64,000 nucleotides of DNA from the IMG/VR virus record IMGVR_UViG_3300044878_000205, positions 12,589 to 76,588 of that record. One strand, written 5' to 3'. This document shows, piece by piece, positions 1 through 64,000 of the stretch (positions are counted from its first letter, which is position 1; the number at the start of each line of letters is the position of its first letter). Source of the DNA: a virus (Duplodnaviria; Caudoviricetes). The notes under the pieces are model-generated. The model ran no database searches and had not been told where the DNA came from. It saw only the letters and a program-made list of their open reading frames with translations. A program made the position numbers and the translations under genes.

Positions 1-2
1 TG

Positions 3-512
3 CGTGCGCGGGTGCAGGCGGCCTTCAAAAACCCCAGCAAGGTCGGCAACGGTGCCGATTTTATCGAGTGGGCCTTGGAGGTGCCGGGTGTCACCCGGGC
101 CTGGGCCCTCCAGCGCTGGATGGGGCCTGGCACGTTTGGCCTGGCGTTCGTGCGCGATGGTGATCCCGACATCATCCCCACGCCGACGCAGGTCGCCGAA
201 GTGCAAGCCCATCTGGACAAAAAACGGCCGGTGACGTCCGAGGTGTATGCCTTGGCTCCGGCGAAGCGCCTGCTGAATTTCAGCCTGCACTTGACCCCTG
301 ACAGCACGGCGTTGCGCGCGGCCGTCGAGCAGGCGTTGTCCGGTCTGATCGTGGATGAAGGCGGCCCCGGCGAAACGCTGCTGCTGACCCATGTGCGGGC
401 CGTGATCAGCAACACCCCGGGGGAAACCAACCATGTGTTGAGTGCGCCGGTGGCGGATGTGGTGATGGCGGCTAACGAAGTGGCGGTGCCGGGGGTGTTC
501 ACATGGCTTTAA
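3..512 (+). CDS. Baseplate J / Mu gp47-like protein, 5' truncated by window edge
   Basis: WALEVPGVTRAW motif; homolog of C-terminus of 37457-38500. Confidence 0.9.
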   Translation, partial: RARVQAAFKNPSKVGNGADFIEWALEVPGVTRAWALQRWMGPGTFGLAFVRDGDPDIIPTPTQVAEVQAHLDKKRPVTSEVYALAPAKRLLNFSLHLTPDSTALRAAVEQALSGLIVDEGGPGETLLLTHVRAVISNTPGETNHVLSAPVADVVMAANEVAVPGVFTWL

Positions 513-1147
513 CCGAGGCGGATTACCGGCAGCAGCTGGGCCAGCTGCTGCCGCCAGGCCCGGCGTTTGATCTGGAGTTGCAGCCGGACTGGGCGCAGAT
601 CGTGGCAGCCCTGGCCCCGGAGCTGGCCCGGGTCGATGACAACGGCGAGGCGCTGCTGCTGGAGATGAACCCGGCCACGGCCACGGTGTTGCTGCCGTAT
701 TGGGAGGGCTATCTGGGCCTGCCCGATGTATGCACGGTGCCCGGTTCGCAAACCCTGGAGGAGCGCCGCCAAGCGGTGATCGACAAGCTGACCGCGACCG
801 GTGCGCCGCAACTGAGCTATTACCGCAAGCTGGCCACTCAGCTGGGTATCACCATGGAGATTGAAGAATTCCGCCCAGCTCGGGTGGGCGTAGCTAAGGT
901 CGGCGATTTTCTCTATGGGGCCGGCTGGCCCTGGAGTTGGATCGCCTCAGTACCCATTGACGCCTATGGCACGCCCGAGGCGGCCGCGCTGGATTGTCGG
1001 CTGCGGCGCGACGCGCCGGAGTACACCGATGTGGAGCTGGGCTTTGGTCACGAGGTTGTCGCGGGCATTACGTCGAAAGTGGATCAACTGTTCAACGCCA
1101 TTCATTACGTGGTGCCGGGCGCTGTGGCCGGCATCGAGGACCTATAG
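503..1147 (+). CDS. Mu gp48/YmfQ-like baseplate wedge protein
   Basis: LLPPGPAF...LLPYWE.YLGLPD signature; follows baseplate J. Confidence 0.85.
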   Translation: MALTEADYRQQLGQLLPPGPAFDLELQPDWAQIVAALAPELARVDDNGEALLLEMNPATATVLLPYWEGYLGLPDVCTVPGSQTLEERRQAVIDKLTATGAPQLSYYRKLATQLGITMEIEEFRPARVGVAKVGDFLYGAGWPWSWIASVPIDAYGTPEAAALDCRLRRDAPEYTDVELGFGHEVVAGITSKVDQLFNAIHYVVPGAVAGIEDL

Positions 1148-1148
1148 C

Positions 1149-1928
1149 ATGCAGAGAATTTCCAGCTGGACCGATTTGGTCGCCGCCCTGGGCCTTTTTC
1201 GTTACGGCACCGTAACGGGCGGGGTCGCACCCACACCGCTCAAGGCGGAATGGCTGAACATGGTGCAGGAAGAGTTGGCCAATTTTATCCTGGCTTACTT
1301 GCCCGCGCTGGACGTCAATGACAACACGCAGCTGCTCAAGGCCATTCAGGCCTTTGGGTCAAGCTACCCCCTGAAGGCCACCACCTTGGCCGGCTACGGC
1401 ATTTCGAATGCGTACACCAAGCTGGAGACTGATGGGCTGCTGTCGCAGAAAGCCAACAACGCCACCACCTTGGCCGGGTACGGCATCCTTAATGCCTATA
1501 CCAAGCCGGAGACTGATTGGCTGTTGTCGCAGAAAGCCAACTGGGCGATCACCTTGGCGGGCTATGGCATTGGCGATGCGTATACCAAGACAGTGATCGA
1601 CGCCGCGTTGGCTACCAAGCAAGACAAAAACACCGCGGTGATGGCGCCCGTGGGATGGCGCCTGGATAAAGCCACTGGGTTTCTGGAACAGTGGGGCAAT
1701 GGCTATTGCCCGCCGGATACCACCACCGCACCAATCGACTTTCCGACGCCCTTTGCCGAGGTTTACAACTGCTTCGGAAACAAGATCACCACCAACGCGG
1801 TGGACAGTGACGGCAACTCCGCCGGGGCTTTTTCGACCAGCGCGACGCAGTATCAGTTGTTCAACGATACGAATCTCATTGGGGTCACCGTGCATTGGCG
1901 CGCAATTGGCAAGGCCCCTGGGTACTAA
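1149..1928 (+). CDS. Tail fibre protein with three TTLAGYGI repeats
   Basis: Start reassigned to ATG 1149; AEWLNMVQEEL N-terminus, TLAGYGIxxAYTK repeats, EQWG...FPTPF C-terminal domain. Confidence 0.85.
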   Translation: MQRISSWTDLVAALGLFRYGTVTGGVAPTPLKAEWLNMVQEELANFILAYLPALDVNDNTQLLKAIQAFGSSYPLKATTLAGYGISNAYTKLETDGLLSQKANNATTLAGYGILNAYTKPETDWLLSQKANWAITLAGYGIGDAYTKTVIDAALATKQDKNTAVMAPVGWRLDKATGFLEQWGNGYCPPDTTTAPIDFPTPFAEVYNCFGNKITTNAVDSDGNSAGAFSTSATQYQLFNDTNLIGVTVHWRAIGKAPGY

Positions 1929-1964
1929 CCCGGACAGGCCCGGTCACCCCTCACACAGCCCCGG

Positions 1965-1984
1965 CCCGCACAGCGGGTTTTTTT
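1965..1984 (+). terminator. Intrinsic terminator-like hairpin
   Basis: cccgc-aca-gcggg followed by T7. Confidence 0.6.
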
Positions 1985-2002
1985 ACGTCTGGAGAAACAT
2001 GC

Positions 2003-3805
2003 ATGACCGAGATTTCCGCGCTAGAAGCCTACGCAGGCCAGATATCGGAAGCGGCGCAGCTTTCGACTGCGGCAGCAGAACTACAGCACCGCTTTGTCCA
2101 TGGTGGCGTGGATGAGGTCATCCAGACCGAATCTGGCCCGCTGCCGTCGCTGGCCAAGTGGCGCCAGGATTTAGCGCTGCTGGAGACGCTGCTGGCCGAC
2201 CCGAACGATCCGAGTAAGGGGGTAGGGAAAATTCCCTCGGCGATTCGCACCGTCGGCACGGTGGCTGAGATGGTGGCCATGTCCGGGTGGGTGGCTGGGC
2301 AGCGCGTGCAAACCTTGGGGTACTACGCCTTGGGTGATGGCGGGGCTAACGTGTACACGGTGGTCGCCAAGGGGGCGTCAGTCGTGGATGGCGGGCGCTT
2401 CATCGCCACCTCGAATGCCGGGCTATTGTTTCGCGGCGAGTTTATCAATGGCGAAGTCCGGGTCAAGCAGTTCGGTGCTGCCTTCAACGTTGCGGTGAAT
2501 GACACCTTACCGTTTGCATTGGCCACGTTGTTTGCCCGCACGCGGGGGTATTGCCCGGTAAAACTGGAACCGGCCACGATCCTGATCGACCCGTGGACGC
2601 CGGGCAACAAGGATGTGTTGGAAGGGGCTGGGCGAGGTCGCAGTTTCATCAAGGGCACCGCGGGCACTCACGTCTTAAAGCTCAGCAGTAAAGCCGTGGG
2701 GGTCGTCACCGATCGTTTAGACCCATGTAAAGACGTCAAGTTGCGGGATTTCACCGTCCTCGCCGACAACGCCGATTTTGGCATCTACGTGAACTTCGGG
2801 TTATTCCTCGACCTGGATCGGATTACCGTGTGGAACGCCAAGGTGTGCAACGTGTTTATTGCGTACTGCTTTGGCTGTGACTTCGGCGATCTGACGTACG
2901 AGTACGGAAAAGGCACGGGGCTCGAGTTCGGCAACAACCGGTTTGGCTGGCCCAATATCGTGGGCGAATCCCCGGTGTTGAACCACGGCAACTGTATCCG
3001 GCGGGCGCGTGGATACAGTAATGGCCTGGGCTTGGTCGCCAGACCCGCCACCGTCAGCGGCGCTATTGATGGGGCCGGTTCGGTGTGGGGCCCGGGTTTC
3101 GTCAATGATATCGGCCTGGTCTACAACGAACTCAATAATGGGACTGGGGTTGTGGTGCTGCCCGGAATGGGCTACACGCTGGCGATGGTGTACAACGAGA
3201 AAAACGACAACTTAGCACTGCCGGCGGACACTCGCACTGAGGTGTATGCCAACAGCAGTGAGGCGTCTATTGGTGACGTGTTTACCGAATACGGTGGCAA
3301 TCATGCTGTCTGGAACGCCAACGTGCTCTGTATCAACAACCACCGTGGGGTACAACTCAACGGCCCCGGCTTCGTCAAGATCACCGGGCTGTACAAGGGC
3401 ACCTACGCCACCAATCCCCGCCTAGTTCCGCTGCTGATCTTCTCCGCCAAGGGCAACAAGTTGGAACTTACTAACAGCTTTACTTTGCCGGCCAACTTGC
3501 CGCCTGAATCTTCCCGGCAGTATGAGCGCAGCGGCGCCTACCGCATGTACCCGGAGGTCACCATTGAGGATGCGGCGACGCTGACAGCGGGCCCGAACAT
3601 CCGCATCTACAAAAAGTCGGATGGGACGTCGGTCTACAATGGCACTCTCTTGATGACAGGCGCGCAGACAGCGGGCACGCGGGTAAAGCTGCCGGCCTTG
3701 GACTTTTTATGGGACCCGGCGGAAACCTATCGAATTCAGTTTTATGGGTTGGATGGTTACGCCGGCCGGGTCGGCATTAGTCTGTATGTCGAGGTGATGG
3801 TCTGA
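2003..3805 (+). CDS. Tailspike / receptor-binding protein (probable beta-helix depolymerase)
   Basis: ATG 2003 after ggaga RBS; N-terminal anchor shared with 39981; TLGYYALGDGGA and VKQFGA...NDT motifs typical of tailspikes. Confidence 0.75.
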   Translation: MTEISALEAYAGQISEAAQLSTAAAELQHRFVHGGVDEVIQTESGPLPSLAKWRQDLALLETLLADPNDPSKGVGKIPSAIRTVGTVAEMVAMSGWVAGQRVQTLGYYALGDGGANVYTVVAKGASVVDGGRFIATSNAGLLFRGEFINGEVRVKQFGAAFNVAVNDTLPFALATLFARTRGYCPVKLEPATILIDPWTPGNKDVLEGAGRGRSFIKGTAGTHVLKLSSKAVGVVTDRLDPCKDVKLRDFTVLADNADFGIYVNFGLFLDLDRITVWNAKVCNVFIAYCFGCDFGDLTYEYGKGTGLEFGNNRFGWPNIVGESPVLNHGNCIRRARGYSNGLGLVARPATVSGAIDGAGSVWGPGFVNDIGLVYNELNNGTGVVVLPGMGYTLAMVYNEKNDNLALPADTRTEVYANSSEASIGDVFTEYGGNHAVWNANVLCINNHRGVQLNGPGFVKITGLYKGTYATNPRLVPLLIFSAKGNKLELTNSFTLPANLPPESSRQYERSGAYRMYPEVTIEDAATLTAGPNIRIYKKSDGTSVYNGTLLMTGAQTAGTRVKLPALDFLWDPAETYRIQFYGLDGYAGRVGISLYVEVMV

Positions 3806-3959
3806 CGCCAGTGAAGGCCTATGGCGGGGCGCCCCGCCACACCTCCCAGGCGGCTCGCTGAGTTTAAAATACCCTTAAAGTTAGGCGTGTATGCAGCAGC
3901 AAAGCCGGTTCGGTTAGTGTAAAGTTGCCACACTTAATTGAACTGGCTGAGGGGTACTT

Positions 3960-5105
3960 ATGCAGGATGCAAAACGGTTTCGGGCGCTCGATAGTTTTAG
4001 GGGACTCTTTGCGCTATCCGTGGTTATTTATCATATGGATATTGTCGGGACCTTCACAGACTTAGCGTTTTTTCGACATGCCGATTTATTTGTGGAGTTC
4101 TTTTTTGTCTTGAGCGGGTTTGTCATGGCACATGCTTATGGCAAAAAAGAACGCGTGGATTTTCGGCGGTTTGTGATTGCTCGGACGTTCAGACTGTTGC
4201 CGCTGCACTGGCTAATGCTGGCAGTCTTTATAGTGTTAGAAGTCTGCAAGTCAATTGCTTATAGCAAAGGTATTTCGTTTAACTATGAGCCTTTCACCGG
4301 CGCCGCTGCACCGTCTGAAATCCTCCCGAATGCCCTGTTGCTTCAGTCGTGGACCAGCTTGACCGACCCGTTGTCGTTTAACTATCCGTCCTGGAGCATC
4401 AGCGTCGAATATTACATGTACATGATTTTTCTGGCGGTCTTAGCGGTCGGGCTCAAGCAAAGGGTGTTGGTCTGGGCGGCCATAGCGGCATTGGCCTTTG
4501 TGGCCTTAACCTCGGATGTTGATATCCTGACGCCGAGCGCACTGCGCGGCTTGTCATGCTTCTTTGCGGGCGCGTTGTCCTATGTGCTGTATCGTTATAT
4601 CAGCGACAAAGTGTCTTGCAGCTTTAAAGTACTTACGTGTTTAGAGCTGCTGTCGTTGCTGTTGGTTGTCCTGCTGCTGTCGTTTAACTTTGACAGCAAG
4701 GTGCTACTGGCCAGCCTGCTGTTCTGTTTGGTGGTGGTGGTGTACGCGTTCGATGGGGGCGCCGTGTCCAAAGCACTAGATACCCGCTGGTTTTCCTTGG
4801 TCGGCAAAGTCTCCTATTCAGTTTACCTCACGCATGCCGCAGTGTGGTTTTGCACCCTTTCCGGGTTCATCGTTATGCAAAAGGTCTTCGGTATTGAGCT
4901 GGCGCCGATGATTGATGACAAGCGCTACATTGATACAGGCAACCTGCTTTTAAATAATGTTCTGGCGGTGTCTGTGTTATTGATTGTTATTGGTGTTTCT
5001 GTCGTAACGTACAAGTACGTCGAAGTGTGGGGCCAGAGCATCGGCTCACGCATCATTAATAGAGGATCGAAGTTTAGCGCGATGCCGGAGATTGGCCGTC
5101 CATAA
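3960..5105 (+). CDS. Acyltransferase family 3 (OafA-like), probable surface polysaccharide O-acyltransferase
   Basis: ALDSFRG, VEFFFVLSGFV, PSWSISVE, GKVSYSVYLTH motifs; multi-TM; lower GC. Confidence 0.9.
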   Translation: MQDAKRFRALDSFRGLFALSVVIYHMDIVGTFTDLAFFRHADLFVEFFFVLSGFVMAHAYGKKERVDFRRFVIARTFRLLPLHWLMLAVFIVLEVCKSIAYSKGISFNYEPFTGAAAPSEILPNALLLQSWTSLTDPLSFNYPSWSISVEYYMYMIFLAVLAVGLKQRVLVWAAIAALAFVALTSDVDILTPSALRGLSCFFAGALSYVLYRYISDKVSCSFKVLTCLELLSLLLVVLLLSFNFDSKVLLASLLFCLVVVVYAFDGGAVSKALDTRWFSLVGKVSYSVYLTHAAVWFCTLSGFIVMQKVFGIELAPMIDDKRYIDTGNLLLNNVLAVSVLLIVIGVSVVTYKYVEVWGQSIGSRIINRGSKFSAMPEIGRP

Positions 5106-5426
5106 AATTCCGGAAATGGCGGTTGGATCTGATACGACCGCCATTTTACTTTTAGTAGCTACCGTCGTTTTTGCCGGAGGCGAACCTTATCCCAGCTTTT
5201 GTCGTTGTAAAACGAGCCAGTATCACCGCGAATTAAGAACAAGGTCGCTCTGTAAAAGGATGTCCGGCGAGTGCATCGCAACTCTCTCAGCTTGAGATAA
5301 GCCCATTTCCAGCTGCGCTTAGGTGTGTGTTCCATACATATCCCTGAACCAAAGTCGTAAGTTTACTGATTGTATCAGCCCGAACTGATGTCAGGCTCCG
5401 ATTGGATGCCTCGATTTCAACCTACG

Positions 5427-5451
5427 AGCCCGCCATGCGCGGGCTTTCTTT
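5427..5451 (+). terminator. Terminator-like hairpin before endolysin
   Basis: agcccgc-catgc-gcgggct + ttcttt. Confidence 0.55.
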
Positions 5452-5467
5452 CGCCCGGAGAAAAGTA

Positions 5468-5893
5468 ATGACTGATACATCGAAAGACCGTGACGTCCTC
5501 GCCCGCACCTTATGGGGCGAGGCCCGGGGCGAGAGCCAAGCCGGCATGGAGGCGTGTGCCTGGACCATCCGTAACCGGGTATTTGATGGCAAGGCCAAGT
5601 CCTGGTGGGGCGAGGGCTATGCCGGGGTGTGTCAGCAGCCCTGGCAGTTCAGCTGCTGGAACGCCAACGATCCCAACTCGCCGTACCTCAAGGGGGCCAA
5701 GCCGATCCCGGCCGGCGAATACAAGAAGGCGTTGGCGGTGGCCACCGCGGTGATCAATGGCACGGTGCCGGACCCCACCGGCGGCGCCACGCACTACTAC
5801 GCGACCACCATGCCCAAGGCCCCAACGTGGTCCAAGGGCGCCACGCTGACGCTCAAGCTCGGCCAGCACCGGTTCTATAAGGACGTGCCGTGA
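5468..5893 (+). CDS. Endolysin, SleB-like cell wall hydrolase (Hydrolase_2)
   Basis: LARTLWGEARGE, QFSCWN, DPTGGATHYY motifs; start reassigned to ATG 5468. Confidence 0.9.
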   Translation: MTDTSKDRDVLARTLWGEARGESQAGMEACAWTIRNRVFDGKAKSWWGEGYAGVCQQPWQFSCWNANDPNSPYLKGAKPIPAGEYKKALAVATAVINGTVPDPTGGATHYYATTMPKAPTWSKGATLTLKLGQHRFYKDVP

Positions 5894-6459
5894 GTCCCGC
5901 GGCGCTGAAAGGCGCGTTGCTCGGTGGGCTGCTGCTGGTGCTGCTGACCGCCGCCGGCGTGTGGCAGGTGCAGGACTGGCGTTATGGTCAGCAGCTGGCC
6001 ATGCAGGCCGGGAGGCATCAGGACGATCTGACGGCCCTGGGCAATGCCGCCGCGGCTCAGGTCCGCACCGTTCAAGCCCGGCGTCTGGCCCTCGAGCAGC
6101 GCCTGGCGACCCTCGATCAATCCCACCATAAGGAACTGTCCGATGCGCACACCCTGCAGGCTCGCCTGCGTGACCGTCTGGCTACTGCTGATCTGCGGCT
6201 GTCAGTCCTCCTCGCCGCACCTGCAGGTGGTGGCGACCGAGTGTCAACCACCCCCGGCGCCGGCGGCGTGGTTCATGGAGGCGCGCGCGGCGAACTTGAC
6301 CCAGCGGCTGCTCAACGAATTGTCGCCATCACCGGCGCCGGCGATGACGGACTGATCGCCCTGGCCGCGTGTCAGGCCTATGTGCGTGAGGTCAGCACGG
6401 CGACCGGGCCGGAGCCAACAGGCCCGGACACTTCGCCCCGGTGGCGGGGTGGCGGGTAA
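5890..6459 (+). CDS. Rz: Rz-like inner-membrane spanin
   Basis: N-terminal TM, coiled coil, ALAACQAYVR C-terminus; follows endolysin. Confidence 0.85.
   Translation: MSPAALKGALLGGLLLVLLTAAGVWQVQDWRYGQQLAMQAGRHQDDLTALGNAAAAQVRTVQARRLALEQRLATLDQSHHKELSDAHTLQARLRDRLATADLRLSVLLAAPAGGGDRVSTTPGAGGVVHGGARGELDPAAAQRIVAITGAGDDGLIALAACQAYVREVSTATGPEPTGPDTSPRWRGGG
6143..6355 (+). CDS. Rz1: Rz1-like outer-membrane lipoprotein spanin nested in Rz
   Basis: +1 frame, aaggaa RBS, lipobox-like LICG-C, Pro-rich PPPAPAAWFM; conserved at 44774. Confidence 0.8.
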   Translation: MRTPCRLACVTVWLLLICGCQSSSPHLQVVATECQPPPAPAAWFMEARAANLTQRLLNELSPSPAPAMTD

Positions 6460-6659
6460 CGAAACGTTTTGATTTGCGGGAGGTTTGGCGACTACTATCA
6501 GCGGGCGCCGGGTGGGACGATGGTGTCTTTTGGAGCGTTGCGCTCCAGTCCCGCGGAAAATATTAAACAGTATTGATGTTAAATACACGGCGCTTTTGCT
6601 ATGCTTTTGCCGTCTGGCACGAAAGCCAGGGAAGAATTAGAACTAAAACAAGGGCTTAG

Positions 6660-6737
6660 AAAAAAGAAAACCCCAGGCCTGCAAGCCTAGGGTTTTCGGT
6701 GATCGATCCGCTAAACAAACTCTGGATGACCGTCGCA
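6660..6737 (-). ncRNA. Putative CopA-like antisense copy-number RNA (~75-80 nt)
   Basis: Minus-strand promoter TTGCGC-N17-TAAACT (6772-6744); hairpin 6666-6697 with 6-nt loop followed by a U-run; lies in the rep leader; ends approximate. Confidence 0.65.
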
Positions 6738-6743
6738 GGTCGG

Positions 6744-6772
6744 AGTTTAGTGGACGGTCCCCTTCTGCGCAA
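6744..6772 (-). promoter_or_regulatory. Sigma70-like promoter for the antisense RNA
   Basis: TTGCGC-N17-TAAACT on minus strand; TTGCAC-N17-TAAACT in unit 3. Confidence 0.6.
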
Positions 6773-6793
6773 GCCCGTTGCTGGGGAGCAACC

Positions 6794-6871
6794 ATGCTGC
6801 ATTTCGACCGTTTGCCGCGGCTACACCCGCGGTCCGACCGCACCACTCGCCTCGCAAGGGGCGCGCTATGA
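6794..6871 (+). CDS. Tap-like leader peptide (25 aa) translationally coupled to repA
   Basis: ggggag RBS; MLHFDRLPRLHPRSDRTTRLARGAL; its TGA overlaps the repA ATG (ATGA). Confidence 0.7.
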   Translation: MLHFDRLPRLHPRSDRTTRLARGAL

Positions 6872-7761
6872 CCCTCCGTGCGGTCAAGTCGTTTCTCCCG
6901 GCGGGCTCGCCGGCCAGTGCGGTGTATGCCGCCCTCGATGCCGCCCTCGACGCGCCGGCCGCCCCCTCCCAGCCACCCCCCTTCAAAAAAGTCTTGCCGC
7001 CGGTGGGCCACCAGTCTGTGCGCCGTCCGCGCCGGCTGTCGGCCAAACAAGCGGCGACCTTCCTCGGTGACGCGGTCAAGCGCATCAAGGCCGAGGCCAG
7101 CGACCGCTCCGGCAAATACCTGCGTTGCCTGGACACCGTGCACCAGGCCGGCGGCCGTACCCGCGCCGAGCGCTGGCAGGCCCTGGCGGCGATTGCCGAG
7201 CCGCTGCTGGCCCGGCTTGACATTGCCACCGGCTGCCTGGGCTACCTGGACGCGCAGGGCCAGTTCCGCCTCAACCGCCAGAACGGCATGGCCGAGGACG
7301 CGGGCATCAGCCCGACGCGCCTGTGCCGGCTGCTCAAGGCCCTGGAGAAAGCCAAGTACACCTTGCGCAAGATCAAGCGCCTGTACCGCAACGGTAAGCG
7401 CTGGGTCTGCCGCATCACCATCTACGTGCGCCCGCGCTTCTTTATTGACCTCGGACTGGGCTTCCAGCACGCCGCGTCACGCACCGCTAAGGCCAAGGCC
7501 TACCTGAAGAAGCGCCGTCAGGCGCAGGCCGTGCAGCAGCAGGCGCTGCTCGATGACGTGGCTGCCGCCCATGACCGGCGCATGAGCCATCGCGGGGCCG
7601 AGGCCGCCCGTGCTGAGACGCGCAAGGCCGCCGAGAACACCTCGAAAATCCAGGCGATGCAGCACAAGGCTGGCGTCCTCTCGGAGCTGGCCAAGGCCAA
7701 CCCGGGCAAGGGCCATGCCGAGATCATGGCCCTCTACCACCAGCTGCATCCCGCCTCCTAA
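6868..7761 (+). CDS. repA: Plasmid replication initiator, IncFII RepA-like
   Basis: HTH-like GMAEDAGISPTRLCRLLKAL...ITIYVRPRFFIDLG resembles IncFII RepA; leader-peptide/antisense context; long noncoding region downstream. Confidence 0.65.
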   Translation: MTLRAVKSFLPAGSPASAVYAALDAALDAPAAPSQPPPFKKVLPPVGHQSVRRPRRLSAKQAATFLGDAVKRIKAEASDRSGKYLRCLDTVHQAGGRTRAERWQALAAIAEPLLARLDIATGCLGYLDAQGQFRLNRQNGMAEDAGISPTRLCRLLKALEKAKYTLRKIKRLYRNGKRWVCRITIYVRPRFFIDLGLGFQHAASRTAKAKAYLKKRRQAQAVQQQALLDDVAAAHDRRMSHRGAEAARAETRKAAENTSKIQAMQHKAGVLSELAKANPGKGHAEIMALYHQLHPAS

Positions 7762-7929
7762 GCCCCGTCCTTTGCGCACCGCTACCGGCGGTGTGTTCGC
7801 GTGCCTGCCCTTCTGACAACGCCGTCCAGCCCCCTTCCAGCGCCCTTGTCGGCCCTCGTTCTGCCCCTCATTTGCCGCCATTCCCCTCCGTTTCACCGGT
7901 CGTTCCGGCGCGCGCCCGTCCAGGCGTTA

Positions 7930-8097
7930 AAGCCTTTGGAATAACTGCAATTTTATAGGTCGAGTGGTACCACCCAAGGGTTAGTAACAGAGCCTTTAGG
8001 TTCCGTGGAGTGCTCTGGATCGAGGCCTGACTTGATTCAGTAGAAAGAATGCCTGCCCACTTCGCGCCTGGAGGCGCGGGGCAAGGGCACCCCTCGG
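7930..8097. other. Candidate replication origin downstream of repA
   Basis: Noncoding, relatively AT-rich block highly conserved with ~46571-46739 while the flanks diverge; position matches IncFII oriR. Confidence 0.45.
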
Positions 8098-8498
8098 TGC
8101 CCGTGCCGCCGCCGGCGTGTCAGGTGGCCGCCGTTCCAGTTACTCCCGCCGCTGCGCGTCGTCCGCGCCTTCACGTCGCCAGGGCTACGCCCCACGAAGG
8201 TCGCGCACGCGCTCCAGCGATCAATGAACGGGGTGGGCTGGTCGATTTTGTCCGCCCTAGACGGCCGCAGCGCTTGCTCTGGCGTCGAGCGGGTGTCAGG
8301 CAAGGCGTGGCGTCAGGTTCGGTGGGGCACGGTGCAGGCGCGCTTGGGCGGGTTCGGATGTTTGTGTCCGAGCGCGGGTGGTGGTCGGGTCGTGTTGCGT
8401 GGCCATCATTTGGCCACCGTCCGGTGCCTCGGGGTAAAGGCGTGAAAGCCTTGTCCCGCAAGGGTTGCGGACCGAGCGATCCTTGGGAAGTTCCATAG

Positions 8499-8518
8499 GC
8501 GAATTAGCGAATTAGCTA
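8499..8518. repeat. parS-like 8-bp tandem repeat
   Basis: gcgaattagcgaattagcta; same motif as the arrays flanking parA. Confidence 0.6.
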
Positions 8519-8593
8519 TTGAGATACGTCGGTCGCTATGTAAAATGCATCATCGCCCAGGCCTTTTGCCCGGGCCCAGATGGAGCTGTGCCG

Positions 8594-8821
8594 TTGAGCC
8601 GCGAAGCCTTACACACCCAAATGAAGGAACATGCCCGGTGTCTGTCCCTGCCTCAAGTGGTCCAGTCGATTGAGAACCTGGGCGGCGGGAATTTGCCGGC
8701 GATTGAGCTCATCTTGCGCAGCCTGCTGCTTGACGTGTACAGCGAACGTCAGGGCGCCGAAGCGGCCCGCCGGCTGATGGCTCAGCTGGAGATTGCCCAG
8801 CCGGGTGTGTTGCTGGCCTGA
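8594..8821 (+). CDS. Hypothetical protein conserved in unit 3
   Basis: Homolog at 47263-47490; start uncertain. Confidence 0.6.
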   Translation: MSREALHTQMKEHARCLSLPQVVQSIENLGGGNLPAIELILRSLLLDVYSERQGAEAARRLMAQLEIAQPGVLLA

Positions 8822-8886
8822 TTTGGATAGGGCTAGTCCCGACTTTACACCTGGTGTAAAGATGGACTTTTGAAAGGAGTCGTCGC

Positions 8887-9378
8887 ATGAGTGTCCTCTA
8901 TACCCTGCCGCTAATTGACGGTCCGCTGACGTTGACCCTGGACGGTGACGCGTTGGCCGCCTTGAACCGCTATCGGCAGCTTTTGGTCTGGTCGGTCTCT
9001 CCCTGGCTTGGCCCACCGGGCGAGCCGGTGCATGAGGGATTGATCGAGGCAATGACTACGCTGGCCGATGCGATGTCGAGGTTGTCCAAGGATGCGCGCC
9101 GTGTGCCCGCTGATCCCACGCAAGGAGCCCCCGCCCGGCCATCCGTATTGATTAATGGCGTCGAGTACGTGCCCCGCGCCGAGGTGCCGGAGCTGACCGA
9201 CGAACGCCTGCAGCGCGCCCTGGGCGAGCTGGTGGCCATCCAGTATTTCCGCGAGGACCACAAGGCGGTTCGCCAAGCCTGGGACGCGCTCAAGGCGCTG
9301 GCCCCCGAGTTGGCCGAGCTGGCCGCCCGCGACTCGCAGGCCGCGTATTATCGAATCCACGGCACTCCCGACGACTGA
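8887..9378 (+). CDS. Hypothetical protein, unit-2 specific
   Basis: aaggag RBS, 163-aa ORF. Confidence 0.65.
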   Translation: MSVLYTLPLIDGPLTLTLDGDALAALNRYRQLLVWSVSPWLGPPGEPVHEGLIEAMTTLADAMSRLSKDARRVPADPTQGAPARPSVLINGVEYVPRAEVPELTDERLQRALGELVAIQYFREDHKAVRQAWDALKALAPELAELAARDSQAAYYRIHGTPDD

Positions 9379-9392
9379 AAGGAACCCCCGCC

Positions 9393-9635
9393 ATGCCGAC
9401 CTATCACGACCGCTACGCCGCCCGCCTGCGGGCCTTTGTCTCAACGTGGTCCGGCCACAACATGGCCCATATCGCCTACCTGTCCGGGCGCAAGGCGCGC
9501 TCCCAGGGCCGTTCGCGGGGCTGGTCGTATGCTGGTGTCCTGACCTATCCGGCGCAGCGCCTGGCCCGCCTTGGTTATGTCGATGAGGCGCGCGGCCTGC
9601 CGGACCGGCTGGAGCGTGAGCGGTGGCAGGATTGA
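9393..9635 (+). CDS. Hypothetical protein (cassette with shared leader)
   Basis: Preceded by gaaaggaacccccgccATG. Confidence 0.65.
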   Translation: MPTYHDRYAARLRAFVSTWSGHNMAHIAYLSGRKARSQGRSRGWSYAGVLTYPAQRLARLGYVDEARGLPDRLERERWQD

Positions 9636-9644
9636 GCCCCGCGC

Positions 9645-9672
9645 GTTACGAGTAACGGCGTTTATGTCAAAT
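9645..9672 (+). other. XerC/XerD dif-like recombination site
   Basis: gttacgagtaa-cggcgt-ttatgtcaaat: 11-6-11 layout, right arm 10/11 to the XerD arm TTATGTTAAAT. Confidence 0.75.
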
Positions 9673-9684
9673 CGCACGGCACAC

Positions 9685-9711
9685 AAGGCTACCAAAGGGT
9701 GGCCTTTTTTT
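9685..9711 (+). terminator. Intrinsic terminator
   Basis: aaggctacc-aaag-ggtggcctt + T-run. Confidence 0.65.
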
Positions 9712-9808
9712 GTGCCCGCCGTTACCACTTTGCGGTAAAATGGACTACCGTTTTAGCGTGTTCTGGTTTTAGAGCGCGTCACCCCACACCCCGAAAAGGA
9801 GATCCCGC

Positions 9809-10162
9809 ATGACCCTGCTGACCCCGATAATTCGCAAAGACACCCCGGACGCGGAGTACCGCTTTTTTGTCTACTGCCCCAACGACGCAGACTTCACCTA
9901 CTACCGCAGCGCAGAGGACCGCGACAAGGACGCTGACCGGGTGATCCAGTCCTATCTCGATGATGGCTGGGATGAAATGGTCGAACAGGTGGTGGCTGGG
10001 GAAATGACCCACTTCTGCGGGCAGGTCGGTCGCGAAGATCGACCCGCCGAGAGCGAGCTGGATGAAGAGCAGTGCGACGGCACCGGCAAGCATTGGGGCG
10101 AGTGGGATTACACCTGCAATTACGATCTGCTGCCGTTGGCAGAGCTAGAGGTAGCGGCATGA
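9809..10162 (+). CDS. Acidic hypothetical phage protein, unit-2 specific
   Basis: aaggag RBS; stop overlaps next start. Confidence 0.7.
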   Translation: MTLLTPIIRKDTPDAEYRFFVYCPNDADFTYYRSAEDRDKDADRVIQSYLDDGWDEMVEQVVAGEMTHFCGQVGREDRPAESELDEEQCDGTGKHWGEWDYTCNYDLLPLAELEVAA

Positions 10163-10518
10163 GCATCGCCGTGGATATTGACGCCCAGGTGAGCCTGCTG
10201 CTGGAGCGCCTGGACAACACCGCGACCGATGCCCAGCTGCTGGTCGGGTTGTGCGCCCAGGCGCCGCTGGTACGGGAGGTGGCCGCCGCCTGCCGGCAGA
10301 CCGCCGCCTTTACCCGATCCGCCGCGCAGTTCGCGGCCTTCCAGGTCGAACTGGAAGCGGAGCATGCCGAGGACGAGCGCCTGCTCGCGGCCTGGCTGCA
10401 CTTTCTGGATCGCCTCATCAGTGCCCCGACTCGCTTGCACATGATCGGCTCGGTGCGCCTGTGCTTGCCGCTGGTGGCCCACTACCTGCCGGAGGTCGGC
10501 GATGGCGACCCTCGCTGA
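10159..10518 (+). CDS. Hypothetical protein, unit-2 specific
   Basis: ATGA overlap with previous gene; start reassigned. Confidence 0.65.
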   Translation: MSIAVDIDAQVSLLLERLDNTATDAQLLVGLCAQAPLVREVAAACRQTAAFTRSAAQFAAFQVELEAEHAEDERLLAAWLHFLDRLISAPTRLHMIGSVRLCLPLVAHYLPEVGDGDPR

Positions 10519-10678
10519 AATTCGCGACCTGCTGCAGCGCGGCGAAACCGTGAGTCTGCAGCGCCGTTACGTGGCGCGCGTGCTGGAAGGCCTGGCCGCC
10601 TCGGCGCAGGGCACCGAGCAATACCGCGTGACCCCGCGGCCGGGTCGCATGGCCGACCTGGTCCTGGAGCGAAAATGA
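10502..10678 (+). CDS. Small hypothetical protein (58 aa, not in ORF track)
   Basis: ggagg RBS; MATLAEIRDLLQRGE...LVLERK; stop overlaps ATG 10675. Confidence 0.55.
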   Translation: MATLAEIRDLLQRGETVSLQRRYVARVLEGLAASAQGTEQYRVTPRPGRMADLVLERK

Positions 10679-10881
10679 ACAATCGTCACGGGCTGGACGT
10701 GGACTACTTCCGGCGCAAATTGCTGCGCCTGGCCCGTGACCTGGAGCAACAAACGCCGTCCGACTTTGCTCGGGACTGTGCGCGTCTGTCGTGTCAGGCA
10801 GACGCGGCGGTGCGGGCTCAGGCAGAGTACGCCCGCCCGGCGCCGGCCCCCGACGATCAAGACCTGCAGGAGGAGCGCTAA
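10675..10881 (+). CDS. Hypothetical protein
   Basis: Homolog at 48775-48981. Confidence 0.7.
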   Translation: MNNRHGLDVDYFRRKLLRLARDLEQQTPSDFARDCARLSCQADAAVRAQAEYARPAPAPDDQDLQEER

Positions 10882-11279
10882 TGCCCCGTTACTGGATTCG
10901 TTTCACTGTGACCACCAAGCGCCAAAGCACGGAGCACACGCGCACTCTGGAAACGGAATTCCCGCTCGAATACGACAGCGATATCGCCGCATTGCAAAAG
11001 GCCCTGGAGGCGTCCCGCAGCCCTGGCAGCACGGTGACGCTGACCACCTGGCGCGAACTCAAAGGCGAGTCGCGCTACGTCGATCCCTGGTCAACCACGC
11101 ATAACCCGCTGGCCGATCCGACGCAGCCGGCAGGCTGGATCTATACCCTGCACCTGGACGAGGGGCGGACCGTCAGCCGCTTCAGCTGGACCCCGGACAA
11201 TCCGTTCGGCGATGTCGCTGCCGGGCAGGCGCTGACCGTGGCGCCGTTGAAGGTCGACCTGGACGAGGCGACGTCGTGA
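10881..11279 (+). CDS. Hypothetical protein
   Basis: aggag RBS; homolog at 48981-49379. Confidence 0.75.
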   Translation: MPRYWIRFTVTTKRQSTEHTRTLETEFPLEYDSDIAALQKALEASRSPGSTVTLTTWRELKGESRYVDPWSTTHNPLADPTQPAGWIYTLHLDEGRTVSRFSWTPDNPFGDVAAGQALTVAPLKVDLDEATS

Positions 11280-11431
11280 CGGCGTGCCTGGGGCTGGTCG
11301 GTGAGGCGCGGCTGGGCGCGACCCCGGCTGGGCTGGTACGCTGGCACCGCTGCCGGGCGGTGGCAGTTGGCCGCGCCGCGCCGCTGTGGCAAGGTGCGCG
11401 CCAGTCTCATGGATTTGATGCGAGGGTATGC

Positions 11432-11683
11432 ATGATTGGAAAGGCCTTGGATGAGGATGCGTTGCGGCTGCTGGTGAGCCAGCAGGCGGTGCGCGAGTGC
11501 AAGGTGGCCCGGCAACGGCAGGCCCCGCAGCGCTGGACCCTGGAGGTGCGCTTGGGCGGGTCGCAGGCGCGCTGGATACCGGTGCGCTCGCGGCGTGAAC
11601 CGGTGCGAACCTGGGCCAGCCTGGAGACCCTGAGCCGCTTTGCCGTGGCGGTCGGCCTGCAGGAGTTTGTCGTGGAGCTGTGA
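11432..11683 (+). CDS. Small hypothetical protein (RSRREPVRTWASL type)
   Basis: gaggg RBS; homolog at 49478-49729. Confidence 0.7.
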   Translation: MIGKALDEDALRLLVSQQAVRECKVARQRQAPQRWTLEVRLGGSQARWIPVRSRREPVRTWASLETLSRFAVAVGLQEFVVEL

Positions 11684-11698
11684 CCGGTCACATGCGCA

Positions 11699-11730
11699 CA
11701 AAAAAGCCCCGAACCAGTCGGGGCTTTTTG
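11699..11730. terminator. Bidirectional intrinsic terminator
   Basis: aaaaaagccccga-accag-tcggggcttttt between convergent operons; identical in unit 3. Confidence 0.85.
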
Positions 11731-11747
11731 TTGGGCGCTGGAGCGGC

Positions 11748-11891
11748 CTAGCGGTTCCACCGTGCCAGGGCCAAGGCTTGCTTGGTCCGCGGTGAGCAAG
11801 TGGCGAGGAAGTAGGCCATCTGCCGCGCGGACAGGTTCAGCAGTTCGTTCAGCGGTTTGGCGCGCAGGGTGGTATATTCGTGCTCTGACAT
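11748..11891 (-). CDS. Small conserved protein (47 aa, not in ORF track) downstream of the partition genes
   Basis: aaaaggt RBS; MSEHEYTTLRAKPLNELL...LARWNR; same length and near-identical at 49794-49937. Confidence 0.65.
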   Translation of the reverse strand: MSEHEYTTLRAKPLNELLNLSARQMAYFLATCSPRTKQALALARWNR

Positions 11892-11966
11892 GTCGGTTAC
11901 CTTTTGCGGGGTTTCGGTGTGTTATGAGCGCCCAGGTCTTCGACCACCTGGGCGCTCAATCCCTTC

Positions 11967-12263
11967 TCAGTTGCTGGGTTCCCAGCCTTTCTTTTTCATG
12001 TAATCAGCCATCGCTTCTTTCAGCACATCCACTTGCGCCATGTCGTTGCTCGCGCAGAACAGGCGGAAGTTGCGGCGGTACTCCTGGGCGACCTTAAAGC
12101 CCAAATCCACCAGTTTGTTATCGGCCGGCACCTTGGTGTTGTTGCCGACGCTGGCCGTTTCCGCGGCGGACTGCGGCGGCTCGCCCAGGCTGCGGCGCGG
12201 GGGCTTGGCCACTTTGACGGCTGGGGCGGTAGTGGGCTTGGTTTGGGTGGTATTGGTGGGCAT
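11967..12263 (-). CDS. ParG-like ribbon-helix-helix centromere-binding protein
   Basis: Disordered N-terminus + LGFKVAQEYRRNFRLFCA...VDVLKEAM RHH pattern; directly downstream of parA. Confidence 0.7.
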   Translation of the reverse strand: MPTNTTQTKPTTAPAVKVAKPPRRSLGEPPQSAAETASVGNNTKVPADNKLVDLGFKVAQEYRRNFRLFCASNDMAQVDVLKEAMADYMKKKGWEPSN

Positions 12264-12307
12264 GGCAGTGATCCTGTGGTGAATGACTGGAGCTTAGCAG
12301 GGGTTGC

Positions 12308-12335
12308 GCTAATTAGCTAATTCGCTAATTGGCTA
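12308..12335. repeat. parS-like 8-bp repeats between parA and the RHH gene
   Basis: gctaattagctaattcgctaattggcta. Confidence 0.65.
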
Positions 12336-12341
12336 TGCGGA

Positions 12342-12995
12342 TCAAACCGCGGTCAGCCGTTCAAAGTGGTCAACGGCGGATTGGATGACTTCCAGGGCTT
12401 TCAGGCGCGGCCCTTTGTACGGGGTTTCGATGATCGAGCGGCCTTCGTTCATGGCGTTGGCGTAAGCGTCTTGATGCTGAATCGAGCCGGCGAGCACGGC
12501 AAAGCGGGTCTTGCCCAGGTACTCGCGCGCGAGGTCAATCGGCGCCTTGCGCGCTGTGGCCTTGCACAAGGCAAAGACCAGGCGCTCGGCGGGGATGCCG
12601 TGTTGGTCGACCAGACTGTTGGCCAGGGCCACCTGCGGCTCCAGGTCATCCAGGGTCAGGCCGGTGGGCAAAATCAGCAGCTGACAGGCTTTGGCGATCT
12701 TCACGGTTTCTTCGGTGGCGTTGGCCGGGCCGTCGAAAATGAACAGGTCCGCGTCACCGGCGCGGCTGAGGGCGGTGGCGACGTTTCCATACAGCTGCAC
12801 TGGCACGTCGGGGGTGATGCCGGCGCGCAGGCGGCGGTGTTGCCAGTTGGTGGCGGTGGCTTGTTTGGTGTCGAGGTCGATGATCTTCATCAGCCAGCCG
12901 GCTTCGGTGTAGGCGGTGCCGAGGGCGCGGGCCATGGTGGATTTCCAGGCGCCGCCTTTCTGTGAAATGCAGCCGATAGCGAGGGGGATTTGCAT
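12342..12995 (-). CDS. parA: Type Ib ParA/ParF partition ATPase
   Basis: SQKGGAWKST deviant Walker A, IIDLDTKQ, FIFDGPA; 217 aa without HTH; start reassigned. Confidence 0.9.
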   Translation of the reverse strand: MQIPLAIGCISQKGGAWKSTMARALGTAYTEAGWLMKIIDLDTKQATATNWQHRRLRAGITPDVPVQLYGNVATALSRAGDADLFIFDGPANATEETVKIAKACQLLILPTGLTLDDLEPQVALANSLVDQHGIPAERLVFALCKATARKAPIDLAREYLGKTRFAVLAGSIQHQDAYANAMNEGRSIIETPYKGPRLKALEVIQSAVDHFERLTAV

Positions 12996-13010
12996 GCGGG
13001 GTTTCCTTGT

Positions 13011-13107
13011 GCGATTTAGCGAATTAGCTAACGTCGGAGCCAGTATAGGCAGCACGGGGGAAACTGCATAGCGAATTTGCGAATTAGCTAATGGGCTAAC
13101 TCGCAAA
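13011..13107. repeat. Two parS/operator-like 8-bp repeat arrays upstream of parA
   Basis: 13011-13031 and 13069-13107 (gcgaatttgcgaattagctaatgggctaactcgc). Confidence 0.7.
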
Positions 13108-13148
13108 CTGGAGAGGGCCGGGGGTGGCGGCTGGGCGGGGGCGGTCTG

Positions 13149-13400
13149 TTACTGCGGGGCGACGAGGGCGGTCGGGGTCATTTGCCCCGTCATATGGGAC
13201 AGTTCGTCCAGGGATTCGGTCAATTGCGCGGCCAGTGCTGCGATCCGTTCGAGTGCGTTCAGATCGCCTTCGCTGATGGCCACTTTGGCCATCGCCTCAA
13301 TCCCGGCAGCCTGTGCGCTTTTCCGCGTCAGCCGGGTAAAGAGGTAGCGTTGCGTGTCTTCAGTGAACAGCACCACACCATCAATCATTCCGTTAGTCAT
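13149..13400 (-). CDS. Hypothetical protein
   Basis: aaggtag RBS; homolog at 51204-51479. Confidence 0.65.
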   Translation of the reverse strand: MTNGMIDGVVLFTEDTQRYLFTRLTRKSAQAAGIEAMAKVAISEGDLNALERIAALAAQLTESLDELSHMTGQMTPTALVAPQ

Positions 13401-13481
13401 CAGATTACTACCTTGCAAACTGTTAATTACACTTATGCTGTAAGTGTTGGGCGTAAGAACGCCCCGTGAGGGGCAGGGGGT

Positions 13482-14141
13482 TTAGCGCAGGTGAGCGATC
13501 ATTCTAACGCGGCCGAGGATGTGCATGCCGGCCATGGTTTGCGCGCTGACTTGTTCGTCGGGAAAGCGCTCGCGCAACTCGGCCTGAATGCAATACGAGC
13601 CGTCGATGTTCTGCCGAATCCAGCGCAGCCACAGGCGCCCGTTAATGATCAGCGCGAACAGGTCATCTTGCAGCACCTTGGTGTCGGTCAGGTCGATCAA
13701 CACCCGATCATCCTTGGTGATGACCCCGCTCATGCTGTCGTCGGGGGCGACCACCAGCAGCAGGCGCTCGCGGTCCAGCTTGAACTCTTTGAGAAAGGTC
13801 TTGCGAAAGGCCAGGGCATCGTCGGCCAGCTCGATCAAGCCACTGGCGGTGGCGATCGGTTCGGCCAAGGGCACGGTGTAGCGGGCGGCTTCTGGTGAGG
13901 TGCCATCGTCGTCGGAGAGTGCCGCGAGCCAGGCCGCCGGCTTGCCGAATAGTTGACTGAGGGCAATCAGGATGTCGCCGGGCGGGATGTTGATGCCGAG
14001 TTCCCAGTTACCGTAGCGCGAGGGGATGACCTTGTTCTGAACGATGGCCGACAGGTTTTGCGCGGTCTCTTGATAAGTCCAGCCTTTGGCGGCGCGGCAG
14101 GCCTTTAGGCGGGCGGAAATCTTGGGGCGAATATCAAACAT
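13482..14141 (-). CDS. CI-like repressor (XRE HTH + S24-like domain)
   Basis: RLKACR...YGNWELG HTH, DDSM motif; divergent from the cro-like gene. Confidence 0.85.
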   Translation of the reverse strand: MFDIRPKISARLKACRAAKGWTYQETAQNLSAIVQNKVIPSRYGNWELGINIPPGDILIALSQLFGKPAAWLAALSDDDGTSPEAARYTVPLAEPIATASGLIELADDALAFRKTFLKEFKLDRERLLLVVAPDDSMSGVITKDDRVLIDLTDTKVLQDDLFALIINGRLWLRWIRQNIDGSYCIQAELRERFPDEQVSAQTMAGMHILGRVRMIAHLR

Positions 14142-14267
14142 GGGTATCTCGACCAGTTGTCTACTGCTCCAAATATACACGCAAACTGTAAAATAACATT
14201 CAAGCTGTTGTTTTTTTCTGAGGCCCGCATAGAATAACCAGTAATACTGTTTAAAACAGGTTGCTCT
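14142..14267. promoter_or_regulatory. Divergent immunity region
   Basis: AT-rich spacer between repressor and cro; contains aatactgttta and the near-palindrome ctgtttaaaacag. Confidence 0.7.
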
Positions 14268-14498
14268 GTGGAACTCAACGATTGGATCAACAGCTTGGCC
14301 CCCACCGCGGCCTCACAGGTCGCGGCGGATCTGCTCGGCGAAAAGCGCCGCACCGTGGATTCCTGGCGGCGCTTTGAAAACCCGCCGGTGTTCCGCGCGG
14401 CGCACAAGATCACCCGCGTGTCACAGGGCCTGGTCGACTTCAACGGCATTTATGCGCCGTATGCGCGTGCCCTGGAGGCTGGCCATGTCCAGTCCTAA
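14268..14498 (+). CDS. Cro-like HTH protein
   Basis: VAADLLGEKRRTVDSWRR HTH; position opposite the repressor. Confidence 0.75.
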   Translation: MELNDWINSLAPTAASQVAADLLGEKRRTVDSWRRFENPPVFRAAHKITRVSQGLVDFNGIYAPYARALEAGHVQS

Positions 14499-15078
14499 GC
14501 CGTGGCTGTGGTCGTCGCTGGTGATCAGCAAAAAGCTCGAGCAGCGCTTTGGCCTGATCGGCATGGCCCGGCTGTTAAAGCTGGTGGAGCTGGTCGACGA
14601 GCGGTTGCCGGCGGAAGGGCCGTTGACCGTGGTGCTGGCCTGGGGTGATTTCCTCACCGAGCTGAGCTGCAACCAGGAGCAGGCCACCGAGTTCCTCGCC
14701 TATTGCGACCATGCCCGGGTGCTGGACCAAGCCACCGAGGACGGCCGCTTGCGCCTGACCCTGGTCGGCGAGCTGGCCTTGCGCTTGCGCCCGGCCGTGC
14801 CGACCCCGCAGCCGCAGGCCTCCGGGCGCCTGCTGTTCGACACCGATAAGCAGTGGGCCGCCTGGTTTAAAGACGACCTCAACTGCCCGCCATACCTGGC
14901 CAATGATCCGCTGACCCGCCAATTGTTCCGCCGCTGGTGTGCCACCAACGTCACGGTCGATGAAGTCGAGGCCGCCACCGAGCGCGCCTTGGCCGCCGGT
15001 GAAGCGCCGCTGCCGTTGGTGCTGCACGACCACCTGAAAGTCATCCGTCAAGCCAAGATCGACCGCGCAGTGGCCTAA
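14485..15078 (+). CDS. Hypothetical early protein
   Basis: ggagg RBS; homolog at 52565-53158. Confidence 0.75.
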   Translation: MSSPKPWLWSSLVISKKLEQRFGLIGMARLLKLVELVDERLPAEGPLTVVLAWGDFLTELSCNQEQATEFLAYCDHARVLDQATEDGRLRLTLVGELALRLRPAVPTPQPQASGRLLFDTDKQWAAWFKDDLNCPPYLANDPLTRQLFRRWCATNVTVDEVEAATERALAAGEAPLPLVLHDHLKVIRQAKIDRAVA

Positions 15079-15098
15079 GCGCGGCAAGGGGAATTGCT

Positions 15099-15527
15099 GT
15101 GTTGTTGATTGCTCTCTCGGGCGGCCTGCCCGCTGAACGTTTGGCCATTGCCGACCACCTGGTGGCATCCGGCAAAGCCCGCCTGGCGTCCTATGCGCAG
15201 ACCACGCCGCGGGCTGACTTCGGCGTGTCGCGTGCGCGCATCCTTGGCGAGGCCTTGTCCAGCCTGGAAGGCCGGCGCTCGCTGGCCGGGGGCTTGGTGG
15301 TGGTGCATTGCCTGTCGGCCGAGGAGGCGCAGCTGGTGCGCGAACAGGGCGGGGTACTGTGGCATGTGCATGGCAGCATTCATTCCGGGTCGGTGGCGAT
15401 TCGCCGCGAAGACGTGATGGTCACCGATGGCCAGGCCGGTTACGCCCATGTCCGCGCGCCGCTGGAGGCGCTGTCCGAGCTGCTGCTGGCTCAGGGCTTG
15501 GGCAAGCGAGCCACCACTCTTGGTTAG
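15099..15527 (+). CDS. Hypothetical protein, weak resemblance to phage dNMP kinases
   Basis: LIALSG start and EEAQLVREQGGVLWHV pattern; P-loop degenerate. Confidence 0.55.
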   Translation: MLLIALSGGLPAERLAIADHLVASGKARLASYAQTTPRADFGVSRARILGEALSSLEGRRSLAGGLVVVHCLSAEEAQLVREQGGVLWHVHGSIHSGSVAIRREDVMVTDGQAGYAHVRAPLEALSELLLAQGLGKRATTLG

Positions 15528-15726
15528 CCGGGCACTGCCGGGCTACGCCTATGGCGATCCGGCGAAGATTGTCGAAGCGCAGGAGATTCGCGCCAAGGGC
15601 TGCAGCGTGTGTACGCGGGCGGTGTTCATCTTTGATCTGCCGGTGTGCAGCAACAACTTGAAGTTTCCGGCCTGTCGCCGGGATCGCAGAAACGGCCATC
15701 AGCTGACCCCTGAAGCCGGCGGCTAA
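15520..15726 (+). CDS. Small Cys-rich hypothetical protein
   Basis: YGDPAKIVE...CSVC...C...C; TTG start inferred; homolog at 53600. Confidence 0.6.
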   Translation: MVSRALPGYAYGDPAKIVEAQEIRAKGCSVCTRAVFIFDLPVCSNNLKFPACRRDRRNGHQLTPEAGG

Positions 15727-15736
15727 GGGGCAAGCA

Positions 15737-16159
15737 ATGGCAAGGCGCGCGCGCAACGGATTGGACGATGCCCTGGAGCTGTGGGCCCGCTGGTGTTTTG
15801 CCGGCGGTGAGCAGGCCAGTGCTGGTCGCTCGATGCTGGCCAAGTTGATCGACAACAAGGGCGAGCTGATGTTTGGCAGCAGTGGTGGCTCGCGTGAGCC
15901 GTCCGACAGCCTCGAGGCGCACATTGAATCGGCCGCCCTGCGCTTGTTTGCCCGTGACCCGTTGTGCGCCGATGTGCTGCGCCTGGAGTACGGCGCCGGT
16001 TGGTGGCAAGTCGCCAAGCGCCGGCGCATCGGCGGCTATGACCCGCGAGGCATCGGCCAGTTTGAACACGCCGCGGCCCTGGGCATCAGTCTGCGGACCT
16101 ACCGCCGGCGGTTGGCCGAGGCTCGCGCCTTTATCGAAGACCAAGTGGGGACCGTATGA
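15737..16159 (+). CDS. Q-like antiterminator / late regulator
   Basis: LELWARW N-terminus, C-terminal HTH AAALGISLRTYRRRL. Confidence 0.65.
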   Translation: MARRARNGLDDALELWARWCFAGGEQASAGRSMLAKLIDNKGELMFGSSGGSREPSDSLEAHIESAALRLFARDPLCADVLRLEYGAGWWQVAKRRRIGGYDPRGIGQFEHAAALGISLRTYRRRLAEARAFIEDQVGTV

Positions 16160-16662
16160 CCATGCACCCGTTGTTTGCTGGATTTAAGGACGTCAGTCCC
16201 TACGCGCTGGGCGCTGCCCTGGGCTTTGCGGTGCATGTCGAGGTCGGGCGCGGCAGCTTGCCGTCGGAGCTGCCGACGGAAGTGGTTGGGCGCCTGCAGG
16301 CCGGTGGAGATCTGGCCGGTCATCTGTGGGCCGGTGGCTGGGAGGCGCCGGGGCGTGCGCACTGCCTGATGTTCGTCAAGCCGCTGACCGCGCTGGCCTC
16401 GGTGTGCTGGCTGGCCGGGCTGGGTGGACAGTGGATCGATCTGCGCCCGAGCTACTTCTACACCGGCGCGCAGGTGCTGGGCGATCTGGAGGCGGCGCTG
16501 TACGCGGCCGGCGGTGAATCGACGTTGGGCTGGCCACGGGTGGCGCCGGCGGACACGCAACTGTTCGCTGAGGCCTTCGCCTTGCTCCTGGACGGGTTTA
16601 TGGTGCAGTCCGGCAACGATCAGTTGCCCTTGGAGTGTCTGGAGCTCTCTCCATCATGCTGA
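16156..16662 (+). CDS. Hypothetical protein
   Basis: ATGA overlap; homolog at 54235. Confidence 0.7.
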   Translation: MTMHPLFAGFKDVSPYALGAALGFAVHVEVGRGSLPSELPTEVVGRLQAGGDLAGHLWAGGWEAPGRAHCLMFVKPLTALASVCWLAGLGGQWIDLRPSYFYTGAQVLGDLEAALYAAGGESTLGWPRVAPADTQLFAEAFALLLDGFMVQSGNDQLPLECLELSPSC

Positions 16663-17609
16663 CCTATGGCAGCGTCTGCAGCGGTATCGAGGCCGCGACG
16701 GTGGCCTGGCACCCGCTGGGGTTCAAGGCCGAGTGGTACGCCGAGATCGAGCGCTTCCCGTCGGCCGTGCTGGCCCATCACTACCCACAGATACCCAACC
16801 TCGGTGACATGACCCGCCTCGGCGCTCAGGTGCTGGCCGGCAAGATCGCCGCGCCGGACATCCTCGTCGGTGGTACCCCGTGCCAGGCCTTTAGTGTCGC
16901 CGGTATGCGCGAAGGTCTTGCCGACCCGCGCGGCGCCCTCACCATCAAATACGTGGAGCTCGCAGATGCAGTTGACTATGTTCGCGCCGGCCAGCGAAAG
17001 CCCGCCTGCGTTCTCACCTGGGAAAACGTCCCCGGCGTCCTCAGCGACAAAGGGAACGCCTTCGGATGCTTTCTTGGTGCGCTTGCTGGGGAAGACTGCG
17101 AACTGCAGCCTTCAGGGGAAAGGTGGCCGGACGCTGGTTGTGTGTATGGACCCCGGAGAACAATCGCGTGGCGGGTCCTGGACGCCCAACATTTCGGCTT
17201 GGCCCAACGACGTCGCCGTGTGTTCGTTGTCGCAAGTGCTCGAAACGGATTCGATCCCTTCGAGGTACTTTTTGAGCGCGAAGGCCTGCGCCGGGATTGC
17301 CCGCCGGGACGGGAAGCGCAGTCACTTCATCCTACTCTCACGGCTCAAGGGGGGGGCGCTCTCGATGACCGAGAGGCATATGTGCTGGAGTCAGAAGGGG
17401 TCCGCCGAACCACTCCCGTCGAGTGGGAGCGCTGCCAGGGCTTCCCGGACAGTTACACCATGATTCCATGGCGCGGCAAGTCCGCCGAGCTGTGTCCTGA
17501 TGGTCCGCGCTACAAGGCGCTGGGCAACAGCAAGGCGGTGCCTGTGGTGCGCTGGATCGGTCGGCGGCTTCAGCAGCAACTTGATTGTTCATCAAAGGAG
17601 CGGGCATGA
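16656..17609 (+). CDS. DNA (cytosine-5)-methyltransferase
   Basis: VCSGIEA (I), GGTPCQAFS (IV), WENVPG (VI), QRRRRVF (VIII), RRTTPVEWERCQGFPD (IX), YKALGNS (X). Confidence 0.95.
   Translation: MLTYGSVCSGIEAATVAWHPLGFKAEWYAEIERFPSAVLAHHYPQIPNLGDMTRLGAQVLAGKIAAPDILVGGTPCQAFSVAGMREGLADPRGALTIKYVELADAVDYVRAGQRKPACVLTWENVPGVLSDKGNAFGCFLGALAGEDCELQPSGERWPDAGCVYGPRRTIAWRVLDAQHFGLAQRRRRVFVVASARNGFDPFEVLFEREGLRRDCPPGREAQSLHPTLTAQGGGALDDREAYVLESEGVRRTTPVEWERCQGFPDSYTMIPWRGKSAELCPDGPRYKALGNSKAVPVVRWIGRRLQQQLDCSSKERA
16966..17463 (+). CDS. Overprinted +1-frame ORF resembling the M.EcoHK31I beta polypeptide
   Basis: ggag RBS, ATG and stop conserved in unit 3 (both 498 nt); CSLSQVLET...YFLSAKACAGI motif. 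Confidence 0.6.
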   Translation: MQLTMFAPASESPPAFSPGKTSPASSATKGTPSDAFLVRLLGKTANCSLQGKGGRTLVVCMDPGEQSRGGSWTPNISAWPNDVAVCSLSQVLETDSIPSRYFLSAKACAGIARRDGKRSHFILLSRLKGGALSMTERHMCWSQKGSAEPLPSSGSAARASRTVTP

Positions 17610-17848
17610 GTCAGTCGAGAAAGGCCAGTGCCGCAGAGGCGTTGGTGGGTGTGCTCGTCGGCCTGGCCGTCAGCATGGTCGCCAATGCCATCGTCTTCCC
17701 GCTCTATGACTTCCACCCATCGCTGCTCGATAACGTTGCGATCAGCCTCATCTACACCGGTATTTCTCTGGTGCGCGGCTACTGCGTGCGCCGGGCGTTC
17801 AATCGGTTGGCCGCCCGGTGTGCTGGCAATCAATCGCTAACTAGCTAA
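17606..17848 (+). CDS. Small membrane protein commonly next to phage methyltransferases
   Basis: Two TM segments, ISLVRGYCVRRAFN. Confidence 0.75.
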   Translation: MSQSRKASAAEALVGVLVGLAVSMVANAIVFPLYDFHPSLLDNVAISLIYTGISLVRGYCVRRAFNRLAARCAGNQSLTS

Positions 17849-17864
17849 TTCGCTAAATCGCTAA
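17834..17864. repeat. parS-like 8-bp repeats upstream of the recombinase
   Basis: tcgctaactagctaattcgctaaatcgctaa. Confidence 0.6.
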
Positions 17865-17923
17865 GCGGGCGCCTTGTGCGTCACGGCCTCGCTTTGCCTG
17901 AAATCCGTCCAAGGAGGCTTTCC

Positions 17924-19213
17924 GTGCCGAAAACCCTGCAGGTCGCGCTGTCCGATGCGGCCATCAAAAAGCATGCGGCTGACCCTGCTGTTCGCGAGCT
18001 CAACGACCCGCGGCACCCCTTGCGCTTTCGCTACCGGCTCAAGGATCGCACTCAGGGCAGTTGGCATGTGGTGCGTCGTGGTCAATGGAAGAAGGCCGGC
18101 AACTGGCCGGAAATCAACGCCCGGACCATGCTCGACAACCTACCAGCGGTGTTGTCGCGCCTGCAGGTTGATCCGGCGGCGGTGGCCACGGTCGGTGCCT
18201 GGAGTAGTGTCGGCCAGTTGCTTTCCTGGTACGCCGAACGGGTCCAAGTCGGGCGCACCTTGTCCAAGCCGCGGCAAAGCACCGTGCTCTCGGCGATCCG
18301 CAGGCAACTGGTACCGCGCCTGGGTGATCTGCCCTTGGCCGACCTCAATAAGACCAGCCTGGACGAGCGCCTGTACCTGCCCCTACAAGCCGAAGCCAGC
18401 CTGGCGCATGTCCGCGCGGTGTTCGCCATCCTCAAGTTGGCCTGTCGTCGGGCCGTGGCCATGGACCGTCTGCCGACCGATCCGCTGGCTGGGGTGTCGT
18501 TTGGGCAGTTCAATAAAACCAACATCAAACCCAAGGGTGCGCGTCTGCGACATACCGCGGTACCGGCGCTGCTGGCTCATTGGGCGGCGTCCTATGTCAC
18601 CGCACCGCGCCACGTGACCTTTGCCGTGCTGATGTTGGCCCATGGCACCCGCCTCAATGAAACCCGTTTGGCCCGCTGGCAGGACGTCGACCTGGTCAAT
18701 GCCGAGTGGTTTATCCCGGCGCGGGTGACCAAGGGTGGCCGAGACCATGTCCTGCCGCTGACCGTCCAGGCGTTGGCCTTCCTTCAACAACATAAACGTC
18801 TTCAACAGGGGCGTGGTTATGTTGGGGCCTTTCTCTTTCCCTCGACCACCCGATCCGGCCAGCCCCTGAGTCGTGCTCAAGCCTTTGAATTGTTCACCTG
18901 GTTAGGCCAAGGCGAATGGACCAGTCACGACCTGCGCAAATTGGCCAGAACCACGTGGGCCGAGTTGGGTGTGGATTCGGTGGTCGGTCGCTTGTTGCTC
19001 AATCAGGCCCTGCCCACCCTCGAAGCCACCTATGTGCAAACCACTGCCCTGGTGCGCAAGCGTGAGGCCCTGGAGCGCTGGCACGCCTGGCTCGATGAGC
19101 GCGGGTTTGCCGCCCTGCACGGTGCGACCCCGGCAAGACCGGTCGCCACGGCCACCCCCGTTCAGCCCGCGTCCGCCGTGGCCTGCGCGGCCTTTTCCCA
19201 ACCTAACGTATAA
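17924..19213 (+). CDS. Tyrosine recombinase / integrase
   Basis: HGTRLNE (R), TKGG (K), HDLRK (HxxR), LLNQ, ATY (Y); GTG start after aaggagg. Confidence 0.9.
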   Translation: MPKTLQVALSDAAIKKHAADPAVRELNDPRHPLRFRYRLKDRTQGSWHVVRRGQWKKAGNWPEINARTMLDNLPAVLSRLQVDPAAVATVGAWSSVGQLLSWYAERVQVGRTLSKPRQSTVLSAIRRQLVPRLGDLPLADLNKTSLDERLYLPLQAEASLAHVRAVFAILKLACRRAVAMDRLPTDPLAGVSFGQFNKTNIKPKGARLRHTAVPALLAHWAASYVTAPRHVTFAVLMLAHGTRLNETRLARWQDVDLVNAEWFIPARVTKGGRDHVLPLTVQALAFLQQHKRLQQGRGYVGAFLFPSTTRSGQPLSRAQAFELFTWLGQGEWTSHDLRKLARTTWAELGVDSVVGRLLLNQALPTLEATYVQTTALVRKREALERWHAWLDERGFAALHGATPARPVATATPVQPASAVACAAFSQPNV

Positions 19214-19225
19214 GAGGATCTAAAT

Positions 19226-19402
19226 ATGGATAAGCCAGCAAAAGCGCCGCAGGTCCTGGTGGTCAGCACCGGTCCTTGGGCGTCGATCAAGTTCGGCTTC
19301 TGGAGCTTTGTCGGGGCCATGTCCGCCTTGGGTGCGATGGTCAGCGTGGATCAGCTGCTGACGTTGGTCAGGGCGGCGCTGCGCACCTGGTTGGGGCTCT
19401 GA
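19226..19402 (+). CDS. 58-aa hydrophobic protein, unit-2 specific (not in ORF track)
   Basis: Uses the gagga RBS/ATG that starts the Zn-ribbon gene in unit 3. Confidence 0.6.
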   Translation: MDKPAKAPQVLVVSTGPWASIKFGFWSFVGAMSALGAMVSVDQLLTLVRAALRTWLGL

Positions 19403-19404
19403 CC

Positions 19405-19590
19405 ATGTGCCGGCGCCGCGAGACGAATCGTTGCAGCAACTGCCAGGGCACTGAGTTCGGGATGACCAAGATTGCTGGTCGCTGGGTCTGCGACCCGTGC
19501 AATCGGCAGGAGCCTGAAGGCGATGACCTGGACATCGAAGGCTATGAAGAACGCCGCCGGCAGCGCCTGGCTGAAGCCGAGGAGTATTGA
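19405..19590 (+). CDS. Small Zn-ribbon protein
   Basis: CSNC...CDPC; homolog at 57286. Confidence 0.65.
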   Translation: MCRRRETNRCSNCQGTEFGMTKIAGRWVCDPCNRQEPEGDDLDIEGYEERRRQRLAEAEEY

Positions 19591-19946
19591 ACATGGGGCC
19601 GACCAATGAGGAACGCAGCCCCGAGGCGATCCGCAAGGCTGAGCAGCGCGAGCGGGATGCCGAAGCCGGCTTCGAGGTGGTGCCGCTGCGCCTAGGCCCC
19701 GTGGAGCTGGCCATGCTGCGCAAGGGTCAGCGCGCCCGCGGGGGTGATGAGCCGTACACCGCGGTCGAGTACTTGGCCACCTTGCTGCGCCGCGACCATG
19801 CCTGGCTCCAGCAACAGCAGGGGCTGGTCGCGGGGCGGATCTGCGGGCAGTGTCGTAAGCCGCTGCCGCAAGGCTGTGGTGGTTTCTGGATCAAGGAGGT
19901 CGCCGTCTGCGAACGGGCGCAACTGGAACGCGCCATGCAGTTGTGA
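19587..19946 (+). CDS. Hypothetical protein with C-terminal Cys cluster
   Basis: CGQCRKPLPQGCGG; homolog at 57477. Confidence 0.7.
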   Translation: MNMGPTNEERSPEAIRKAEQRERDAEAGFEVVPLRLGPVELAMLRKGQRARGGDEPYTAVEYLATLLRRDHAWLQQQQGLVAGRICGQCRKPLPQGCGGFWIKEVAVCERAQLERAMQL

Positions 19947-19966
19947 CATGTCACAACGCTAAAAGA

Positions 19967-20135
19967 TTGACAAAAGAGCGGTTAGACAGATTTACTGTTT
20001 TTTTACAGGAATACTGTTTACAAGGCTGGCAGTTTGCCCTAGCATTTGCTCCATCGTGGTGTTCTTGCGGACGCGGCGATACACCTGTACTGCCCCCCTA
20101 AACCCCCAGGCCTCCCCAGCCCTGGGGGTTTTTTT
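19967..20135 (+). promoter_or_regulatory. Putative late promoter region with downstream terminator (pR'/tR'-like)
   Basis: TTGACA at 19967, conserved noncoding block, strong hairpin 20100-20135 ahead of the holin/head operon. Confidence 0.55.
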
Positions 20136-20183
20136 ATTCCTTTTTTCCGTTGTCAGGGCGCGTCGGCCCTCAAAGGACCGCTG

Positions 20184-20522
20184 ATGAATACAGATCACCA
20201 AGCCCTGACTGATATGCCGTTCTGGTTACTCGTCCTGCTGAGCATGGCCGGGCTGTCCGGCGAGATGCTGCGGGCATCGGGCAGTGACTTGAGCCTGCGG
20301 CAGATCCTGCAGCGGGTCGCGTTGCGCTTCCTGGCGTCGGGCTTGCTCGGCATGGCCACGCTGCTGCTCGCGCTGGCCGTGTGGAGCAACCTCTACCTAG
20401 CCGCCGGCCTGGGCATTGTCATCGCCGTGATCGGCGCGGACGTGGCGGGCGGGCTGTACACCCAGCTCCTGGCCAAGAAGGCCGGGCTTCCCATTGGGGA
20501 GCGTAATGACTCCGTCCGTTAA
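20184..20522 (+). CDS. Holin
   Basis: 3 TM, SMAGLSGEMLRA motif of Pseudomonas-type phage holins; first late gene. Confidence 0.8.
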   Translation: MNTDHQALTDMPFWLLVLLSMAGLSGEMLRASGSDLSLRQILQRVALRFLASGLLGMATLLLALAVWSNLYLAAGLGIVIAVIGADVAGGLYTQLLAKKAGLPIGERNDSVR

Positions 20523-20820
20523 GCGCCTGCGCCGGCACGATGGCAGTCCACGGATCACCGGCCGGGCCTTGCAGAAGCGGCGCTTGAGTGTCTGGACCAA
20601 AGACCCGACCTGCGCCGTGTGTGGCCGGGTCGTGGACTTCCCGTCCGGCTTCGAGCTGGACCACCGCGTGCCGCTGTTCAAGGGTGGCGAGGACACCGAG
20701 GACAACTGTCAGGTGCTCTGCAATGGGGTCAATGGCTGCCATGAGAAGAAGACGGCCGCCGACCTCGGCTACCGCCATCGGCAGACCATCGGCCTCGACG
20801 GCTACCCCGTCCAGAGCTGA
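20506..20820 (+). CDS. HNH endonuclease (terminase-associated)
   Basis: CAVC, ELDHRVPLFKGG...NCQVLC...CHEKKT. Confidence 0.9.
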   Translation: MTPSVKRLRRHDGSPRITGRALQKRRLSVWTKDPTCAVCGRVVDFPSGFELDHRVPLFKGGEDTEDNCQVLCNGVNGCHEKKTAADLGYRHRQTIGLDGYPVQS

Positions 20821-20955
20821 CCCAAACGCGACCGATTCCCATCGGCGCGCACCAAAGGGGAGGGGGGGGTGAAAAACCTCCAACCCTCGCTGAGCGGAAA
20901 CCGATCGCTCCCCTCTTTACGCATAACCGCGAAAAACGGACCGGGGGTCTACCGC
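20821..20955. other. Candidate cos packaging region
   Basis: Noncoding, G-run ggggagggggggg then ggaaaccg; located after the HNH gene as in HK97-type cos phages. Confidence 0.45.
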
Positions 20956-22335
20956 GTGAAAAACCCGCTGAAAATCGTCTACCGAGCGCTAGGCGAGCTC
21001 GTACCCTATGCCCGCAACAGCCGCACCCATGACGCGGCGCAGGTCGCGCAGATCGCGGCCTCGATCCGTGAGTTCGGTTTCACCAACCCGGTGCTGATCG
21101 ACGAGGACGGCGGCATCATTGCCGGCCATGGTCGGGTGCTCGGGGCCGCCAAAGAGGCCATGGAGAAAGTCCCGACCATCACCCTGGCCGGCCTGACCGA
21201 AACCCAGCGCCGCGCCTATGTGATTGCCGACAATAAATTGGCACTCAACGCCGGTTGGGACGAGGCCATGCTCAAGGTCGAGCTGGAAGCGCTCAGCGAG
21301 TTCGGTTTTGACATCGAGCTGACCGGTTTTAGCAGCGATGAAATGGCCGCGATGTTCGCCGGCGAGCCAGAGAAGGCCGGTCTGACCGACCCGGACGCGG
21401 CGCCGGATGTGGCCGATCCGGTCAGCGTGCCGGGTGACACCTGGGTGCTCGGCCCTCACCGGGTGCACTGCGGCGACTCGACCTCGATCACCGCCGTGGA
21501 CACCCTGATGGCCGGGCTGATGGTCGATGCCTGCTGGACCGACCCACCGTACAACGTCAACTACGAATCGAAGCTGGCCGGCAAGATCAAGAATGACCAC
21601 ATGAAAGATGCGGCCTTTCGCACCTTTCTGCATGACGCTTATGTCTGTGCGTTCGCCGTGATGAAGCCGGGCGCGCCGATCTACGTGGCGCATGCTCACA
21701 CCGAAGGCGTGAATTTTCACGGCGCCTTTCGCGACGCCGGATTCAAAACGTCGGGGTTCCTGGTGTGGGCCAAGGATTCGCTGGTGCTCGGGCGCTCGGA
21801 TTACCAGTGGCAGCATGAGCCGATCCTCTACGGCTGGAAGCCGGGCGCGGCGCACCGCTGGTACGGCGGGCGCAAGCAGACCACGGTGATGAAGATGGGC
21901 GGCTCGATCTTCACCCAAAACGAAGACGGCACGGTCACGGTGAAAGTCGGCGGCGAGTCCATCGTCATCAGCGGCGAAAACCTCAAGGCCGCGCCGCTGG
22001 CCTCGACCGTGATCCGCTGTGAAAAGCCCAAGCGTTCCAGCGAGCACCCGACCATGAAGCCGGTCGAGCTGATCGCCAAGATGCTGCGCAACTCCACCCG
22101 CGAAGGTGACCTGGTGCTGGACCTGTTCGGCGGCTCCGGCTCGACCCTGATCTGCTGCGAAATGCTCGGGCGTCAGGCGCGCCTGATGGAGCTGGACCCA
22201 CGCTTTGCCGATGTGATCGTCAAGCGCTGGCAGGACTTCACTGGCCTCATCGGCGTGCTCGAAGGTGACGGCCGAACATTTGCGGAGGTGCAAGCATGGC
22301 GGGCTCAGGACGCAAGCCAACCCCCACCGCCTTAA
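20956..22335 (+). CDS. ParB/Srx-domain + N6/N4 DNA methyltransferase fusion
   Basis: IREFGFTNPVL...IIAGHGR; TDPPYN; HPTMKP; DLFGGSGST; GTG start inferred. Confidence 0.9.
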   Translation: MKNPLKIVYRALGELVPYARNSRTHDAAQVAQIAASIREFGFTNPVLIDEDGGIIAGHGRVLGAAKEAMEKVPTITLAGLTETQRRAYVIADNKLALNAGWDEAMLKVELEALSEFGFDIELTGFSSDEMAAMFAGEPEKAGLTDPDAAPDVADPVSVPGDTWVLGPHRVHCGDSTSITAVDTLMAGLMVDACWTDPPYNVNYESKLAGKIKNDHMKDAAFRTFLHDAYVCAFAVMKPGAPIYVAHAHTEGVNFHGAFRDAGFKTSGFLVWAKDSLVLGRSDYQWQHEPILYGWKPGAAHRWYGGRKQTTVMKMGGSIFTQNEDGTVTVKVGGESIVISGENLKAAPLASTVIRCEKPKRSSEHPTMKPVELIAKMLRNSTREGDLVLDLFGGSGSTLICCEMLGRQARLMELDPRFADVIVKRWQDFTGLIGVLEGDGRTFAEVQAWRAQDASQPPPP

Positions 22336-22781
22336 AGCTGGTCAAGGGCAACCCCGGCAAGCGCGCGGTGAACAAAAAAGAGGCCCAGGTGGCCCTGTCG
22401 CAGCCGACGCCGCCGGCGTTTCTCTGCGACGACGGAAAGGTCGAGTGGGGCCGGGTGGTCGACAAGCTGTACAGCGCCGGGCTGATGACCGAGCTGGACC
22501 GCGCGGTGCTCGCCGCCTATTGCCAGTCCTACGGCCGCTGGGCCCAGGCCGAGCGCGCCCTGGCGCGCATGGCTGAAAAAGATCCGCTCAACAGTGCGTT
22601 GATGGTCAAGACCACCAACGGTAACGCCGTCCAAAACCCCTTGGTCGGTACCGCCAATAAAGCCCAGGCGGACATGGTTCGGTATGCGCTGGAGTTCGGC
22701 ATGTCACCGTCCTCCCGCTCTAAAGTGAACGCCACGCCCGATGACCACGAAAAAGACGCGCTCGCGGACTTCTTCGCCTGA
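22296..22781 (+). CDS. terS: Terminase small subunit (P27 family)
   Basis: GRKPTPTALK...GNPGKR; EFGMSPSSR. Confidence 0.92.
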   Translation: MAGSGRKPTPTALKLVKGNPGKRAVNKKEAQVALSQPTPPAFLCDDGKVEWGRVVDKLYSAGLMTELDRAVLAAYCQSYGRWAQAERALARMAEKDPLNSALMVKTTNGNAVQNPLVGTANKAQADMVRYALEFGMSPSSRSKVNATPDDHEKDALADFFA

Positions 22782-24489
22782 TGATCCGGCCACCCAGTAC
22801 GCGCTGGAGGTCGACTCGGGCGCTCGAATTGCCGGCCCCGATATCCGTAACGCCTGTGCCCGCCACCTGCGGGATTTGAAGGACGGCCCCAAGCGTGGGC
22901 TGCTGTGGGACGTGGAGGCGGCCAACAAGGCCATCCGCTTTTACCGCCAGGTACTCAAGCTCAACGGCGGCGAGTACGAGGGTCAGCCTTTCGAGCTGCT
23001 GGCCTGGCAAAAATTCATCGTCGGCAGCCTGTTCGGCTGGAAAGGCAAGGACGGCTATCGGCGCTTTCGCGTGGCCTATGTCGAGACCGGCAAGGGTTCT
23101 GGCAAATCGCCGCTGGCCGCCGGCGTCGGCCTCACGGGCGTGCTCGCCGATGGTGAGGCGCGCGCCGAGGTGTATGCGGCGGCGACCAAAAAAGACCAGG
23201 CGATGATCCTGTTTCGCGATGCCGTGGCCATGGTCCAGCAGTCGCCGGAACTGTCCAAGCGCCTGACCACCAGCGGCACCGGGCTGAACATCTGGAACCT
23301 GGCCTACCTGAAGAACGGCTCGTTTTTCCGGCCGATCAGTTCCGACGATGGCCAGTCCGGGCCGCGGCCGCACATGGCCTTGATCGATGAGGTGCATGAG
23401 CACAAGACCAACCACGTCGTGGAGATGATGCGTGCGGGCACCAAGAGCCGCAAACAAGCGCTGATTTTCATGATCACCAACAGCGGCTCGAACAAGCTCG
23501 GTCCGTGCTGGGGTTATCACGAGTACGGCTCGCGGGTCGCCGCCGGTGAGCTGGTCGATGATGGTTTCTTTGCCTTCATCTGTTCGCTGGATGAAGGCGA
23601 CGATCCGATCCGCGACGAGGGCTGTTGGTTCAAGTCCAACCCATCGCTGCAGGATGCCGATCTGCCGGGCATGAAGTACTTGCGCGAGCAGGTCACCGAG
23701 GCCCGCGGCATGCCCTCGAAAGAGGCCATGGTGCGGCGCTTGAACTTCTGCGAATGGACCGGCGCCGAGGCGCCGTGGATCAGCGCTGACGTGTGGAAGG
23801 GCGCCAAGCGTGACTTCGATTGGGAGTCGCTGCGCGGTCGCCGCGCCTATGCCGGCCTCGACTTGTCCAGTACGCAGGATTTGACCGGCCTGGTGTTCCT
23901 GGTCGAGCCGCTGCGCGAGGGCGAGCCGTGGCTGTTGGTGCCGTTCGCCTGGCTGCCGGATGACGACCTGGAGCGCAAAGGCGAACAGGACCGGGTGCCG
24001 TATGTGGAATGGCGCGACGCCGGGTTCCTCAACACCACGCCGGGCAAGGCCGTCAGTAAGCGCATGGTGCTGCAGCGTCTGTCGGCGCTGTGCGAGTTCT
24101 TCGACGTGGCGGCGGTCGCTTATGACCGCTGGCGGATCGAGGACTTGAAGTCGATGGCCGCTGACGAGGGCATCACCTTGCCGCCCATGGTGCCGTTCGG
24201 CCAGGGCTACAAGGACATGTCGCCGGCGGTGGAGCGCTTCGAGGAGCTGTTGCTCAACGGCGAAATCGTCCACGCCGGGCACCCGGTGATGAACTGGAAC
24301 GCCAACAACGCGGTAACCACGTCCGACGATGCCAACAACCGTAAGCCTTCCAAGGAAAAAGCCATTGGCCGCATCGACTTGATTGTCGCCGCGATCATGG
24401 CCTGTGGCATCTCGGCCAAGGAAGACGAAAAACCGCCGGACACCAGCCTTTCCGACCACCTCGAAAAACACGGGATACGGACGCTCTGA
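22741..24489 (+). CDS. terL: Terminase large subunit
   Basis: GKGSGKS Walker A, LIDEVH, GLDLSSTQDL, RIDLIVA. Confidence 0.95.
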   Translation: MTTKKTRSRTSSPDDPATQYALEVDSGARIAGPDIRNACARHLRDLKDGPKRGLLWDVEAANKAIRFYRQVLKLNGGEYEGQPFELLAWQKFIVGSLFGWKGKDGYRRFRVAYVETGKGSGKSPLAAGVGLTGVLADGEARAEVYAAATKKDQAMILFRDAVAMVQQSPELSKRLTTSGTGLNIWNLAYLKNGSFFRPISSDDGQSGPRPHMALIDEVHEHKTNHVVEMMRAGTKSRKQALIFMITNSGSNKLGPCWGYHEYGSRVAAGELVDDGFFAFICSLDEGDDPIRDEGCWFKSNPSLQDADLPGMKYLREQVTEARGMPSKEAMVRRLNFCEWTGAEAPWISADVWKGAKRDFDWESLRGRRAYAGLDLSSTQDLTGLVFLVEPLREGEPWLLVPFAWLPDDDLERKGEQDRVPYVEWRDAGFLNTTPGKAVSKRMVLQRLSALCEFFDVAAVAYDRWRIEDLKSMAADEGITLPPMVPFGQGYKDMSPAVERFEELLLNGEIVHAGHPVMNWNANNAVTTSDDANNRKPSKEKAIGRIDLIVAAIMACGISAKEDEKPPDTSLSDHLEKHGIRTL

Positions 24490-25712
24490 TGAAAGTATTA
24501 AAGAAACTCGGCCAGTTGATGGGCCGCAAGAGCGATCCCCTGGTCATCGACACGCCGGAAAAATTGGCGCGCGCCCTGGGGATCGGCTACGACAGCACCG
24601 CCGGGCAGATGGTCACCACCACCAGCGCCATGCAGCAGACGGCGGTGTTCAACTGCGTGCGGGTGCTGGCCGAATCGGTGGGCATGCTGCCCTGCCGGCT
24701 GTTCAAGAAGTCCGGCCGCGACTTGCTGCCGGCCACCGATCACCGGCTGCATGAGCTGTTGACCATCGCACCGAATGACTACATGACCGCCCAGGAGTTT
24801 TGGGAGCTGCTGGTGGCCTGCCTGTGCCTGCGCGGCAACTTCTTTGCCTACAAGGTCGTGGCCCTGGGCAACGTGGTCGAGCTGCTGCCGCTCAACCCGT
24901 CGATTGTCACGCCCAAGCTCAAGGACGATTGGACGGTCGAGTACAAAGTCGACTTTGCCGACGGCACCCGCTATCTGTCCCAGGATGAAATCTGGCATGT
25001 GCGCCTGTTCACCCTGGACGGTCTCAACGGTCTGAATCCGATTGCCTATGCCCGGCAAGCCCTGGGCTTGGGGCAGGCGATGGAGGCGCACGCGGCGAAG
25101 TTGTTCACCAACGGCGCGGTCACCTCCGGCGTGTTGTCCACCGAGCAGGCGTTGAGCGACGAAGCCTTCGGGCGGTTGAAGACGCAGTTCCAGGGCGAGC
25201 ACATGGGCGTGGCCAACGCCTATAAGCCGATGATCCTGGAGATGGGCCTGAACTGGAAACCGATCAGCCTCAATGCCCAGGACACGCAGTTCATCGAATC
25301 CAGGCGCCTGAGCGAGTCGCAGATCTGCGGCCTGTTTCGCGTGCCGCCGCACCTGGTGGCGAACCTGGAAAAGATGACCCTGAGCAACGTCGAAAACATG
25401 GGCATGAGCTTCGTCAATTACTCGTTGGTGCCCTACCTGACCCGCATCGAACACCGCATTCAAGTCGGCCTGCTGAAGAAGTCTGAGCGAATTAGCTATT
25501 TCGCGAAGTTCAACGCCGGCGCGCTGATGCGTGGCGACCTCAAGGGCCGCTACGAATCCTACGGCAAGGGCATTCAGTGGGGGATTTTGAGCCCCAACGA
25601 TTGCCGCGAACTGGAAGACCTCAACCCCCGCGAGGGCGGCGATATCTACCTGACCCCGATGAACATGACCACCAACCCCGAGGCGGACGATGCAAACAAA
25701 ACAAAGACGTGA
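24489..25712 (+). CDS. Portal protein, HK97 family
   Basis: VFNCVRVLAESVGMLP, ICGLFRVPPHLV, SPNDCRELEDL. Confidence 0.95.
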   Translation: MKVLKKLGQLMGRKSDPLVIDTPEKLARALGIGYDSTAGQMVTTTSAMQQTAVFNCVRVLAESVGMLPCRLFKKSGRDLLPATDHRLHELLTIAPNDYMTAQEFWELLVACLCLRGNFFAYKVVALGNVVELLPLNPSIVTPKLKDDWTVEYKVDFADGTRYLSQDEIWHVRLFTLDGLNGLNPIAYARQALGLGQAMEAHAAKLFTNGAVTSGVLSTEQALSDEAFGRLKTQFQGEHMGVANAYKPMILEMGLNWKPISLNAQDTQFIESRRLSESQICGLFRVPPHLVANLEKMTLSNVENMGMSFVNYSLVPYLTRIEHRIQVGLLKKSERISYFAKFNAGALMRGDLKGRYESYGKGIQWGILSPNDCRELEDLNPREGGDIYLTPMNMTTNPEADDANKTKT

Positions 25713-26349
25713 CCTGCCGCTGACGCTTAAGTCGGTCAGCGAGACGGGCGAGTTTGAAGGCTATGGCTCGGTGTTCGGGGTCAAGGATGCCCACTCGGAC
25801 ATCATCGTACCGGGTGCCTTCCAGAAGTCCTTGGCGGCCTGGGCTTTGAAGGGCCGCTTTCCGGCAATGCTCTGGCAGCACCGCATGGACGAGCCCATCG
25901 GCATTTACACCGAGATGCGCGAGGACGACGTCGGCCTCTACGTCAAGGGGCGGCTGTTGATCGACGCTGATCCGCTGGCCAAACGTGCGCATGCGCACAT
26001 GAAGGCCGGCAGCCTGACCGGTCTGTCGATTGGCTACATCCTCGCGGACAACGGCTACGAATACGACAAGGACAAGGGCGCCTGGCTGCTCAAGGAAATT
26101 GACCTGTGGGAAGTCTCCCCGGTGACCTTCCCGTCCAACGACGAGGCGCGTATTGCCGACGTGAAATCACTGCTGGCGCGCGGGGAAACGCCGCCGCCGA
26201 GCAAGGTCGAGAAAGCCCTGCGTGAAGTGGGGTTCTCGGGTTCCCAGGCCAAGGCCTTTATGGCCAAAGGCTACAGCGCCATTGGCCCGCGAGAGGCGGG
26301 GCAGGATCAAGCGCTGGACTCCGTTAAATCACTTATTTCCCGAATCTGA
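25690..26349 (+). CDS. Prohead protease, HK97 family
   Basis: FEGYGSVF, MLWQH, GLSIGY, LWEVSPVTFP. Confidence 0.95.
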   Translation: MQTKQRRDLPLTLKSVSETGEFEGYGSVFGVKDAHSDIIVPGAFQKSLAAWALKGRFPAMLWQHRMDEPIGIYTEMREDDVGLYVKGRLLIDADPLAKRAHAHMKAGSLTGLSIGYILADNGYEYDKDKGAWLLKEIDLWEVSPVTFPSNDEARIADVKSLLARGETPPPSKVEKALREVGFSGSQAKAFMAKGYSAIGPREAGQDQALDSVKSLISRI

Positions 26350-26360
26350 AGGAGCCTCTC

Positions 26361-27566
26361 ATGGCTGTTGAATTAAAAGATGTGCAGGACGTGGCCGAAG
26401 CCCTCGGCAAAAAGTTTGACGAGTTCAAAGAGCGCAACGACAAGCGTGTCGACGCGCTGGAAGCGGAAAAGGGCAAACTCTCCGGTCAGGTCGAGACCCT
26501 CAACGGCAAGTTGACCGAGCTGGACGAGTTGAAGTCCAACCTGGAGAAGGAGCTGCTGGAGCTCAAACGTCCAGGTGGCGGCGGTAACAACAAGGCGGTG
26601 TCTGAGCACAAGGCAGCGTTCCTGTCGTTCGTGCGCAAGGGTAAAGAAGACGGCCTCGCCGAGCTGCAGCAGAAGGCCCTGCAGACCACCGTCGATGCCG
26701 ACGGCGGTTTTGCCGTGCCGGAAGAGCTGGACCGCAACATCCTCACCCTGCTGAAAGACGTATCGCCGATGCGCCAAGTCTGTGGGCAGATGACCATCGG
26801 TACCGCGGACTATAAAAAACTGGTCAGCCAAGGCGGTGCTGGTTCCGGCTGGGTCGGCGAAACGGACGCACGCCCAGAAACCGGCACTCCGACCCTGGCA
26901 CAGATCGCGGCGTTTATGGGCGAGATTTATGCCAACCCGAAAGCGACCCAGACCAGCCTCGACGACCTGTTCTTCGATGCCGAGGCCTGGCTCAACGGCG
27001 AAGTGGCCCGCGAGTTTTCCGAGCGCGAAGGCGCCGCCTTCCTCACCGGTGACGGCACCCTCAAACCGAAAGGTTTGCTGGCCTACACCATGGCCTTGAC
27101 CGACGACAAGACCCGCGCCTTCGGCCAGCTGCAGAAGATCAAATCGGGCACTGCCGGCGACTTTGACGCCGATGACCTGCTCAAACTGGTGTACAGCCTG
27201 AAGGCCGGCTATCGCCCTGGTGCGAATTGGATGATGCCAACCATGACCCTGTTCAAGGTGCGCACCTTCAAGGACGCCACCAGCGGCGCCTATATCTGGC
27301 AGCCGGGTCTGCAGGCCGGTCAGCCGTCGAGCCTGCTCGGCTACGGCATCGCCGAAAACGAGGACATGCCAGCGGTGGCGGCGGATGCTAACGCGGTGGT
27401 GTTTGCCGACTTCAAACGCGCCTACACCATTGTCGACCGCCTCGGCACCCGCGTGCTGCGTGACCCGTACACCAACAAGCCGAACGTCAGCTTCTACACC
27501 ACCAAGCGCGTCGGCGGCATGCTGACCGACTCGTGTGCGGCCAAGGTGCTGACCCTCAGCGTGTAA
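26361..27566 (+). CDS. Major capsid protein, HK97 family
   Basis: Coiled-coil delta domain, DGGFAVPEEL, FLTGDG..KPKG, RDPYTNKP. Confidence 0.95.
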   Translation: MAVELKDVQDVAEALGKKFDEFKERNDKRVDALEAEKGKLSGQVETLNGKLTELDELKSNLEKELLELKRPGGGGNNKAVSEHKAAFLSFVRKGKEDGLAELQQKALQTTVDADGGFAVPEELDRNILTLLKDVSPMRQVCGQMTIGTADYKKLVSQGGAGSGWVGETDARPETGTPTLAQIAAFMGEIYANPKATQTSLDDLFFDAEAWLNGEVAREFSEREGAAFLTGDGTLKPKGLLAYTMALTDDKTRAFGQLQKIKSGTAGDFDADDLLKLVYSLKAGYRPGANWMMPTMTLFKVRTFKDATSGAYIWQPGLQAGQPSSLLGYGIAENEDMPAVAADANAVVFADFKRAYTIVDRLGTRVLRDPYTNKPNVSFYTTKRVGGMLTDSCAAKVLTLSV

Positions 27567-27614
27567 CCGCCCAGGGCACCCTGCGGGGTGCCCTGGCTTC
27601 AAGGAGGTAGGGTT

Positions 27615-27854
27615 ATGCCAAGAATTCTAGTCACCGCGGCCTTCAAGTTCGCGGTCGATGGCCTGCATGTGATCGAGGTCGAGCCGGGCGAGCAGGACGT
27701 GTCCGAGCGCTGCGCCGAAGTGGCGGTGGACCACCTCAAGGTGGCGAGTCGTTTGGATGGCTCTGCGCCCGTCAAGCCGGCGATCCCGCCCAAGCCTGTG
27801 GCTAAGCCGAAGACTGCCGCCAAACCCAAGGCGAACGCCGGGGGCGCGGCATGA
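27615..27854 (+). CDS. Small head-associated hypothetical protein
   Basis: aaggagg RBS; follows capsid gene. Confidence 0.7.
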   Translation: MPRILVTAAFKFAVDGLHVIEVEPGEQDVSERCAEVAVDHLKVASRLDGSAPVKPAIPPKPVAKPKTAAKPKANAGGAA

Positions 27855-28165
27855 TCGATCTGGCCAAGGTGAAGTTGCACCTGCGGGTCGATGTGGCGGA
27901 TGAAGATGAGCTGCTGCAGGACTACATCGACGCGGCGATCAGTTCGTTCCAGACCTGGTGCAACCGCACCTTGGTCGCGCCGGGCGAGGCGTTGCCGGAG
28001 CCGCTGGGCAATGCCCTGGTACTGAGCAAGAGCATTGCCCAGGGCGCGCTGTTGTTGATCGGGCATTGGTACGCCAATCGTGAATCCTCGGTGCTCGGGG
28101 TGGCCGCGGAGCTGCCGCTGTCCACCCAGGCGTTGTGGCGTCCGCACCGTTGGATGAACATCTGA
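27851..28165 (+). CDS. Head-tail connector (HK97 gp6-like)
   Basis: VKLHLRVD, LLLIGHWYANRE. Confidence 0.9.
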   Translation: MIDLAKVKLHLRVDVADEDELLQDYIDAAISSFQTWCNRTLVAPGEALPEPLGNALVLSKSIAQGALLLIGHWYANRESSVLGVAAELPLSTQALWRPHRWMNI

Positions 28166-28177
28166 TAAGGAGAGGCC

Positions 28178-28585
28178 ATGGCCTATCGAGAACCGGCGGC
28201 CGGCGATCTGACCCGGCGGGTCGCCATCCGCCTGCGCACCGATATCCCGGCCGACGACATGGGCGTGGACTCGGAGTTTTCCGAGATCAAACCGCGTTGG
28301 GCCAAGATTGAACCGGTCGGCACCGGCGTGTATTCGGCCGGGGTGCAGACCGGCAACAAGGTCACGCACCGGATCTGGATCAGGGCACTGCCGGGCGTCA
28401 CCGAGGCGCATGAAGTGGTGCACGTCACGCACCTGCCCGGCGCTCCGGTGTATTCGGTGGTCGAGGGTTCGCCGATCTACCGGATCAAACGTAATGCCGA
28501 CTTGAACGGTGGCCGGCGTTTCACCCTGCTCGAGGTCGAGGAGCTGGGAGCGACTCAAGCGGGGTTAAACATCTATGGCGAGTAG
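28178..28585 (+). CDS. Head closure / head-tail adaptor
   Basis: GDLTRRVAI, WAKIEP, THRIWIR. Confidence 0.8.
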   Translation: MAYREPAAGDLTRRVAIRLRTDIPADDMGVDSEFSEIKPRWAKIEPVGTGVYSAGVQTGNKVTHRIWIRALPGVTEAHEVVHVTHLPGAPVYSVVEGSPIYRIKRNADLNGGRRFTLLEVEELGATQAGLNIYGE

Positions 28586-29093
28586 TCCAGCGGCATACCT
28601 GCACTTTGGCGAGTTTGACTCCTACGGCAAGCTCGACTTCGACAAAAAAGCTATCCGCAAGGGCATGCGCCTGGTCGGTGCCCTGGTGCGCCGGGAAGCC
28701 CGCGCCCTGGTCAACAAGCATGAGCCTTCGGCGGGTGGCGAGTATCCCGCGCGCGCCGCGGGCCTGCTGTACCGCTCGATCCGCGCCAAGGTCAGCCGGC
28801 CGGGGTTTCTGGTCAAGATCGCCCCGCAAAAGATCGCCGGCATGAAGGACTTCTACCCGGCGTACCTGCATTACGGGGTCAAGCAGGGCGGGCGTTTGAA
28901 GTCGCTGAACCCCGACAAGATCAAAGGTCGTGGCCGCCGCGGTCGGGGTGTCCGGGCCGCCGCCCTGGCCGCACGGGCCGCCGGCGCCTGGAAGCTGGAG
29001 CCGCGTAAAAACTTCATGGCCGATGCCTTGGAGAGCAGCACGGACCGGGTCCAGCAGATCCTCCGACAAGCGTTCGCCGACTCGCTGAAGTGA
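28575..29093 (+). CDS. HK97 gp10-like neck protein
   Basis: GLLYRSI, YLHYG, PRKNFM; gene order. Confidence 0.65.
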   Translation: MASSPAAYLHFGEFDSYGKLDFDKKAIRKGMRLVGALVRREARALVNKHEPSAGGEYPARAAGLLYRSIRAKVSRPGFLVKIAPQKIAGMKDFYPAYLHYGVKQGGRLKSLNPDKIKGRGRRGRGVRAAALAARAAGAWKLEPRKNFMADALESSTDRVQQILRQAFADSLK

Positions 29094-29111
29094 GCGGTGT
29101 GGGTGTGTGAT

Positions 29112-29134
29112 GCCCGCTTCGGCGGGTTTTTTTT
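29112..29134 (+). terminator. Intrinsic terminator
   Basis: gcccgc-ttcg-gcgggt + T-run. Confidence 0.75.
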
Positions 29135-29150
29135 CGCCTGGACATAACCG

Positions 29151-29759
29151 ATGAAAATTACGCCTGTCGTGGCGCACCTGCGCCAGTACTGCCCGAGCTT
29201 CCAAGACCGTGTGGTCGGGGGCATTGATTTCGAGGCGGTGGCCAACAGCACCAAGCTGAGCCGGCCGTCCGCCTATGTGATTGCCACCGGTGATGTGGCC
29301 CGCAAAAACCAGATGCAGAACGCGGCGCAGCAAGTCATCCGCGATGACTTTGACGTGGTCCTGGTGCTCGACACCCAGGACGAGCGCGGCCAGGAAGCGG
29401 TCGACCTGCTGCACGACCTGCGTGCCGAGTTGTGGCGTGCCCTGGTCGGCTGGACGCCCGGCCCGGAGTACGACCCCATCGAATACGCCGGCGGCGAGGC
29501 GGTGGCGATCAACCGCGCGCGGGTGCTCTACCGCTTCAGCTTCACCGCCGAGTTCCAGCTGGGGCGCAACCGGCAGAGCGAGCCGGCCGAGACCTGGGTC
29601 GAGCATGAGCTGGACGGCCTGCCGCCGCTGGTGGGCCTTGACGTCCGCGTGGACTTCATCGACCCGGCTGATCCCAACCTGTCGCAACCTGGCCCCGATG
29701 GCCGGGTCGAGGCGACTTTCTCCGTTGAACTACCGCAACCCACTGAGGACTCTCCATGA
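29151..29759 (+). CDS. Tail terminator-like protein
   Basis: LWRALVGWTP motif; position before sheath. Confidence 0.65.
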   Translation: MKITPVVAHLRQYCPSFQDRVVGGIDFEAVANSTKLSRPSAYVIATGDVARKNQMQNAAQQVIRDDFDVVLVLDTQDERGQEAVDLLHDLRAELWRALVGWTPGPEYDPIEYAGGEAVAINRARVLYRFSFTAEFQLGRNRQSEPAETWVEHELDGLPPLVGLDVRVDFIDPADPNLSQPGPDGRVEATFSVELPQPTEDSP

Positions 29760-29965
29760 GCCGCATGACTGTGTACCCCGCCGCGGGCCGGGTGGTGCCC
29801 GACCCTGAAGCCGGCGGCAACTTGCCCGCGGAGGGACGTGACGTCCCGCGTGACGCTTATTGGCTGCGCCGCCTGCAGGATCAGGACGTCACCCTCGACG
29901 CGCCGAAGCAGGCCAAGGCCACCCCTAAAACCCCGGCTTCGGCCACCCCTGGGAGCGCTGAATAA
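29756..29965 (+). CDS. Mu gp38/DUF2635-like small tail protein
   Basis: VPDP...LPAEG...YWLRRLQDQDV. Confidence 0.8.
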   Translation: MSRMTVYPAAGRVVPDPEAGGNLPAEGRDVPRDAYWLRRLQDQDVTLDAPKQAKATPKTPASATPGSAE

Positions 29966-31449
29966 TGCCGGTCAATTTCAATTCCATCCCCAGCGATCTG
30001 CGCGTGCCGCTGTTCTACGCCGAGGTCGACAATTCGCAGGCCAACAGCGGCGGTTCGCGCATGCCGCGGCTGATCGTGGCGCAGGTCAACGACGACGCCA
30101 CCGCGGCGGAAATTGGCCAGCTCACCCTGGTATCGAGCCTGGGCCTGGCCAAGAGCATCGGCGGCATCGGCTCGATGCTCGCGCAGATGTACGACACCTG
30201 GCGCCGTAGCGATCCGGCGGGCGAGGTCTGGTGCCTGCCGCTCAAGGGCACCGGCGTCAAGGCGTCCGGTACCGTGACGCTCACCGGCACGGCCACCGCC
30301 GGTGGCGAGCTGAACCTGTATGTCGGTGGCAGCCGTGTGCGCGCGACCGTGACCAAAGGCGCCACCCCGACGGCCGCGGCCGCGGCGTTGGCGGCGGCAG
30401 TGAATGCTGCCGGGCTGCCGGTGACGGCCGTGGCGGCCGTCGGCGTGGTGACCCTGACCTGTAAATGGTCTGGCCTGAGCGGTAACGACCTGGCGCTGCA
30501 ACTCAATCGTTTGGGCCGTAACAACGGCGAGGCCACCCCCGCCGGGCTGACCGCCGTGGTGGCGCCGATGACTGGCGGCGTGGGCACGCCCGACGTCGCG
30601 GTGGCCTTGGCCAGCCTCGGCGACGAGCCGTTCGAGTTCATCTGTGCGCCGTGGGCCGATGCCACCTCGCTGGACGCTTGGAAAGCCTTCATGGACGACT
30701 CCAGCGGCCGCTGGAGCTGGGCCAAGCAGCTTTATGGGCATGTCTACACCGCCCAGCGCGGCACCCTCGGCGAACTGGTGGCGTTGAGCGCGACGCGCAA
30801 CGATCAGCACGCCACCATTCACGGCTTTGAAGCGAGCTGCCCTGATCCGGTGTGGAACGTGGCGGCGGCCTATGCGGCGCGCACGGCGGTGTTCATCTCG
30901 GCGGACCCGGCGCGGCCGACGCAAACTGGCGAGCTGGCGGGTATCACCCCGGCCCCGGCCGGTGCGCGCTTCACCTTGACCGAGCGCCAGTCGTTGTTGA
31001 GCCGCGGCATTGCCACGGCCTACTTCGGTGGCGGCGCGCAGCGCATCGAGCGGGCGATCACCAGTTATCAGTTCAACGCCTTCGGCCAGGCGGATGACTC
31101 CTACCTGGACAGCGAGACGCTGCACCAGTCGGCGTTTGTGATTGGCACCCTGAAGTCGCGGGTCACCAGCAAGTACGGCCGGCACAAGCTGGCCAATGAC
31201 GGCACGCGCTTCGGCGCTGGCCAGGCCATCGTCACGCCGAACGTGATTCGCGCGGAAATGATCGCCGGCTACTACGCGCTGGAGCAGCTGGGCATCGTGG
31301 AAAATGCCGACGCCTTCGCGGCGCACCTGATCGTCGAGCGTTCGAGCACCAACCCGAACCGGGTGAACATCTTGTATCCGCCGGACCTGGTCAATCAGCT
31401 GCGGATCTTCGCGCTGCAGTACCAGTTCCGCCTGCAGTACGCGGTCTGA
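29965..31449 (+). CDS. Tail sheath protein (Mu gpL-like)
   Basis: RVPLFYAEVDNSQA, DPARPTQT, PPDLVNQLRIFA. Confidence 0.95.
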   Translation: MPVNFNSIPSDLRVPLFYAEVDNSQANSGGSRMPRLIVAQVNDDATAAEIGQLTLVSSLGLAKSIGGIGSMLAQMYDTWRRSDPAGEVWCLPLKGTGVKASGTVTLTGTATAGGELNLYVGGSRVRATVTKGATPTAAAAALAAAVNAAGLPVTAVAAVGVVTLTCKWSGLSGNDLALQLNRLGRNNGEATPAGLTAVVAPMTGGVGTPDVAVALASLGDEPFEFICAPWADATSLDAWKAFMDDSSGRWSWAKQLYGHVYTAQRGTLGELVALSATRNDQHATIHGFEASCPDPVWNVAAAYAARTAVFISADPARPTQTGELAGITPAPAGARFTLTERQSLLSRGIATAYFGGGAQRIERAITSYQFNAFGQADDSYLDSETLHQSAFVIGTLKSRVTSKYGRHKLANDGTRFGAGQAIVTPNVIRAEMIAGYYALEQLGIVENADAFAAHLIVERSSTNPNRVNILYPPDLVNQLRIFALQYQFRLQYAV

Positions 31450-31465
31450 ATTCACCCCCGTTCAT

Positions 31466-31489
31466 AGCCCGCCGCGTGCGGGCTTTTTT
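31466..31489 (+). terminator. Intrinsic terminator-like hairpin
   Basis: agcccgc-cgcgt-gcgggct + T-run. Confidence 0.65.
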
Positions 31490-31503
31490 GTAGGAGAGAG
31501 GCC

Positions 31504-31851
31504 ATGGGCCAGAAAGTTGCGGGCACCGTCTACATCAAGGCAGACGGCGTTCAGTTCACCGTTACCGGCGGTGTGGAAGTGCCGCTGAGTGACGTCAAGC
31601 GCGAAACCGTGGCGCCGGGCTTTTTCAAGGAAGAGGACCTGCCGGCGTTTGTGAAGGCCACCGTGGTGGATTCGCCGGACCTGCCGATCAAGCAAATCAT
31701 GGCGGCCACCGACCAGACGATCACCGTCGAGTTCAAGAACGGCCGGGTCTACGTGCTGGCCGGTGGTTATGTGGTGGACGAGCCGACGTCCAAGGGCGAT
31801 GACGGCACCATCGACATTCAGTGGGATGGCAACAAAGGGGGCTTCCAATGA
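31504..31851 (+). CDS. Tail tube protein (Mu gpM-like)
   Basis: VAGTVYIKADG; follows sheath. Confidence 0.88.
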   Translation: MGQKVAGTVYIKADGVQFTVTGGVEVPLSDVKRETVAPGFFKEEDLPAFVKATVVDSPDLPIKQIMAATDQTITVEFKNGRVYVLAGGYVVDEPTSKGDDGTIDIQWDGNKGGFQ

Positions 31852-32150
31852 GCCAAGTGACGACCTACAAACTGGCCGCGCCGATTCAGGCGCATGACCA
31901 GGAAGTGCTGGAGCTGACCCTGCGCCGGCCGACCGTGGCCGAGGTCCGCGCGATCAAGGCGTTGCCGTACAAAATCGACAAAAACGAGGACGTCTCGCTC
32001 GACCTGGACGTGTCGGCCAAGTACATCGCGATCTGTGCCGGCATTCCTTCGCCGTCGGTCAACCAGCTGGACCTGGCGGACCTGAACAAACTGGCGTGGG
32101 CGGTTTCGGGTTTTTTCATGACTGCGGCATCGGTGAAGTCGACGACCTGA
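31848..32150 (+). CDS. Tail assembly chaperone (Mu gp41 / P2 gpE-like)
   Basis: ELTLRRPT...LDLADL; precedes tape measure. Confidence 0.85.
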   Translation: MSQVTTYKLAAPIQAHDQEVLELTLRRPTVAEVRAIKALPYKIDKNEDVSLDLDVSAKYIAICAGIPSPSVNQLDLADLNKLAWAVSGFFMTAASVKSTT

Positions 32151-32278
32151 TTGCCGTGGTCTATGACCTGGCCTTTTTCTGGAAGGTTGGACCCGAACAG
32201 ATGATGGTGCTGCCGCTGGATACGTTCGCCGAATCGCTGGCGAACGCCCAGCGCATTAATCAAGTTCAGCAGGGGTAG
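32108..32278 (+). other. Programmed -1 frameshift site and extension of the tail chaperone (gpE'-like)
   Basis: Slippery G-GGT-TTT-TTC at 32108-32117; the -1 frame stays open to 32278, just before the tape measure ATG. Confidence 0.75.
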
Positions 32279-32281
32279 GGT

Positions 32282-34201
32282 ATGGCCGATAAGTTTCAAC
32301 TCAAGGCGCTGATCACCGGCGTCGACAAGCTGTCACCGACCCTGGCCGGTATCCGGAAAAACGTCTCCGGCTTTCGCAAAGGGCTGGAGAGCACCGGGCT
32401 GGGCAAGATCGGCTTTAGCGACATCGTCACCGGCGGGGCCTTGGCGGCCCCGTTCCTTGCCGGGGCCGCGGCGGCGATTGAATTCGAGTCGCAAATGGCC
32501 GATGTGAAAAAGGTGGTCAACTTTGACACCCCGACGCAGTTCAAGCAGATGGGCGAGGACATCAGCAAAATGTCCGAGCGGCTGCCGATGGCCGCCAATG
32601 ACATCGCCAAGATCGTCGCCGCCGGCGGCCAGTCGGGCATAGCCCGCGAGGAGCTGCTGGGCTTTGCTGAGGCGGCGGTGAAGATGGGCATTGCCTTCGA
32701 CCAGAGCGCTGACGAAAGCGGCAGCATGATGGCGACGTGGCGCACGGCGTTCAAAATGACCCAGACCGATGTGGTCGGCTTGGCGGATAAAATCAACTAC
32801 CTGGGCAACACCGGCCCGGCCAACACCAAGCAAATTTCCGGCATCGTTACGGAAGTCGGGGCGCTGGGTGAGGTGGCCGGCCTTTCGTCGGGGCAGATCG
32901 CCGCGATGGGGGCGACCATGGCCGGCGTCGGCGTGAAGCAAGATGTGGCCGCGACCGGCATCAAGAACTTTATGTTGGCGCTGACCAAAGGTTCGGCGGC
33001 GACCACAGCCCAGGCGGAGGCTTACAAGGCGTTACGGCTGGACTCGAAAAGCGTGGCGGTGGCGATGCAGAAAGATGCGCAGGGGACCATGCTGGATCTG
33101 CTCAAGCGCATTTCGCAGGTCGATAAAGCCAAGCGTCCCGCGTTGCTGACCAATTTATTCGGCAGCGAATCGATCTCGGCCATTACGCCGCTGTTGACCA
33201 ACCTGGCGCTGCTCGAGAGCAACTTGCAAAAGGTCGGCGACACCACGAAATATGCCGGCTCGATGGATACGGAGTACGCCTCGCGCGCGGCCACCACGGC
33301 CAACAACCTGCAGCTGTTGCGCAACGCCGCGGCCAGCGTCGCGCGAGCGGTGGGCAATGCCCTGCTGCCGGGGATCAACGCGGTGGTCGATAGCCTGCGG
33401 CCGATGATTTCGACCGCGGCCGAGTTGATCCAGGCCAACCCACAGTTGGTCAAGGGCCTGGCCATCGCCGGCGCAGCCTTCACCGCGCTGCGCATTGGGG
33501 TGTACGCCGCGACCGTGGCCACCCGGGTGTTGGGCGTGGCGTTTGCCGCCTCGCCGGTGGGCATCATTGCCGTGGGCATTGCGGCGGCGGCCGGGTTGAT
33601 CGTGGCCAATTGGGACACGGTCGGGCCGTTCTTCACCGCGCTATGGGAGTTGATCAAGGCGCTGGCCACCCCGTTCATGGACTTCATGAAAACGCTGTTT
33701 GATTGGTCGCCGCTGGGCATGCTGGTCAAGCACTGGTCGCCGATCACCGCCTTTTTTAAAGGGTTGTGGGAGGGCGTTAAACCGTATCTGCAGCCGATCC
33801 TGAGTCTGTTCGGGATGGAGGAGGGCGGCGCGGGGCTCACGGCCAAGGTGGCGAGTTACGCCGAGGAGCAACGTCAGCGCAATGCCGGTGCTGGCGGCGG
33901 TACCGGCGCGTTCCTGCAGGCCGACGCGGTGAACATTGCCAAGGGCCAACAGGCGCAACGCAACCTGACCCAAGCCGGCCTCGATCCCGGGCAACTGTTG
34001 CGGCCGCCGGCGATGCCGGCCCCGGGCGCTCTGCTGCAGCAGGGCGCGGGGAATAACCGGGCGCAGTTGGAAGGCGGCCTGGTGATGCGTTTCGAGAATG
34101 CCCCGCCCGGCTTTCGGGTCGATCCGGGGACCAGCAATCAGCCGGGTCTGTCGATCACGCCGAAGGTCGGCTACCGCTCGCTGGCAGGGAGTAACCCGTA
34201 A
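32282..34201 (+). CDS. Tail tape measure protein (TP901 family)
   Basis: FESQMADVKKV core, Ala/Gly-rich, W-repeats. Confidence 0.92.
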   Translation: MADKFQLKALITGVDKLSPTLAGIRKNVSGFRKGLESTGLGKIGFSDIVTGGALAAPFLAGAAAAIEFESQMADVKKVVNFDTPTQFKQMGEDISKMSERLPMAANDIAKIVAAGGQSGIAREELLGFAEAAVKMGIAFDQSADESGSMMATWRTAFKMTQTDVVGLADKINYLGNTGPANTKQISGIVTEVGALGEVAGLSSGQIAAMGATMAGVGVKQDVAATGIKNFMLALTKGSAATTAQAEAYKALRLDSKSVAVAMQKDAQGTMLDLLKRISQVDKAKRPALLTNLFGSESISAITPLLTNLALLESNLQKVGDTTKYAGSMDTEYASRAATTANNLQLLRNAAASVARAVGNALLPGINAVVDSLRPMISTAAELIQANPQLVKGLAIAGAAFTALRIGVYAATVATRVLGVAFAASPVGIIAVGIAAAAGLIVANWDTVGPFFTALWELIKALATPFMDFMKTLFDWSPLGMLVKHWSPITAFFKGLWEGVKPYLQPILSLFGMEEGGAGLTAKVASYAEEQRQRNAGAGGGTGAFLQADAVNIAKGQQAQRNLTQAGLDPGQLLRPPAMPAPGALLQQGAGNNRAQLEGGLVMRFENAPPGFRVDPGTSNQPGLSITPKVGYRSLAGSNP

Positions 34202-35460
34202 TGAGTGAATGGCGTGACCGCAAACAAGGCGCCTCCTTTCGAGGGGTGCCGTTCCTGGTGGACACCGACAGCGTGCCTGTCGGGCGGCGGACCCAGTTGC
34301 ATGAGTTCCCGCAGCGCGATCAACCCTTTGTCGAAGACCTCGGGCGGCGCACCCGGCAATACAAGTTCACCGGCTTTGTCGCCGGTGATGACTTCCTGGC
34401 GCAACGCGACCGCCTGCTGACCGCGCTGGACACGCCCGGCGCCGGTGAGCTGGTGCATCCGTGGTTCGGCCGCCTGACCGTGACCGCCGGCGAGTGCGAG
34501 TTATCGCATGCACGCACTGAGCTGGGCATGGCGCGCTTTAACCTGGTGTTTATCGACGGCATGCTGGAGTTCCCAGCGCAGTCGCCGAACACCCGCCGCG
34601 CGCTGGCGGCGCAGGCGCCGAGCCTGCTGGGCTCGATCAAGGAGCGCTTCAACGCGGCCATGGCCCCGGTCGATTTGGCCCGGCAACGGGCCAGCGCCGT
34701 GCGTTCGGCGCTGTCGGGGGCCATGGGCTTTGCGCTGAAGTTCCTCAGTCCCGGTACCGCCTTGGGCACCGATATCAGCGGTCTGGTGTCCTCGCTGATG
34801 AATGGCCCGGGGGCGTTCGCTGACAGCCTGCTGTCCGGGATCAGTGGCCTGGAGCGCTCCTTCAGCGGCTACGGCTCCAGCGGTTCGTTTAGCGGCAGCG
34901 CCGCCAAGGCGGCGGCGGTGTCGGCGTTGCCGACCTCGGCGCCGGTGCCGGTTGACCCGGAGGTGGCGACCATTCAGCGCGCGGTGATTGGCCTGGTGCA
35001 GGATGCGGCGCTGTTGGATGTGCTGCTGGACATGGCCGAGGTGCCGGTCGCGGTCCGTCAGGGGGTTAGTGCGCCGGCGGCCGTGGACGTACAACTGGCG
35101 CAGCAAGGGGCCACGGTCGAGGCCGGTACCGAGGTCGAGACGGCGGTGCCGGTGGCCGATGACGTGCTGGCGGTGCGTGACTCGATCAGCGAGGCGTTGT
35201 GGTCGGTGGCGGGGGAAAGCCCGCCGGAACACTTCGGCGTGCTGAGCGAGGCGCGGGTGGCCCTGGATCGGCACTTGACCGAGGTGGCGCGCAGTGGGGT
35301 CGGGCTGCGCGTGTATGCCCCGGCTGAAACTGTATCGGCCTTAGTGCTGGCCAATGCGCTGTATGGCGATGCGCTGCGCAGTGGTGAAATCGTTGCGCGT
35401 AATCGTGTGCGTCATCCGGGCTTCATGCCCGCCACCGAACTTCAAGTCGCGAAAACCTAA
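34201..35460 (+). CDS. DNA circularisation protein (Mu gpN-like)
   Basis: ASFRGVPF, HEFPQRD...EDLGR, GELVHPWFG, VRHPGF. Confidence 0.92.
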   Translation: MSEWRDRKQGASFRGVPFLVDTDSVPVGRRTQLHEFPQRDQPFVEDLGRRTRQYKFTGFVAGDDFLAQRDRLLTALDTPGAGELVHPWFGRLTVTAGECELSHARTELGMARFNLVFIDGMLEFPAQSPNTRRALAAQAPSLLGSIKERFNAAMAPVDLARQRASAVRSALSGAMGFALKFLSPGTALGTDISGLVSSLMNGPGAFADSLLSGISGLERSFSGYGSSGSFSGSAAKAAAVSALPTSAPVPVDPEVATIQRAVIGLVQDAALLDVLLDMAEVPVAVRQGVSAPAAVDVQLAQQGATVEAGTEVETAVPVADDVLAVRDSISEALWSVAGESPPEHFGVLSEARVALDRHLTEVARSGVGLRVYAPAETVSALVLANALYGDALRSGEIVARNRVRHPGFMPATELQVAKT

Positions 35461-35462
35461 CC

Positions 35463-36572
35463 ATGGACGAGCTGAACAAAGTCACCCTGAGCGTGGGTGG
35501 GCACGACTACGCCGGTTGGAAAAGCGTCAGTATCGGCGCCGGTCTGGAACGTCAGGCGCGGGATTTTAACCTGGGCGTGACCTGGCGCTGGCCGGGCAGC
35601 GCCGAGGTGCCGGTGCGGATCGCCCAGGGCGAAGCGGTGGAACTGCGCATTGGCCCGGATCTGCTGTTGACCGGTTATGTGTTCAGCACGCCGGTTCGTT
35701 ACGACAGCGAGTCGGTGACGCTGAGCATTAGCGGACGTTCGCGTACCGCGGATCTGGTCGACTGCGCCGCGGTCAATCAGCCCGGGCAATGGCGCGGGCA
35801 AAGCGTGCAAACGATCATCGCGGCGATTGCCGGTGAATACGGGATCAAGGTGGTCAACGATGCCGCGGTGACCTTGGGCCTGGAGGACCACACGCTGGAG
35901 CCGGGCGAGACGGCGTTTGAAAGCATCGACCGGCTGTTGACCCTGTCACGGCTGTTCAGCACTGACGATGGCCAGGGGCGCCTGGTGATCGCCCGTGCCG
36001 GCAGTGCCGGGCGCGCGGTCGACACCCTGGAGCTGGGCAAAAACCTGCTGTCCGGCGATACCGCGCTGGACTTTTCCAACGTGTTTTCCGAATACGTCAG
36101 CAAGGGTCAGCGCAGCGGCAGCGACACCAGTTTTGGCGCCGCGGCCAGCGAGGTCGAAGCGCGCCTGAGCGACCCGCGCCTTGCCCGGCGACGGGTGAAG
36201 GTCATCCAGCAATCCGGGCAACTGACCGCGGCGCTGGCCCGCGAGCGGGTCGAGTGGGAACGGGCCAGCGCGGTCGGTAAAGCCTTGACCGTGAACTACG
36301 TGGTGCAGGGCTGGCGGCAAAGCAACGGCGCGCTGTGGCGGCACAACATGCTGGTGCGGGTGGTCGATCCGTTGATCGGCATCGACCGCGACATGCTGAT
36401 CAGTGAAATCAGTTACGAGCTGAGCGAGCAGGGCACCACGGCCAAAATCAGCGTGGCGCCGCCGGAGGCTTTCCTGCCGGAGCCGAACGACGCGCAGGCC
36501 AAACGCAAGCTCAAGAAAGGCAAGAAGACCGACAACTTTGAATACCTCATTCCAGCGGACTACAAACCATGA
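35463..36572 (+). CDS. Baseplate hub (Mu gpP-like)
   Basis: YAGWKSV, GRSRTADLVDC, PGETAFE. Confidence 0.9.
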   Translation: MDELNKVTLSVGGHDYAGWKSVSIGAGLERQARDFNLGVTWRWPGSAEVPVRIAQGEAVELRIGPDLLLTGYVFSTPVRYDSESVTLSISGRSRTADLVDCAAVNQPGQWRGQSVQTIIAAIAGEYGIKVVNDAAVTLGLEDHTLEPGETAFESIDRLLTLSRLFSTDDGQGRLVIARAGSAGRAVDTLELGKNLLSGDTALDFSNVFSEYVSKGQRSGSDTSFGAAASEVEARLSDPRLARRRVKVIQQSGQLTAALARERVEWERASAVGKALTVNYVVQGWRQSNGALWRHNMLVRVVDPLIGIDRDMLISEISYELSEQGTTAKISVAPPEAFLPEPNDAQAKRKLKKGKKTDNFEYLIPADYKP

Positions 36573-37084
36573 AAAACGGCATCGCGAACTTTCTGGCCCG
36601 CGGCATGGTGGCTCTGGGCAACTCGGCCAGCATGCTGCAAAGCCTGCAGCTGCGGCTGTTGGCCGGCGAGGTCAAAGACAACGTGGAGCACCTGGAGCCC
36701 TATGGCTTTACGGCCTGCCCCAAGGAAGGCGCCGAGGCGCTGGCCGGGTTCATCGGCGGCGACCGCAGCCACGCGGTGGTGATCGTGGTCGCGGATCGGC
36801 GCTTTCGCCTGCAGGGCCTCAAGCCGGGCGAGGTGGCCCTGTACACCGACGAAGGCGATTTCATTCATTTCAAGCGCGGCCGGATCATCGACATTGAAAC
36901 CGTGACGCTGAACGTCAAGGCGACGGAGGCGGTGCACTTCGATACGCCGCTGATCAGCACCACCGGGCGCATTGAGTCGGCGGGCGATCAGATCGCGGCC
37001 GGCATCAGCCAAATCAACCACCCGCACAGCGACGTTCAAACCGGCAACGGCCAAAGCGGGCCGCCGGTCGGGGGTGGCGCATGA
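36569..37084 (+). CDS. Baseplate spike (Mu gp45 / gpV-like)
   Basis: EPYGFT, GGDRSH, GEVALY, HPH tip motif. Confidence 0.9.
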   Translation: MKNGIANFLARGMVALGNSASMLQSLQLRLLAGEVKDNVEHLEPYGFTACPKEGAEALAGFIGGDRSHAVVIVVADRRFRLQGLKPGEVALYTDEGDFIHFKRGRIIDIETVTLNVKATEAVHFDTPLISTTGRIESAGDQIAAGISQINHPHSDVQTGNGQSGPPVGGGA

Positions 37085-37467
37085 CCCGTGAAGAGTTATT
37101 GCGCCGCGCGGTGACCATCAGCCTGTTCAGCTGGCGCCGGGCTGGACCGGATGACGCGGTGGACGACAGCGACCGTAAAGGCTGGTGGGGCGACTGCGTG
37201 CCGTCGGTGGCCGGCGACCGGATCGGCTCGCGGCTGTGGCTGTTGTCGCGTCGCACGCTGGTCGCGCAGACGCTGCAGGACGCCCAGGCCTACGCCGAAG
37301 AGGCACTGGCCTGGCTGCTCGATGACCAGATTGTCACGGTGGTGACGGTCACGGCCGAGCGCCAAGGCAACGACCGGATGAACCTGCGCGTGATGCTGAC
37401 CGAGCAGAGCGGCGAAACGCTGGAACTGAATTTTGCAGACACCTGGGAGCTGATCAATGGCGTATGA
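37081..37467 (+). CDS. Mu gp46-like baseplate protein
   Basis: GWWGD, GSRLWLL, EEALAWL. Confidence 0.9.
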   Translation: MTREELLRRAVTISLFSWRRAGPDDAVDDSDRKGWWGDCVPSVAGDRIGSRLWLLSRRTLVAQTLQDAQAYAEEALAWLLDDQIVTVVTVTAERQGNDRMNLRVMLTEQSGETLELNFADTWELINGV

Positions 37468-38500
37468 GATTCCGACGCTGCCGGCGCTGATCCAGCGCAC
37501 CGAGGCCGATTTTGAGCGCAATGCCCCGGACGCCTTGCGCCGCGCGGATGCCAAGGTGGCGGCGCGGGCGCTGAGCGGTACGGCCTACGAGCTGTACGGC
37601 TATCAAGACTGGATCGCTCGGCAGTCCAGCCCGGCGACGTGCGATGAAGCCATGTTGCTGCGCTGGGCCGACTGGCGTTTGGAGGGCGGGCGCAACCCGG
37701 CCGTGGCGGCCACTGGGGTGGTGTCGGTCACCGGCTCCACGGGCGCCCTGGTCGATGCCGGCCAGCTCTACCAATCGGAGGACGGTCGACGCTATGTGGT
37801 GCTGCACGCCGTCACACTGGTGAATGGCGCGGCCACCTTGTCAGTGATGGCTGAGGCGGTGGGCAGCCTGGGCAACCTCGAGGCCGGCAGCCTAACGGCG
37901 GTGACGCCGGTGATGGGCGTCAACGCGACGGCCAGCATTGGCCCCGATGGCATTGTCGGCGGTACCGAACAAGAGGCGTTGGAGGCGCTGCGCGCGCGGG
38001 TGCAGGCGGCGTTCAAAAACCCGAGCAAGGTCGGCAACGGTGCCGACTTTGTCGAGTGGGCCTTGGAGGTGCCGGGTGTCACCCGCGCCTGGGCCTTACC
38101 GCGCTGGATGGGGCCGGGCACGTTTGGCCTGGCGTTCGTGCGTGATGGCGATCCTGACCTGATCCCTACGCCCGTCCAGGTCGCCGAGGTGCAAGCCTAC
38201 TTGGACCTGAATCGTCCGGTCACCTCAGAAATTTACGCCTTGGCGCCCGAGGCCCGGCCGATTGATTTCAGCCTGCACCTGGTGCCGGATGGCAGCGCGC
38301 TGCGTGCGGCCGTCACGCAAGCCTTGCACGGCCTGATCATCGACGAAGGCGGGCCCAGCGAAACGCTGAGGATTACCCATGTGCGCAACACCATCAGCAA
38401 CACCCCCGGGGAAACCGACCATGTGTTGAGTGCGCCGACGGGGGATGTGCTGATGGGCGCCAATCAAGTGGCGGTGCTGGGGGTGATCACATGGCTTTAA
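37457..38500 (+). CDS. Baseplate J / Mu gp47-like protein
   Basis: GGTEQE...LRARV, WALEVPGVTRAW. Confidence 0.92.
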   Translation: MAYEIPTLPALIQRTEADFERNAPDALRRADAKVAARALSGTAYELYGYQDWIARQSSPATCDEAMLLRWADWRLEGGRNPAVAATGVVSVTGSTGALVDAGQLYQSEDGRRYVVLHAVTLVNGAATLSVMAEAVGSLGNLEAGSLTAVTPVMGVNATASIGPDGIVGGTEQEALEALRARVQAAFKNPSKVGNGADFVEWALEVPGVTRAWALPRWMGPGTFGLAFVRDGDPDLIPTPVQVAEVQAYLDLNRPVTSEIYALAPEARPIDFSLHLVPDGSALRAAVTQALHGLIIDEGGPSETLRITHVRNTISNTPGETDHVLSAPTGDVLMGANQVAVLGVITWL

Positions 38501-39135
38501 CCGAGGCGGATTACCAGCAGCAACTGCGCCAGCTGTTACCGCCGGGGCCGGCGTTTGATCCGGCGTTACAGCCGGACTGGGCGCAGATCGTGGCGGCCCT
38601 GGCCCCGGAGCTGGCCCGGGTCGATGGCAACGGCGAGGCGTTGTTGCTGGAGTTGAACCCGGCCACGGCCACGGCGTTGTTGCCGTATTGGGAGAGCTAT
38701 CTGGGTCTGCCGGATGTGTGCACGGTGCCCGGTTCGCAAACCCTGGAAGAGCGCCGCCAAGCGGTGATCACCAAGCTGACCGCGACCGGGGCTCCGCAGC
38801 TGAGCTACTACCGCAAGTTGGGTACTCAGGTCGGTATCAGTATCGATATTCAGGAGTTCCGTCCGGCTCGGGTTGGTCCGGCCAGTGTCGGCGATTTCCT
38901 GTACGGCGCGGGTTGGCCGTGGAGCTGGATCGCTTCGGCCCCGGTTGAAGCCTATGGCACGGCGGCCGCGGCGACGCTGGATTGCCGGTTGCAGCGCGAC
39001 GCCCCGGAATACACCGACGTCGTGCTGGGGTTTGGTCACGAGGTTGTCGCCGGTATCGCGTCGAAAGTGGATCAGCTGTTCAACGCCATTCATTACGTGG
39101 TGCCGGGCGCTATGGCCGGCATCGAGGACCTATAG
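38491..39135 (+). CDS. Mu gp48/YmfQ-like protein
   Basis: Homolog of 503-1147. Confidence 0.87.
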   Translation: MALTEADYQQQLRQLLPPGPAFDPALQPDWAQIVAALAPELARVDGNGEALLLELNPATATALLPYWESYLGLPDVCTVPGSQTLEERRQAVITKLTATGAPQLSYYRKLGTQVGISIDIQEFRPARVGPASVGDFLYGAGWPWSWIASAPVEAYGTAAAATLDCRLQRDAPEYTDVVLGFGHEVVAGIASKVDQLFNAIHYVVPGAMAGIEDL

Positions 39136-39136
39136 C

Positions 39137-39916
39137 ATGCAGAGAATTTCCAGCTGGACCGATCTGGTCGCAGCCCTTGGGCTGTTCCGTTATGGCACCG
39201 TGACGGGCGGGGTAGCCCCGACCCCGCTCAAGGCGGAGTGGCTGAACATGGTTCAGGAAGAGTTGGCGAACGCCATCCTGGCTTTTTTGCCTGAGCTGGA
39301 TGCCAATGACCCGACGCAACTGCTCAAGGCGATTCAAGCCTCGGGCGCTAACTATGCGCTGAAAGCGACCACGCTGGCTGGGTACGGCATTGTGAATGCC
39401 TACACCAAGCCGGAGACCGATTGGCTGCTGTCACAGAAAGCCAACAACGCCATCACCCTGGCCGGCTATGGCATCGGCGATGCCTACACCAAAACGGCCA
39501 CCGACACGCTGCTGGCCGGCAAAGCCAACAACGCCACGACCCTGGGCGGCTATGGCATCGCCGATGCTTACACCAAAGCGGCCACCGACACGCTGCTGGC
39601 TGCCAAGCAAGACAAGAACACGGCTTTGATGGAGGCCACCGGGTGGCGCCTGGACAAAGCGACCGGGTTTCTGGAGCAGTGGGGGAGCGGCGTTTGCCCG
39701 GCGGATACCACCACCGCGCCGATTAACTTCCCCACGCCCTTTGCCGAGGTCTACAACTGCTTTGGCAACAAGATCAACACCAACTCGGTGGACGGGGATG
39801 GCAACGCCGCTGGGGCGTTTGCTACCAGCGCAACGCAGTATCAGTTGTTCAACGATACGAACCTGATGGCGGTCACCGTGCATTGGCGCGCGATTGGCAA
39901 GGCGCCCGGCTATTAA
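39137..39916 (+). CDS. Tail fibre protein with TTLAGYGI repeats
   Basis: Homolog of 1149-1928, same length. Confidence 0.85.
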   Translation: MQRISSWTDLVAALGLFRYGTVTGGVAPTPLKAEWLNMVQEELANAILAFLPELDANDPTQLLKAIQASGANYALKATTLAGYGIVNAYTKPETDWLLSQKANNAITLAGYGIGDAYTKTATDTLLAGKANNATTLGGYGIADAYTKAATDTLLAAKQDKNTALMEATGWRLDKATGFLEQWGSGVCPADTTTAPINFPTPFAEVYNCFGNKINTNSVDGDGNAAGAFATSATQYQLFNDTNLMAVTVHWRAIGKAPGY

Positions 39917-39940
39917 CCGTTAAAAACATAAGTTTTACAC

Positions 39941-39963
39941 AACCCGCTTCGGCGGTTTTTTTT
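39941..39963 (+). terminator. Terminator-like hairpin
   Basis: ccgc-ttcg-gcgg + T-run. Confidence 0.6.
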
Positions 39964-39980
39964 CGCCTGGAGAAAAGTTA

Positions 39981-42359
39981 ATGACCGATATCACGGCGCT
40001 GGAGGCTTACGCGGGTACGCTGTCGGAGGCGGCGCAGTTATCAATGGGCGCGGCCCTACTGCAACATCAATTCGTCCATGGCGGAGTTGATGAGGTCATC
40101 CAGACAGAATCAGGGCCCCTGCCATCGCTGGCCAAATGGCGCGTCGACTTGGCGACCATTGAAACGGCGCTGGCCAACCCGAATGTCGGGCCGGGCATGG
40201 TCGGTTGGAAGCGCAGTGCGTTGTCTGATTCGATTAAAACAATCGGCCAGATGCTGTCGGCCCAGGCCTATAACGTCTGGGAGCACGCGAACCTCATCAT
40301 TAGCAAGCCCACATCGGACCACCGCACCTGGGACTGGGCGCCCGCTATCGTGGCCGCCTGGAATGCAACGCCGATTGGCGGCTCCCTTGTTATTCCGATG
40401 GGGGTACATATTGGTTCGGCCGTTACCCTGACAGACAAGGCGGTCAATCTGTACTGCATGGGTCCGATCACGGTCGCCGATGGTAATTTTACGGCCCTGT
40501 ACTTCGACGGCACGGCCAATGTGACCGAGTACCCTGGCACCATCCTGACCGGCATTGCCGGTGGCGATACGAAGCTGAATTTTATCCCTGGAATGGCGCC
40601 TGCGCTTAACCCGACCGACTACTACTTGGTCATCTACTCGCTTGAGGCCAACGTCAACCGGGTCAACGAGACGTACTACATCCCTTACAGCAAGCGGGAG
40701 ACTCACGGACTCAGCCACTATGACTGGTCGCTCCACGATCCAATCCTGTACACCTATGCTGATCTGTCGGGTGTCACCTTGCGGTTCATCAAGAAGGCCG
40801 CCAGGACCAAGATCGTCGGCCTGACGCTGCAGGCGGACGCCAGCACAAACCGCTCTGCGCGCGACCTTCTGCGCACCCGCTGCAAGAGTTGCGTTGACTT
40901 CGAGGGTCTGCACATCAACAGCGCCCTGGCCGATCGCGCTGGGTTTGGCTTCGAAATCTACGAGTGTTTTGATTTCGTGCTCAACTCGCCGCGGGTATCC
41001 GGCTACAACGTAAGCGGGGTGGACTCGTACAAGATCAGAAGTTTCATGTCGGCGCACCTGGTCTTTAACGACTACATTGATGCCACTGATGCTGACCCTG
41101 TCTCGCCCAATAACAAAACAGAGCGCGCCTACGCCTCTATGTACAGCAACATGATCACCTTCAACAATTGCTACTTGAATGGGATCGATGAGCACTACGG
41201 CAGTCGATACGTGATTAACGGTGGCAGCCTGTCCCATCGCGGTATCGGGTTTGCAGGGCGAGACGTGACGATCAACGGGACGAAGTTTACCGGCCCTGGC
41301 GCGCTGTTCCAGCCCCGCGATGATTCGCCGTCTTGTCACGGCACGCTGCTCATCAATAACGTTGAGCTCGACGCGGTTAGCCAGTTGATCCAGGGTGAAA
41401 CAGGCATCATCACGGACCCGCTGGGGCGCACCACGCCGTTCAAAATGTTCGACCGGATACTTGTCGATGGAGTGGTAGTAAAAGGTGGTCTTCAGTCTTG
41501 GGAGAACATTATTTCGTTCCGCGGCATCCGCAACGCAACAACCTTCACTTCATCCAAGACCACATTGATTGATGTGCGCAACTTGAAGGTCTACAGCGAG
41601 CGGACCAATGTCAACCACAGCATCATGCAGTTCGCGAGCATCTGGGTCGAAACGGTTAACGCAGAAAACTGGGAGATCGCTGATAGCGCGGTGGCGTACC
41701 GGGGAGACATTCGATACTTGGGTCCGGCCTACGATGCGCTCAACATCGGCGAGCTGAAAGTTGCCAACAGCCGGGTGACTGTTTACGGGATAAGGAACAC
41801 GGCCAAGTTCACCATGCGCGGCGGATCTCTGGCCGGTAGCGGTGAGAGCCTTCTGGTGGAGGGGGGCTTTGGTGCCGTGGCGGTATCGCTGAAAGGGGTC
41901 GAGCTGAACAAGCCCCTGGCAGAGTCGGTGCCAGTGGCCGGAGTCAACCCCACTTGGGATATCGTCGATTGCACGATAAATGTTGCCCCTAGCAACTTGA
42001 CTGGGCGAATTGCGCGAGGTCTTCGCAATAGCATAGCTCTCGGCGTGACCATTCCTGGAGCGCTGGTGGGTAAGCTGCGGATCTACGAGAACCCCGCAAT
42101 GTTTTCGCCTACCACGATCACGGGTAGCGCGTCGTGGACGATTCCCGCTATCGCGTCGGGTGCGTCATTGCCTAACAACTTTACCCTGGCAGGTGTCGCG
42201 TTTGGCGATCAAGTCGATGTTGCCATATACGCCCCCTCCGTTTCGGCAACGGCTCAAGTCACCACGGCCGACACGATTGCCGTGGTGATCAACAACAACT
42301 CTGGGACTTCGGTGACGCTTGGGGCTCAGACGCTACGGTTCACGGTAAGAAAGCTCTAA
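39981..42359 (+). CDS. Tailspike / receptor-binding protein, different allele from unit 1
   Basis: First ~60 aa homologous to 2003; rest unrelated and beta-rich; WDWAPAI motif. Confidence 0.75.
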   Translation: MTDITALEAYAGTLSEAAQLSMGAALLQHQFVHGGVDEVIQTESGPLPSLAKWRVDLATIETALANPNVGPGMVGWKRSALSDSIKTIGQMLSAQAYNVWEHANLIISKPTSDHRTWDWAPAIVAAWNATPIGGSLVIPMGVHIGSAVTLTDKAVNLYCMGPITVADGNFTALYFDGTANVTEYPGTILTGIAGGDTKLNFIPGMAPALNPTDYYLVIYSLEANVNRVNETYYIPYSKRETHGLSHYDWSLHDPILYTYADLSGVTLRFIKKAARTKIVGLTLQADASTNRSARDLLRTRCKSCVDFEGLHINSALADRAGFGFEIYECFDFVLNSPRVSGYNVSGVDSYKIRSFMSAHLVFNDYIDATDADPVSPNNKTERAYASMYSNMITFNNCYLNGIDEHYGSRYVINGGSLSHRGIGFAGRDVTINGTKFTGPGALFQPRDDSPSCHGTLLINNVELDAVSQLIQGETGIITDPLGRTTPFKMFDRILVDGVVVKGGLQSWENIISFRGIRNATTFTSSKTTLIDVRNLKVYSERTNVNHSIMQFASIWVETVNAENWEIADSAVAYRGDIRYLGPAYDALNIGELKVANSRVTVYGIRNTAKFTMRGGSLAGSGESLLVEGGFGAVAVSLKGVELNKPLAESVPVAGVNPTWDIVDCTINVAPSNLTGRIARGLRNSIALGVTIPGALVGKLRIYENPAMFSPTTITGSASWTIPAIASGASLPNNFTLAGVAFGDQVDVAIYAPSVSATAQVTTADTIAVVINNNSGTSVTLGAQTLRFTVRKL

Positions 42360-42446
42360 CGGGGCTCCCTCCTCCTGTTGTTTTGGGAGGGTGGGGCTGG
42401 ATCAAAACTTAAAATTTACCGTTCGTAAACGGTAGGGGCTCTTTTA

Positions 42447-42701
42447 ATGGCACTTAAAAAAAACCTTGAATTCCGTGGCATCTTGGTTCCGGATGCCTAC
42501 ATCAAGATTGCAACCACCACGATCATCGCCGGCAATGAGTGGATTGACTTCTGCGTGCATTACCTGGCCACGGATACTGGATCACCCTTTAACAGCGTGA
42601 ACGTGCAGTGCGCCTACAATCTGCTGGGCGACAATCCCATCAAGCAGGGCTATGAGCACCTGAAGACGCTTCCTGAGTTCGAGGGCTGCACCGACTGCTG
42701 A
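42447..42701 (+). CDS. Small tailspike-associated protein
   Basis: DAYIKI...NPIKQGYEHLKTLPEF pattern typical of small genes following tailspikes. Confidence 0.65.
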   Translation: MALKKNLEFRGILVPDAYIKIATTTIIAGNEWIDFCVHYLATDTGSPFNSVNVQCAYNLLGDNPIKQGYEHLKTLPEFEGCTDC

Positions 42702-42756
42702 CAGTTAGTCGGCAGAACGCCGTGGATGTGGAGCCCGAAGGCTCCATTTTGACTTG

Positions 42757-43791
42757 TCAGGCTGCTTGATATTGTCGGATTCGCTGAAACAGGGATTCCG
42801 CAGAGACTGATTTTGGCGGGGCCAAAAGTGCGCCGAGCCGGTAACGCTTGATGATGGCCTGGGCGACCAGGGGCGCTGCTATGCCGATCAGCGTACCAAT
42901 GATCAGGTGAGCTGCCGGCGTCTGCACCCCGAGCAACTTGCTAAGCGCGACTCGCGCACCGCTCCCCGCAAGAATATGCATCAGATAAATCGTCATTGAC
43001 GACGCTCCTACATACATGAGCCACTTTATGTTTATTCGGCTGAGGCACATGGATACTGCAACAATGAAGAGTATTGAAACTGTTGCGAGAATTAAAGATT
43101 CAATCCCTTCTGATTCAGAAGACAACGCCATGACGTCATGAAAAATATATTGCCCGGCTATAAACAGGGCGCCAAAAGCAATTGCAAGTGCTGCGTACGT
43201 CCTCTCGAATATTGATTTTATATCGTCGAAGCAAATCCCAAGGATGAAGAAAAATGTATTCCCCAGGATGAATTCAGTGATCATATTTGAAGGCATAGCA
43301 CCCTTGATGGTGTATAGAACAGCAAAGGCAGTTAGTATCAATAAACTCCGAGACTTATCAAATAGCGTGTACACCAATGAGCTGGTGACGAATACCAAAA
43401 ATAATGCATACAAGAACCAGAACTGAGCCCTTGGCTCCCACGCGAACGACAGAACCTCGCCGAATGTCACGCTGCCATTTGTGTATTTTGACAGGACGCT
43501 TTCCATGGAACCCTGCAGTAGAGACCATATAACGAATGGGTAAAGTATCGTGTCGACCTTGTTAATTATCAGGCCTGTTGCGCCGCGGCTTTTGAGGGAG
43601 TTGTAAAAAAACAGGCCTGACAGGAAAAAGAAAAGAGGCATGTGGAAGCTGTAAATAATGCTGTCCACCAGCTGGAATATGCTTTCATCCATCTGCATCC
43701 CAGCACTGTGTACGCCGCGCGCAACATGCCCGTACACGACAAGGATTATTCCTATTGCCTTTGCGTAGTCTACCCAGGAATTTCTTTCCAT
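42757..43791 (-). CDS. Acyltransferase family 3
   Basis: WVDYAKAIGIILVVYGH, YSFHMPLFFFLSG, WFLYALF, SMTIYLMH; low GC. Confidence 0.9.
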   Translation of the reverse strand: MERNSWVDYAKAIGIILVVYGHVARGVHSAGMQMDESIFQLVDSIIYSFHMPLFFFLSGLFFYNSLKSRGATGLIINKVDTILYPFVIWSLLQGSMESVLSKYTNGSVTFGEVLSFAWEPRAQFWFLYALFLVFVTSSLVYTLFDKSRSLLILTAFAVLYTIKGAMPSNMITEFILGNTFFFILGICFDDIKSIFERTYAALAIAFGALFIAGQYIFHDVMALSSESEGIESLILATVSILFIVAVSMCLSRINIKWLMYVGASSMTIYLMHILAGSGARVALSKLLGVQTPAAHLIIGTLIGIAAPLVAQAIIKRYRLGALLAPPKSVSAESLFQRIRQYQAA

Positions 43792-44057
43792 TATTTTGGT
43801 CTCGGTTAGGGAAGGGGAGTTGCGATGAGTGCTGCGCTAGCGCTAATTGTGGCTGGCCAGAAACTGGCTACGATGATCGCGACTGACAACCCAGTATTTT
43901 ATGAGCGGACAGCGATGCGTCACGCCACCCAGTATCAATCCGCTGATAAGTTTATCTATCTGTTATTCATCTAGAGCGTCATTAGTCAGACGGTTTTTAA
44001 CAGTTGTGATGTTTTATGCTCGTCATGCAGCAGCCGTTACTGCATATCCCCTCGAAT

Positions 44058-44081
44058 GCCCGCCCAGTCGCGGGCTTTTTT
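44058..44081 (+). terminator. Terminator-like hairpin before endolysin
   Basis: gcccgc-ccagtc-gcgggc + T6. Confidence 0.6.
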
Positions 44082-44098
44082 ACGCCTGGAGAAAGGTT

Positions 44099-44524
44099 AT
44101 GAACGCAACCGAGAAAGACCGCGACATCCTCGCCCGCACCTTGTGGGGCGAGGCCCGCGGCGAGAGTCAGGCCGGCATGGAGGCGTGCGCCTGGACCATC
44201 CGTAATCGGGTGTTCGACGGCCGGGCTAAGTCCTGGTGGGGCGAAGGCTATGCCGGGGTGTGCCAGAAGGCCTGGCAGTTCAGCTGCTGGAACGCCAATG
44301 ATCGCAACTCGCCGTACCTCAAAGGCGCCAAGCCGATTCCCGCCGGCGAATACAAGCAGGCGCTGGCGGTGGCCACCGCGGTGATGAGCGGGGCGGTGCC
44401 CGATCCCACCGGCGGCGCCACCCACTACTACGCGAGCAGCATGCCCAAGGCCCCGGCCTGGGTGAAGGGCGCCACGCTGACGCTCAAGCTCGGCGGGCAC
44501 CTGTTCTATAAGGATGTGCCGTGA
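44099..44524 (+). CDS. Endolysin, SleB-like cell wall hydrolase
   Basis: Homolog of 5468-5893. Confidence 0.9.
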   Translation: MNATEKDRDILARTLWGEARGESQAGMEACAWTIRNRVFDGRAKSWWGEGYAGVCQKAWQFSCWNANDRNSPYLKGAKPIPAGEYKQALAVATAVMSGAVPDPTGGATHYYASSMPKAPAWVKGATLTLKLGGHLFYKDVP

Positions 44525-45042
44525 GCCCCGCGGCGTGGAAGCTGACGGTGCTCGGGGTGGTGCTCCTGGTGCTGCTCAGCGCGGCCGGTGTGTGGCAGGT
44601 CCAGGACTGGCGCTATGGTCAGCAGCTGGCCCAGCAGGCCACGGCCCATCAAGCCGATCTGACCGTCCTGGGCAATGCCGCGGCGGCCCAGCTGCAGACC
44701 GATCAAGCCCGGCGCCTGGCCCTCGAGCAGCGCTTGGCCACCCTCGATCAATCCCACCACAAGGAACTGTCCGATGCGCACACCCTGCAGGCTCGCCTGC
44801 GTGACCGCCTGGCTACTGCTGATCTGCGGCTGTCAGTCCTCCTCGCCACGCCTGCAGCCGGTGGCGACCCAGTGCCCGCCACCCCCGGCACCGGCGGCGT
44901 GGTTCATGGAGGCGCGCGCGGCGAACTTGACCGAGCGGCTGCTCAACGAATTGTCGCCATCACCGGCGCCGGCGATGACGGACTGATTGCCCTGGCGGCC
45001 TGTCAGGCCTATGTGCGTGAGATCACGGCGCGGCCCCCATAG
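44521..45042 (+). CDS. Rz: Rz-like i-spanin
   Basis: Homolog of 5890-6459. Confidence 0.85.
   Translation: MSPAAWKLTVLGVVLLVLLSAAGVWQVQDWRYGQQLAQQATAHQADLTVLGNAAAAQLQTDQARRLALEQRLATLDQSHHKELSDAHTLQARLRDRLATADLRLSVLLATPAAGGDPVPATPGTGGVVHGGARGELDRAAAQRIVAITGAGDDGLIALAACQAYVREITARPP
44774..44986 (+). CDS. Rz1: Rz1-like o-spanin (nested)
   Basis: Lipobox-like LICG-C, Pro-rich; homolog of 6143. Confidence 0.8.
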   Translation: MRTPCRLACVTAWLLLICGCQSSSPRLQPVATQCPPPPAPAAWFMEARAANLTERLLNELSPSPAPAMTD

Positions 45043-45280
45043 GCACGGGCGCCGCGGCCCCGGCCACGCTGGGGGCGAACGAAACGTTTTGATTTGCGGA
45101 CGGGTTGGCGACTACTATCGGTGGGCGCCGGGTGGGACGATGGTGTCTTTTGGAGCGTTGCGCTCCGGTCCCGCGGAAAAATATTAAACAGTATTGATGT
45201 TAAATACACGGCGCCTTTGCTATGCTTTTGCCGTCTGGCACGAAAGCCAGGGAAGAATTAGAACTAAAATAAGGGCTTAG

Positions 45281-45358
45281 AAAAAAGAAAACCCCAGGCC
45301 GGCAAGCCTAGGGTTTTCGGTGATCGATCCGCAAAACAAACTCCGGAAGACCCTCGCA
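45281..45358 (-). ncRNA. Putative CopA-like antisense RNA, unit 3
   Basis: TTGCAC-N17-TAAACT (45393-45365), hairpin 45287-45318 + U-run. Confidence 0.65.
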
Positions 45359-45414
45359 GGTCGGAGTTTAGTGGACGGTCCCCTTCTGTGCAAGCCCGTT
45401 GCTGGGGAGCAACC

Positions 45415-45513
45415 ATGCTGCATTTCGACCGTTTGCCGCGGCTACATCCGCGGTCCGTCCGCACCACCCGCACCCTTGCCGCCGCTGTCGGCGTCGTAAG
45501 GGGCTCGCTATGA
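45415..45513 (+). CDS. Tap-like leader peptide (32 aa)
   Basis: MLHFDRLPRLHPRSVRTTRTLAAAVGVVRGSL; ATGA overlap with repA preserved despite +21 nt. Confidence 0.7.
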   Translation: MLHFDRLPRLHPRSVRTTRTLAAAVGVVRGSL

Positions 45514-46403
45514 GCCTGCGTGTGGTCAAGTCGTTTCTCCCGGCGGGCTCGCCGGCCAGCGCGGTGTATGCCGCCCTCGATGCCGCCCTCGATGCGCCTG
45601 CCGCCGCCCCGCAACAGCCCCCCTTTAAGAAAGTCCTGCCGCCGGTCGGCCATATGGCCGTGCGTCGTCCGCGCCGTTTGTCGGCCAAGCAGGCGTCGAC
45701 CTTCCTCGGTGAAGCGGTCAAGCGCATCAAGGCCGAGGCCAGCGACCGCACCGGTAAATACCTGCGCTGCCTGGACACCGTGCACCAAGCCGGCGGCCGC
45801 ACCCGCGCCGAGCGCTGGCAGGCCCTGGCAGCGATTGCCGAGCCGCTGTTGGCCCGTCTGGACATTGCCACCGGCTGCCTGGGCTACCTGGACCAACACG
45901 GCCAGTTCCGCCTCAACCGGCAGAACGGCTTGGCCGAGGATGCCGGCATCAGCCCGACCCGCCTGTGCCGGCTGCTGAAGGCCCTGGAGAAAGCCAAGTA
46001 CACCCTGCGCAAGATCAAGCGCCTGTATCGCAACGGTAAGCGCTGGGTCTGCCGCATCACCATCTATGTGCGCCCGCGCTTCTTTATCGACCTCGGCCTG
46101 GGCTTCCTGCACGCCGCCTCGCGCACCGCCAAGGCCAAGGCCTACCTGAAGAAGCGCCGCCAGGCGCAGGCCGTGCAGCAGCAAGCGCTGCTCGATGACG
46201 TGGCCGCCGCGCATGACCGGCGCATGAGCCACCGCAACGCCGAGGCCGCCCGCGCCGAGACGCGCAAGGCCGCCGAGAACACCTCGCGCATCCAAGCGCT
46301 GCAGCACAAGGCCGGTGTCCTCTCGGACCTGGCCAAAGCCCACCCGGGCAAGGGCCATGCCGAGTTGATGGCCCTCTACCACCAGCTCCACCCCGCCTCC
46401 TGA
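45510..46403 (+). CDS. repA: IncFII RepA-like replication initiator
   Basis: Homolog of 6868-7761. Confidence 0.65.
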   Translation: MSLRVVKSFLPAGSPASAVYAALDAALDAPAAAPQQPPFKKVLPPVGHMAVRRPRRLSAKQASTFLGEAVKRIKAEASDRTGKYLRCLDTVHQAGGRTRAERWQALAAIAEPLLARLDIATGCLGYLDQHGQFRLNRQNGLAEDAGISPTRLCRLLKALEKAKYTLRKIKRLYRNGKRWVCRITIYVRPRFFIDLGLGFLHAASRTAKAKAYLKKRRQAQAVQQQALLDDVAAAHDRRMSHRNAEAARAETRKAAENTSRIQALQHKAGVLSDLAKAHPGKGHAELMALYHQLHPAS

Positions 46404-46570
46404 GCCCCGCTCAACCCGCCCCGCTACCGGCGGTGCGTTCGCGTGTCCGCTCGTCTGTCAGCCCCGCACAACCCCCTGTCCTACGCCGTTTACGGTCCCC
46501 GCCACGCCAGTTTTCTCACGCCAATTCCCCTGCAGCCCCGTCCTTTTCCCGCGCGCCCGTCCAGGCCCCT

Positions 46571-46739
46571 AAAGCCTTTGGAATAACTGCAATTTTAGAG
46601 GTCGAGTGGTACCACCCAAGGGTTAGAAACAGAGCCTTTCGGTTCAGTGGAGTGCTCTAGATCGGGACCTGACTCGATGCCATAGAAAGAATGCCTGCCC
46701 ACTTCGCGCCTGGAGGCGCGGGGCAAGGGCACCCCTCGG
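46571..46739. other. Candidate replication origin
   Basis: Conserved with 7930-8097. Confidence 0.45.
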
Positions 46740-47262
46740 CGTCGGTGCCGCCGCCGTTCCGTCAGTGAGGCGCCCTCCAGTTGCTGTGGGCCGGTCGGCG
46801 AGCGATTCCGACCGCCACACCGCGTGCCGTCCCTTCGCGCCTTCACGCGCCGCCTGCGGCCAGTCAGTCGCGCAAGCGCTCCAGTGATCAATGAGCGGGG
46901 TGGGCTTGCCGATTTTTCCCAGCCTGAAGCGCCGCGTGGCCTGTTCGGGCGTCGTCGGGTCTTCAGGTAAGGCGTGGCGTCAGGTAAGGCGGCGCGTGGT
47001 GCAGGCGCGCTGTGGTGGGCTCGGGCGTCAGGGCTGGTGCGCGCTCGGCCGGCGCGAAGGGACGGCGGGCGGTGGCGGTGGTCGCTGGATCTGCCGCCCG
47101 TGGCGAAATGTCTGAAAGCCTTGCGCGGCATGGCTTGCCGACCGTTTTTAACGTGAGAAGTTTCATAGGCGAATTAGCGAATTAGCTATTGAGATAAGCC
47201 GGTCGCTATGTAAAATGCCTCGTCCCCGGGCATTCCTGCCTGGCCCAGATGGAGCTGTGCCG

Positions 47263-47490
47263 TTGAGTTGCCAAGCCTTACACACCCAAATGAAGGAACA
47301 TGCCCGGTGTCTGTCCCTGCCTCAAGTGGTCCGGTCGATTGAGAACCTGGGCGGCGGGAACTTGCCGGCGATTGAGCTGATCTTGCGCAGCCTGCTGCTC
47401 GATGTGTACGCCGAGCGTCAGGGCCTCGAGGCCGCCCGGCGGCTGATGGCGCAGGTGGGCATTGCCCAGCCGGGCGTGTTGCTGGCATAA
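47263..47490 (+). CDS. Hypothetical protein
   Basis: Homolog of 8594-8821. Confidence 0.6.
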   Translation: MSCQALHTQMKEHARCLSLPQVVRSIENLGGGNLPAIELILRSLLLDVYAERQGLEAARRLMAQVGIAQPGVLLA

Positions 47491-47529
47491 CCTGAACTCC
47501 TCCCGGTGCGACTGAAAGGAACCCCCGCC

Positions 47530-47754
47530 ATGCCGATGATCGACAGTGACACTTTCAAAGCCGAACTGGATGCCGCGAACGCTGCCCGCGAAGCGCTGGT
47601 AGACCATCAGATTTTGCCGAAGCCGTATGATCGTGAGTGGCATCAAGCCGAAGGCGTGCGTCTGCTGGAGGCCTATCAGGCCGCCACCAATACGCTGGCC
47701 CATCAAATGAAAAGAGTGGTCGAGCTGGCCGAGACCGTGGCCCTGATTGGGTAG
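47530..47754 (+). CDS. Hypothetical protein (cassette 1)
   Basis: Shared gaaaggaacccccgccATG leader. Confidence 0.7.
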   Translation: MPMIDSDTFKAELDAANAAREALVDHQILPKPYDREWHQAEGVRLLEAYQAATNTLAHQMKRVVELAETVALIG

Positions 47755-47796
47755 GCCCGTCGCGTTACCCCTAACGAACTGAAAGGAACCCCCGCC

Positions 47797-48045
47797 ATGT
47801 TCGACGAGTCCCCGCCGCTCACCGATGCCCAGGTCGCGGCCTTGGCCAAGCCCGGCGAAAGCTGGGCGGCCGCCCGCGACCGCGCCGCGCGCTTGTACCG
47901 CTGCGTGGTCGAGTGCTGGCCGTGCCCCGTCTGCAACGCCGGCGGCGTGCAGCCGTATGGCGGCTGGATTGAGGATGAGTTCAACGGCTGCGGCACTTGC
48001 GCCGCGATGTGGCGACATTTGCCCAAGCGCCCGAATAGTTTTTGA
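47797..48045 (+). CDS. Cys-rich hypothetical protein (cassette 2)
   Basis: Shared leader; CxxC motifs. Confidence 0.7.
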   Translation: MFDESPPLTDAQVAALAKPGESWAAARDRAARLYRCVVECWPCPVCNAGGVQPYGGWIEDEFNGCGTCAAMWRHLPKRPNSF

Positions 48046-48064
48046 CGAGAAAGGAACCCCCGCC

Positions 48065-48316
48065 ATGGAAAAAATAGTCCCGATTGACATTGATGAAAGT
48101 TGCGTCGAGCTGGTGCAGCGCTTCCAGGCCCTCGACCGCCAGGTCAACGACATGATCTTTGGCCCGCCGGGCTACGATCATGCGGTTGTGGAGGCGTTGC
48201 AGACTGAGCGCGCCAATGTCAGCAACCTGGCCATGTTTCACCTCGGCGTGGCGTTCCGGACGTGTGGCTATTTCGATGGACCGGGCGAAGCCGCCTCGAG
48301 GGAAATCGAAGAGTAG
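48065..48316 (+). CDS. Hypothetical protein (cassette 3)
   Basis: Shared leader; start reassigned to 48065. Confidence 0.7.
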   Translation: MEKIVPIDIDESCVELVQRFQALDRQVNDMIFGPPGYDHAVVEALQTERANVSNLAMFHLGVAFRTCGYFDGPGEAASREIEE

Positions 48317-48321
48317 GCCGC

Positions 48322-48349
48322 GTTACCCATAACGCCGTTTATGTGAAAT
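48322..48349 (+). other. XerC/XerD dif-like recombination site
   Basis: gttacccataa-cgccgt-ttatgtgaaat; 11-6-11, left arm ends CATAA as in dif, right arm 10/11 to TTATGTTAAAT. Confidence 0.8.
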
Positions 48350-48484
48350 CGGCCCCCCCCTTTCGACCAAAGGTGGGGGCCTTTTTTTGTGCTCGCCGTT
48401 ACCAGAATGCTATAAAATGGACTACCGTTTTATAGTGTTCTGGTTTTACGCAGAGCCCGCCACTCACTCGAAAGGAAACCGCCC

Positions 48485-48778
48485 GTGCCCTGTTACACGC
48501 TCTACGACGAAGACCGAAACCCGCGAGGCCATCTGTGTGGCGACCTGGGCGCGCATTGCGGTGAGTGCGGTGACCTCGGCACGAACCTGTGCGATTACCC
48601 GGTGGGTCAAGGCAAGACCTGCGACCGCCTGCTGTGCGATTACCACGCCCAACTGATCGCGCCGAACCTGCATTACTGCAGCCCGCATGCAGTCGAGTGG
48701 CGCGCGTTTCGCGATGCCGGCGGCGTGCGCCAGGAGCTGGAGAACGTGATTGCCTTTAAGGAGGAAAAGAAGAAATGA
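48485..48778 (+). CDS. Cys/His-rich hypothetical protein, unit-3 specific
   Basis: aaagga RBS; LCDYP...TCDRLLC..H...HYC..H. Confidence 0.7.
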   Translation: MPCYTLYDEDRNPRGHLCGDLGAHCGECGDLGTNLCDYPVGQGKTCDRLLCDYHAQLIAPNLHYCSPHAVEWRAFRDAGGVRQELENVIAFKEEKKK

Positions 48779-48981
48779 ACAACCGTCACGGCCTGGACGT
48801 GGACCGGTTCCGCCGCAAGGTGCTGCGCCTGGCGCGTGACCTGGAGCAGTCCACCCCGGTCGAATTCGCCCGGGCTTGTGCACGTCTGTCGCGTGCGGCT
48901 GACGCGGCGCTGTCGGCTCAGGCAGAGTACGCCCGCCCAGGGCCGGCCCTCGACGATTTAGACCTGCAGGAGGAGCGCTAA
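48775..48981 (+). CDS. Hypothetical protein
   Basis: Homolog of 10675. Confidence 0.7.
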   Translation: MNNRHGLDVDRFRRKVLRLARDLEQSTPVEFARACARLSRAADAALSAQAEYARPGPALDDLDLQEER

Positions 48982-49379
48982 TGCCCCGTTATTGGATTCG
49001 CTACACCGTGACCAACGCGCGCCGCAGCTCGGAGCACACGCGCACCCTCGACACCGAGTTTCCGCTGGAATACGACAGCGATATCGCGGCGCTGCAAAAG
49101 ACCTTGGAGGCCGCCCGCGGCCCCGGCAGCACCGTGACCCTGACCACCTGGCGCGAACTCAAGGGCGAGTCGCGCTACGTCGATCCGTGGTCGACCCTCA
49201 GCAACCCCTTGGCCAATCCGCAACAGCCGGTGGGCTGGCTGTACACCCTGCACCTGGATGACGCGCGCACCGTCACCCGCTTCAGCTGGACCCCGGAGAA
49301 CCCGTTCGGTGAGCTCGACGCCGGCCAGGCACTGACGGTGTCGCGGCTGCGGCTGGACCTGGACGAGGCGGCGCCGTGA
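48981..49379 (+). CDS. Hypothetical protein
   Basis: Homolog of 10881. Confidence 0.75.
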   Translation: MPRYWIRYTVTNARRSSEHTRTLDTEFPLEYDSDIAALQKTLEAARGPGSTVTLTTWRELKGESRYVDPWSTLSNPLANPQQPVGWLYTLHLDDARTVTRFSWTPENPFGELDAGQALTVSRLRLDLDEAAP

Positions 49380-49477
49380 GACATGCGCAAACCATCCCCC
49401 TCGGTGGGGCAGTTGGCCGCGCCGCGCCGCTGTGGCAAGGTGCGTGCCAGTCTCACGGATTTGAAACGAGGGTATGC

Positions 49478-49729
49478 ATGATTGGGAAGTCACTGGATGA
49501 GGACGCATTGCGCCTGCTGCTGAGCCAGAACGCGGTGCGCGAGTGCAAGGTGGCCCGGCAAAAGCAGGCGCCGCAGCGCTGGACCCTGGAGGTGCGCCTG
49601 GGCGGATCGCAGGCGCGCTGGATACCGCTGCGCTCACGCCGTGAGCCGGTGCGCACCTGGGCCAGCCTGGACACCCTGGAGCGCTTCACCAATAGCGTGG
49701 GGATTCTGGCGTTTCTCGTGGAGTCGTGA
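49478..49729 (+). CDS. Small hypothetical protein
   Basis: Homolog of 11432. Confidence 0.7.
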   Translation: MIGKSLDEDALRLLLSQNAVRECKVARQKQAPQRWTLEVRLGGSQARWIPLRSRREPVRTWASLDTLERFTNSVGILAFLVES

Positions 49730-49744
49730 CCGGTCACACGCGCA

Positions 49745-49776
49745 CAAAAAAGCCCCGAACCAGTCGGGGCTTTTTG
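49745..49776. terminator. Bidirectional terminator
   Basis: Same as 11699-11730. Confidence 0.85.
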
Positions 49777-49793
49777 TTGCTGGAGGAAAGGTC

Positions 49794-49937
49794 CTAGCGG
49801 TTCCAGCGCGCCAGGGCCAAGGCTTGTTTGGTCTTGGGTGAGCAGGTGGCGAGGAAGTAGGCCATCTGCCGCGCGGAAATCTGCAGCAGTTCGTTCAGCG
49901 GTTTAGCGCGCAGGGTGATATATTCGTGCTCTGACAT
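49794..49937 (-). CDS. Small conserved protein (47 aa)
   Basis: Homolog of 11748-11891. Confidence 0.65.
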   Translation of the reverse strand: MSEHEYITLRAKPLNELLQISARQMAYFLATCSPKTKQALALARWNR

Positions 49938-50012
49938 GTCGTGTACCTTTTGCGGGGTTTCGGTGTGTTATGAGCGTCCAGGTCTTCGACCACCTGGACG
50001 CTCGCTCCCTTC

Positions 50013-50306
50013 TCAGTTGCTGGGTTCCCAGCCTTTCTTTTTCATGTAATCGGCCATCGCTTCTTTCAGCGCATCCACTTGCGCAATGTCGTTGCTCGCA
50101 CAAAAGGTGCGGAAGTTGCGGCGGTATTCGTGCGCGACCTTGAAGCCCAGGTCGACCAGTTTGTTATCGGCCGGCACCTTGGTGTTGTTGCCGACGCTGG
50201 CCGTTTCGGCGGCAGACTGGGGCGGCTCGCCCAACGTGCTGCGGCGGGGTGGCTTGGCCACTTTGACGGCGGGGGTTTCGGGGGTCTTGGCGGTCTTGGT
50301 CGGCAT
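50013..50306 (-). CDS. ParG-like RHH protein
   Basis: Homolog of 11967-12263. Confidence 0.7.
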   Translation of the reverse strand: MPTKTAKTPETPAVKVAKPPRRSTLGEPPQSAAETASVGNNTKVPADNKLVDLGFKVAHEYRRNFRTFCASNDIAQVDALKEAMADYMKKKGWEPSN

Positions 50307-50384
50307 GGCGGTGATCCTGTGGGTAGTGGTTGGAGCTTAGCAGGCATTGCGCTAATTAGCGAATTCGCTAATTAGCTGTTGAGG

Positions 50385-51038
50385 TCAGGCCGCGGTCAGC
50401 CGCTCGAAGTGGTCGACGGCGGACTGGATGACTTCCAGGGCCTTGGCGCGCGGCCCCTTGTACGGGGTTTCGATAATCGAACGGCCTTCGTTCATGGCGT
50501 TGGCATAGGCGTCCTGGTGCTGGATCGCGCCGTCGAGCACGGCAAAGCGGGTCTTGCCCAGGTATTCACGTGCCGCGTCAATCGGCGCCTTGCGCGCGGT
50601 GGCCTTGCACAAGGCGTAGACGATGCGCTCCACCGGAATGCCGTGTTGATCGACCAGGCTGTTGGCCAGGGCGACCTGGGGTTCGAGGTCATCCAGGGTC
50701 AAGCCGGTAGGCAGAATCAGCAGCTGACAGGCTTTGGCGATCCGCACGGTTTCTTCGGTGGCGTTGGCCGGGCCATCGAAAATGAACAGGTCGGCATCCC
50801 CCGCGCGGCTGAGGGCGGTGGCGACGTTGCCATACAGTTGCACGGGCACATCGGGGGTGATGTTGGCGAACAGCCGGCGGCGTTGCCAGTTGGTGGCGGT
50901 GGCTTGTTTGGTGTCGAGGTCGATGATCTTCACCGCCCAGCTGGCCTGGGTGTACGCGGTGGCGAGGGCGCGGGCGAGGGTCGATTTCCACGCGCCGCCT
51001 TTCTGAGAAATGCAGCCAATGCCGTAGGGGTTTTGCAT
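50385..51038 (-). CDS. parA: Type Ib ParA ATPase
   Basis: SQKGGAWKST; homolog of 12342-12995. Confidence 0.9.
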   Translation of the reverse strand: MQNPYGIGCISQKGGAWKSTLARALATAYTQASWAVKIIDLDTKQATATNWQRRRLFANITPDVPVQLYGNVATALSRAGDADLFIFDGPANATEETVRIAKACQLLILPTGLTLDDLEPQVALANSLVDQHGIPVERIVYALCKATARKAPIDAAREYLGKTRFAVLDGAIQHQDAYANAMNEGRSIIETPYKGPRAKALEVIQSAVDHFERLTAA

Positions 51039-51056
51039 GCGGGGTTTCCTTCTGGT

Positions 51057-51152
51057 CGAATTAGCGAATTCGCTAAGGTCGTGCCCAGTATAGGCGCCGC
51101 GGAAAAAGGTGCATAGCTAATTTGCGAATTAGCTAATGGGCTAATTCGCAAA
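51057..51152. repeat. parS/operator-like 8-bp repeat arrays
   Basis: 51057-51076 and 51114-51152; further arrays at 47169, 50351, 55897, 63888. Confidence 0.7.
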
Positions 51153-51203
51153 TCTTGGGCAGGGGGGGGGCGAGAGCGGCTGGCGGTGACGGCGGGGGCT
51201 GCG

Positions 51204-51479
51204 TTACTGCGGGCTGGCGATAGCCATCTGTCCGGTCAGGTCGGACAGATGATCGGAGCTTTCCAACAACTGCGCGGCCAGTTCTGCGATGCGTTCCAGG
51301 GCATTTAGATCTCCTTCATTAATGGCCACCGTGGCGATTGCCCGAATGCCGGCGAGGCCCGCGCTGTTGCGGGTCAGGCGGGTAAACAGGTAGCGCTGGG
51401 TGTCTTCGGTGAACAACACCACGCCATCCATCAGCAGGGGGTTGTTGGGGGAAAGGGCCGCATTAATTCCTTTAGTCAT
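51204..51479 (-). CDS. Hypothetical protein
   Basis: Homolog of 13149-13400. Confidence 0.65.
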   Translation of the reverse strand: MTKGINAALSPNNPLLMDGVVLFTEDTQRYLFTRLTRNSAGLAGIRAIATVAINEGDLNALERIAELAAQLLESSDHLSDLTGQMAIASPQ

Positions 51480-51561
51480 CAGATTACTACCTTGCAAACT
51501 GTTAATTACACTTATGCTGTAAGTGTTGGGCGTAAGAACGCCCCGTGAGGGGCATTGGGAT

Positions 51562-52221
51562 TTAGCGAAGGTGAGCGATCATTCTAACGCGCCCAAGGAT
51601 GTGCATGCCGTCCATTGTTTGGGCGCTGACCTGTTCGTCGGGAAAACGCTCGCGCAGCTCAGCCTGAATGCAATACGAGCCGTCGATGTTCTGCCGAATC
51701 CAGCGCAGCCACAGGCGGCCGTTAATGATCAAGGCGAACAGGTCATCTTGCTGCACTTTGGTGTCGGTCAGGTCGATCAACACCCGGTCATCCTTGGTGA
51801 TGACCCCGCTCATGCTGTCATCGGGGGCGACCACCAGCAGCAGGCGCTCGCGGTCCAGCTTGAACTCTTTGAGAAAGGTTTTGCGAAAGGCCAGGGCGTC
51901 GTCGCCGAGCTCAATCAAGCCCTTGGCTGTGGAGATCGGTTCAGCCAGGGGCACGGTGTAGCGCGCCGCTTCCGGTGAGGTGCCGTCGTCGTCGGAGAGC
52001 GCCGCGAGCCAGGCGGCGGGCTTGCCAAACAACTGGCTGAGGGCAATCAGGATGTCGCCGGGCGGGATGTTGATCCCCAGTTCCCAGTTGCCATAGCGCG
52101 AGGGGATCACTTTGTTCTGGACGATGGCCGACAGGTTTTGCGCGGTCTCTTGATAAGTCCAGCCTTTGGCGGCGCGGCACGCCTTCAGGCGGGCGGAAAT
52201 CTTGGGGCGAATATCAAACAT
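51562..52221 (-). CDS. CI-like repressor
   Basis: Near-identical to 13482-14141. Confidence 0.85.
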   Translation of the reverse strand: MFDIRPKISARLKACRAAKGWTYQETAQNLSAIVQNKVIPSRYGNWELGINIPPGDILIALSQLFGKPAAWLAALSDDDGTSPEAARYTVPLAEPISTAKGLIELGDDALAFRKTFLKEFKLDRERLLLVVAPDDSMSGVITKDDRVLIDLTDTKVQQDDLFALIINGRLWLRWIRQNIDGSYCIQAELRERFPDEQVSAQTMDGMHILGRVRMIAHLR

Positions 52222-52347
52222 GGGTATCTCGACCTTTTGTCTACTGCCCTAAATATACACGCAAACTGTAAAATAACATTCAAGCTGTTGTTTTTTTCTG
52301 AGAGGTCCCTAGAATAACCAGTAATACTGTTTAAAACAGGTTTCTCT

Positions 52348-52578
52348 GTGGAACTCAACGACTGGATTGACAGCCTGGCCCCGACCGCCGCTTCGCAAGT
52401 GGCGGCCGATCTGCTCGGCGAAAAGCGCCGCACCGTGGACTCCTGGCGGCGCTTTGAAAACCCGCCGGGCTTTCGTTCGGCGCTGAACATTGTCCGCCGC
52501 TCGAAGGGTCTGGTCGACTTCAACGGTATTTTTGACCCGCATGTGCGGGCCCTGGAGGCCGGCCGTGGTCAGTCCTAA
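52348..52578 (+). CDS. Cro-like protein
   Basis: Homolog of 14268. Confidence 0.75.
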   Translation: MELNDWIDSLAPTAASQVAADLLGEKRRTVDSWRRFENPPGFRSALNIVRRSKGLVDFNGIFDPHVRALEAGRGQS

Positions 52579-53158
52579 GCCATGGCTGTGGTCGTCGCTG
52601 GTGATCAGCAAAAAGCTCGAGCAGCGCTTTGGCCTGATCGGTATGGCCCGCCTATTAAAGCTGGTGGAGCTGGTCGCCGACCGCCTGCCAGCCGAAGGGC
52701 CGTTGACCGTGGTGCTGGCCTGGGGCGATTTCCTCACCGAGCTGAGCTGCAGCCAGGAGCAGGCCACCGAGTTCCTCGCCTATTGCGACCATGCCCGCGT
52801 GCTGGATCAGGCCACCGAGGACGGTCGCCTGCGCCTGACCCTGGTCGGCGAACTGGCCAGCCGCTTGCGTCCGGCGGTGCCGGACCCGCAGCCGCAGTCC
52901 TCCGGGCGCCTGTTGTTTGACACCGATAAGCAGTGGGCGGACTGGTTTAAAGATGACCTCAACTGCCCGCCGTACCTGGCCAATGATCCGCTGACCCGCC
53001 AATTGTTTCGCCGCTGGTGTGCCACCAACGTCACCGTCGATGAAGTCGAGGCCGCCACCGAGCGCGCCCTGGCCGCCGGTGAGGCGCCGCTGCCGGCGCT
53101 GCTGCACGACCACCTGAAAGTCATCCGTCAAGCCAAAATCGACCGCGCGCAGGCCTAA
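52565..53158 (+). CDS. Hypothetical early protein
   Basis: Homolog of 14485; GTG start inferred. Confidence 0.72.
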   Translation: MVSPKPWLWSSLVISKKLEQRFGLIGMARLLKLVELVADRLPAEGPLTVVLAWGDFLTELSCSQEQATEFLAYCDHARVLDQATEDGRLRLTLVGELASRLRPAVPDPQPQSSGRLLFDTDKQWADWFKDDLNCPPYLANDPLTRQLFRRWCATNVTVDEVEAATERALAAGEAPLPALLHDHLKVIRQAKIDRAQA

Positions 53159-53178
53159 GCGCGGCAAGGGGAAATGCT

Positions 53179-53607
53179 GTGTTGTTGATTGCACTTTCAG
53201 GCGGCCTGCCCGCTGAACGCCTGGCCATTGCCGACCACCTGGTGGCGGCCGGCAAGGCCCGCTTAGCGGCCTATGCGCAGACCACCCCGCGCGCCGACTT
53301 CGGCGTGTCCCGCGCGCGCATCCTCGGCGAAGCCCTGGCCAGTATGGGCGGTCGCCGCGCGCTGGCCGGCGGTTTGGTGGTGGTGCATTGCCTGTCGGCC
53401 GAAGAGGCACAGGTGGTGCGCGAGCAAGGCGGGGTGCTGTGGCATGTGCATGGCAGTGTGCATTCGGGTTCGGTGCCGATTCGCCACGGCGACGTGATGG
53501 TCACCGATGGCCAGGCCGGGTACGCGCATGTGCGGGCCCCGCTCGAGGCGCTGTCCGAGCTGCTGCTGGCTCAGGGCCTGGGCAAGCGGGCCACCACCCT
53601 TGGATAG
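53179..53607 (+). CDS. Hypothetical protein (dNMP-kinase-like remnant)
   Basis: Homolog of 15099. Confidence 0.55.
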   Translation: MLLIALSGGLPAERLAIADHLVAAGKARLAAYAQTTPRADFGVSRARILGEALASMGGRRALAGGLVVVHCLSAEEAQVVREQGGVLWHVHGSVHSGSVPIRHGDVMVTDGQAGYAHVRAPLEALSELLLAQGLGKRATTLG

Positions 53608-53806
53608 CCGCGCGCTGCCGGGCTACGCCTATGACGACCCGGCGAAGATTGTCGAGGCGCAGGAGATCCGCGCCCTGGGCTGCAGCGTCTGTGTGCGCGC
53701 GGTGTTCATCTTTGATCTGCCGGTGTGCAGCAATAACTTGAAGTTCCCGGCCTGTCGCCGGGATCGCAGAAACGGCCATCAGCTGACCCCTGAAGCCGGC
53801 GGTTAA
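53600..53806 (+). CDS. Small Cys-rich protein
   Basis: Homolog of 15520. Confidence 0.6.
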   Translation: MDSRALPGYAYDDPAKIVEAQEIRALGCSVCVRAVFIFDLPVCSNNLKFPACRRDRRNGHQLTPEAGG

Positions 53807-53815
53807 GGGGCACAC

Positions 53816-54238
53816 ATGGCAAGGCGCGCACGCAATGGATTGGATGATGCCCTGGAACTGTGGGCCCGCTGGTGTTTTGCCGGTGGTCAGCCGGCCAGTG
53901 CTGGGCGCTCGATGCTGGCCAAGTTGATCGACAACAAGGGCGAGCTGATGTTTGGCGGCAGCGGCGGCTCCAGCGAGCCGTCTGACAGTCTCGAAGGGGC
54001 CGTTGAGGCCGCGGTGCTCAGGTTGTTTGGCCGTGACCCGTTGTGCGCCGATGTGCTGCGTTTGGAATACGGCGCCGGTTGGTGGGAGGTCACCCAGCGC
54101 CGGCAGATCCGCGGTTATGACCCGCGCGGGATCGGCCAGTTTGAACACGCCGCAGCGCTGGAGATCAGCCTGCGGACCTATCGCCGGCGGCTGGCTGAAG
54201 CCCGCGCCTTTATTGAAGCCCAAGTGGGGACCGTATGA
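53816..54238 (+). CDS. Q-like antiterminator / late regulator
   Basis: Homolog of 15737. Confidence 0.65.
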   Translation: MARRARNGLDDALELWARWCFAGGQPASAGRSMLAKLIDNKGELMFGGSGGSSEPSDSLEGAVEAAVLRLFGRDPLCADVLRLEYGAGWWEVTQRRQIRGYDPRGIGQFEHAAALEISLRTYRRRLAEARAFIEAQVGTV

Positions 54239-54741
54239 ACTTGCACCCGTTGTTTGCTGGATTTAAAGACGTCAGTCCCTACGCGCTCGGTGCCGCCCTG
54301 GGCTTTGCCGTGCATGTCGACGCCGCGCGTGGCAGTTTGCCGACCGTCCTGCCCACGGAAACCGCCGAGCGCCTGCAGGCCGGTGGCGATCTGGACGGAT
54401 TCTACTGGGCCGGTGGCTGGGAGGCCCCGGGGCGCGCGCACTGCCTGATGTTCGTCAAGCCGCTGACCGCGCTGGCCTCGGTGTGCTGGCTGGCCGGTTT
54501 GGGTGGCCAGTGGAGTGATCTACGTCCGAGCTACTTCTACACCGGCGCGCAGGTGCTGGGCGATCTGGAGGTGGCGTTGTACGCCGCTGGGGGTGAATCC
54601 ACGCTGGGCTGGCCGCGTGTCGGGCCCGATCAGACGCAGCTGTTCGCCGAGGCCTTTGCCTTGCTGCTGGACGGTTTTATGGTGCAGTCCGGCAACGATC
54701 AGTTGCCCCTGGAGCATCTGGAGTCATCGGCATCATGCTGA
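54235..54741 (+). CDS. Hypothetical protein
   Basis: Homolog of 16156. Confidence 0.7.
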   Translation: MNLHPLFAGFKDVSPYALGAALGFAVHVDAARGSLPTVLPTETAERLQAGGDLDGFYWAGGWEAPGRAHCLMFVKPLTALASVCWLAGLGGQWSDLRPSYFYTGAQVLGDLEVALYAAGGESTLGWPRVGPDQTQLFAEAFALLLDGFMVQSGNDQLPLEHLESSASC

Positions 54742-55688
54742 CCTATGGCAGCGTCTGCAGCGGTATAGAGGCGGCGACCGTCGCCTGGCACCCGCTTGGG
54801 TTTCAGGCGCAGTGGTACGCCGAGATCGAGCGCTTCCCGTCGGCCGTGCTGGCCCATCATTACCCCGATACGCCCAACCTCGGCGACATGACACTGCTCG
54901 GTGCTCAGGTGCTGTCCGGCAAGATTGCCGCACCTGACGTGCTGGTCGGTGGCACGCCTTGCCAAGCCTTTTCGGTCATGGGCATGCGTGAAGGTCTGGC
55001 CGACCCGCGTGGCGCCCTCACCATCAAATATGTGGAGCTTGCTGATGCAACTGACTATGTTCGCGCCGGCCGCCGAGAGCCGGCCTGTGTTGTCGTCTGG
55101 GAAAACGTCCCGGGTGTCCTCTCCGACAAAGGCAACGCCTTCGGATGCTTTCTTGGCGCGCTTGCTGGGGAAGACTGCGAACTGCAGCCTTCAGGGAAAA
55201 GGTGGCCGGACGCTGGTTGTGTGTATGGACCCCAAAGAACAATCGCATGGCGGGTCCTGGACGCCCAACATTTCGGCCTGGCCCAACGACGCCGCCGTGT
55301 GTTCGTTGTCGCAAGTGCTCGAGACGGATTCGATCCCGTCGAGGTTCTTTTTGAGCGCGAAGGCCTGCGCCGGGATAGCCCGCCGGGACGGGAAGCGAAG
55401 CCACTTCATCCTACTCTCACGGCTCAAGGGGGAGGCTCTCTCGATGACCGAGAGGCATACGTGCTGGAGTCCGAAGGGGTCCGGCGAACCACACCCGTCG
55501 AATGGGAGCGATGCCAGGGCTTCCCTGACGGCCACACCCTGATTCCGTGGCGCGGCAAGCCGGCCGAGGAATGCCCGGATGGCCCGCGCTACAAGGCGCT
55601 GGGCAACAGCAAGGCGGTGCCGGTGGTGCGCTGGATCGGTCGGCGTCTTCAGCAGCAGCTGGATGGTTCATCAAGGGAGCGGGTATGA
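54735..55688 (+). CDS. DNA (cytosine-5)-methyltransferase
   Basis: Same C5-MTase motifs as 16656. Confidence 0.95.
   Translation: MLTYGSVCSGIEAATVAWHPLGFQAQWYAEIERFPSAVLAHHYPDTPNLGDMTLLGAQVLSGKIAAPDVLVGGTPCQAFSVMGMREGLADPRGALTIKYVELADATDYVRAGRREPACVVVWENVPGVLSDKGNAFGCFLGALAGEDCELQPSGKRWPDAGCVYGPQRTIAWRVLDAQHFGLAQRRRRVFVVASARDGFDPVEVLFEREGLRRDSPPGREAKPLHPTLTAQGGGSLDDREAYVLESEGVRRTTPVEWERCQGFPDGHTLIPWRGKPAEECPDGPRYKALGNSKAVPVVRWIGRRLQQQLDGSSRERV
55045..55542 (+). CDS. Overprinted beta-like ORF in the C5-MTase
   Basis: Homolog of 16966-17463. Confidence 0.6.
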   Translation: MQLTMFAPAAESRPVLSSGKTSRVSSPTKATPSDAFLARLLGKTANCSLQGKGGRTLVVCMDPKEQSHGGSWTPNISAWPNDAAVCSLSQVLETDSIPSRFFLSAKACAGIARRDGKRSHFILLSRLKGEALSMTERHTCWSPKGSGEPHPSNGSDARASLTATP

Positions 55689-55903
55689 GTCAGTCGCGCA
55701 AGGCCAGTGCCGTCGAGGTGTTGGTGGGTGTGTTGGTCGGCCTGGCCGTCAGCATGGTCGCCAATGCCATCGTCTTCCCGCTCTACGACTTCCACCCCTC
55801 GTTGCTCGATAACGCCGCGATCACCTTCATCTACACCGGAATTTCGCTGGTGCGCGGCTACTGTTTGCGTCGGGCGTTCAACCGCCTTGGGCGCAATAGC
55901 TAA
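55685..55903 (+). CDS. Small membrane protein
   Basis: Homolog of 17606. Confidence 0.75.
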   Translation: MSQSRKASAVEVLVGVLVGLAVSMVANAIVFPLYDFHPSLLDNAAITFIYTGISLVRGYCLRRAFNRLGRNS

Positions 55904-55986
55904 AGCGCTAATTCGCTAAATCGCTAATCAGGCGCAACCCGCGTCACGGGCTCGCTCGGCCTGAAGAACGTCCAAGGAGAGTGTTT

Positions 55987-57273
55987 ATGGCGAAAACCCT
56001 GCAGGTCGCACTGTCCGATGCGGCCATTAAGAAGCACGCCGCTGACCCCGCGGTGCGCGAGCTCAACGACCCGCGGCACCCGCTGCGCTTTCGTTACTGG
56101 AAGGACCGCAGTCGCGGCAGTTGGCACCTGGTGCGCAATGGTCAGTGGAAGAAGGCCGGCAATTGGCCGGAGATCAGCGCCCGGACCATGCTCGACAACC
56201 TGCCCCTGGTGCTGTCGCGCCTGCAGCGTGATCCAGTGGCGGTGGCCACGGTCGGGGCCTGGAGCAATGTCGGTCAATTGCTGGCCTGGTACGCCGAACG
56301 GGTCCAGGCCAGCCGCACCTTGTCCAAGCCGCGCCAGGTCACCGTGCTCTCGGCGATCCGCCGCCAGTTGCTCCCGCGCCTGGGCGATCTGCCGTTGGCC
56401 GACCTCAACAAGACCAGCGTCGACGAGCGCCTGTACCTGCCGTTGCAGGCCGAAGCCAGCCTGGCCCATGTCCGTGCCGTGTTCGCCATCCTCAAGTTGG
56501 CCTGCAAGCGCGCCGTGGCCCTGGACCGTCTGCCGGCCGATCCCCTATCTGGGGTGGTGTTCGGTCAGTTCAATAAAACCGTCATCAAACCCAAGGGCGC
56601 GCGGCTGCGGCATGCCGCGGTACCGGCGCTGCTGGCTGATTGGGTGGCCTTGGAATCCACCGCGTGGCGCCCCGTGGCCTTTGCCGTGCTGATGCTGGCC
56701 CATGGCACGCGGATCAATGAAACCCGTTTGGCCCGTTGGCAGGACATCGACCTGGTCAATGCCGAGTGGTTCATCCCGGCGCGGGTGACCAAGGGCGGCC
56801 GTGATCATGTCCTGCCGCTGACCGCGCAGGCCCTGGCCTTCCTTAATCAATACGGCAAGCGGCAGTTCATCCGCGGTTATACCGGGGCCTTCCTCTTTCC
56901 CTCGACCACCCGTCCTGGCCGGCCGATCAGCCGTGCTCAGGCCTTTGAGTTGTTCACCGGGTTAGGCCGAGGCGAATGGACCAGTCACGACCTGCGCAAA
57001 CTGGCCCGGACCACCTGGGCCGAGTTGGGGGTGGATTCGGTGGTCGGCCGGCTGCTGCTCAATCAGGCCCTGCCGACCCTCGAAGCGACCTATGTGCAAA
57101 CCACCGCCCTGGTGCGCAAGCGGGAGGCCCTGGAGCGCTGGCATGCCTGGCTCGATGAGCGCGGGTTTGCCGACCTGCACGGTGCGACCCCGGCAAGACC
57201 GGCCGCCAGTGCCACCCCCGTCCAGCCCGCGGCCGCTCTGGCCTGCGCGGCCTTTTCCCAACCTAACGTATAA
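55987..57273 (+). CDS. Tyrosine recombinase / integrase
   Basis: Homolog of 17924; same catalytic motifs. Confidence 0.9.
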   Translation: MAKTLQVALSDAAIKKHAADPAVRELNDPRHPLRFRYWKDRSRGSWHLVRNGQWKKAGNWPEISARTMLDNLPLVLSRLQRDPVAVATVGAWSNVGQLLAWYAERVQASRTLSKPRQVTVLSAIRRQLLPRLGDLPLADLNKTSVDERLYLPLQAEASLAHVRAVFAILKLACKRAVALDRLPADPLSGVVFGQFNKTVIKPKGARLRHAAVPALLADWVALESTAWRPVAFAVLMLAHGTRINETRLARWQDIDLVNAEWFIPARVTKGGRDHVLPLTAQALAFLNQYGKRQFIRGYTGAFLFPSTTRPGRPISRAQAFELFTGLGRGEWTSHDLRKLARTTWAELGVDSVVGRLLLNQALPTLEATYVQTTALVRKREALERWHAWLDERGFADLHGATPARPAASATPVQPAAALACAAFSQPNV

Positions 57274-57285
57274 GAGGATCTAAAT

Positions 57286-57480
57286 ATGCAAAAGCAGCGG
57301 ATTGGCCAGCGGGAGTTTCGGTGCAGCAACTGCGGGGGCACTGAGTTTGGGATGACCAAGATTGCGGGTCGTTGGGTCTGCGATCCGTGCAATCGGTCGG
57401 AGCCCGAGGACGATGACCTGGACATCGAGGGCTATGAAGAACGCCGCCGGCAGCGCCTGGCCGAAGCGCAGGAGTATTGA
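57286..57480 (+). CDS. Small Zn-ribbon protein
   Basis: CSNC...CDPC. Confidence 0.68.
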   Translation: MQKQRIGQREFRCSNCGGTEFGMTKIAGRWVCDPCNRSEPEDDDLDIEGYEERRRQRLAEAQEY

Positions 57481-57833
57481 CCGTGGCCCTTCCTGAAGAC
57501 CGCAGCCCAGAGGCGATCCGCAAAGAGGAGCAGCGCCTGCGGGATGCTGCTGCCGGGATCGAGGTGCTGTCGCTGCGCCTGGGCCCGGTGGAGCTGGCCA
57601 TGCTCCGTGAAGGCCAGCAGGCCCGCGGCGGTGATGAGCCGTACAGCGCCGTCGAGTACCTGGCCACCTTGCTCCGTCGTGACCATGCCTGGCTCCAGCA
57701 GCAACAGGGTTTGGCTGCCGCGCGGATCTGCGCGCAGTGCCGTAAGCCGCTGCCGCAGGGTTGTGGCGGTTTCTGGCGGAAGGAGGTCGCCGTCTGCGAG
57801 CGGGCGCAGTTGGAGCGCGCCATGCAGTTGTGA
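57477..57833 (+). CDS. Hypothetical protein
   Basis: Homolog of 19587. Confidence 0.7.
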   Translation: MTVALPEDRSPEAIRKEEQRLRDAAAGIEVLSLRLGPVELAMLREGQQARGGDEPYSAVEYLATLLRRDHAWLQQQQGLAAARICAQCRKPLPQGCGGFWRKEVAVCERAQLERAMQL

Positions 57834-57985
57834 CATGTCACAGCGGTAAAGATTGACAAAAGAGCTGTTAGACAGATTTACTGTTTTTTTACAGGAATGC
57901 TGTTTACAGGGTTGGCCGTTTACTCTAGGATTTGCTCCATCGTGGTGTTCTTGCGGACGCAGCGGTGACCTGTGATGCTCCTCTT

Positions 57986-58020
57986 AACCCCCTGGCCTCC
58001 CCAGCCCAGGGGGTTTTTTT
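57986..58020 (+). terminator. Late-leader terminator
   Basis: aaccccctgg...ccagggggtt + T-run; compensatory stem change relative to 20100-20135. Confidence 0.8.
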
Positions 58021-58045
58021 ATGCCTTTGGAATGAGTGACCGCTG

Positions 58046-58225
58046 ATGTCTCAAGAGAAAACGATGCTGCTGTTGCTCAAAGGCCACATCAGCGAGTTAC
58101 CGGCCGAACAGCAAGAGTTGATCTGGCAGTTCCGTGACCAGCTCAAGCAGGTCCTCGACGGCAGTGCCGAGGCGCTGCTCGGCCTGTCGCTGCTAACCGC
58201 TGAGATTGCGGTCGAGCAGGCCTAA
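58046..58225 (+). CDS. 59-aa protein, unit-3 specific (not in ORF track)
   Basis: MSQEKTMLLLLKGHISELP...VEQA; followed by its own hairpin. Confidence 0.6.
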   Translation: MSQEKTMLLLLKGHISELPAEQQELIWQFRDQLKQVLDGSAEALLGLSLLTAEIAVEQA

Positions 58226-58371
58226 CACCCGAATCACTTCAGCCCTGGCCAGCGCCGGGGATTTTCCGTTTTCGGCGCCGCCACACCCATCGCTCCGAGC
58301 TGGGAGTGCTGTGGGGCCGAACCTATTACCCGCTAGGAAGACAGGGCGTGCCGGCCCTCAAAGGACCGCTG

Positions 58372-58710
58372 ATGAATACAGACCACCAAGCCCTGACTGA
58401 TATGCCGTTCTGGTTACTGGTGCTGCTGAGCATGGCCGGGCTGTCCGGCGAGATGCTGCGCGCGTCCGGCAGTGACTTGAGCCTGCGACAGATCCTGCAG
58501 CGGGTCGCGTTGCGCTTCCTGGCGTCGGGCTTGCTCGGCATGGCCACGCTGCTGCTTGCGCTGGCCTTGTGGAGCAACCTCTACCTGGCGGCGGGCCTGG
58601 GCATTGTCATCGCCGTGATCGGCGCCGACGTGGCGGGCGGGCTGTACACCCAGATCCTGGCCAAGAGAGCCGGGCTCCCCATTGGTGAGCGTAATGACTC
58701 AGCCCGTTAA
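58372..58710 (+). CDS. Holin
   Basis: Homolog of 20184. Confidence 0.8.
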   Translation: MNTDHQALTDMPFWLLVLLSMAGLSGEMLRASGSDLSLRQILQRVALRFLASGLLGMATLLLALALWSNLYLAAGLGIVIAVIGADVAGGLYTQILAKRAGLPIGERNDSAR

Positions 58711-59008
58711 GCGCCTGCGTCGGCACGACGGTAGCCCGCGGATCACCGGCCGCGCCTTGCAGAAGCGCCGGCTGAGTGTCTGGACCAAAGACCCAACCTG
58801 TGCCGTGTGTGGCCGAGTCGTGGACTTCCCGTCTGGCTTCGAGCTGGACCACCGCGTGCCGCTGTTCAAGGGCGGCGAGGACACCGAGGACAACTGCCAG
58901 GTGCTCTGCAACGGGGTCAACGGCTGCCATGAGAAGAAGACCGCGGCCGACCTTGGCTACCGCCATCGGCAGACCATCGGCCTCGACGGCTACCCCGTCC
59001 AGAGCTGA
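58694..59008 (+). CDS. HNH endonuclease
   Basis: Homolog of 20506. Confidence 0.9.
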   Translation: MTQPVKRLRRHDGSPRITGRALQKRRLSVWTKDPTCAVCGRVVDFPSGFELDHRVPLFKGGEDTEDNCQVLCNGVNGCHEKKTAADLGYRHRQTIGLDGYPVQS

Positions 59009-59010
59009 GC

Positions 59011-59065
59011 CAAACGCGACCGATTCCCAACGGAAGCCACCTCAAACGCGACCGATTCCCAACGG
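59011..59065 (+). repeat. 23-bp direct repeat in the candidate cos region
   Basis: caaacgcgaccgattcccaacgg at 59011 and 59043. Confidence 0.9.
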
Positions 59066-59175
59066 CGCGCACCACAGGGGAGGGGGGGGTGAAAAACCTC
59101 CGACCCTCGCTGAGCGGAAACCGATCGCTCCCCTCTTTACGCACAACCGCGAAAAACGGACCGGGGGTCTACCGC

Positions 59176-60555
59176 GTGAAAAACCCGCTGAAAATCGTCT
59201 ACCGAGCGCTAGGCGAGCTCGTACCCTATGCCCGCAACAGCCGCACCCATGACGCGGCGCAGGTCGCGCAGATCGCGGCCTCGATCCGTGAGTTCGGTTT
59301 CACCAACCCGGTGCTGATCGACGAGGACGGCGGCATCATTGCCGGCCATGGTCGGGTGCTCGGCGCTGCCAAAGAGGCCATGGAGAAAGTCCCGACCATC
59401 ACCCTGGCCGGCCTGAGCGAAACCCAGCGCCGCGCCTATGTGATTGCCGACAATAAATTGGCACTCAACGCCGGTTGGGACGAGGCCATGCTCAAGGTCG
59501 AACTGGAAGCGCTCAGCGAGTTCGGGTTCGACATCGAGCTGACCGGTTTCAGCGGTGACGAACTGACCGCGATGTTTGCCACCGAGCCGGAGAAGGCCGG
59601 CCTCACCGATCCGGACGACGCGCCGGACGTGGCCGCGCCGGTCAGCGTGCCCGGCGACACCTGGGTGCTCGGCACCCATCGCCTGCACTGCGGCGACTCC
59701 ACCGAGGTGACGGCGGTGGAGACCTTGATGGCCGGGCTGATGGTCGATGCCTGCTGGACCGACCCGCCGTACAACGTCAACTATGAATCGAAGTTGGCCG
59801 GCAAGATCAAAAACGACCACATGAAGGACGAAGCCTTCCGCACCTTCCTGCGCGATGCCTTCACCTGCGCCTTCACCGTGATGAAGCCAGGCGCGCCGAT
59901 CTACGTGGCGCATGCCGACACCGAGGGGCTGAATTTCCGCGGGGCCTTCAAGGAGGCCGCGTTCAAGATTTCCGGCTGCCTGGTGTGGGCCAAGGATTCG
60001 CTGGTGCTCGGGCGCTCCGATTACCAGTGGCAGCATGAGCCGATCCTCTACGGCTGGAAGCCGGGCGCGGCGCACCGCTGGTATGGCGGGCGCAAGCAGA
60101 CCACGGTGATGAAGATCGGCGGTTCGATCTTCACGCAAAACGACGACGGCACGGTCACGGTGAAAGTCGGCGGTGAATCCATCGTCATCAGCGGCGACAA
60201 CCTCAAGGCCGCGCCGCTGGCCTCGACCGTGATCCGCTGTGAAAAGCCCAAGCGTTCCAGCGAGCACCCGACCATGAAGCCGGTCGAGCTGATCGCCAAG
60301 ATGCTGCGCAACTCCACCCGCGAAGGCGACCTGGTGCTGGACCTGTTCGGTGGCTCCGGCTCGACCCTGATCTGCTGCGAAATGCTTGGCCGTCAGGCGC
60401 GCTTGATGGAGCTGGACCCACGCTTTGCCGATGTGATCGTCAAACGCTGGCAGGACTTCACTGGCCTCACCGGCGTGCTGGAAGGTGACGGCCGCACATT
60501 TGCGGAGGTGCAAGCATGGCGGGCTCAGGACGCAAGCCAACCCCTACCGCCTTAA
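59176..60555 (+). CDS. ParB/Srx + N6/N4 methyltransferase fusion
   Basis: Homolog of 20956. Confidence 0.9.
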   Translation: MKNPLKIVYRALGELVPYARNSRTHDAAQVAQIAASIREFGFTNPVLIDEDGGIIAGHGRVLGAAKEAMEKVPTITLAGLSETQRRAYVIADNKLALNAGWDEAMLKVELEALSEFGFDIELTGFSGDELTAMFATEPEKAGLTDPDDAPDVAAPVSVPGDTWVLGTHRLHCGDSTEVTAVETLMAGLMVDACWTDPPYNVNYESKLAGKIKNDHMKDEAFRTFLRDAFTCAFTVMKPGAPIYVAHADTEGLNFRGAFKEAAFKISGCLVWAKDSLVLGRSDYQWQHEPILYGWKPGAAHRWYGGRKQTTVMKIGGSIFTQNDDGTVTVKVGGESIVISGDNLKAAPLASTVIRCEKPKRSSEHPTMKPVELIAKMLRNSTREGDLVLDLFGGSGSTLICCEMLGRQARLMELDPRFADVIVKRWQDFTGLTGVLEGDGRTFAEVQAWRAQDASQPLPP

Positions 60556-61001
60556 AGCTGGTCAAGGGCAACCCGGGCAAGCGCGCGGTGAACAAAAAAG
60601 AGGCCCAGGTGGCCCTGTCGCAGCCGACGCCGCCGGCGTTTCTCTGTGACGACGGCAAGGTCGAGTGGGGCCGCGTGGTCGACAAGCTGTACAGCGCCGG
60701 GTTGATGACCGAGCTGGACCGCGCGGTGCTCGCCGCCTATTGCCAGTCCTACGGGCGCTGGGCCCAGGCCGAGCGTGCCCTGGCGCGCATGGCTGAAAAA
60801 GATCCGCTCAACAGTGCGTTGATGGTCAAGACCACCAACGGCAACGCGGTGCAAAACCCCTTGGTCGGTACCGCGAACAAGGCCCAGGCCGACATGGTGC
60901 GTTACGCGCTGGAGTTCGGCATGTCGCCATCCTCCCGCTCAAAAGTGAACGCCACGCCTGATGACCACGAAAAAGACGCGCTCGCGGACTTCTTCGCCTG
61001 A
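60516..61001 (+). CDS. terS: Terminase small subunit
   Basis: Protein identical to 22296-22781. Confidence 0.92.
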   Translation: MAGSGRKPTPTALKLVKGNPGKRAVNKKEAQVALSQPTPPAFLCDDGKVEWGRVVDKLYSAGLMTELDRAVLAAYCQSYGRWAQAERALARMAEKDPLNSALMVKTTNGNAVQNPLVGTANKAQADMVRYALEFGMSPSSRSKVNATPDDHEKDALADFFA

Positions 61002-62709
61002 TGATCCGGCCACCCAATATGCGCGGGAGGTCGATTCGGGCGCTCGAATTGCCGGCCCCGATATTCGCAACGCCTGTGCCCGCCACCTGCGGGATCTGAA
61101 AGACGGCCCCAAGCGTGGGCTGGTGTGGGACGTGGAGGCAGCCAACAAGGCCATCCGCTTTTATCGCCAAGTGCTCAAGCTCAACGGCGGCGAGTACGAG
61201 GGGCAACCCTTCGAGCTGCTGGCCTGGCAAAAATTCATCGTCGGCAGCCTGTTCGGCTGGAAAGGTAGCGACGGCTATCGGCGCTTTCGCGTGGCTTATG
61301 TCGAGACCGGCAAGGGTTCGGGTAAGTCACCGCTGGCCGCCGGCATTGGCCTGACCGGGCTGCTCGCCGATGGTGAGGCGCGCGCCGAGGTGTATGCCGC
61401 GGCGACCAAAAAAGACCAGGCGATGATCCTGTTCCGCGATGCCGTGGCCATGGTCCAGCAGTCGCCGGAGCTGTCCAAGCGGCTGACCACCAGCGGCACC
61501 GGGTTGAACATCTGGAACCTGGCCTACTTGAAGAACGGCTCGTTTTTCCGGCCGATCAGTTCCGACGATGGCCAGTCCGGGCCGCGACCGCACATGGCCT
61601 TGATCGACGAGGTGCACGAACACAAGACCAACCACGTCGTGGAAATGATGCGTGGCGGCACCAAGAGCCGAAAACAGGCGCTGTTGTTTTTGATCACCAA
61701 CAGCGGCTCGAACAAGCTCGGGCCGTGCTGGGGGTACCACGAATACGGCTCAAAGGTCGCCGCCGGCGAGCTGCTCAATGACGGCTTCTTTGCTTTCATC
61801 TGTTCGCTCGACGAAGGCGACGATCCGATCCGCGACGAGGGCTGTTGGTACAAGTCCAACCCGTCACTGCAGGACGCCGATCTGCCGGGGCTGAAGTACT
61901 TGCGCGAGCAGGTCACCGAAGCCCGCGGCATGCCCTCGAAAGAGGCCATGGTGCGGCGCCTGAACTTCTGCGAATGGACCGGGGCCGAGGCGCCGTGGAT
62001 CAGCGCTGACGTGTGGAAGGGCGCCAAGCGCGACTTCGATTGGGAGTCGCTGCGCGGTCGCCGCGCCTATGCCGGCCTCGACCTGTCGAGCACGCAGGAT
62101 TTGACCGGTCTGGTGTTCCTGGTCGAGCCGCTGGCCGAGGGCGAACCGTGGCTGCTGGTGCCGTTCGCTTGGCTGCCGGATGAAGGCCTGGCGCGCAAGG
62201 GCGAGCAGGATCGCGTGCCGTATGAGCAGTGGCGCGATGCTGGGTTCCTCTACACCACGCCGGGCGCGGCGATCAGCAAGCGCATGGTGCTGCAACGGCT
62301 GTCGGCGCTGTGCCAGTTCTTCGATGTGGTGGCGGTCGCCTATGACCGCTGGCGGATCGAGGACTTGAAGTCGATGGCTGCCGATGACGGCATCACCTTG
62401 CCGCCGATGGTGCCGTTCGGCCAGGGCTACAAGGACATGTCGCCGGCGGTGGAGCGCTTCGAGGAGCTGCTGCTCAACGGCGAGATCGTCCACGCCGGGC
62501 ACCCGGTGATGAACTGGAACGCCAACAACGCGGTGACCACGTCCGACGATGCCAACAACCGCAAGCCTTCCAAGGAAAAAGCCATTGGCCGCATCGACTT
62601 GATCGTCGCCGCGATCATGGCCTGCGGCATCTCGGCCAAAGAAGAAACCGACGAGGCGGACACCAGCCTTTCCGACCACATCACTAAACACGGAATCAGG
62701 ACGCTATGA
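60961..62709 (+). CDS. terL: Terminase large subunit
   Basis: Homolog of 22741. Confidence 0.95.
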   Translation: MTTKKTRSRTSSPDDPATQYAREVDSGARIAGPDIRNACARHLRDLKDGPKRGLVWDVEAANKAIRFYRQVLKLNGGEYEGQPFELLAWQKFIVGSLFGWKGSDGYRRFRVAYVETGKGSGKSPLAAGIGLTGLLADGEARAEVYAAATKKDQAMILFRDAVAMVQQSPELSKRLTTSGTGLNIWNLAYLKNGSFFRPISSDDGQSGPRPHMALIDEVHEHKTNHVVEMMRGGTKSRKQALLFLITNSGSNKLGPCWGYHEYGSKVAAGELLNDGFFAFICSLDEGDDPIRDEGCWYKSNPSLQDADLPGLKYLREQVTEARGMPSKEAMVRRLNFCEWTGAEAPWISADVWKGAKRDFDWESLRGRRAYAGLDLSSTQDLTGLVFLVEPLAEGEPWLLVPFAWLPDEGLARKGEQDRVPYEQWRDAGFLYTTPGAAISKRMVLQRLSALCQFFDVVAVAYDRWRIEDLKSMAADDGITLPPMVPFGQGYKDMSPAVERFEELLLNGEIVHAGHPVMNWNANNAVTTSDDANNRKPSKEKAIGRIDLIVAAIMACGISAKEETDEADTSLSDHITKHGIRTL

Positions 62710-62906
62710 CCGATCCAATTCAATCGCCGCGTCTGAGGTTTTTTCAGCGTGCAATGCCTGACGTTTGCGACATCGTCGCCATCGGCGGGTTCGGCGTGCT
62801 TACCAAGGGTCTGTGGATGTGGTTTGGCCAGCCGGTGGCCCTGACCGTCGCCGGCACGCTGCTAATGATCCTTGGCACCTATGCCGCCGTGCGAGGGGGC
62901 CGCTGA
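62706..62906 (+). CDS. Small 2-TM membrane protein between terL and portal, unit-3 specific
   Basis: Overlaps both neighbours (ATGA, TGATG); hydrophobic. Confidence 0.75.
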   Translation: MTDPIQSPRLRFFQRAMPDVCDIVAIGGFGVLTKGLWMWFGQPVALTVAGTLLMILGTYAAVRGGR

Positions 62907-64000
62907 TGCTGCGAAGTCTTTTAGGGCGCAAGAGCGATCCGCTGGTGATCGACACGTCGGAAAAACTGGCCCAGGCGTTAGGGGCCGGCTACGAGACCGC
63001 CTCCGGCCAGCGGGTGACCACCGCGAGTGCCCTGCAGCAGACGGTGGTGTTCAACTGCGTGCGGGTGTTGGCCGAGTCGGTGGGCATGCTGCCGTGCCGG
63101 CTGTTCAAACAGAACGGGCGCAACCTGCTACCGGCCACCGATCACCGGCTGCATGCGCTGCTGACCATCGCGCCAAATAGTTACATGACCGCCCAGGAGT
63201 TTTGGGAGCTGCTGGTGGCCTGCCTGTGCCTGCGCGGCAACTTCTTTGCCTACAAGGTCATGGCCCTGGGCAACGTGGCCGAACTGCTGCCACTCAATCC
63301 GGGGATTGTCACGCCCAAGCTCAAAGACGATTGGACGGTCGAGTACAAAGTCGACTTTGCCGACGGCCCTCGCACGCTGACCCAGGATGAAATCTGGCAT
63401 GTGCGGCTGTTCACCCTCGACGGCCTGAATGGCCTCAATCCGATTGCCTATGCGCGCCAAGCGCTGGGCCTGGGCCAGGCGATGGAGGCGCATGCGTCCA
63501 AGTTGTTCACCAACGGTGCGGTGACCTCCGGCGTGCTATCCACCGAGCAGGCCTTGAGCGACGACGCCTTCGCCCGGCTGAAGACGCAGTTCCAGGGCGA
63601 GCACATGGGCGTGGCCAACGCCTATAAGCCGATGATCCTGGAGATGGGCCTGGACTGGAAACCGATCAGCCTCAACGCCCAGGACACTCAGTTCATCGAA
63701 TCGCGGCGGATGACCGAGGCGCAGATCTGCGGCCTGTTCCGCGTGCCACCGCACCTGGTGGCGAACCTGGAAAAGATGACGCTGAGCAACGTCGAAAACA
63801 TGGGCATGAGTTTCGTCAACTACAGCCTGGTGCCGTACCTGACGCGCATCGAGCACCGGATTCAGGTCGGCCTGCTCAAGCCGTCTGAGCGAATTAGCTA
63901 TTTCGCGAAGTTCAACGCCGGCGCGCTGATGCGTGGCGACCTCAAGGGCCGCTACGAATCCTACGGCAAGGGCATTCAGTGGGGGATTTTGAGCCCCAAC
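62906..64000 (+). CDS. HK97-family portal protein, 3' truncated by window edge
   Basis: Homolog of 24489-25712; absent from ORF track because no stop lies in the window. Confidence 0.92.
   Translation, partial: MLRSLLGRKSDPLVIDTSEKLAQALGAGYETASGQRVTTASALQQTVVFNCVRVLAESVGMLPCRLFKQNGRNLLPATDHRLHALLTIAPNSYMTAQEFWELLVACLCLRGNFFAYKVMALGNVAELLPLNPGIVTPKLKDDWTVEYKVDFADGPRTLTQDEIWHVRLFTLDGLNGLNPIAYARQALGLGQAMEAHASKLFTNGAVTSGVLSTEQALSDDAFARLKTQFQGEHMGVANAYKPMILEMGLDWKPISLNAQDTQFIESRRMTEAQICGLFRVPPHLVANLEKMTLSNVENMGMSFVNYSLVPYLTRIEHRIQVGLLKPSERISYFAKFNAGALMRGDLKGRYESYGKGIQWGILSPN

What the first reader, a model, noticed from the sequence alone, without database searches (positions are those of the whole stretch)
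47509..48349. Array of unrelated small ORFs sharing an identical leader, ending at the dif-like site
Seen: gaaaggaacccccgccATG precedes three non-homologous ORFs in unit 3 (47530, 47797, 48065) and one in unit 2 (9393). The 9372-9399 and 47509-47536 copies match over 28 bp, and degenerate versions precede 8887, 9809 and 48485. The ORF content of this slot is entirely different between units. Inference: a gene-cassette system in which the leader serves as both RBS and recombination handle, allowing cassettes to be gained, lost or shuffled. The cargo could be anti-defence or host-takeover proteins.
Basis: partly seen in the sequence, partly recalled or inferred. Interest (0 to 1): 0.8.

Follow-up and report, generated by a model that had tools for sequence, protein, structure and literature searches.

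The report
Fixed-length gene cassettes stacked against dif
Pseudomonas phage-plasmids and plasmids carry a row of small unrelated genes in units of about 270 bases that begin with a shared leader and end at a dif-like recombination site, and these units are likely swapped and added there with the help of the host's own chromosome-untangling enzymes, which would be an integron-like way of trading genes.

Summary
In detail: four exact leader copies against 0.02 expected. The contig holds two related ~38-kb phage-plasmids. The same slot recurs on Pseudomonas phage-plasmids, conjugative plasmid pA506 and a 3.8-kb plasmid. Gene content and order vary; 29 of 29 left breakpoints lie within 7 nt of the leader, and right breakpoints lie at the dif-like site.

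New here is a fixed unit length. In 78 of 101 such sites the leader lies 241-289 bp upstream, with further peaks at two and three units. In 27 of the 78 no start codon follows it, and shorter ORFs are offset by longer 5' regions. Turnover rises towards dif, and inner junctions carry truncated dif arms.

Best reading: a leader crossover plus host Xer exchange at dif swaps and adds ~270-bp units. Catalysis is inferred and the length ruler is unexplained. Against it: no single crossover base, the arm is also a genome-wide palindrome, and 13 of 15 further genome sites lack the leader. No cassette circles were seen. Cargo function is unknown; anti-defence is not shown.

The parts
45399..46403 (+). 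Replication initiator-like gene of unit 3 (backbone left of the slot)
   Evidence: weak RepA hit NF040977 E 3e-4; tblastn relatives on 32 Pseudomonas/Azotobacter plasmids
47189..47216 (+). Predicted sigma-70 promoter upstream of the array
   Evidence: only promoter-like site in 46400-49900, 10 of 12 matches; same region present in unit 2 and two relatives
47215..47490 (+). Conserved small ORF before the slot (start uncertain), shared by both units
   Evidence: close relatives diverge from the window at 47495
47514..47532 (+). Leader 1 (RBS, start codon, left handle)
47530..47754 (+). Cassette ORF A, 74 aa, predicted two-helix hairpin; its 93%-identical orthologue is the last gene before a full dif site in L027
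   Evidence: no family hit
47764..47776 (+). Truncated dif-like left arm / palindrome between ORF A and leader 2
   Evidence: not a notable RNA hairpin (z 0.37)
47781..47799 (+). Leader 2, 267 bp after leader 1
47797..48045 (+). Cassette ORF B, 82 aa, two CxxC motifs; its N-terminal stretch is shared with other cassette families
48049..48067 (+). Leader 3, 268 bp after leader 2 and 273 bp before dif
48065..48316 (+). Cassette ORF C, 83 aa; orthologues are terminal in L108 and internal in L117
48322..48349 (+). dif-like Xer site of unit 3 (11-6-11), right handle
48351..48388 (+). Predicted intrinsic terminator
   Evidence: -22.3 kcal/mol, z -3.3
48470..48778 (+). Degenerate leader and 97-aa ORF of a second variable slot right of dif (not fixed-length)
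8872..9378 (+). Unit 2: degenerate leader and 163-aa ORF, likely two fused units (relic leader at 9120-9138; residues 85-159 match a stand-alone 78-aa cassette at 79%)
9377..9635 (+). Unit 2: exact leader and 80-aa cassette ORF, leader 268 bp before dif
9645..9672 (+). dif-like Xer site of unit 2 (central region differs from unit 3 at one base)
9685..9711 (+). Predicted terminator of unit 2
50385..51038 (-). ParA-like partition ATPase (plasmid lifestyle), with a small partner gene at 50013-50306
   Evidence: the unit-2 copy of the partner has a weak ribbon-helix-helix Pfam hit
55981..57273 (+). Element-encoded tyrosine recombinase (copy at 17876-19213); no integron-integrase hit

Best explanation
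The slot is a row of ~270-bp gene units, each starting at the shared leader, with the last one ending at a dif-like site, and units are likely exchanged between co-resident Pseudomonas plasmids and phage-plasmids by a crossover in the leader combined with a likely host-XerC/D exchange at dif. Shown: the architecture, the fixed period, breakpoints at the leader and at the dif site, rising turnover towards dif, and truncated dif arms at inner junctions. Inferred step 1: short-homology recombination at the 16-28-bp leader (variable crossover point) joins two circles, and exchange at their dif sites separates them, which swaps the leader-to-dif piece. Inferred step 2: an out-of-register crossover, or one between a dif arm and an inner arm, adds a unit next to dif and leaves the previous last gene one place further out, behind a truncated dif that could no longer be excised. 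Inferred step 3: the leader supplies RBS and start, and often the upstream gene's stop, so an incoming gene would be expressed at once from the upstream promoter and end at the terminator behind dif. The 241-289-bp length most likely reflects a distance needed to bring the two handles together, but this is the weakest step.
For: Left border: 29 of 29 orthologue pairs (of 56 pairs at 85% or more; 17 unscorable, 10 with the same upstream) with different upstream genes share only 0-7 nt before the leader. In 29 pairs with different next genes, identity ends 2-23 nt into the next leader. Right border: among 86 loci, 8 pairs share the upstream gene but not the backbone, 15 the reverse, and 1 both. 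L143/L171 are 100% identical up to the fourth spacer base, while L171/L153 are 99% identical from the spacer on. Ruler: the leader motif lies 241-289 bp before 78 of 101 sites (72 of 95 found by the dif pattern alone). There are 3 hits at 0-239 bp, none at 320-459, 53 at 500-599 and 27 at 780-879; the reverse-strand control gives 0.008 per 60 bp. In 27 of 78 there is no start codon. 5' length and ORF length compensate (rho -0.62, 36 families). Window periods are 267/268/273 and 248/257/268. Close relatives replace 915 bp by 386 or 371 bp, two units fewer. pA506 shows 255/549/851 and pHN2 269/533/749. 0 of 31 chromosomal dif loci show the motif. Polarity: shared sequence falls from 0.77 at -1215 to 0.12-0.21 in the last 540 bp, then is 0.91 at dif (13 backbone-sharing pairs). 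Scars: an arm precedes 34 of 121 leader genes against 0.004 background, at the same stop-to-arm spacing as terminal genes in the junctions where the gene has its own stop. L134 keeps arm, spacer and four bases of the XerD arm. A 3.8-kb circular contig with no recombinase hit among nine ORFs carries the site and a relic leader at 287 bp.
Against: No single crossover base is seen. The variable arm triplet tracks with upstream (7 of 9) and also with downstream (28 of 53; baseline 0.29). Inner arms mostly have other triplets (42 of 46 CCG/GCG/CCA/CCC) than terminal arms (81 of 89 GAA/CAA/GAG), so most are not simply terminal arms left behind. The same palindrome is scattered through these genomes, also inside structural genes (20, 11, 11 and 6 copies against 0.2-0.4 expected), so it may be a protein-binding site in its own right. 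23 of 101 sites, and 13 of 15 further genome sites, have no leader at the expected distance. 45 of 75 leader-ascertained viral loci have no Xer-like site within 1.3 kb, so the sequence also occurs as an ordinary RBS. Close relatives leave the window at 47495, 19 nt before leader 1. About half of the breakpoint pairs come from one family (14 and 15 of 29). Xer activity was not tested.
Confidence: 0.55

Rival explanations
1. PeSL-type shuffling only: ordinary short-homology recombination between repeated leaders and arms moves the genes. The dif site is just one more conserved repeat at the edge, and unit size reflects selection for small genes.
For: Crossover points vary within the leader and first codons. 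No fixed crossover base in dif. Order reversals in 4 of 25 pairs. Precedent in T4-like phages (PMC2839356, passages read).
Against: It does not explain why the leader-to-dif distance stays at 241-289 bp when the ORF is shorter and the leader has no start codon. It does not explain why all 55 leader families are 62-101 aa against 24 of 42 control families, or why turnover is polarised to dif.
Confidence: 0.2
2. The leader is the far end of an extended Xer site of the cer/psi kind, bound by an accessory protein about 270 bp from the XerC arm. The gene merely fills a spacer of constrained length, and arrays are relics of former sites.
For: The fixed distance is on the XerC side and start-less leaders are retained. 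cer has ~180 bp of accessory DNA bound by PepA and ArgR (PMC5357621, passages read). The motif is absent at chromosomal dif (0 of 31).
Against: No helical phasing of the distances (Rayleigh p 0.32-0.89). The range is 48 bp wide. 23 of 101 and 13 of 15 sites lack the motif, and L075 has a 166-aa last gene with the leader at 524 bp.
Confidence: 0.12
3. A true integron analogue: the element's own tyrosine recombinase excises and inserts circular cassettes at the palindrome.
For: A tyrosine recombinase is conserved across these phage-plasmids. The palindrome is enriched in the elements and not in two host chromosomes (12 copies each, controls 21 and 37).
Against: The slot also occurs on a 3.8-kb contig with no recombinase hit. 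There is no integron-integrase hit and no attC-like hairpin. Crossover points vary. By eye, the enzyme has Asn-Gln where the family usually has a catalytic His (motif recalled, not aligned).
Confidence: 0.08
4. The leader is only a strong RBS reached by convergence or spread by gene conversion, and mosaic borders fall at gene ends by selection.
For: Single copies occur in unrelated GC-rich viral contigs (45 of 75 loci). In 51 of 104 junctions the upstream stop lies 12-19 nt before the next start, in or at the leader, as in translational coupling.
Against: 27 of 78 terminal leaders have no start codon yet keep position and sequence. The period and the length compensation need a DNA-level cause.
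Confidence: 0.05

Closest known systems
PeSL cassettes of T4-like phages (Arbiol et al. 2010, PMC2839356; passages read)
   Same: Repeated upstream elements ending in Shine-Dalgarno and ATG flank small ORFans; recombination between them deletes or moves ORFs, with crossovers between the promoter and the ATG.
   Different: PeSLs are promoter and stem-loop elements in lytic phages. Here the repeat is a 16-19-nt leader without promoter, the row ends at one dif-like site, units have a fixed length, and turnover is polarised. Mini-circles are shown for PeSL but not here.
pdif modules of Acinetobacter plasmids (PMC6449649, passages read; PMC5790767, listing and start of abstract only)
   Same: 28-bp plasmid Xer sites (11-6-11, variable XerC arm and centre) border exchangeable accessory DNA; co-integrate formation and resolution is the proposed route.
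   Different: pdif plasmids carry several intact sites flanking modules. Here there is one intact site per element, inner sites are truncated and in direct orientation, the left border is a translation leader, and units are ~270 bp.
IMEX arrays at Vibrio dif (CTX, VGJ, TLC; review PMC5357621, passages read)
   Same: Elements accumulate at a dif site through host Xer. XerC-only exchange (VGJ) and a divergent XerD arm (TLC) have precedent.
   Different: IMEXs are kilobase elements entering the chromosome. These are single non-autonomous genes at a plasmid or prophage site, and no free form or attP was seen.
cer and psi plasmid resolution sites (PMC5357621, passages read)
   Same: Plasmid Xer site with a distant conserved element; its position on the XerC side in cer and psi is recalled.
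   Different: cer accessory DNA is ~180 bp bound by PepA and ArgR. Here the distance is 241-289 bp, unphased, and filled by a variable gene.
Integrons (attI/attC/IntI; features recalled)
   Same: Promoterless small-gene cassettes, one upstream promoter, polarised turnover.
   Different: No IntI hit and no attC hairpin; the variable end is the promoter-distal end.

Membership tests
Xer/dif-type site | 28 bp: 11-bp XerC arm, 6-bp centre, 11-bp XerD arm resembling host dif | tested here: met
   48322-48349 and 9645-9672; left arm shares its first five and last three bases with the dif-type site on Pseudomonas chromosomes, right arm differs from it at one base in each unit
Xer/dif-type site | Bound and recombined by XerC/XerD | not testable with these tools
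   only indirect: homology breaks at the site
pdif module | Module flanked on both sides by intact pdif sites, several per plasmid | tested here: not met
   one intact site per unit; inner sites lack the XerD arm
PeSL-type cassette array | Repeated upstream element ending in SD and ATG at which gene borders fall | tested here: met
   29 of 29 left breakpoints within 7 nt
PeSL-type cassette array | Repeat contains a sigma-70 promoter and a stem-loop | tested here: not met
   single promoter-like site upstream of the whole array; junction fold z 0.37
PeSL-type cassette array | Excised mini-circles | tested here: inconclusive
   no leader-to-leader joint or circle listed, but only assembled contigs were laid and the tables were cut
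Integron | IntI integron integrase next to the array | tested here: not met
   the recombinase is ~7.6 kb away and hits only generic or phage integrase models
Integron | attC hairpin after each cassette | tested here: not met
   the one junction folded shows no notable fold; no Rfam match of note; attC layout recalled
IMEX | Free form with an attP that integrates at dif and regenerates it | not testable with these tools
   architecture is compatible but no free unit was seen
cer/psi-type site | Accessory element at constrained distance on the XerC side | tested here: inconclusive
   distance constrained in 78 of 101 but unphased and often absent; protein binding not testable
Anti-defence gene cluster | Cargo matches known anti-defence proteins | tested here: inconclusive
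   Lar-like hits below cut-off for two relatives' ORFs (28.5 against 28.6 bits, and 20.9 bits); none for the window's ORFs; no significant fold match

The most novel reading that the evidence does not exclude
A host-Xer-driven, integrase-free integron: ~270-bp single-gene units, measured by a molecular ruler between the leader and the XerC arm, are inserted at the dif site of Pseudomonas plasmids and phage-plasmids, locked in by loss of the XerD arm, and so form a chronological, shared library of small effector genes.
Probability: 0.3. Interest if true: 0.9.

Novelty: new variant of a known kind. Interest (0 to 1): 0.74.

Why it matters
Where phages and plasmids get and swap their many small unknown genes is a long-standing question. 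This slot gives defined borders, a measurable unit length and an order, so the question becomes testable with two small plasmids and xerC/xerD/recA mutants. It links phage-plasmids, a conjugative plasmid and tiny plasmids through one shared gene pool, and it marks at least 55 small protein families, nearly all unannotated, as a ready screening set. A length ruler acting on unrelated genes would surprise specialists in Xer recombination and in phage mosaicism.

Tried and rejected
Cargo function: Pfam, PHROGs and NCBIfam gave nothing for the window's three ORFs. ESM Atlas best scores were 0.82 and 0.80, chance level. ORF A has 8 homologues, all hypothetical or unnamed. PDB profile searches gave nothing below E 0.01. 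Models of ORF A (helical hairpin, pLDDT 89) and of a common relative family (three-helix bundle, pLDDT 90) had no Foldseek match at E 0.001 or better; best VIA Z was 8.4, which is generic for helical bundles.

My guess that the large upstream gene in relatives is ArdC was dropped: no Pfam hit, and the gene in that position on pA506 is annotated KlcB. A matS-like host terminus motif for the palindrome was rejected: two chromosomes have 12 scattered copies each, fewer than controls. Leader-terminator pairing: modest similarity (13.8 against 10.3 shuffled), no covariation, and a duplex weaker than the hairpin; not pursued. Helical phasing: none. Rfam: nothing of note.

The dimer: pHN2 repeats the same protein accessions twice, so it is a homodimer and says nothing on heterodimers. 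Whether the window's dimer is real could not be decided. The units share identical stretches up to 219 bp, and contigs cannot tell. No RNA holder was listed. Scripts had a too-strict filter and a slicing error; one search replaces them. Look-ups of earlier findings returned nothing. L317 showed no site in the stretch fetched.

Full report
Context. The window lies in a 76,588-bp contig with a 71-bp terminal overlap, made of two related ~38-kb units whose long aligned blocks are 80-92% identical. Each unit has head, contractile tail and lysis genes, a repressor, ParA, a tyrosine recombinase and a Rep-like gene, so each is a temperate phage-plasmid. Rep relatives are on 30 Pseudomonas and 2 Azotobacter plasmids. 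Run X16 holds a 37,011-nt contig that covers the backbone at about 96% and closes on itself, that is, a monomer. The window's array is present without differences in run X1 (47521-48683), which may be the source sample. Whether the dimer is a real co-integrate or an assembly join is open: the units share identical stretches up to 219 bp.

Observation. Confirmed. The 19-mer occurs four times against 0.02 expected, the 28-bp match is real, and the ORFs compared are unrelated. The row ends at an 11-6-11 site followed by a hairpin and U-run. One promoter-like site lies upstream. The site's left arm resembles the dif-type site found on many Pseudomonas chromosomes, in several single-contig genomes near 3.2-3.5 Mb.

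Relatives. I scanned viral contigs for the leader (27 and 83 loci), and viral, metagenome and genome contigs for the dif pattern (56, 87 and 18 loci). After removing duplicates there were 131 sites. I set aside those whose centre does not begin with CG (chromosomal type and others) and one unrelated repeat class. A heuristic gene caller of my own found a gene abutting the site in 89; its stop lies within 12 nt of the arm, or in it, in 82. The slot occurs on phage-plasmids with other head and tail modules, on conjugative pA506 and on a 3.8-kb circular contig from P. fragi with no recombinase hit among nine ORFs scanned. Many families are terminal in one element and internal in another. Order is reversed in 4 of 25 family pairs seen together at least twice.

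Borders. Of 56 orthologue pairs at 85% identity or more, 17 could not be scored, 10 had the same upstream and 29 a different one. In all 29, identity reaches only 0-7 nt upstream of the leader. In 29 pairs with different next genes, identity stops 2-23 nt into the next leader, and in 17 of them it runs unbroken over 52-60 nt before it. One family supplies about half of these pairs. The crossover point varies: a leader variant travels with the upstream gene in one family and with the downstream gene in another. On the right, among 86 loci, 8 pairs share the last gene but not the backbone, 15 the reverse, and 1 both. Spacer and XerD-arm variants track significantly only with the downstream side, but the arm triplet tracks with both sides. 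The border is therefore at the XerC arm or centre, not demonstrably at one base. In sequencing runs, contig ends and joints fall at 47495, 47511-47550, 47761-47797, 48062-48068 and 48307-48411 (tables cut). The 47495 joint lies 19 nt before leader 1, so the first unit's left border is looser.

The ruler. This is the main new result. In 78 of 101 sites with at least 330 bp upstream, the leader motif lies 241-289 bp before the arm (72 of 95 among those found by the dif pattern alone). There are 3 hits at 0-239 bp, none at 320-459, 53 at 500-599 and 27 at 780-879. In 27 of the 78 no start codon follows. In such units the leader is followed by 50-80 nt with a second SD, and by eye a -10-like hexamer, and then a shorter ORF. 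5' length and ORF length compensate (rho -0.62, p 6e-5, one per family, n 36). All 55 leader families encode 62-101 aa, against 24 of 42 control families right of dif. The window obeys the period in both units: 267/268/273 and 248/257/268 bp. The 163-aa ORF at 8887 is likely two fused units, with a relic leader at 9120. Close relatives have 529 and 544 bp less in the slot. Records found by another route agree: pA506 255/549/851, pHN2 269/533/749. From the leader side, 30 of 75 loci have an Xer-like site within 1.3 kb, 28 of them at one, two or four units; the other 45 have none. Chromosomal dif shows the motif in 0 of 31. Against generality: only 2 of 15 further genome sites, most with a mismatch to the pattern, have the leader at that distance, and the distances show no helical phase.

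Polarity and scars. In 13 pairs sharing backbone on both sides, shared sequence falls from 0.77 at -1215 to 0.12-0.21 in the last 540 bp and is 0.91 at dif. An arm-like motif precedes 34 of 121 leader genes and 12 of 183 others (background 0.004), and is followed by CGAAC or CGAAT in 31 of 46. ORF A is terminal in L027, while here it is followed by such an arm and leader 2. L134 keeps arm, centre and four XerD bases before a leader, and L176 a similar remnant. However, inner arms mostly differ from terminal ones in the central triplet. The palindrome is also enriched across four whole elements, including coding regions and a second, irregular row right of dif, but not in two host chromosomes. 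Mixed half-sites point to a protein-binding site rather than a hairpin (inference). The scar reading is therefore likely for some junctions only.

Mechanism. I commit to a two-handle exchange: a short-homology crossover in the leader, plus host Xer exchange at dif, swaps leader-to-dif pieces between co-resident circles. Out-of-register events add units at the dif end and strand truncated sites inside. XerC-only exchange and divergent XerD arms have precedent in IMEXs (PMC5357621). Catalysis is inferred, not shown, and the cause of the length window is not known. Rivals are pure PeSL-type shuffling (0.2), a cer/psi-like extended site (0.12), an element-encoded recombinase (0.08) and a mere RBS (0.05).

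Cargo. Unknown. Among 87 representatives from relatives, Pfam found HTH, DUF551, DUF7706, DUF7673, zinc-ribbon, S24, HicA and two sub-threshold Lar-like hits. The window's ORFs have no family match, and ORF A has no significant fold match. Divergent paralogues sit in tandem (21-40% identity), as expected for separately acquired variants. Anti-defence is plausible but unsupported.

Literature. Ten searches listed no description of this Pseudomonas slot or of a fixed-length array at dif. I saw listings and abstract starts only, and the library lacks most subscription papers; the pA506 paper was seen only as a reference entry. I read passages only of PMC2839356, PMC5357621, PMC8708921, PMC6449649, PMC5304414 and bioRxiv 10.64898/2026.03.27.714766; the last two had no hit for dif or Xer terms. 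No supplements were read, and they could hold site lists. Integron features, sigma-factor consensus and the recombinase motif are recalled.

Verdict. A real, widespread cassette slot that works like PeSL shuffling joined to a pdif/IMEX-type border but passes the full membership test of neither. New variant of a known kind, interest 0.74, with a 0.3 chance of the bolder Xer-integron reading.

Noticed in passing
window 11680-11691, 19943-19954, 49726-49737, 57830-57841; L308-L313: A 12-bp palindrome related to the dif left arm overlaps stop codons here and is strongly enriched across whole relatives (20, 11, 11 copies against 0.2-0.3), also inside structural genes, but not in two host chromosomes; binding protein unknown.
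   Followed up: partly
whole contig (window is G000:C1:12589-76588): Circular heterodimer of two ~38-kb phage-plasmids whose dif centres differ at one base; real co-integrate or assembly join undecided.
   Followed up: partly
window 48470-48778 and 9795-10678; L309 right of dif: A second variable slot right of dif. In G001:C27 four genes there share their own palindrome-plus-SD leader at irregular spacing.
   Followed up: partly
window 55981-57273: The conserved tyrosine recombinase sits inside the rightward operon and, by eye, has Asn-Gln where a catalytic His is usual (motif recalled); its target is unknown.
   Followed up: no
window 3960-5105 (+) and 42757-43791 (-): Each unit carries a different acyltransferase (PF01757), in opposite orientations, next to a different tail or depolymerase-like gene (1895-3805, 39981-42359): a likely paired receptor-modification and receptor-binding module.
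   Followed up: no
window 47168-47188, 8497-8517 and 50376-50331: Short repeats beside the array promoter resemble repeats beside parA and its small partner gene, suggesting the partition protein also controls the array promoter (seen).
   Followed up: no
L038, L041, L051, L055, L063, L085, L157 and others (family F01, 33 members): The commonest terminal cassette family is highly diverged, has its own SD and likely promoter behind a start-less leader, and occurs in tandem at 21-35% identity; possibly an exclusion or immunity family.
   Followed up: partly
L316 4445-5011 (phage PARCL1pr): Same leader and inner palindrome, but the terminal site has a different left arm and a 7-bp centre; the leader lies about 540 bp (two units) upstream.
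   Followed up: partly
L318-L319 (pHN2, NZ_CP085886.1): A deposited 82-kb plasmid is a head-to-tail repeat of a 41-kb phage-plasmid of this family.
   Followed up: yes
window 47186-47216: The promoter's 3' part resembles an XerD arm preceded by an 8-bp gap, so it might double as a degenerate Xer site; judged by eye only.
   Followed up: no
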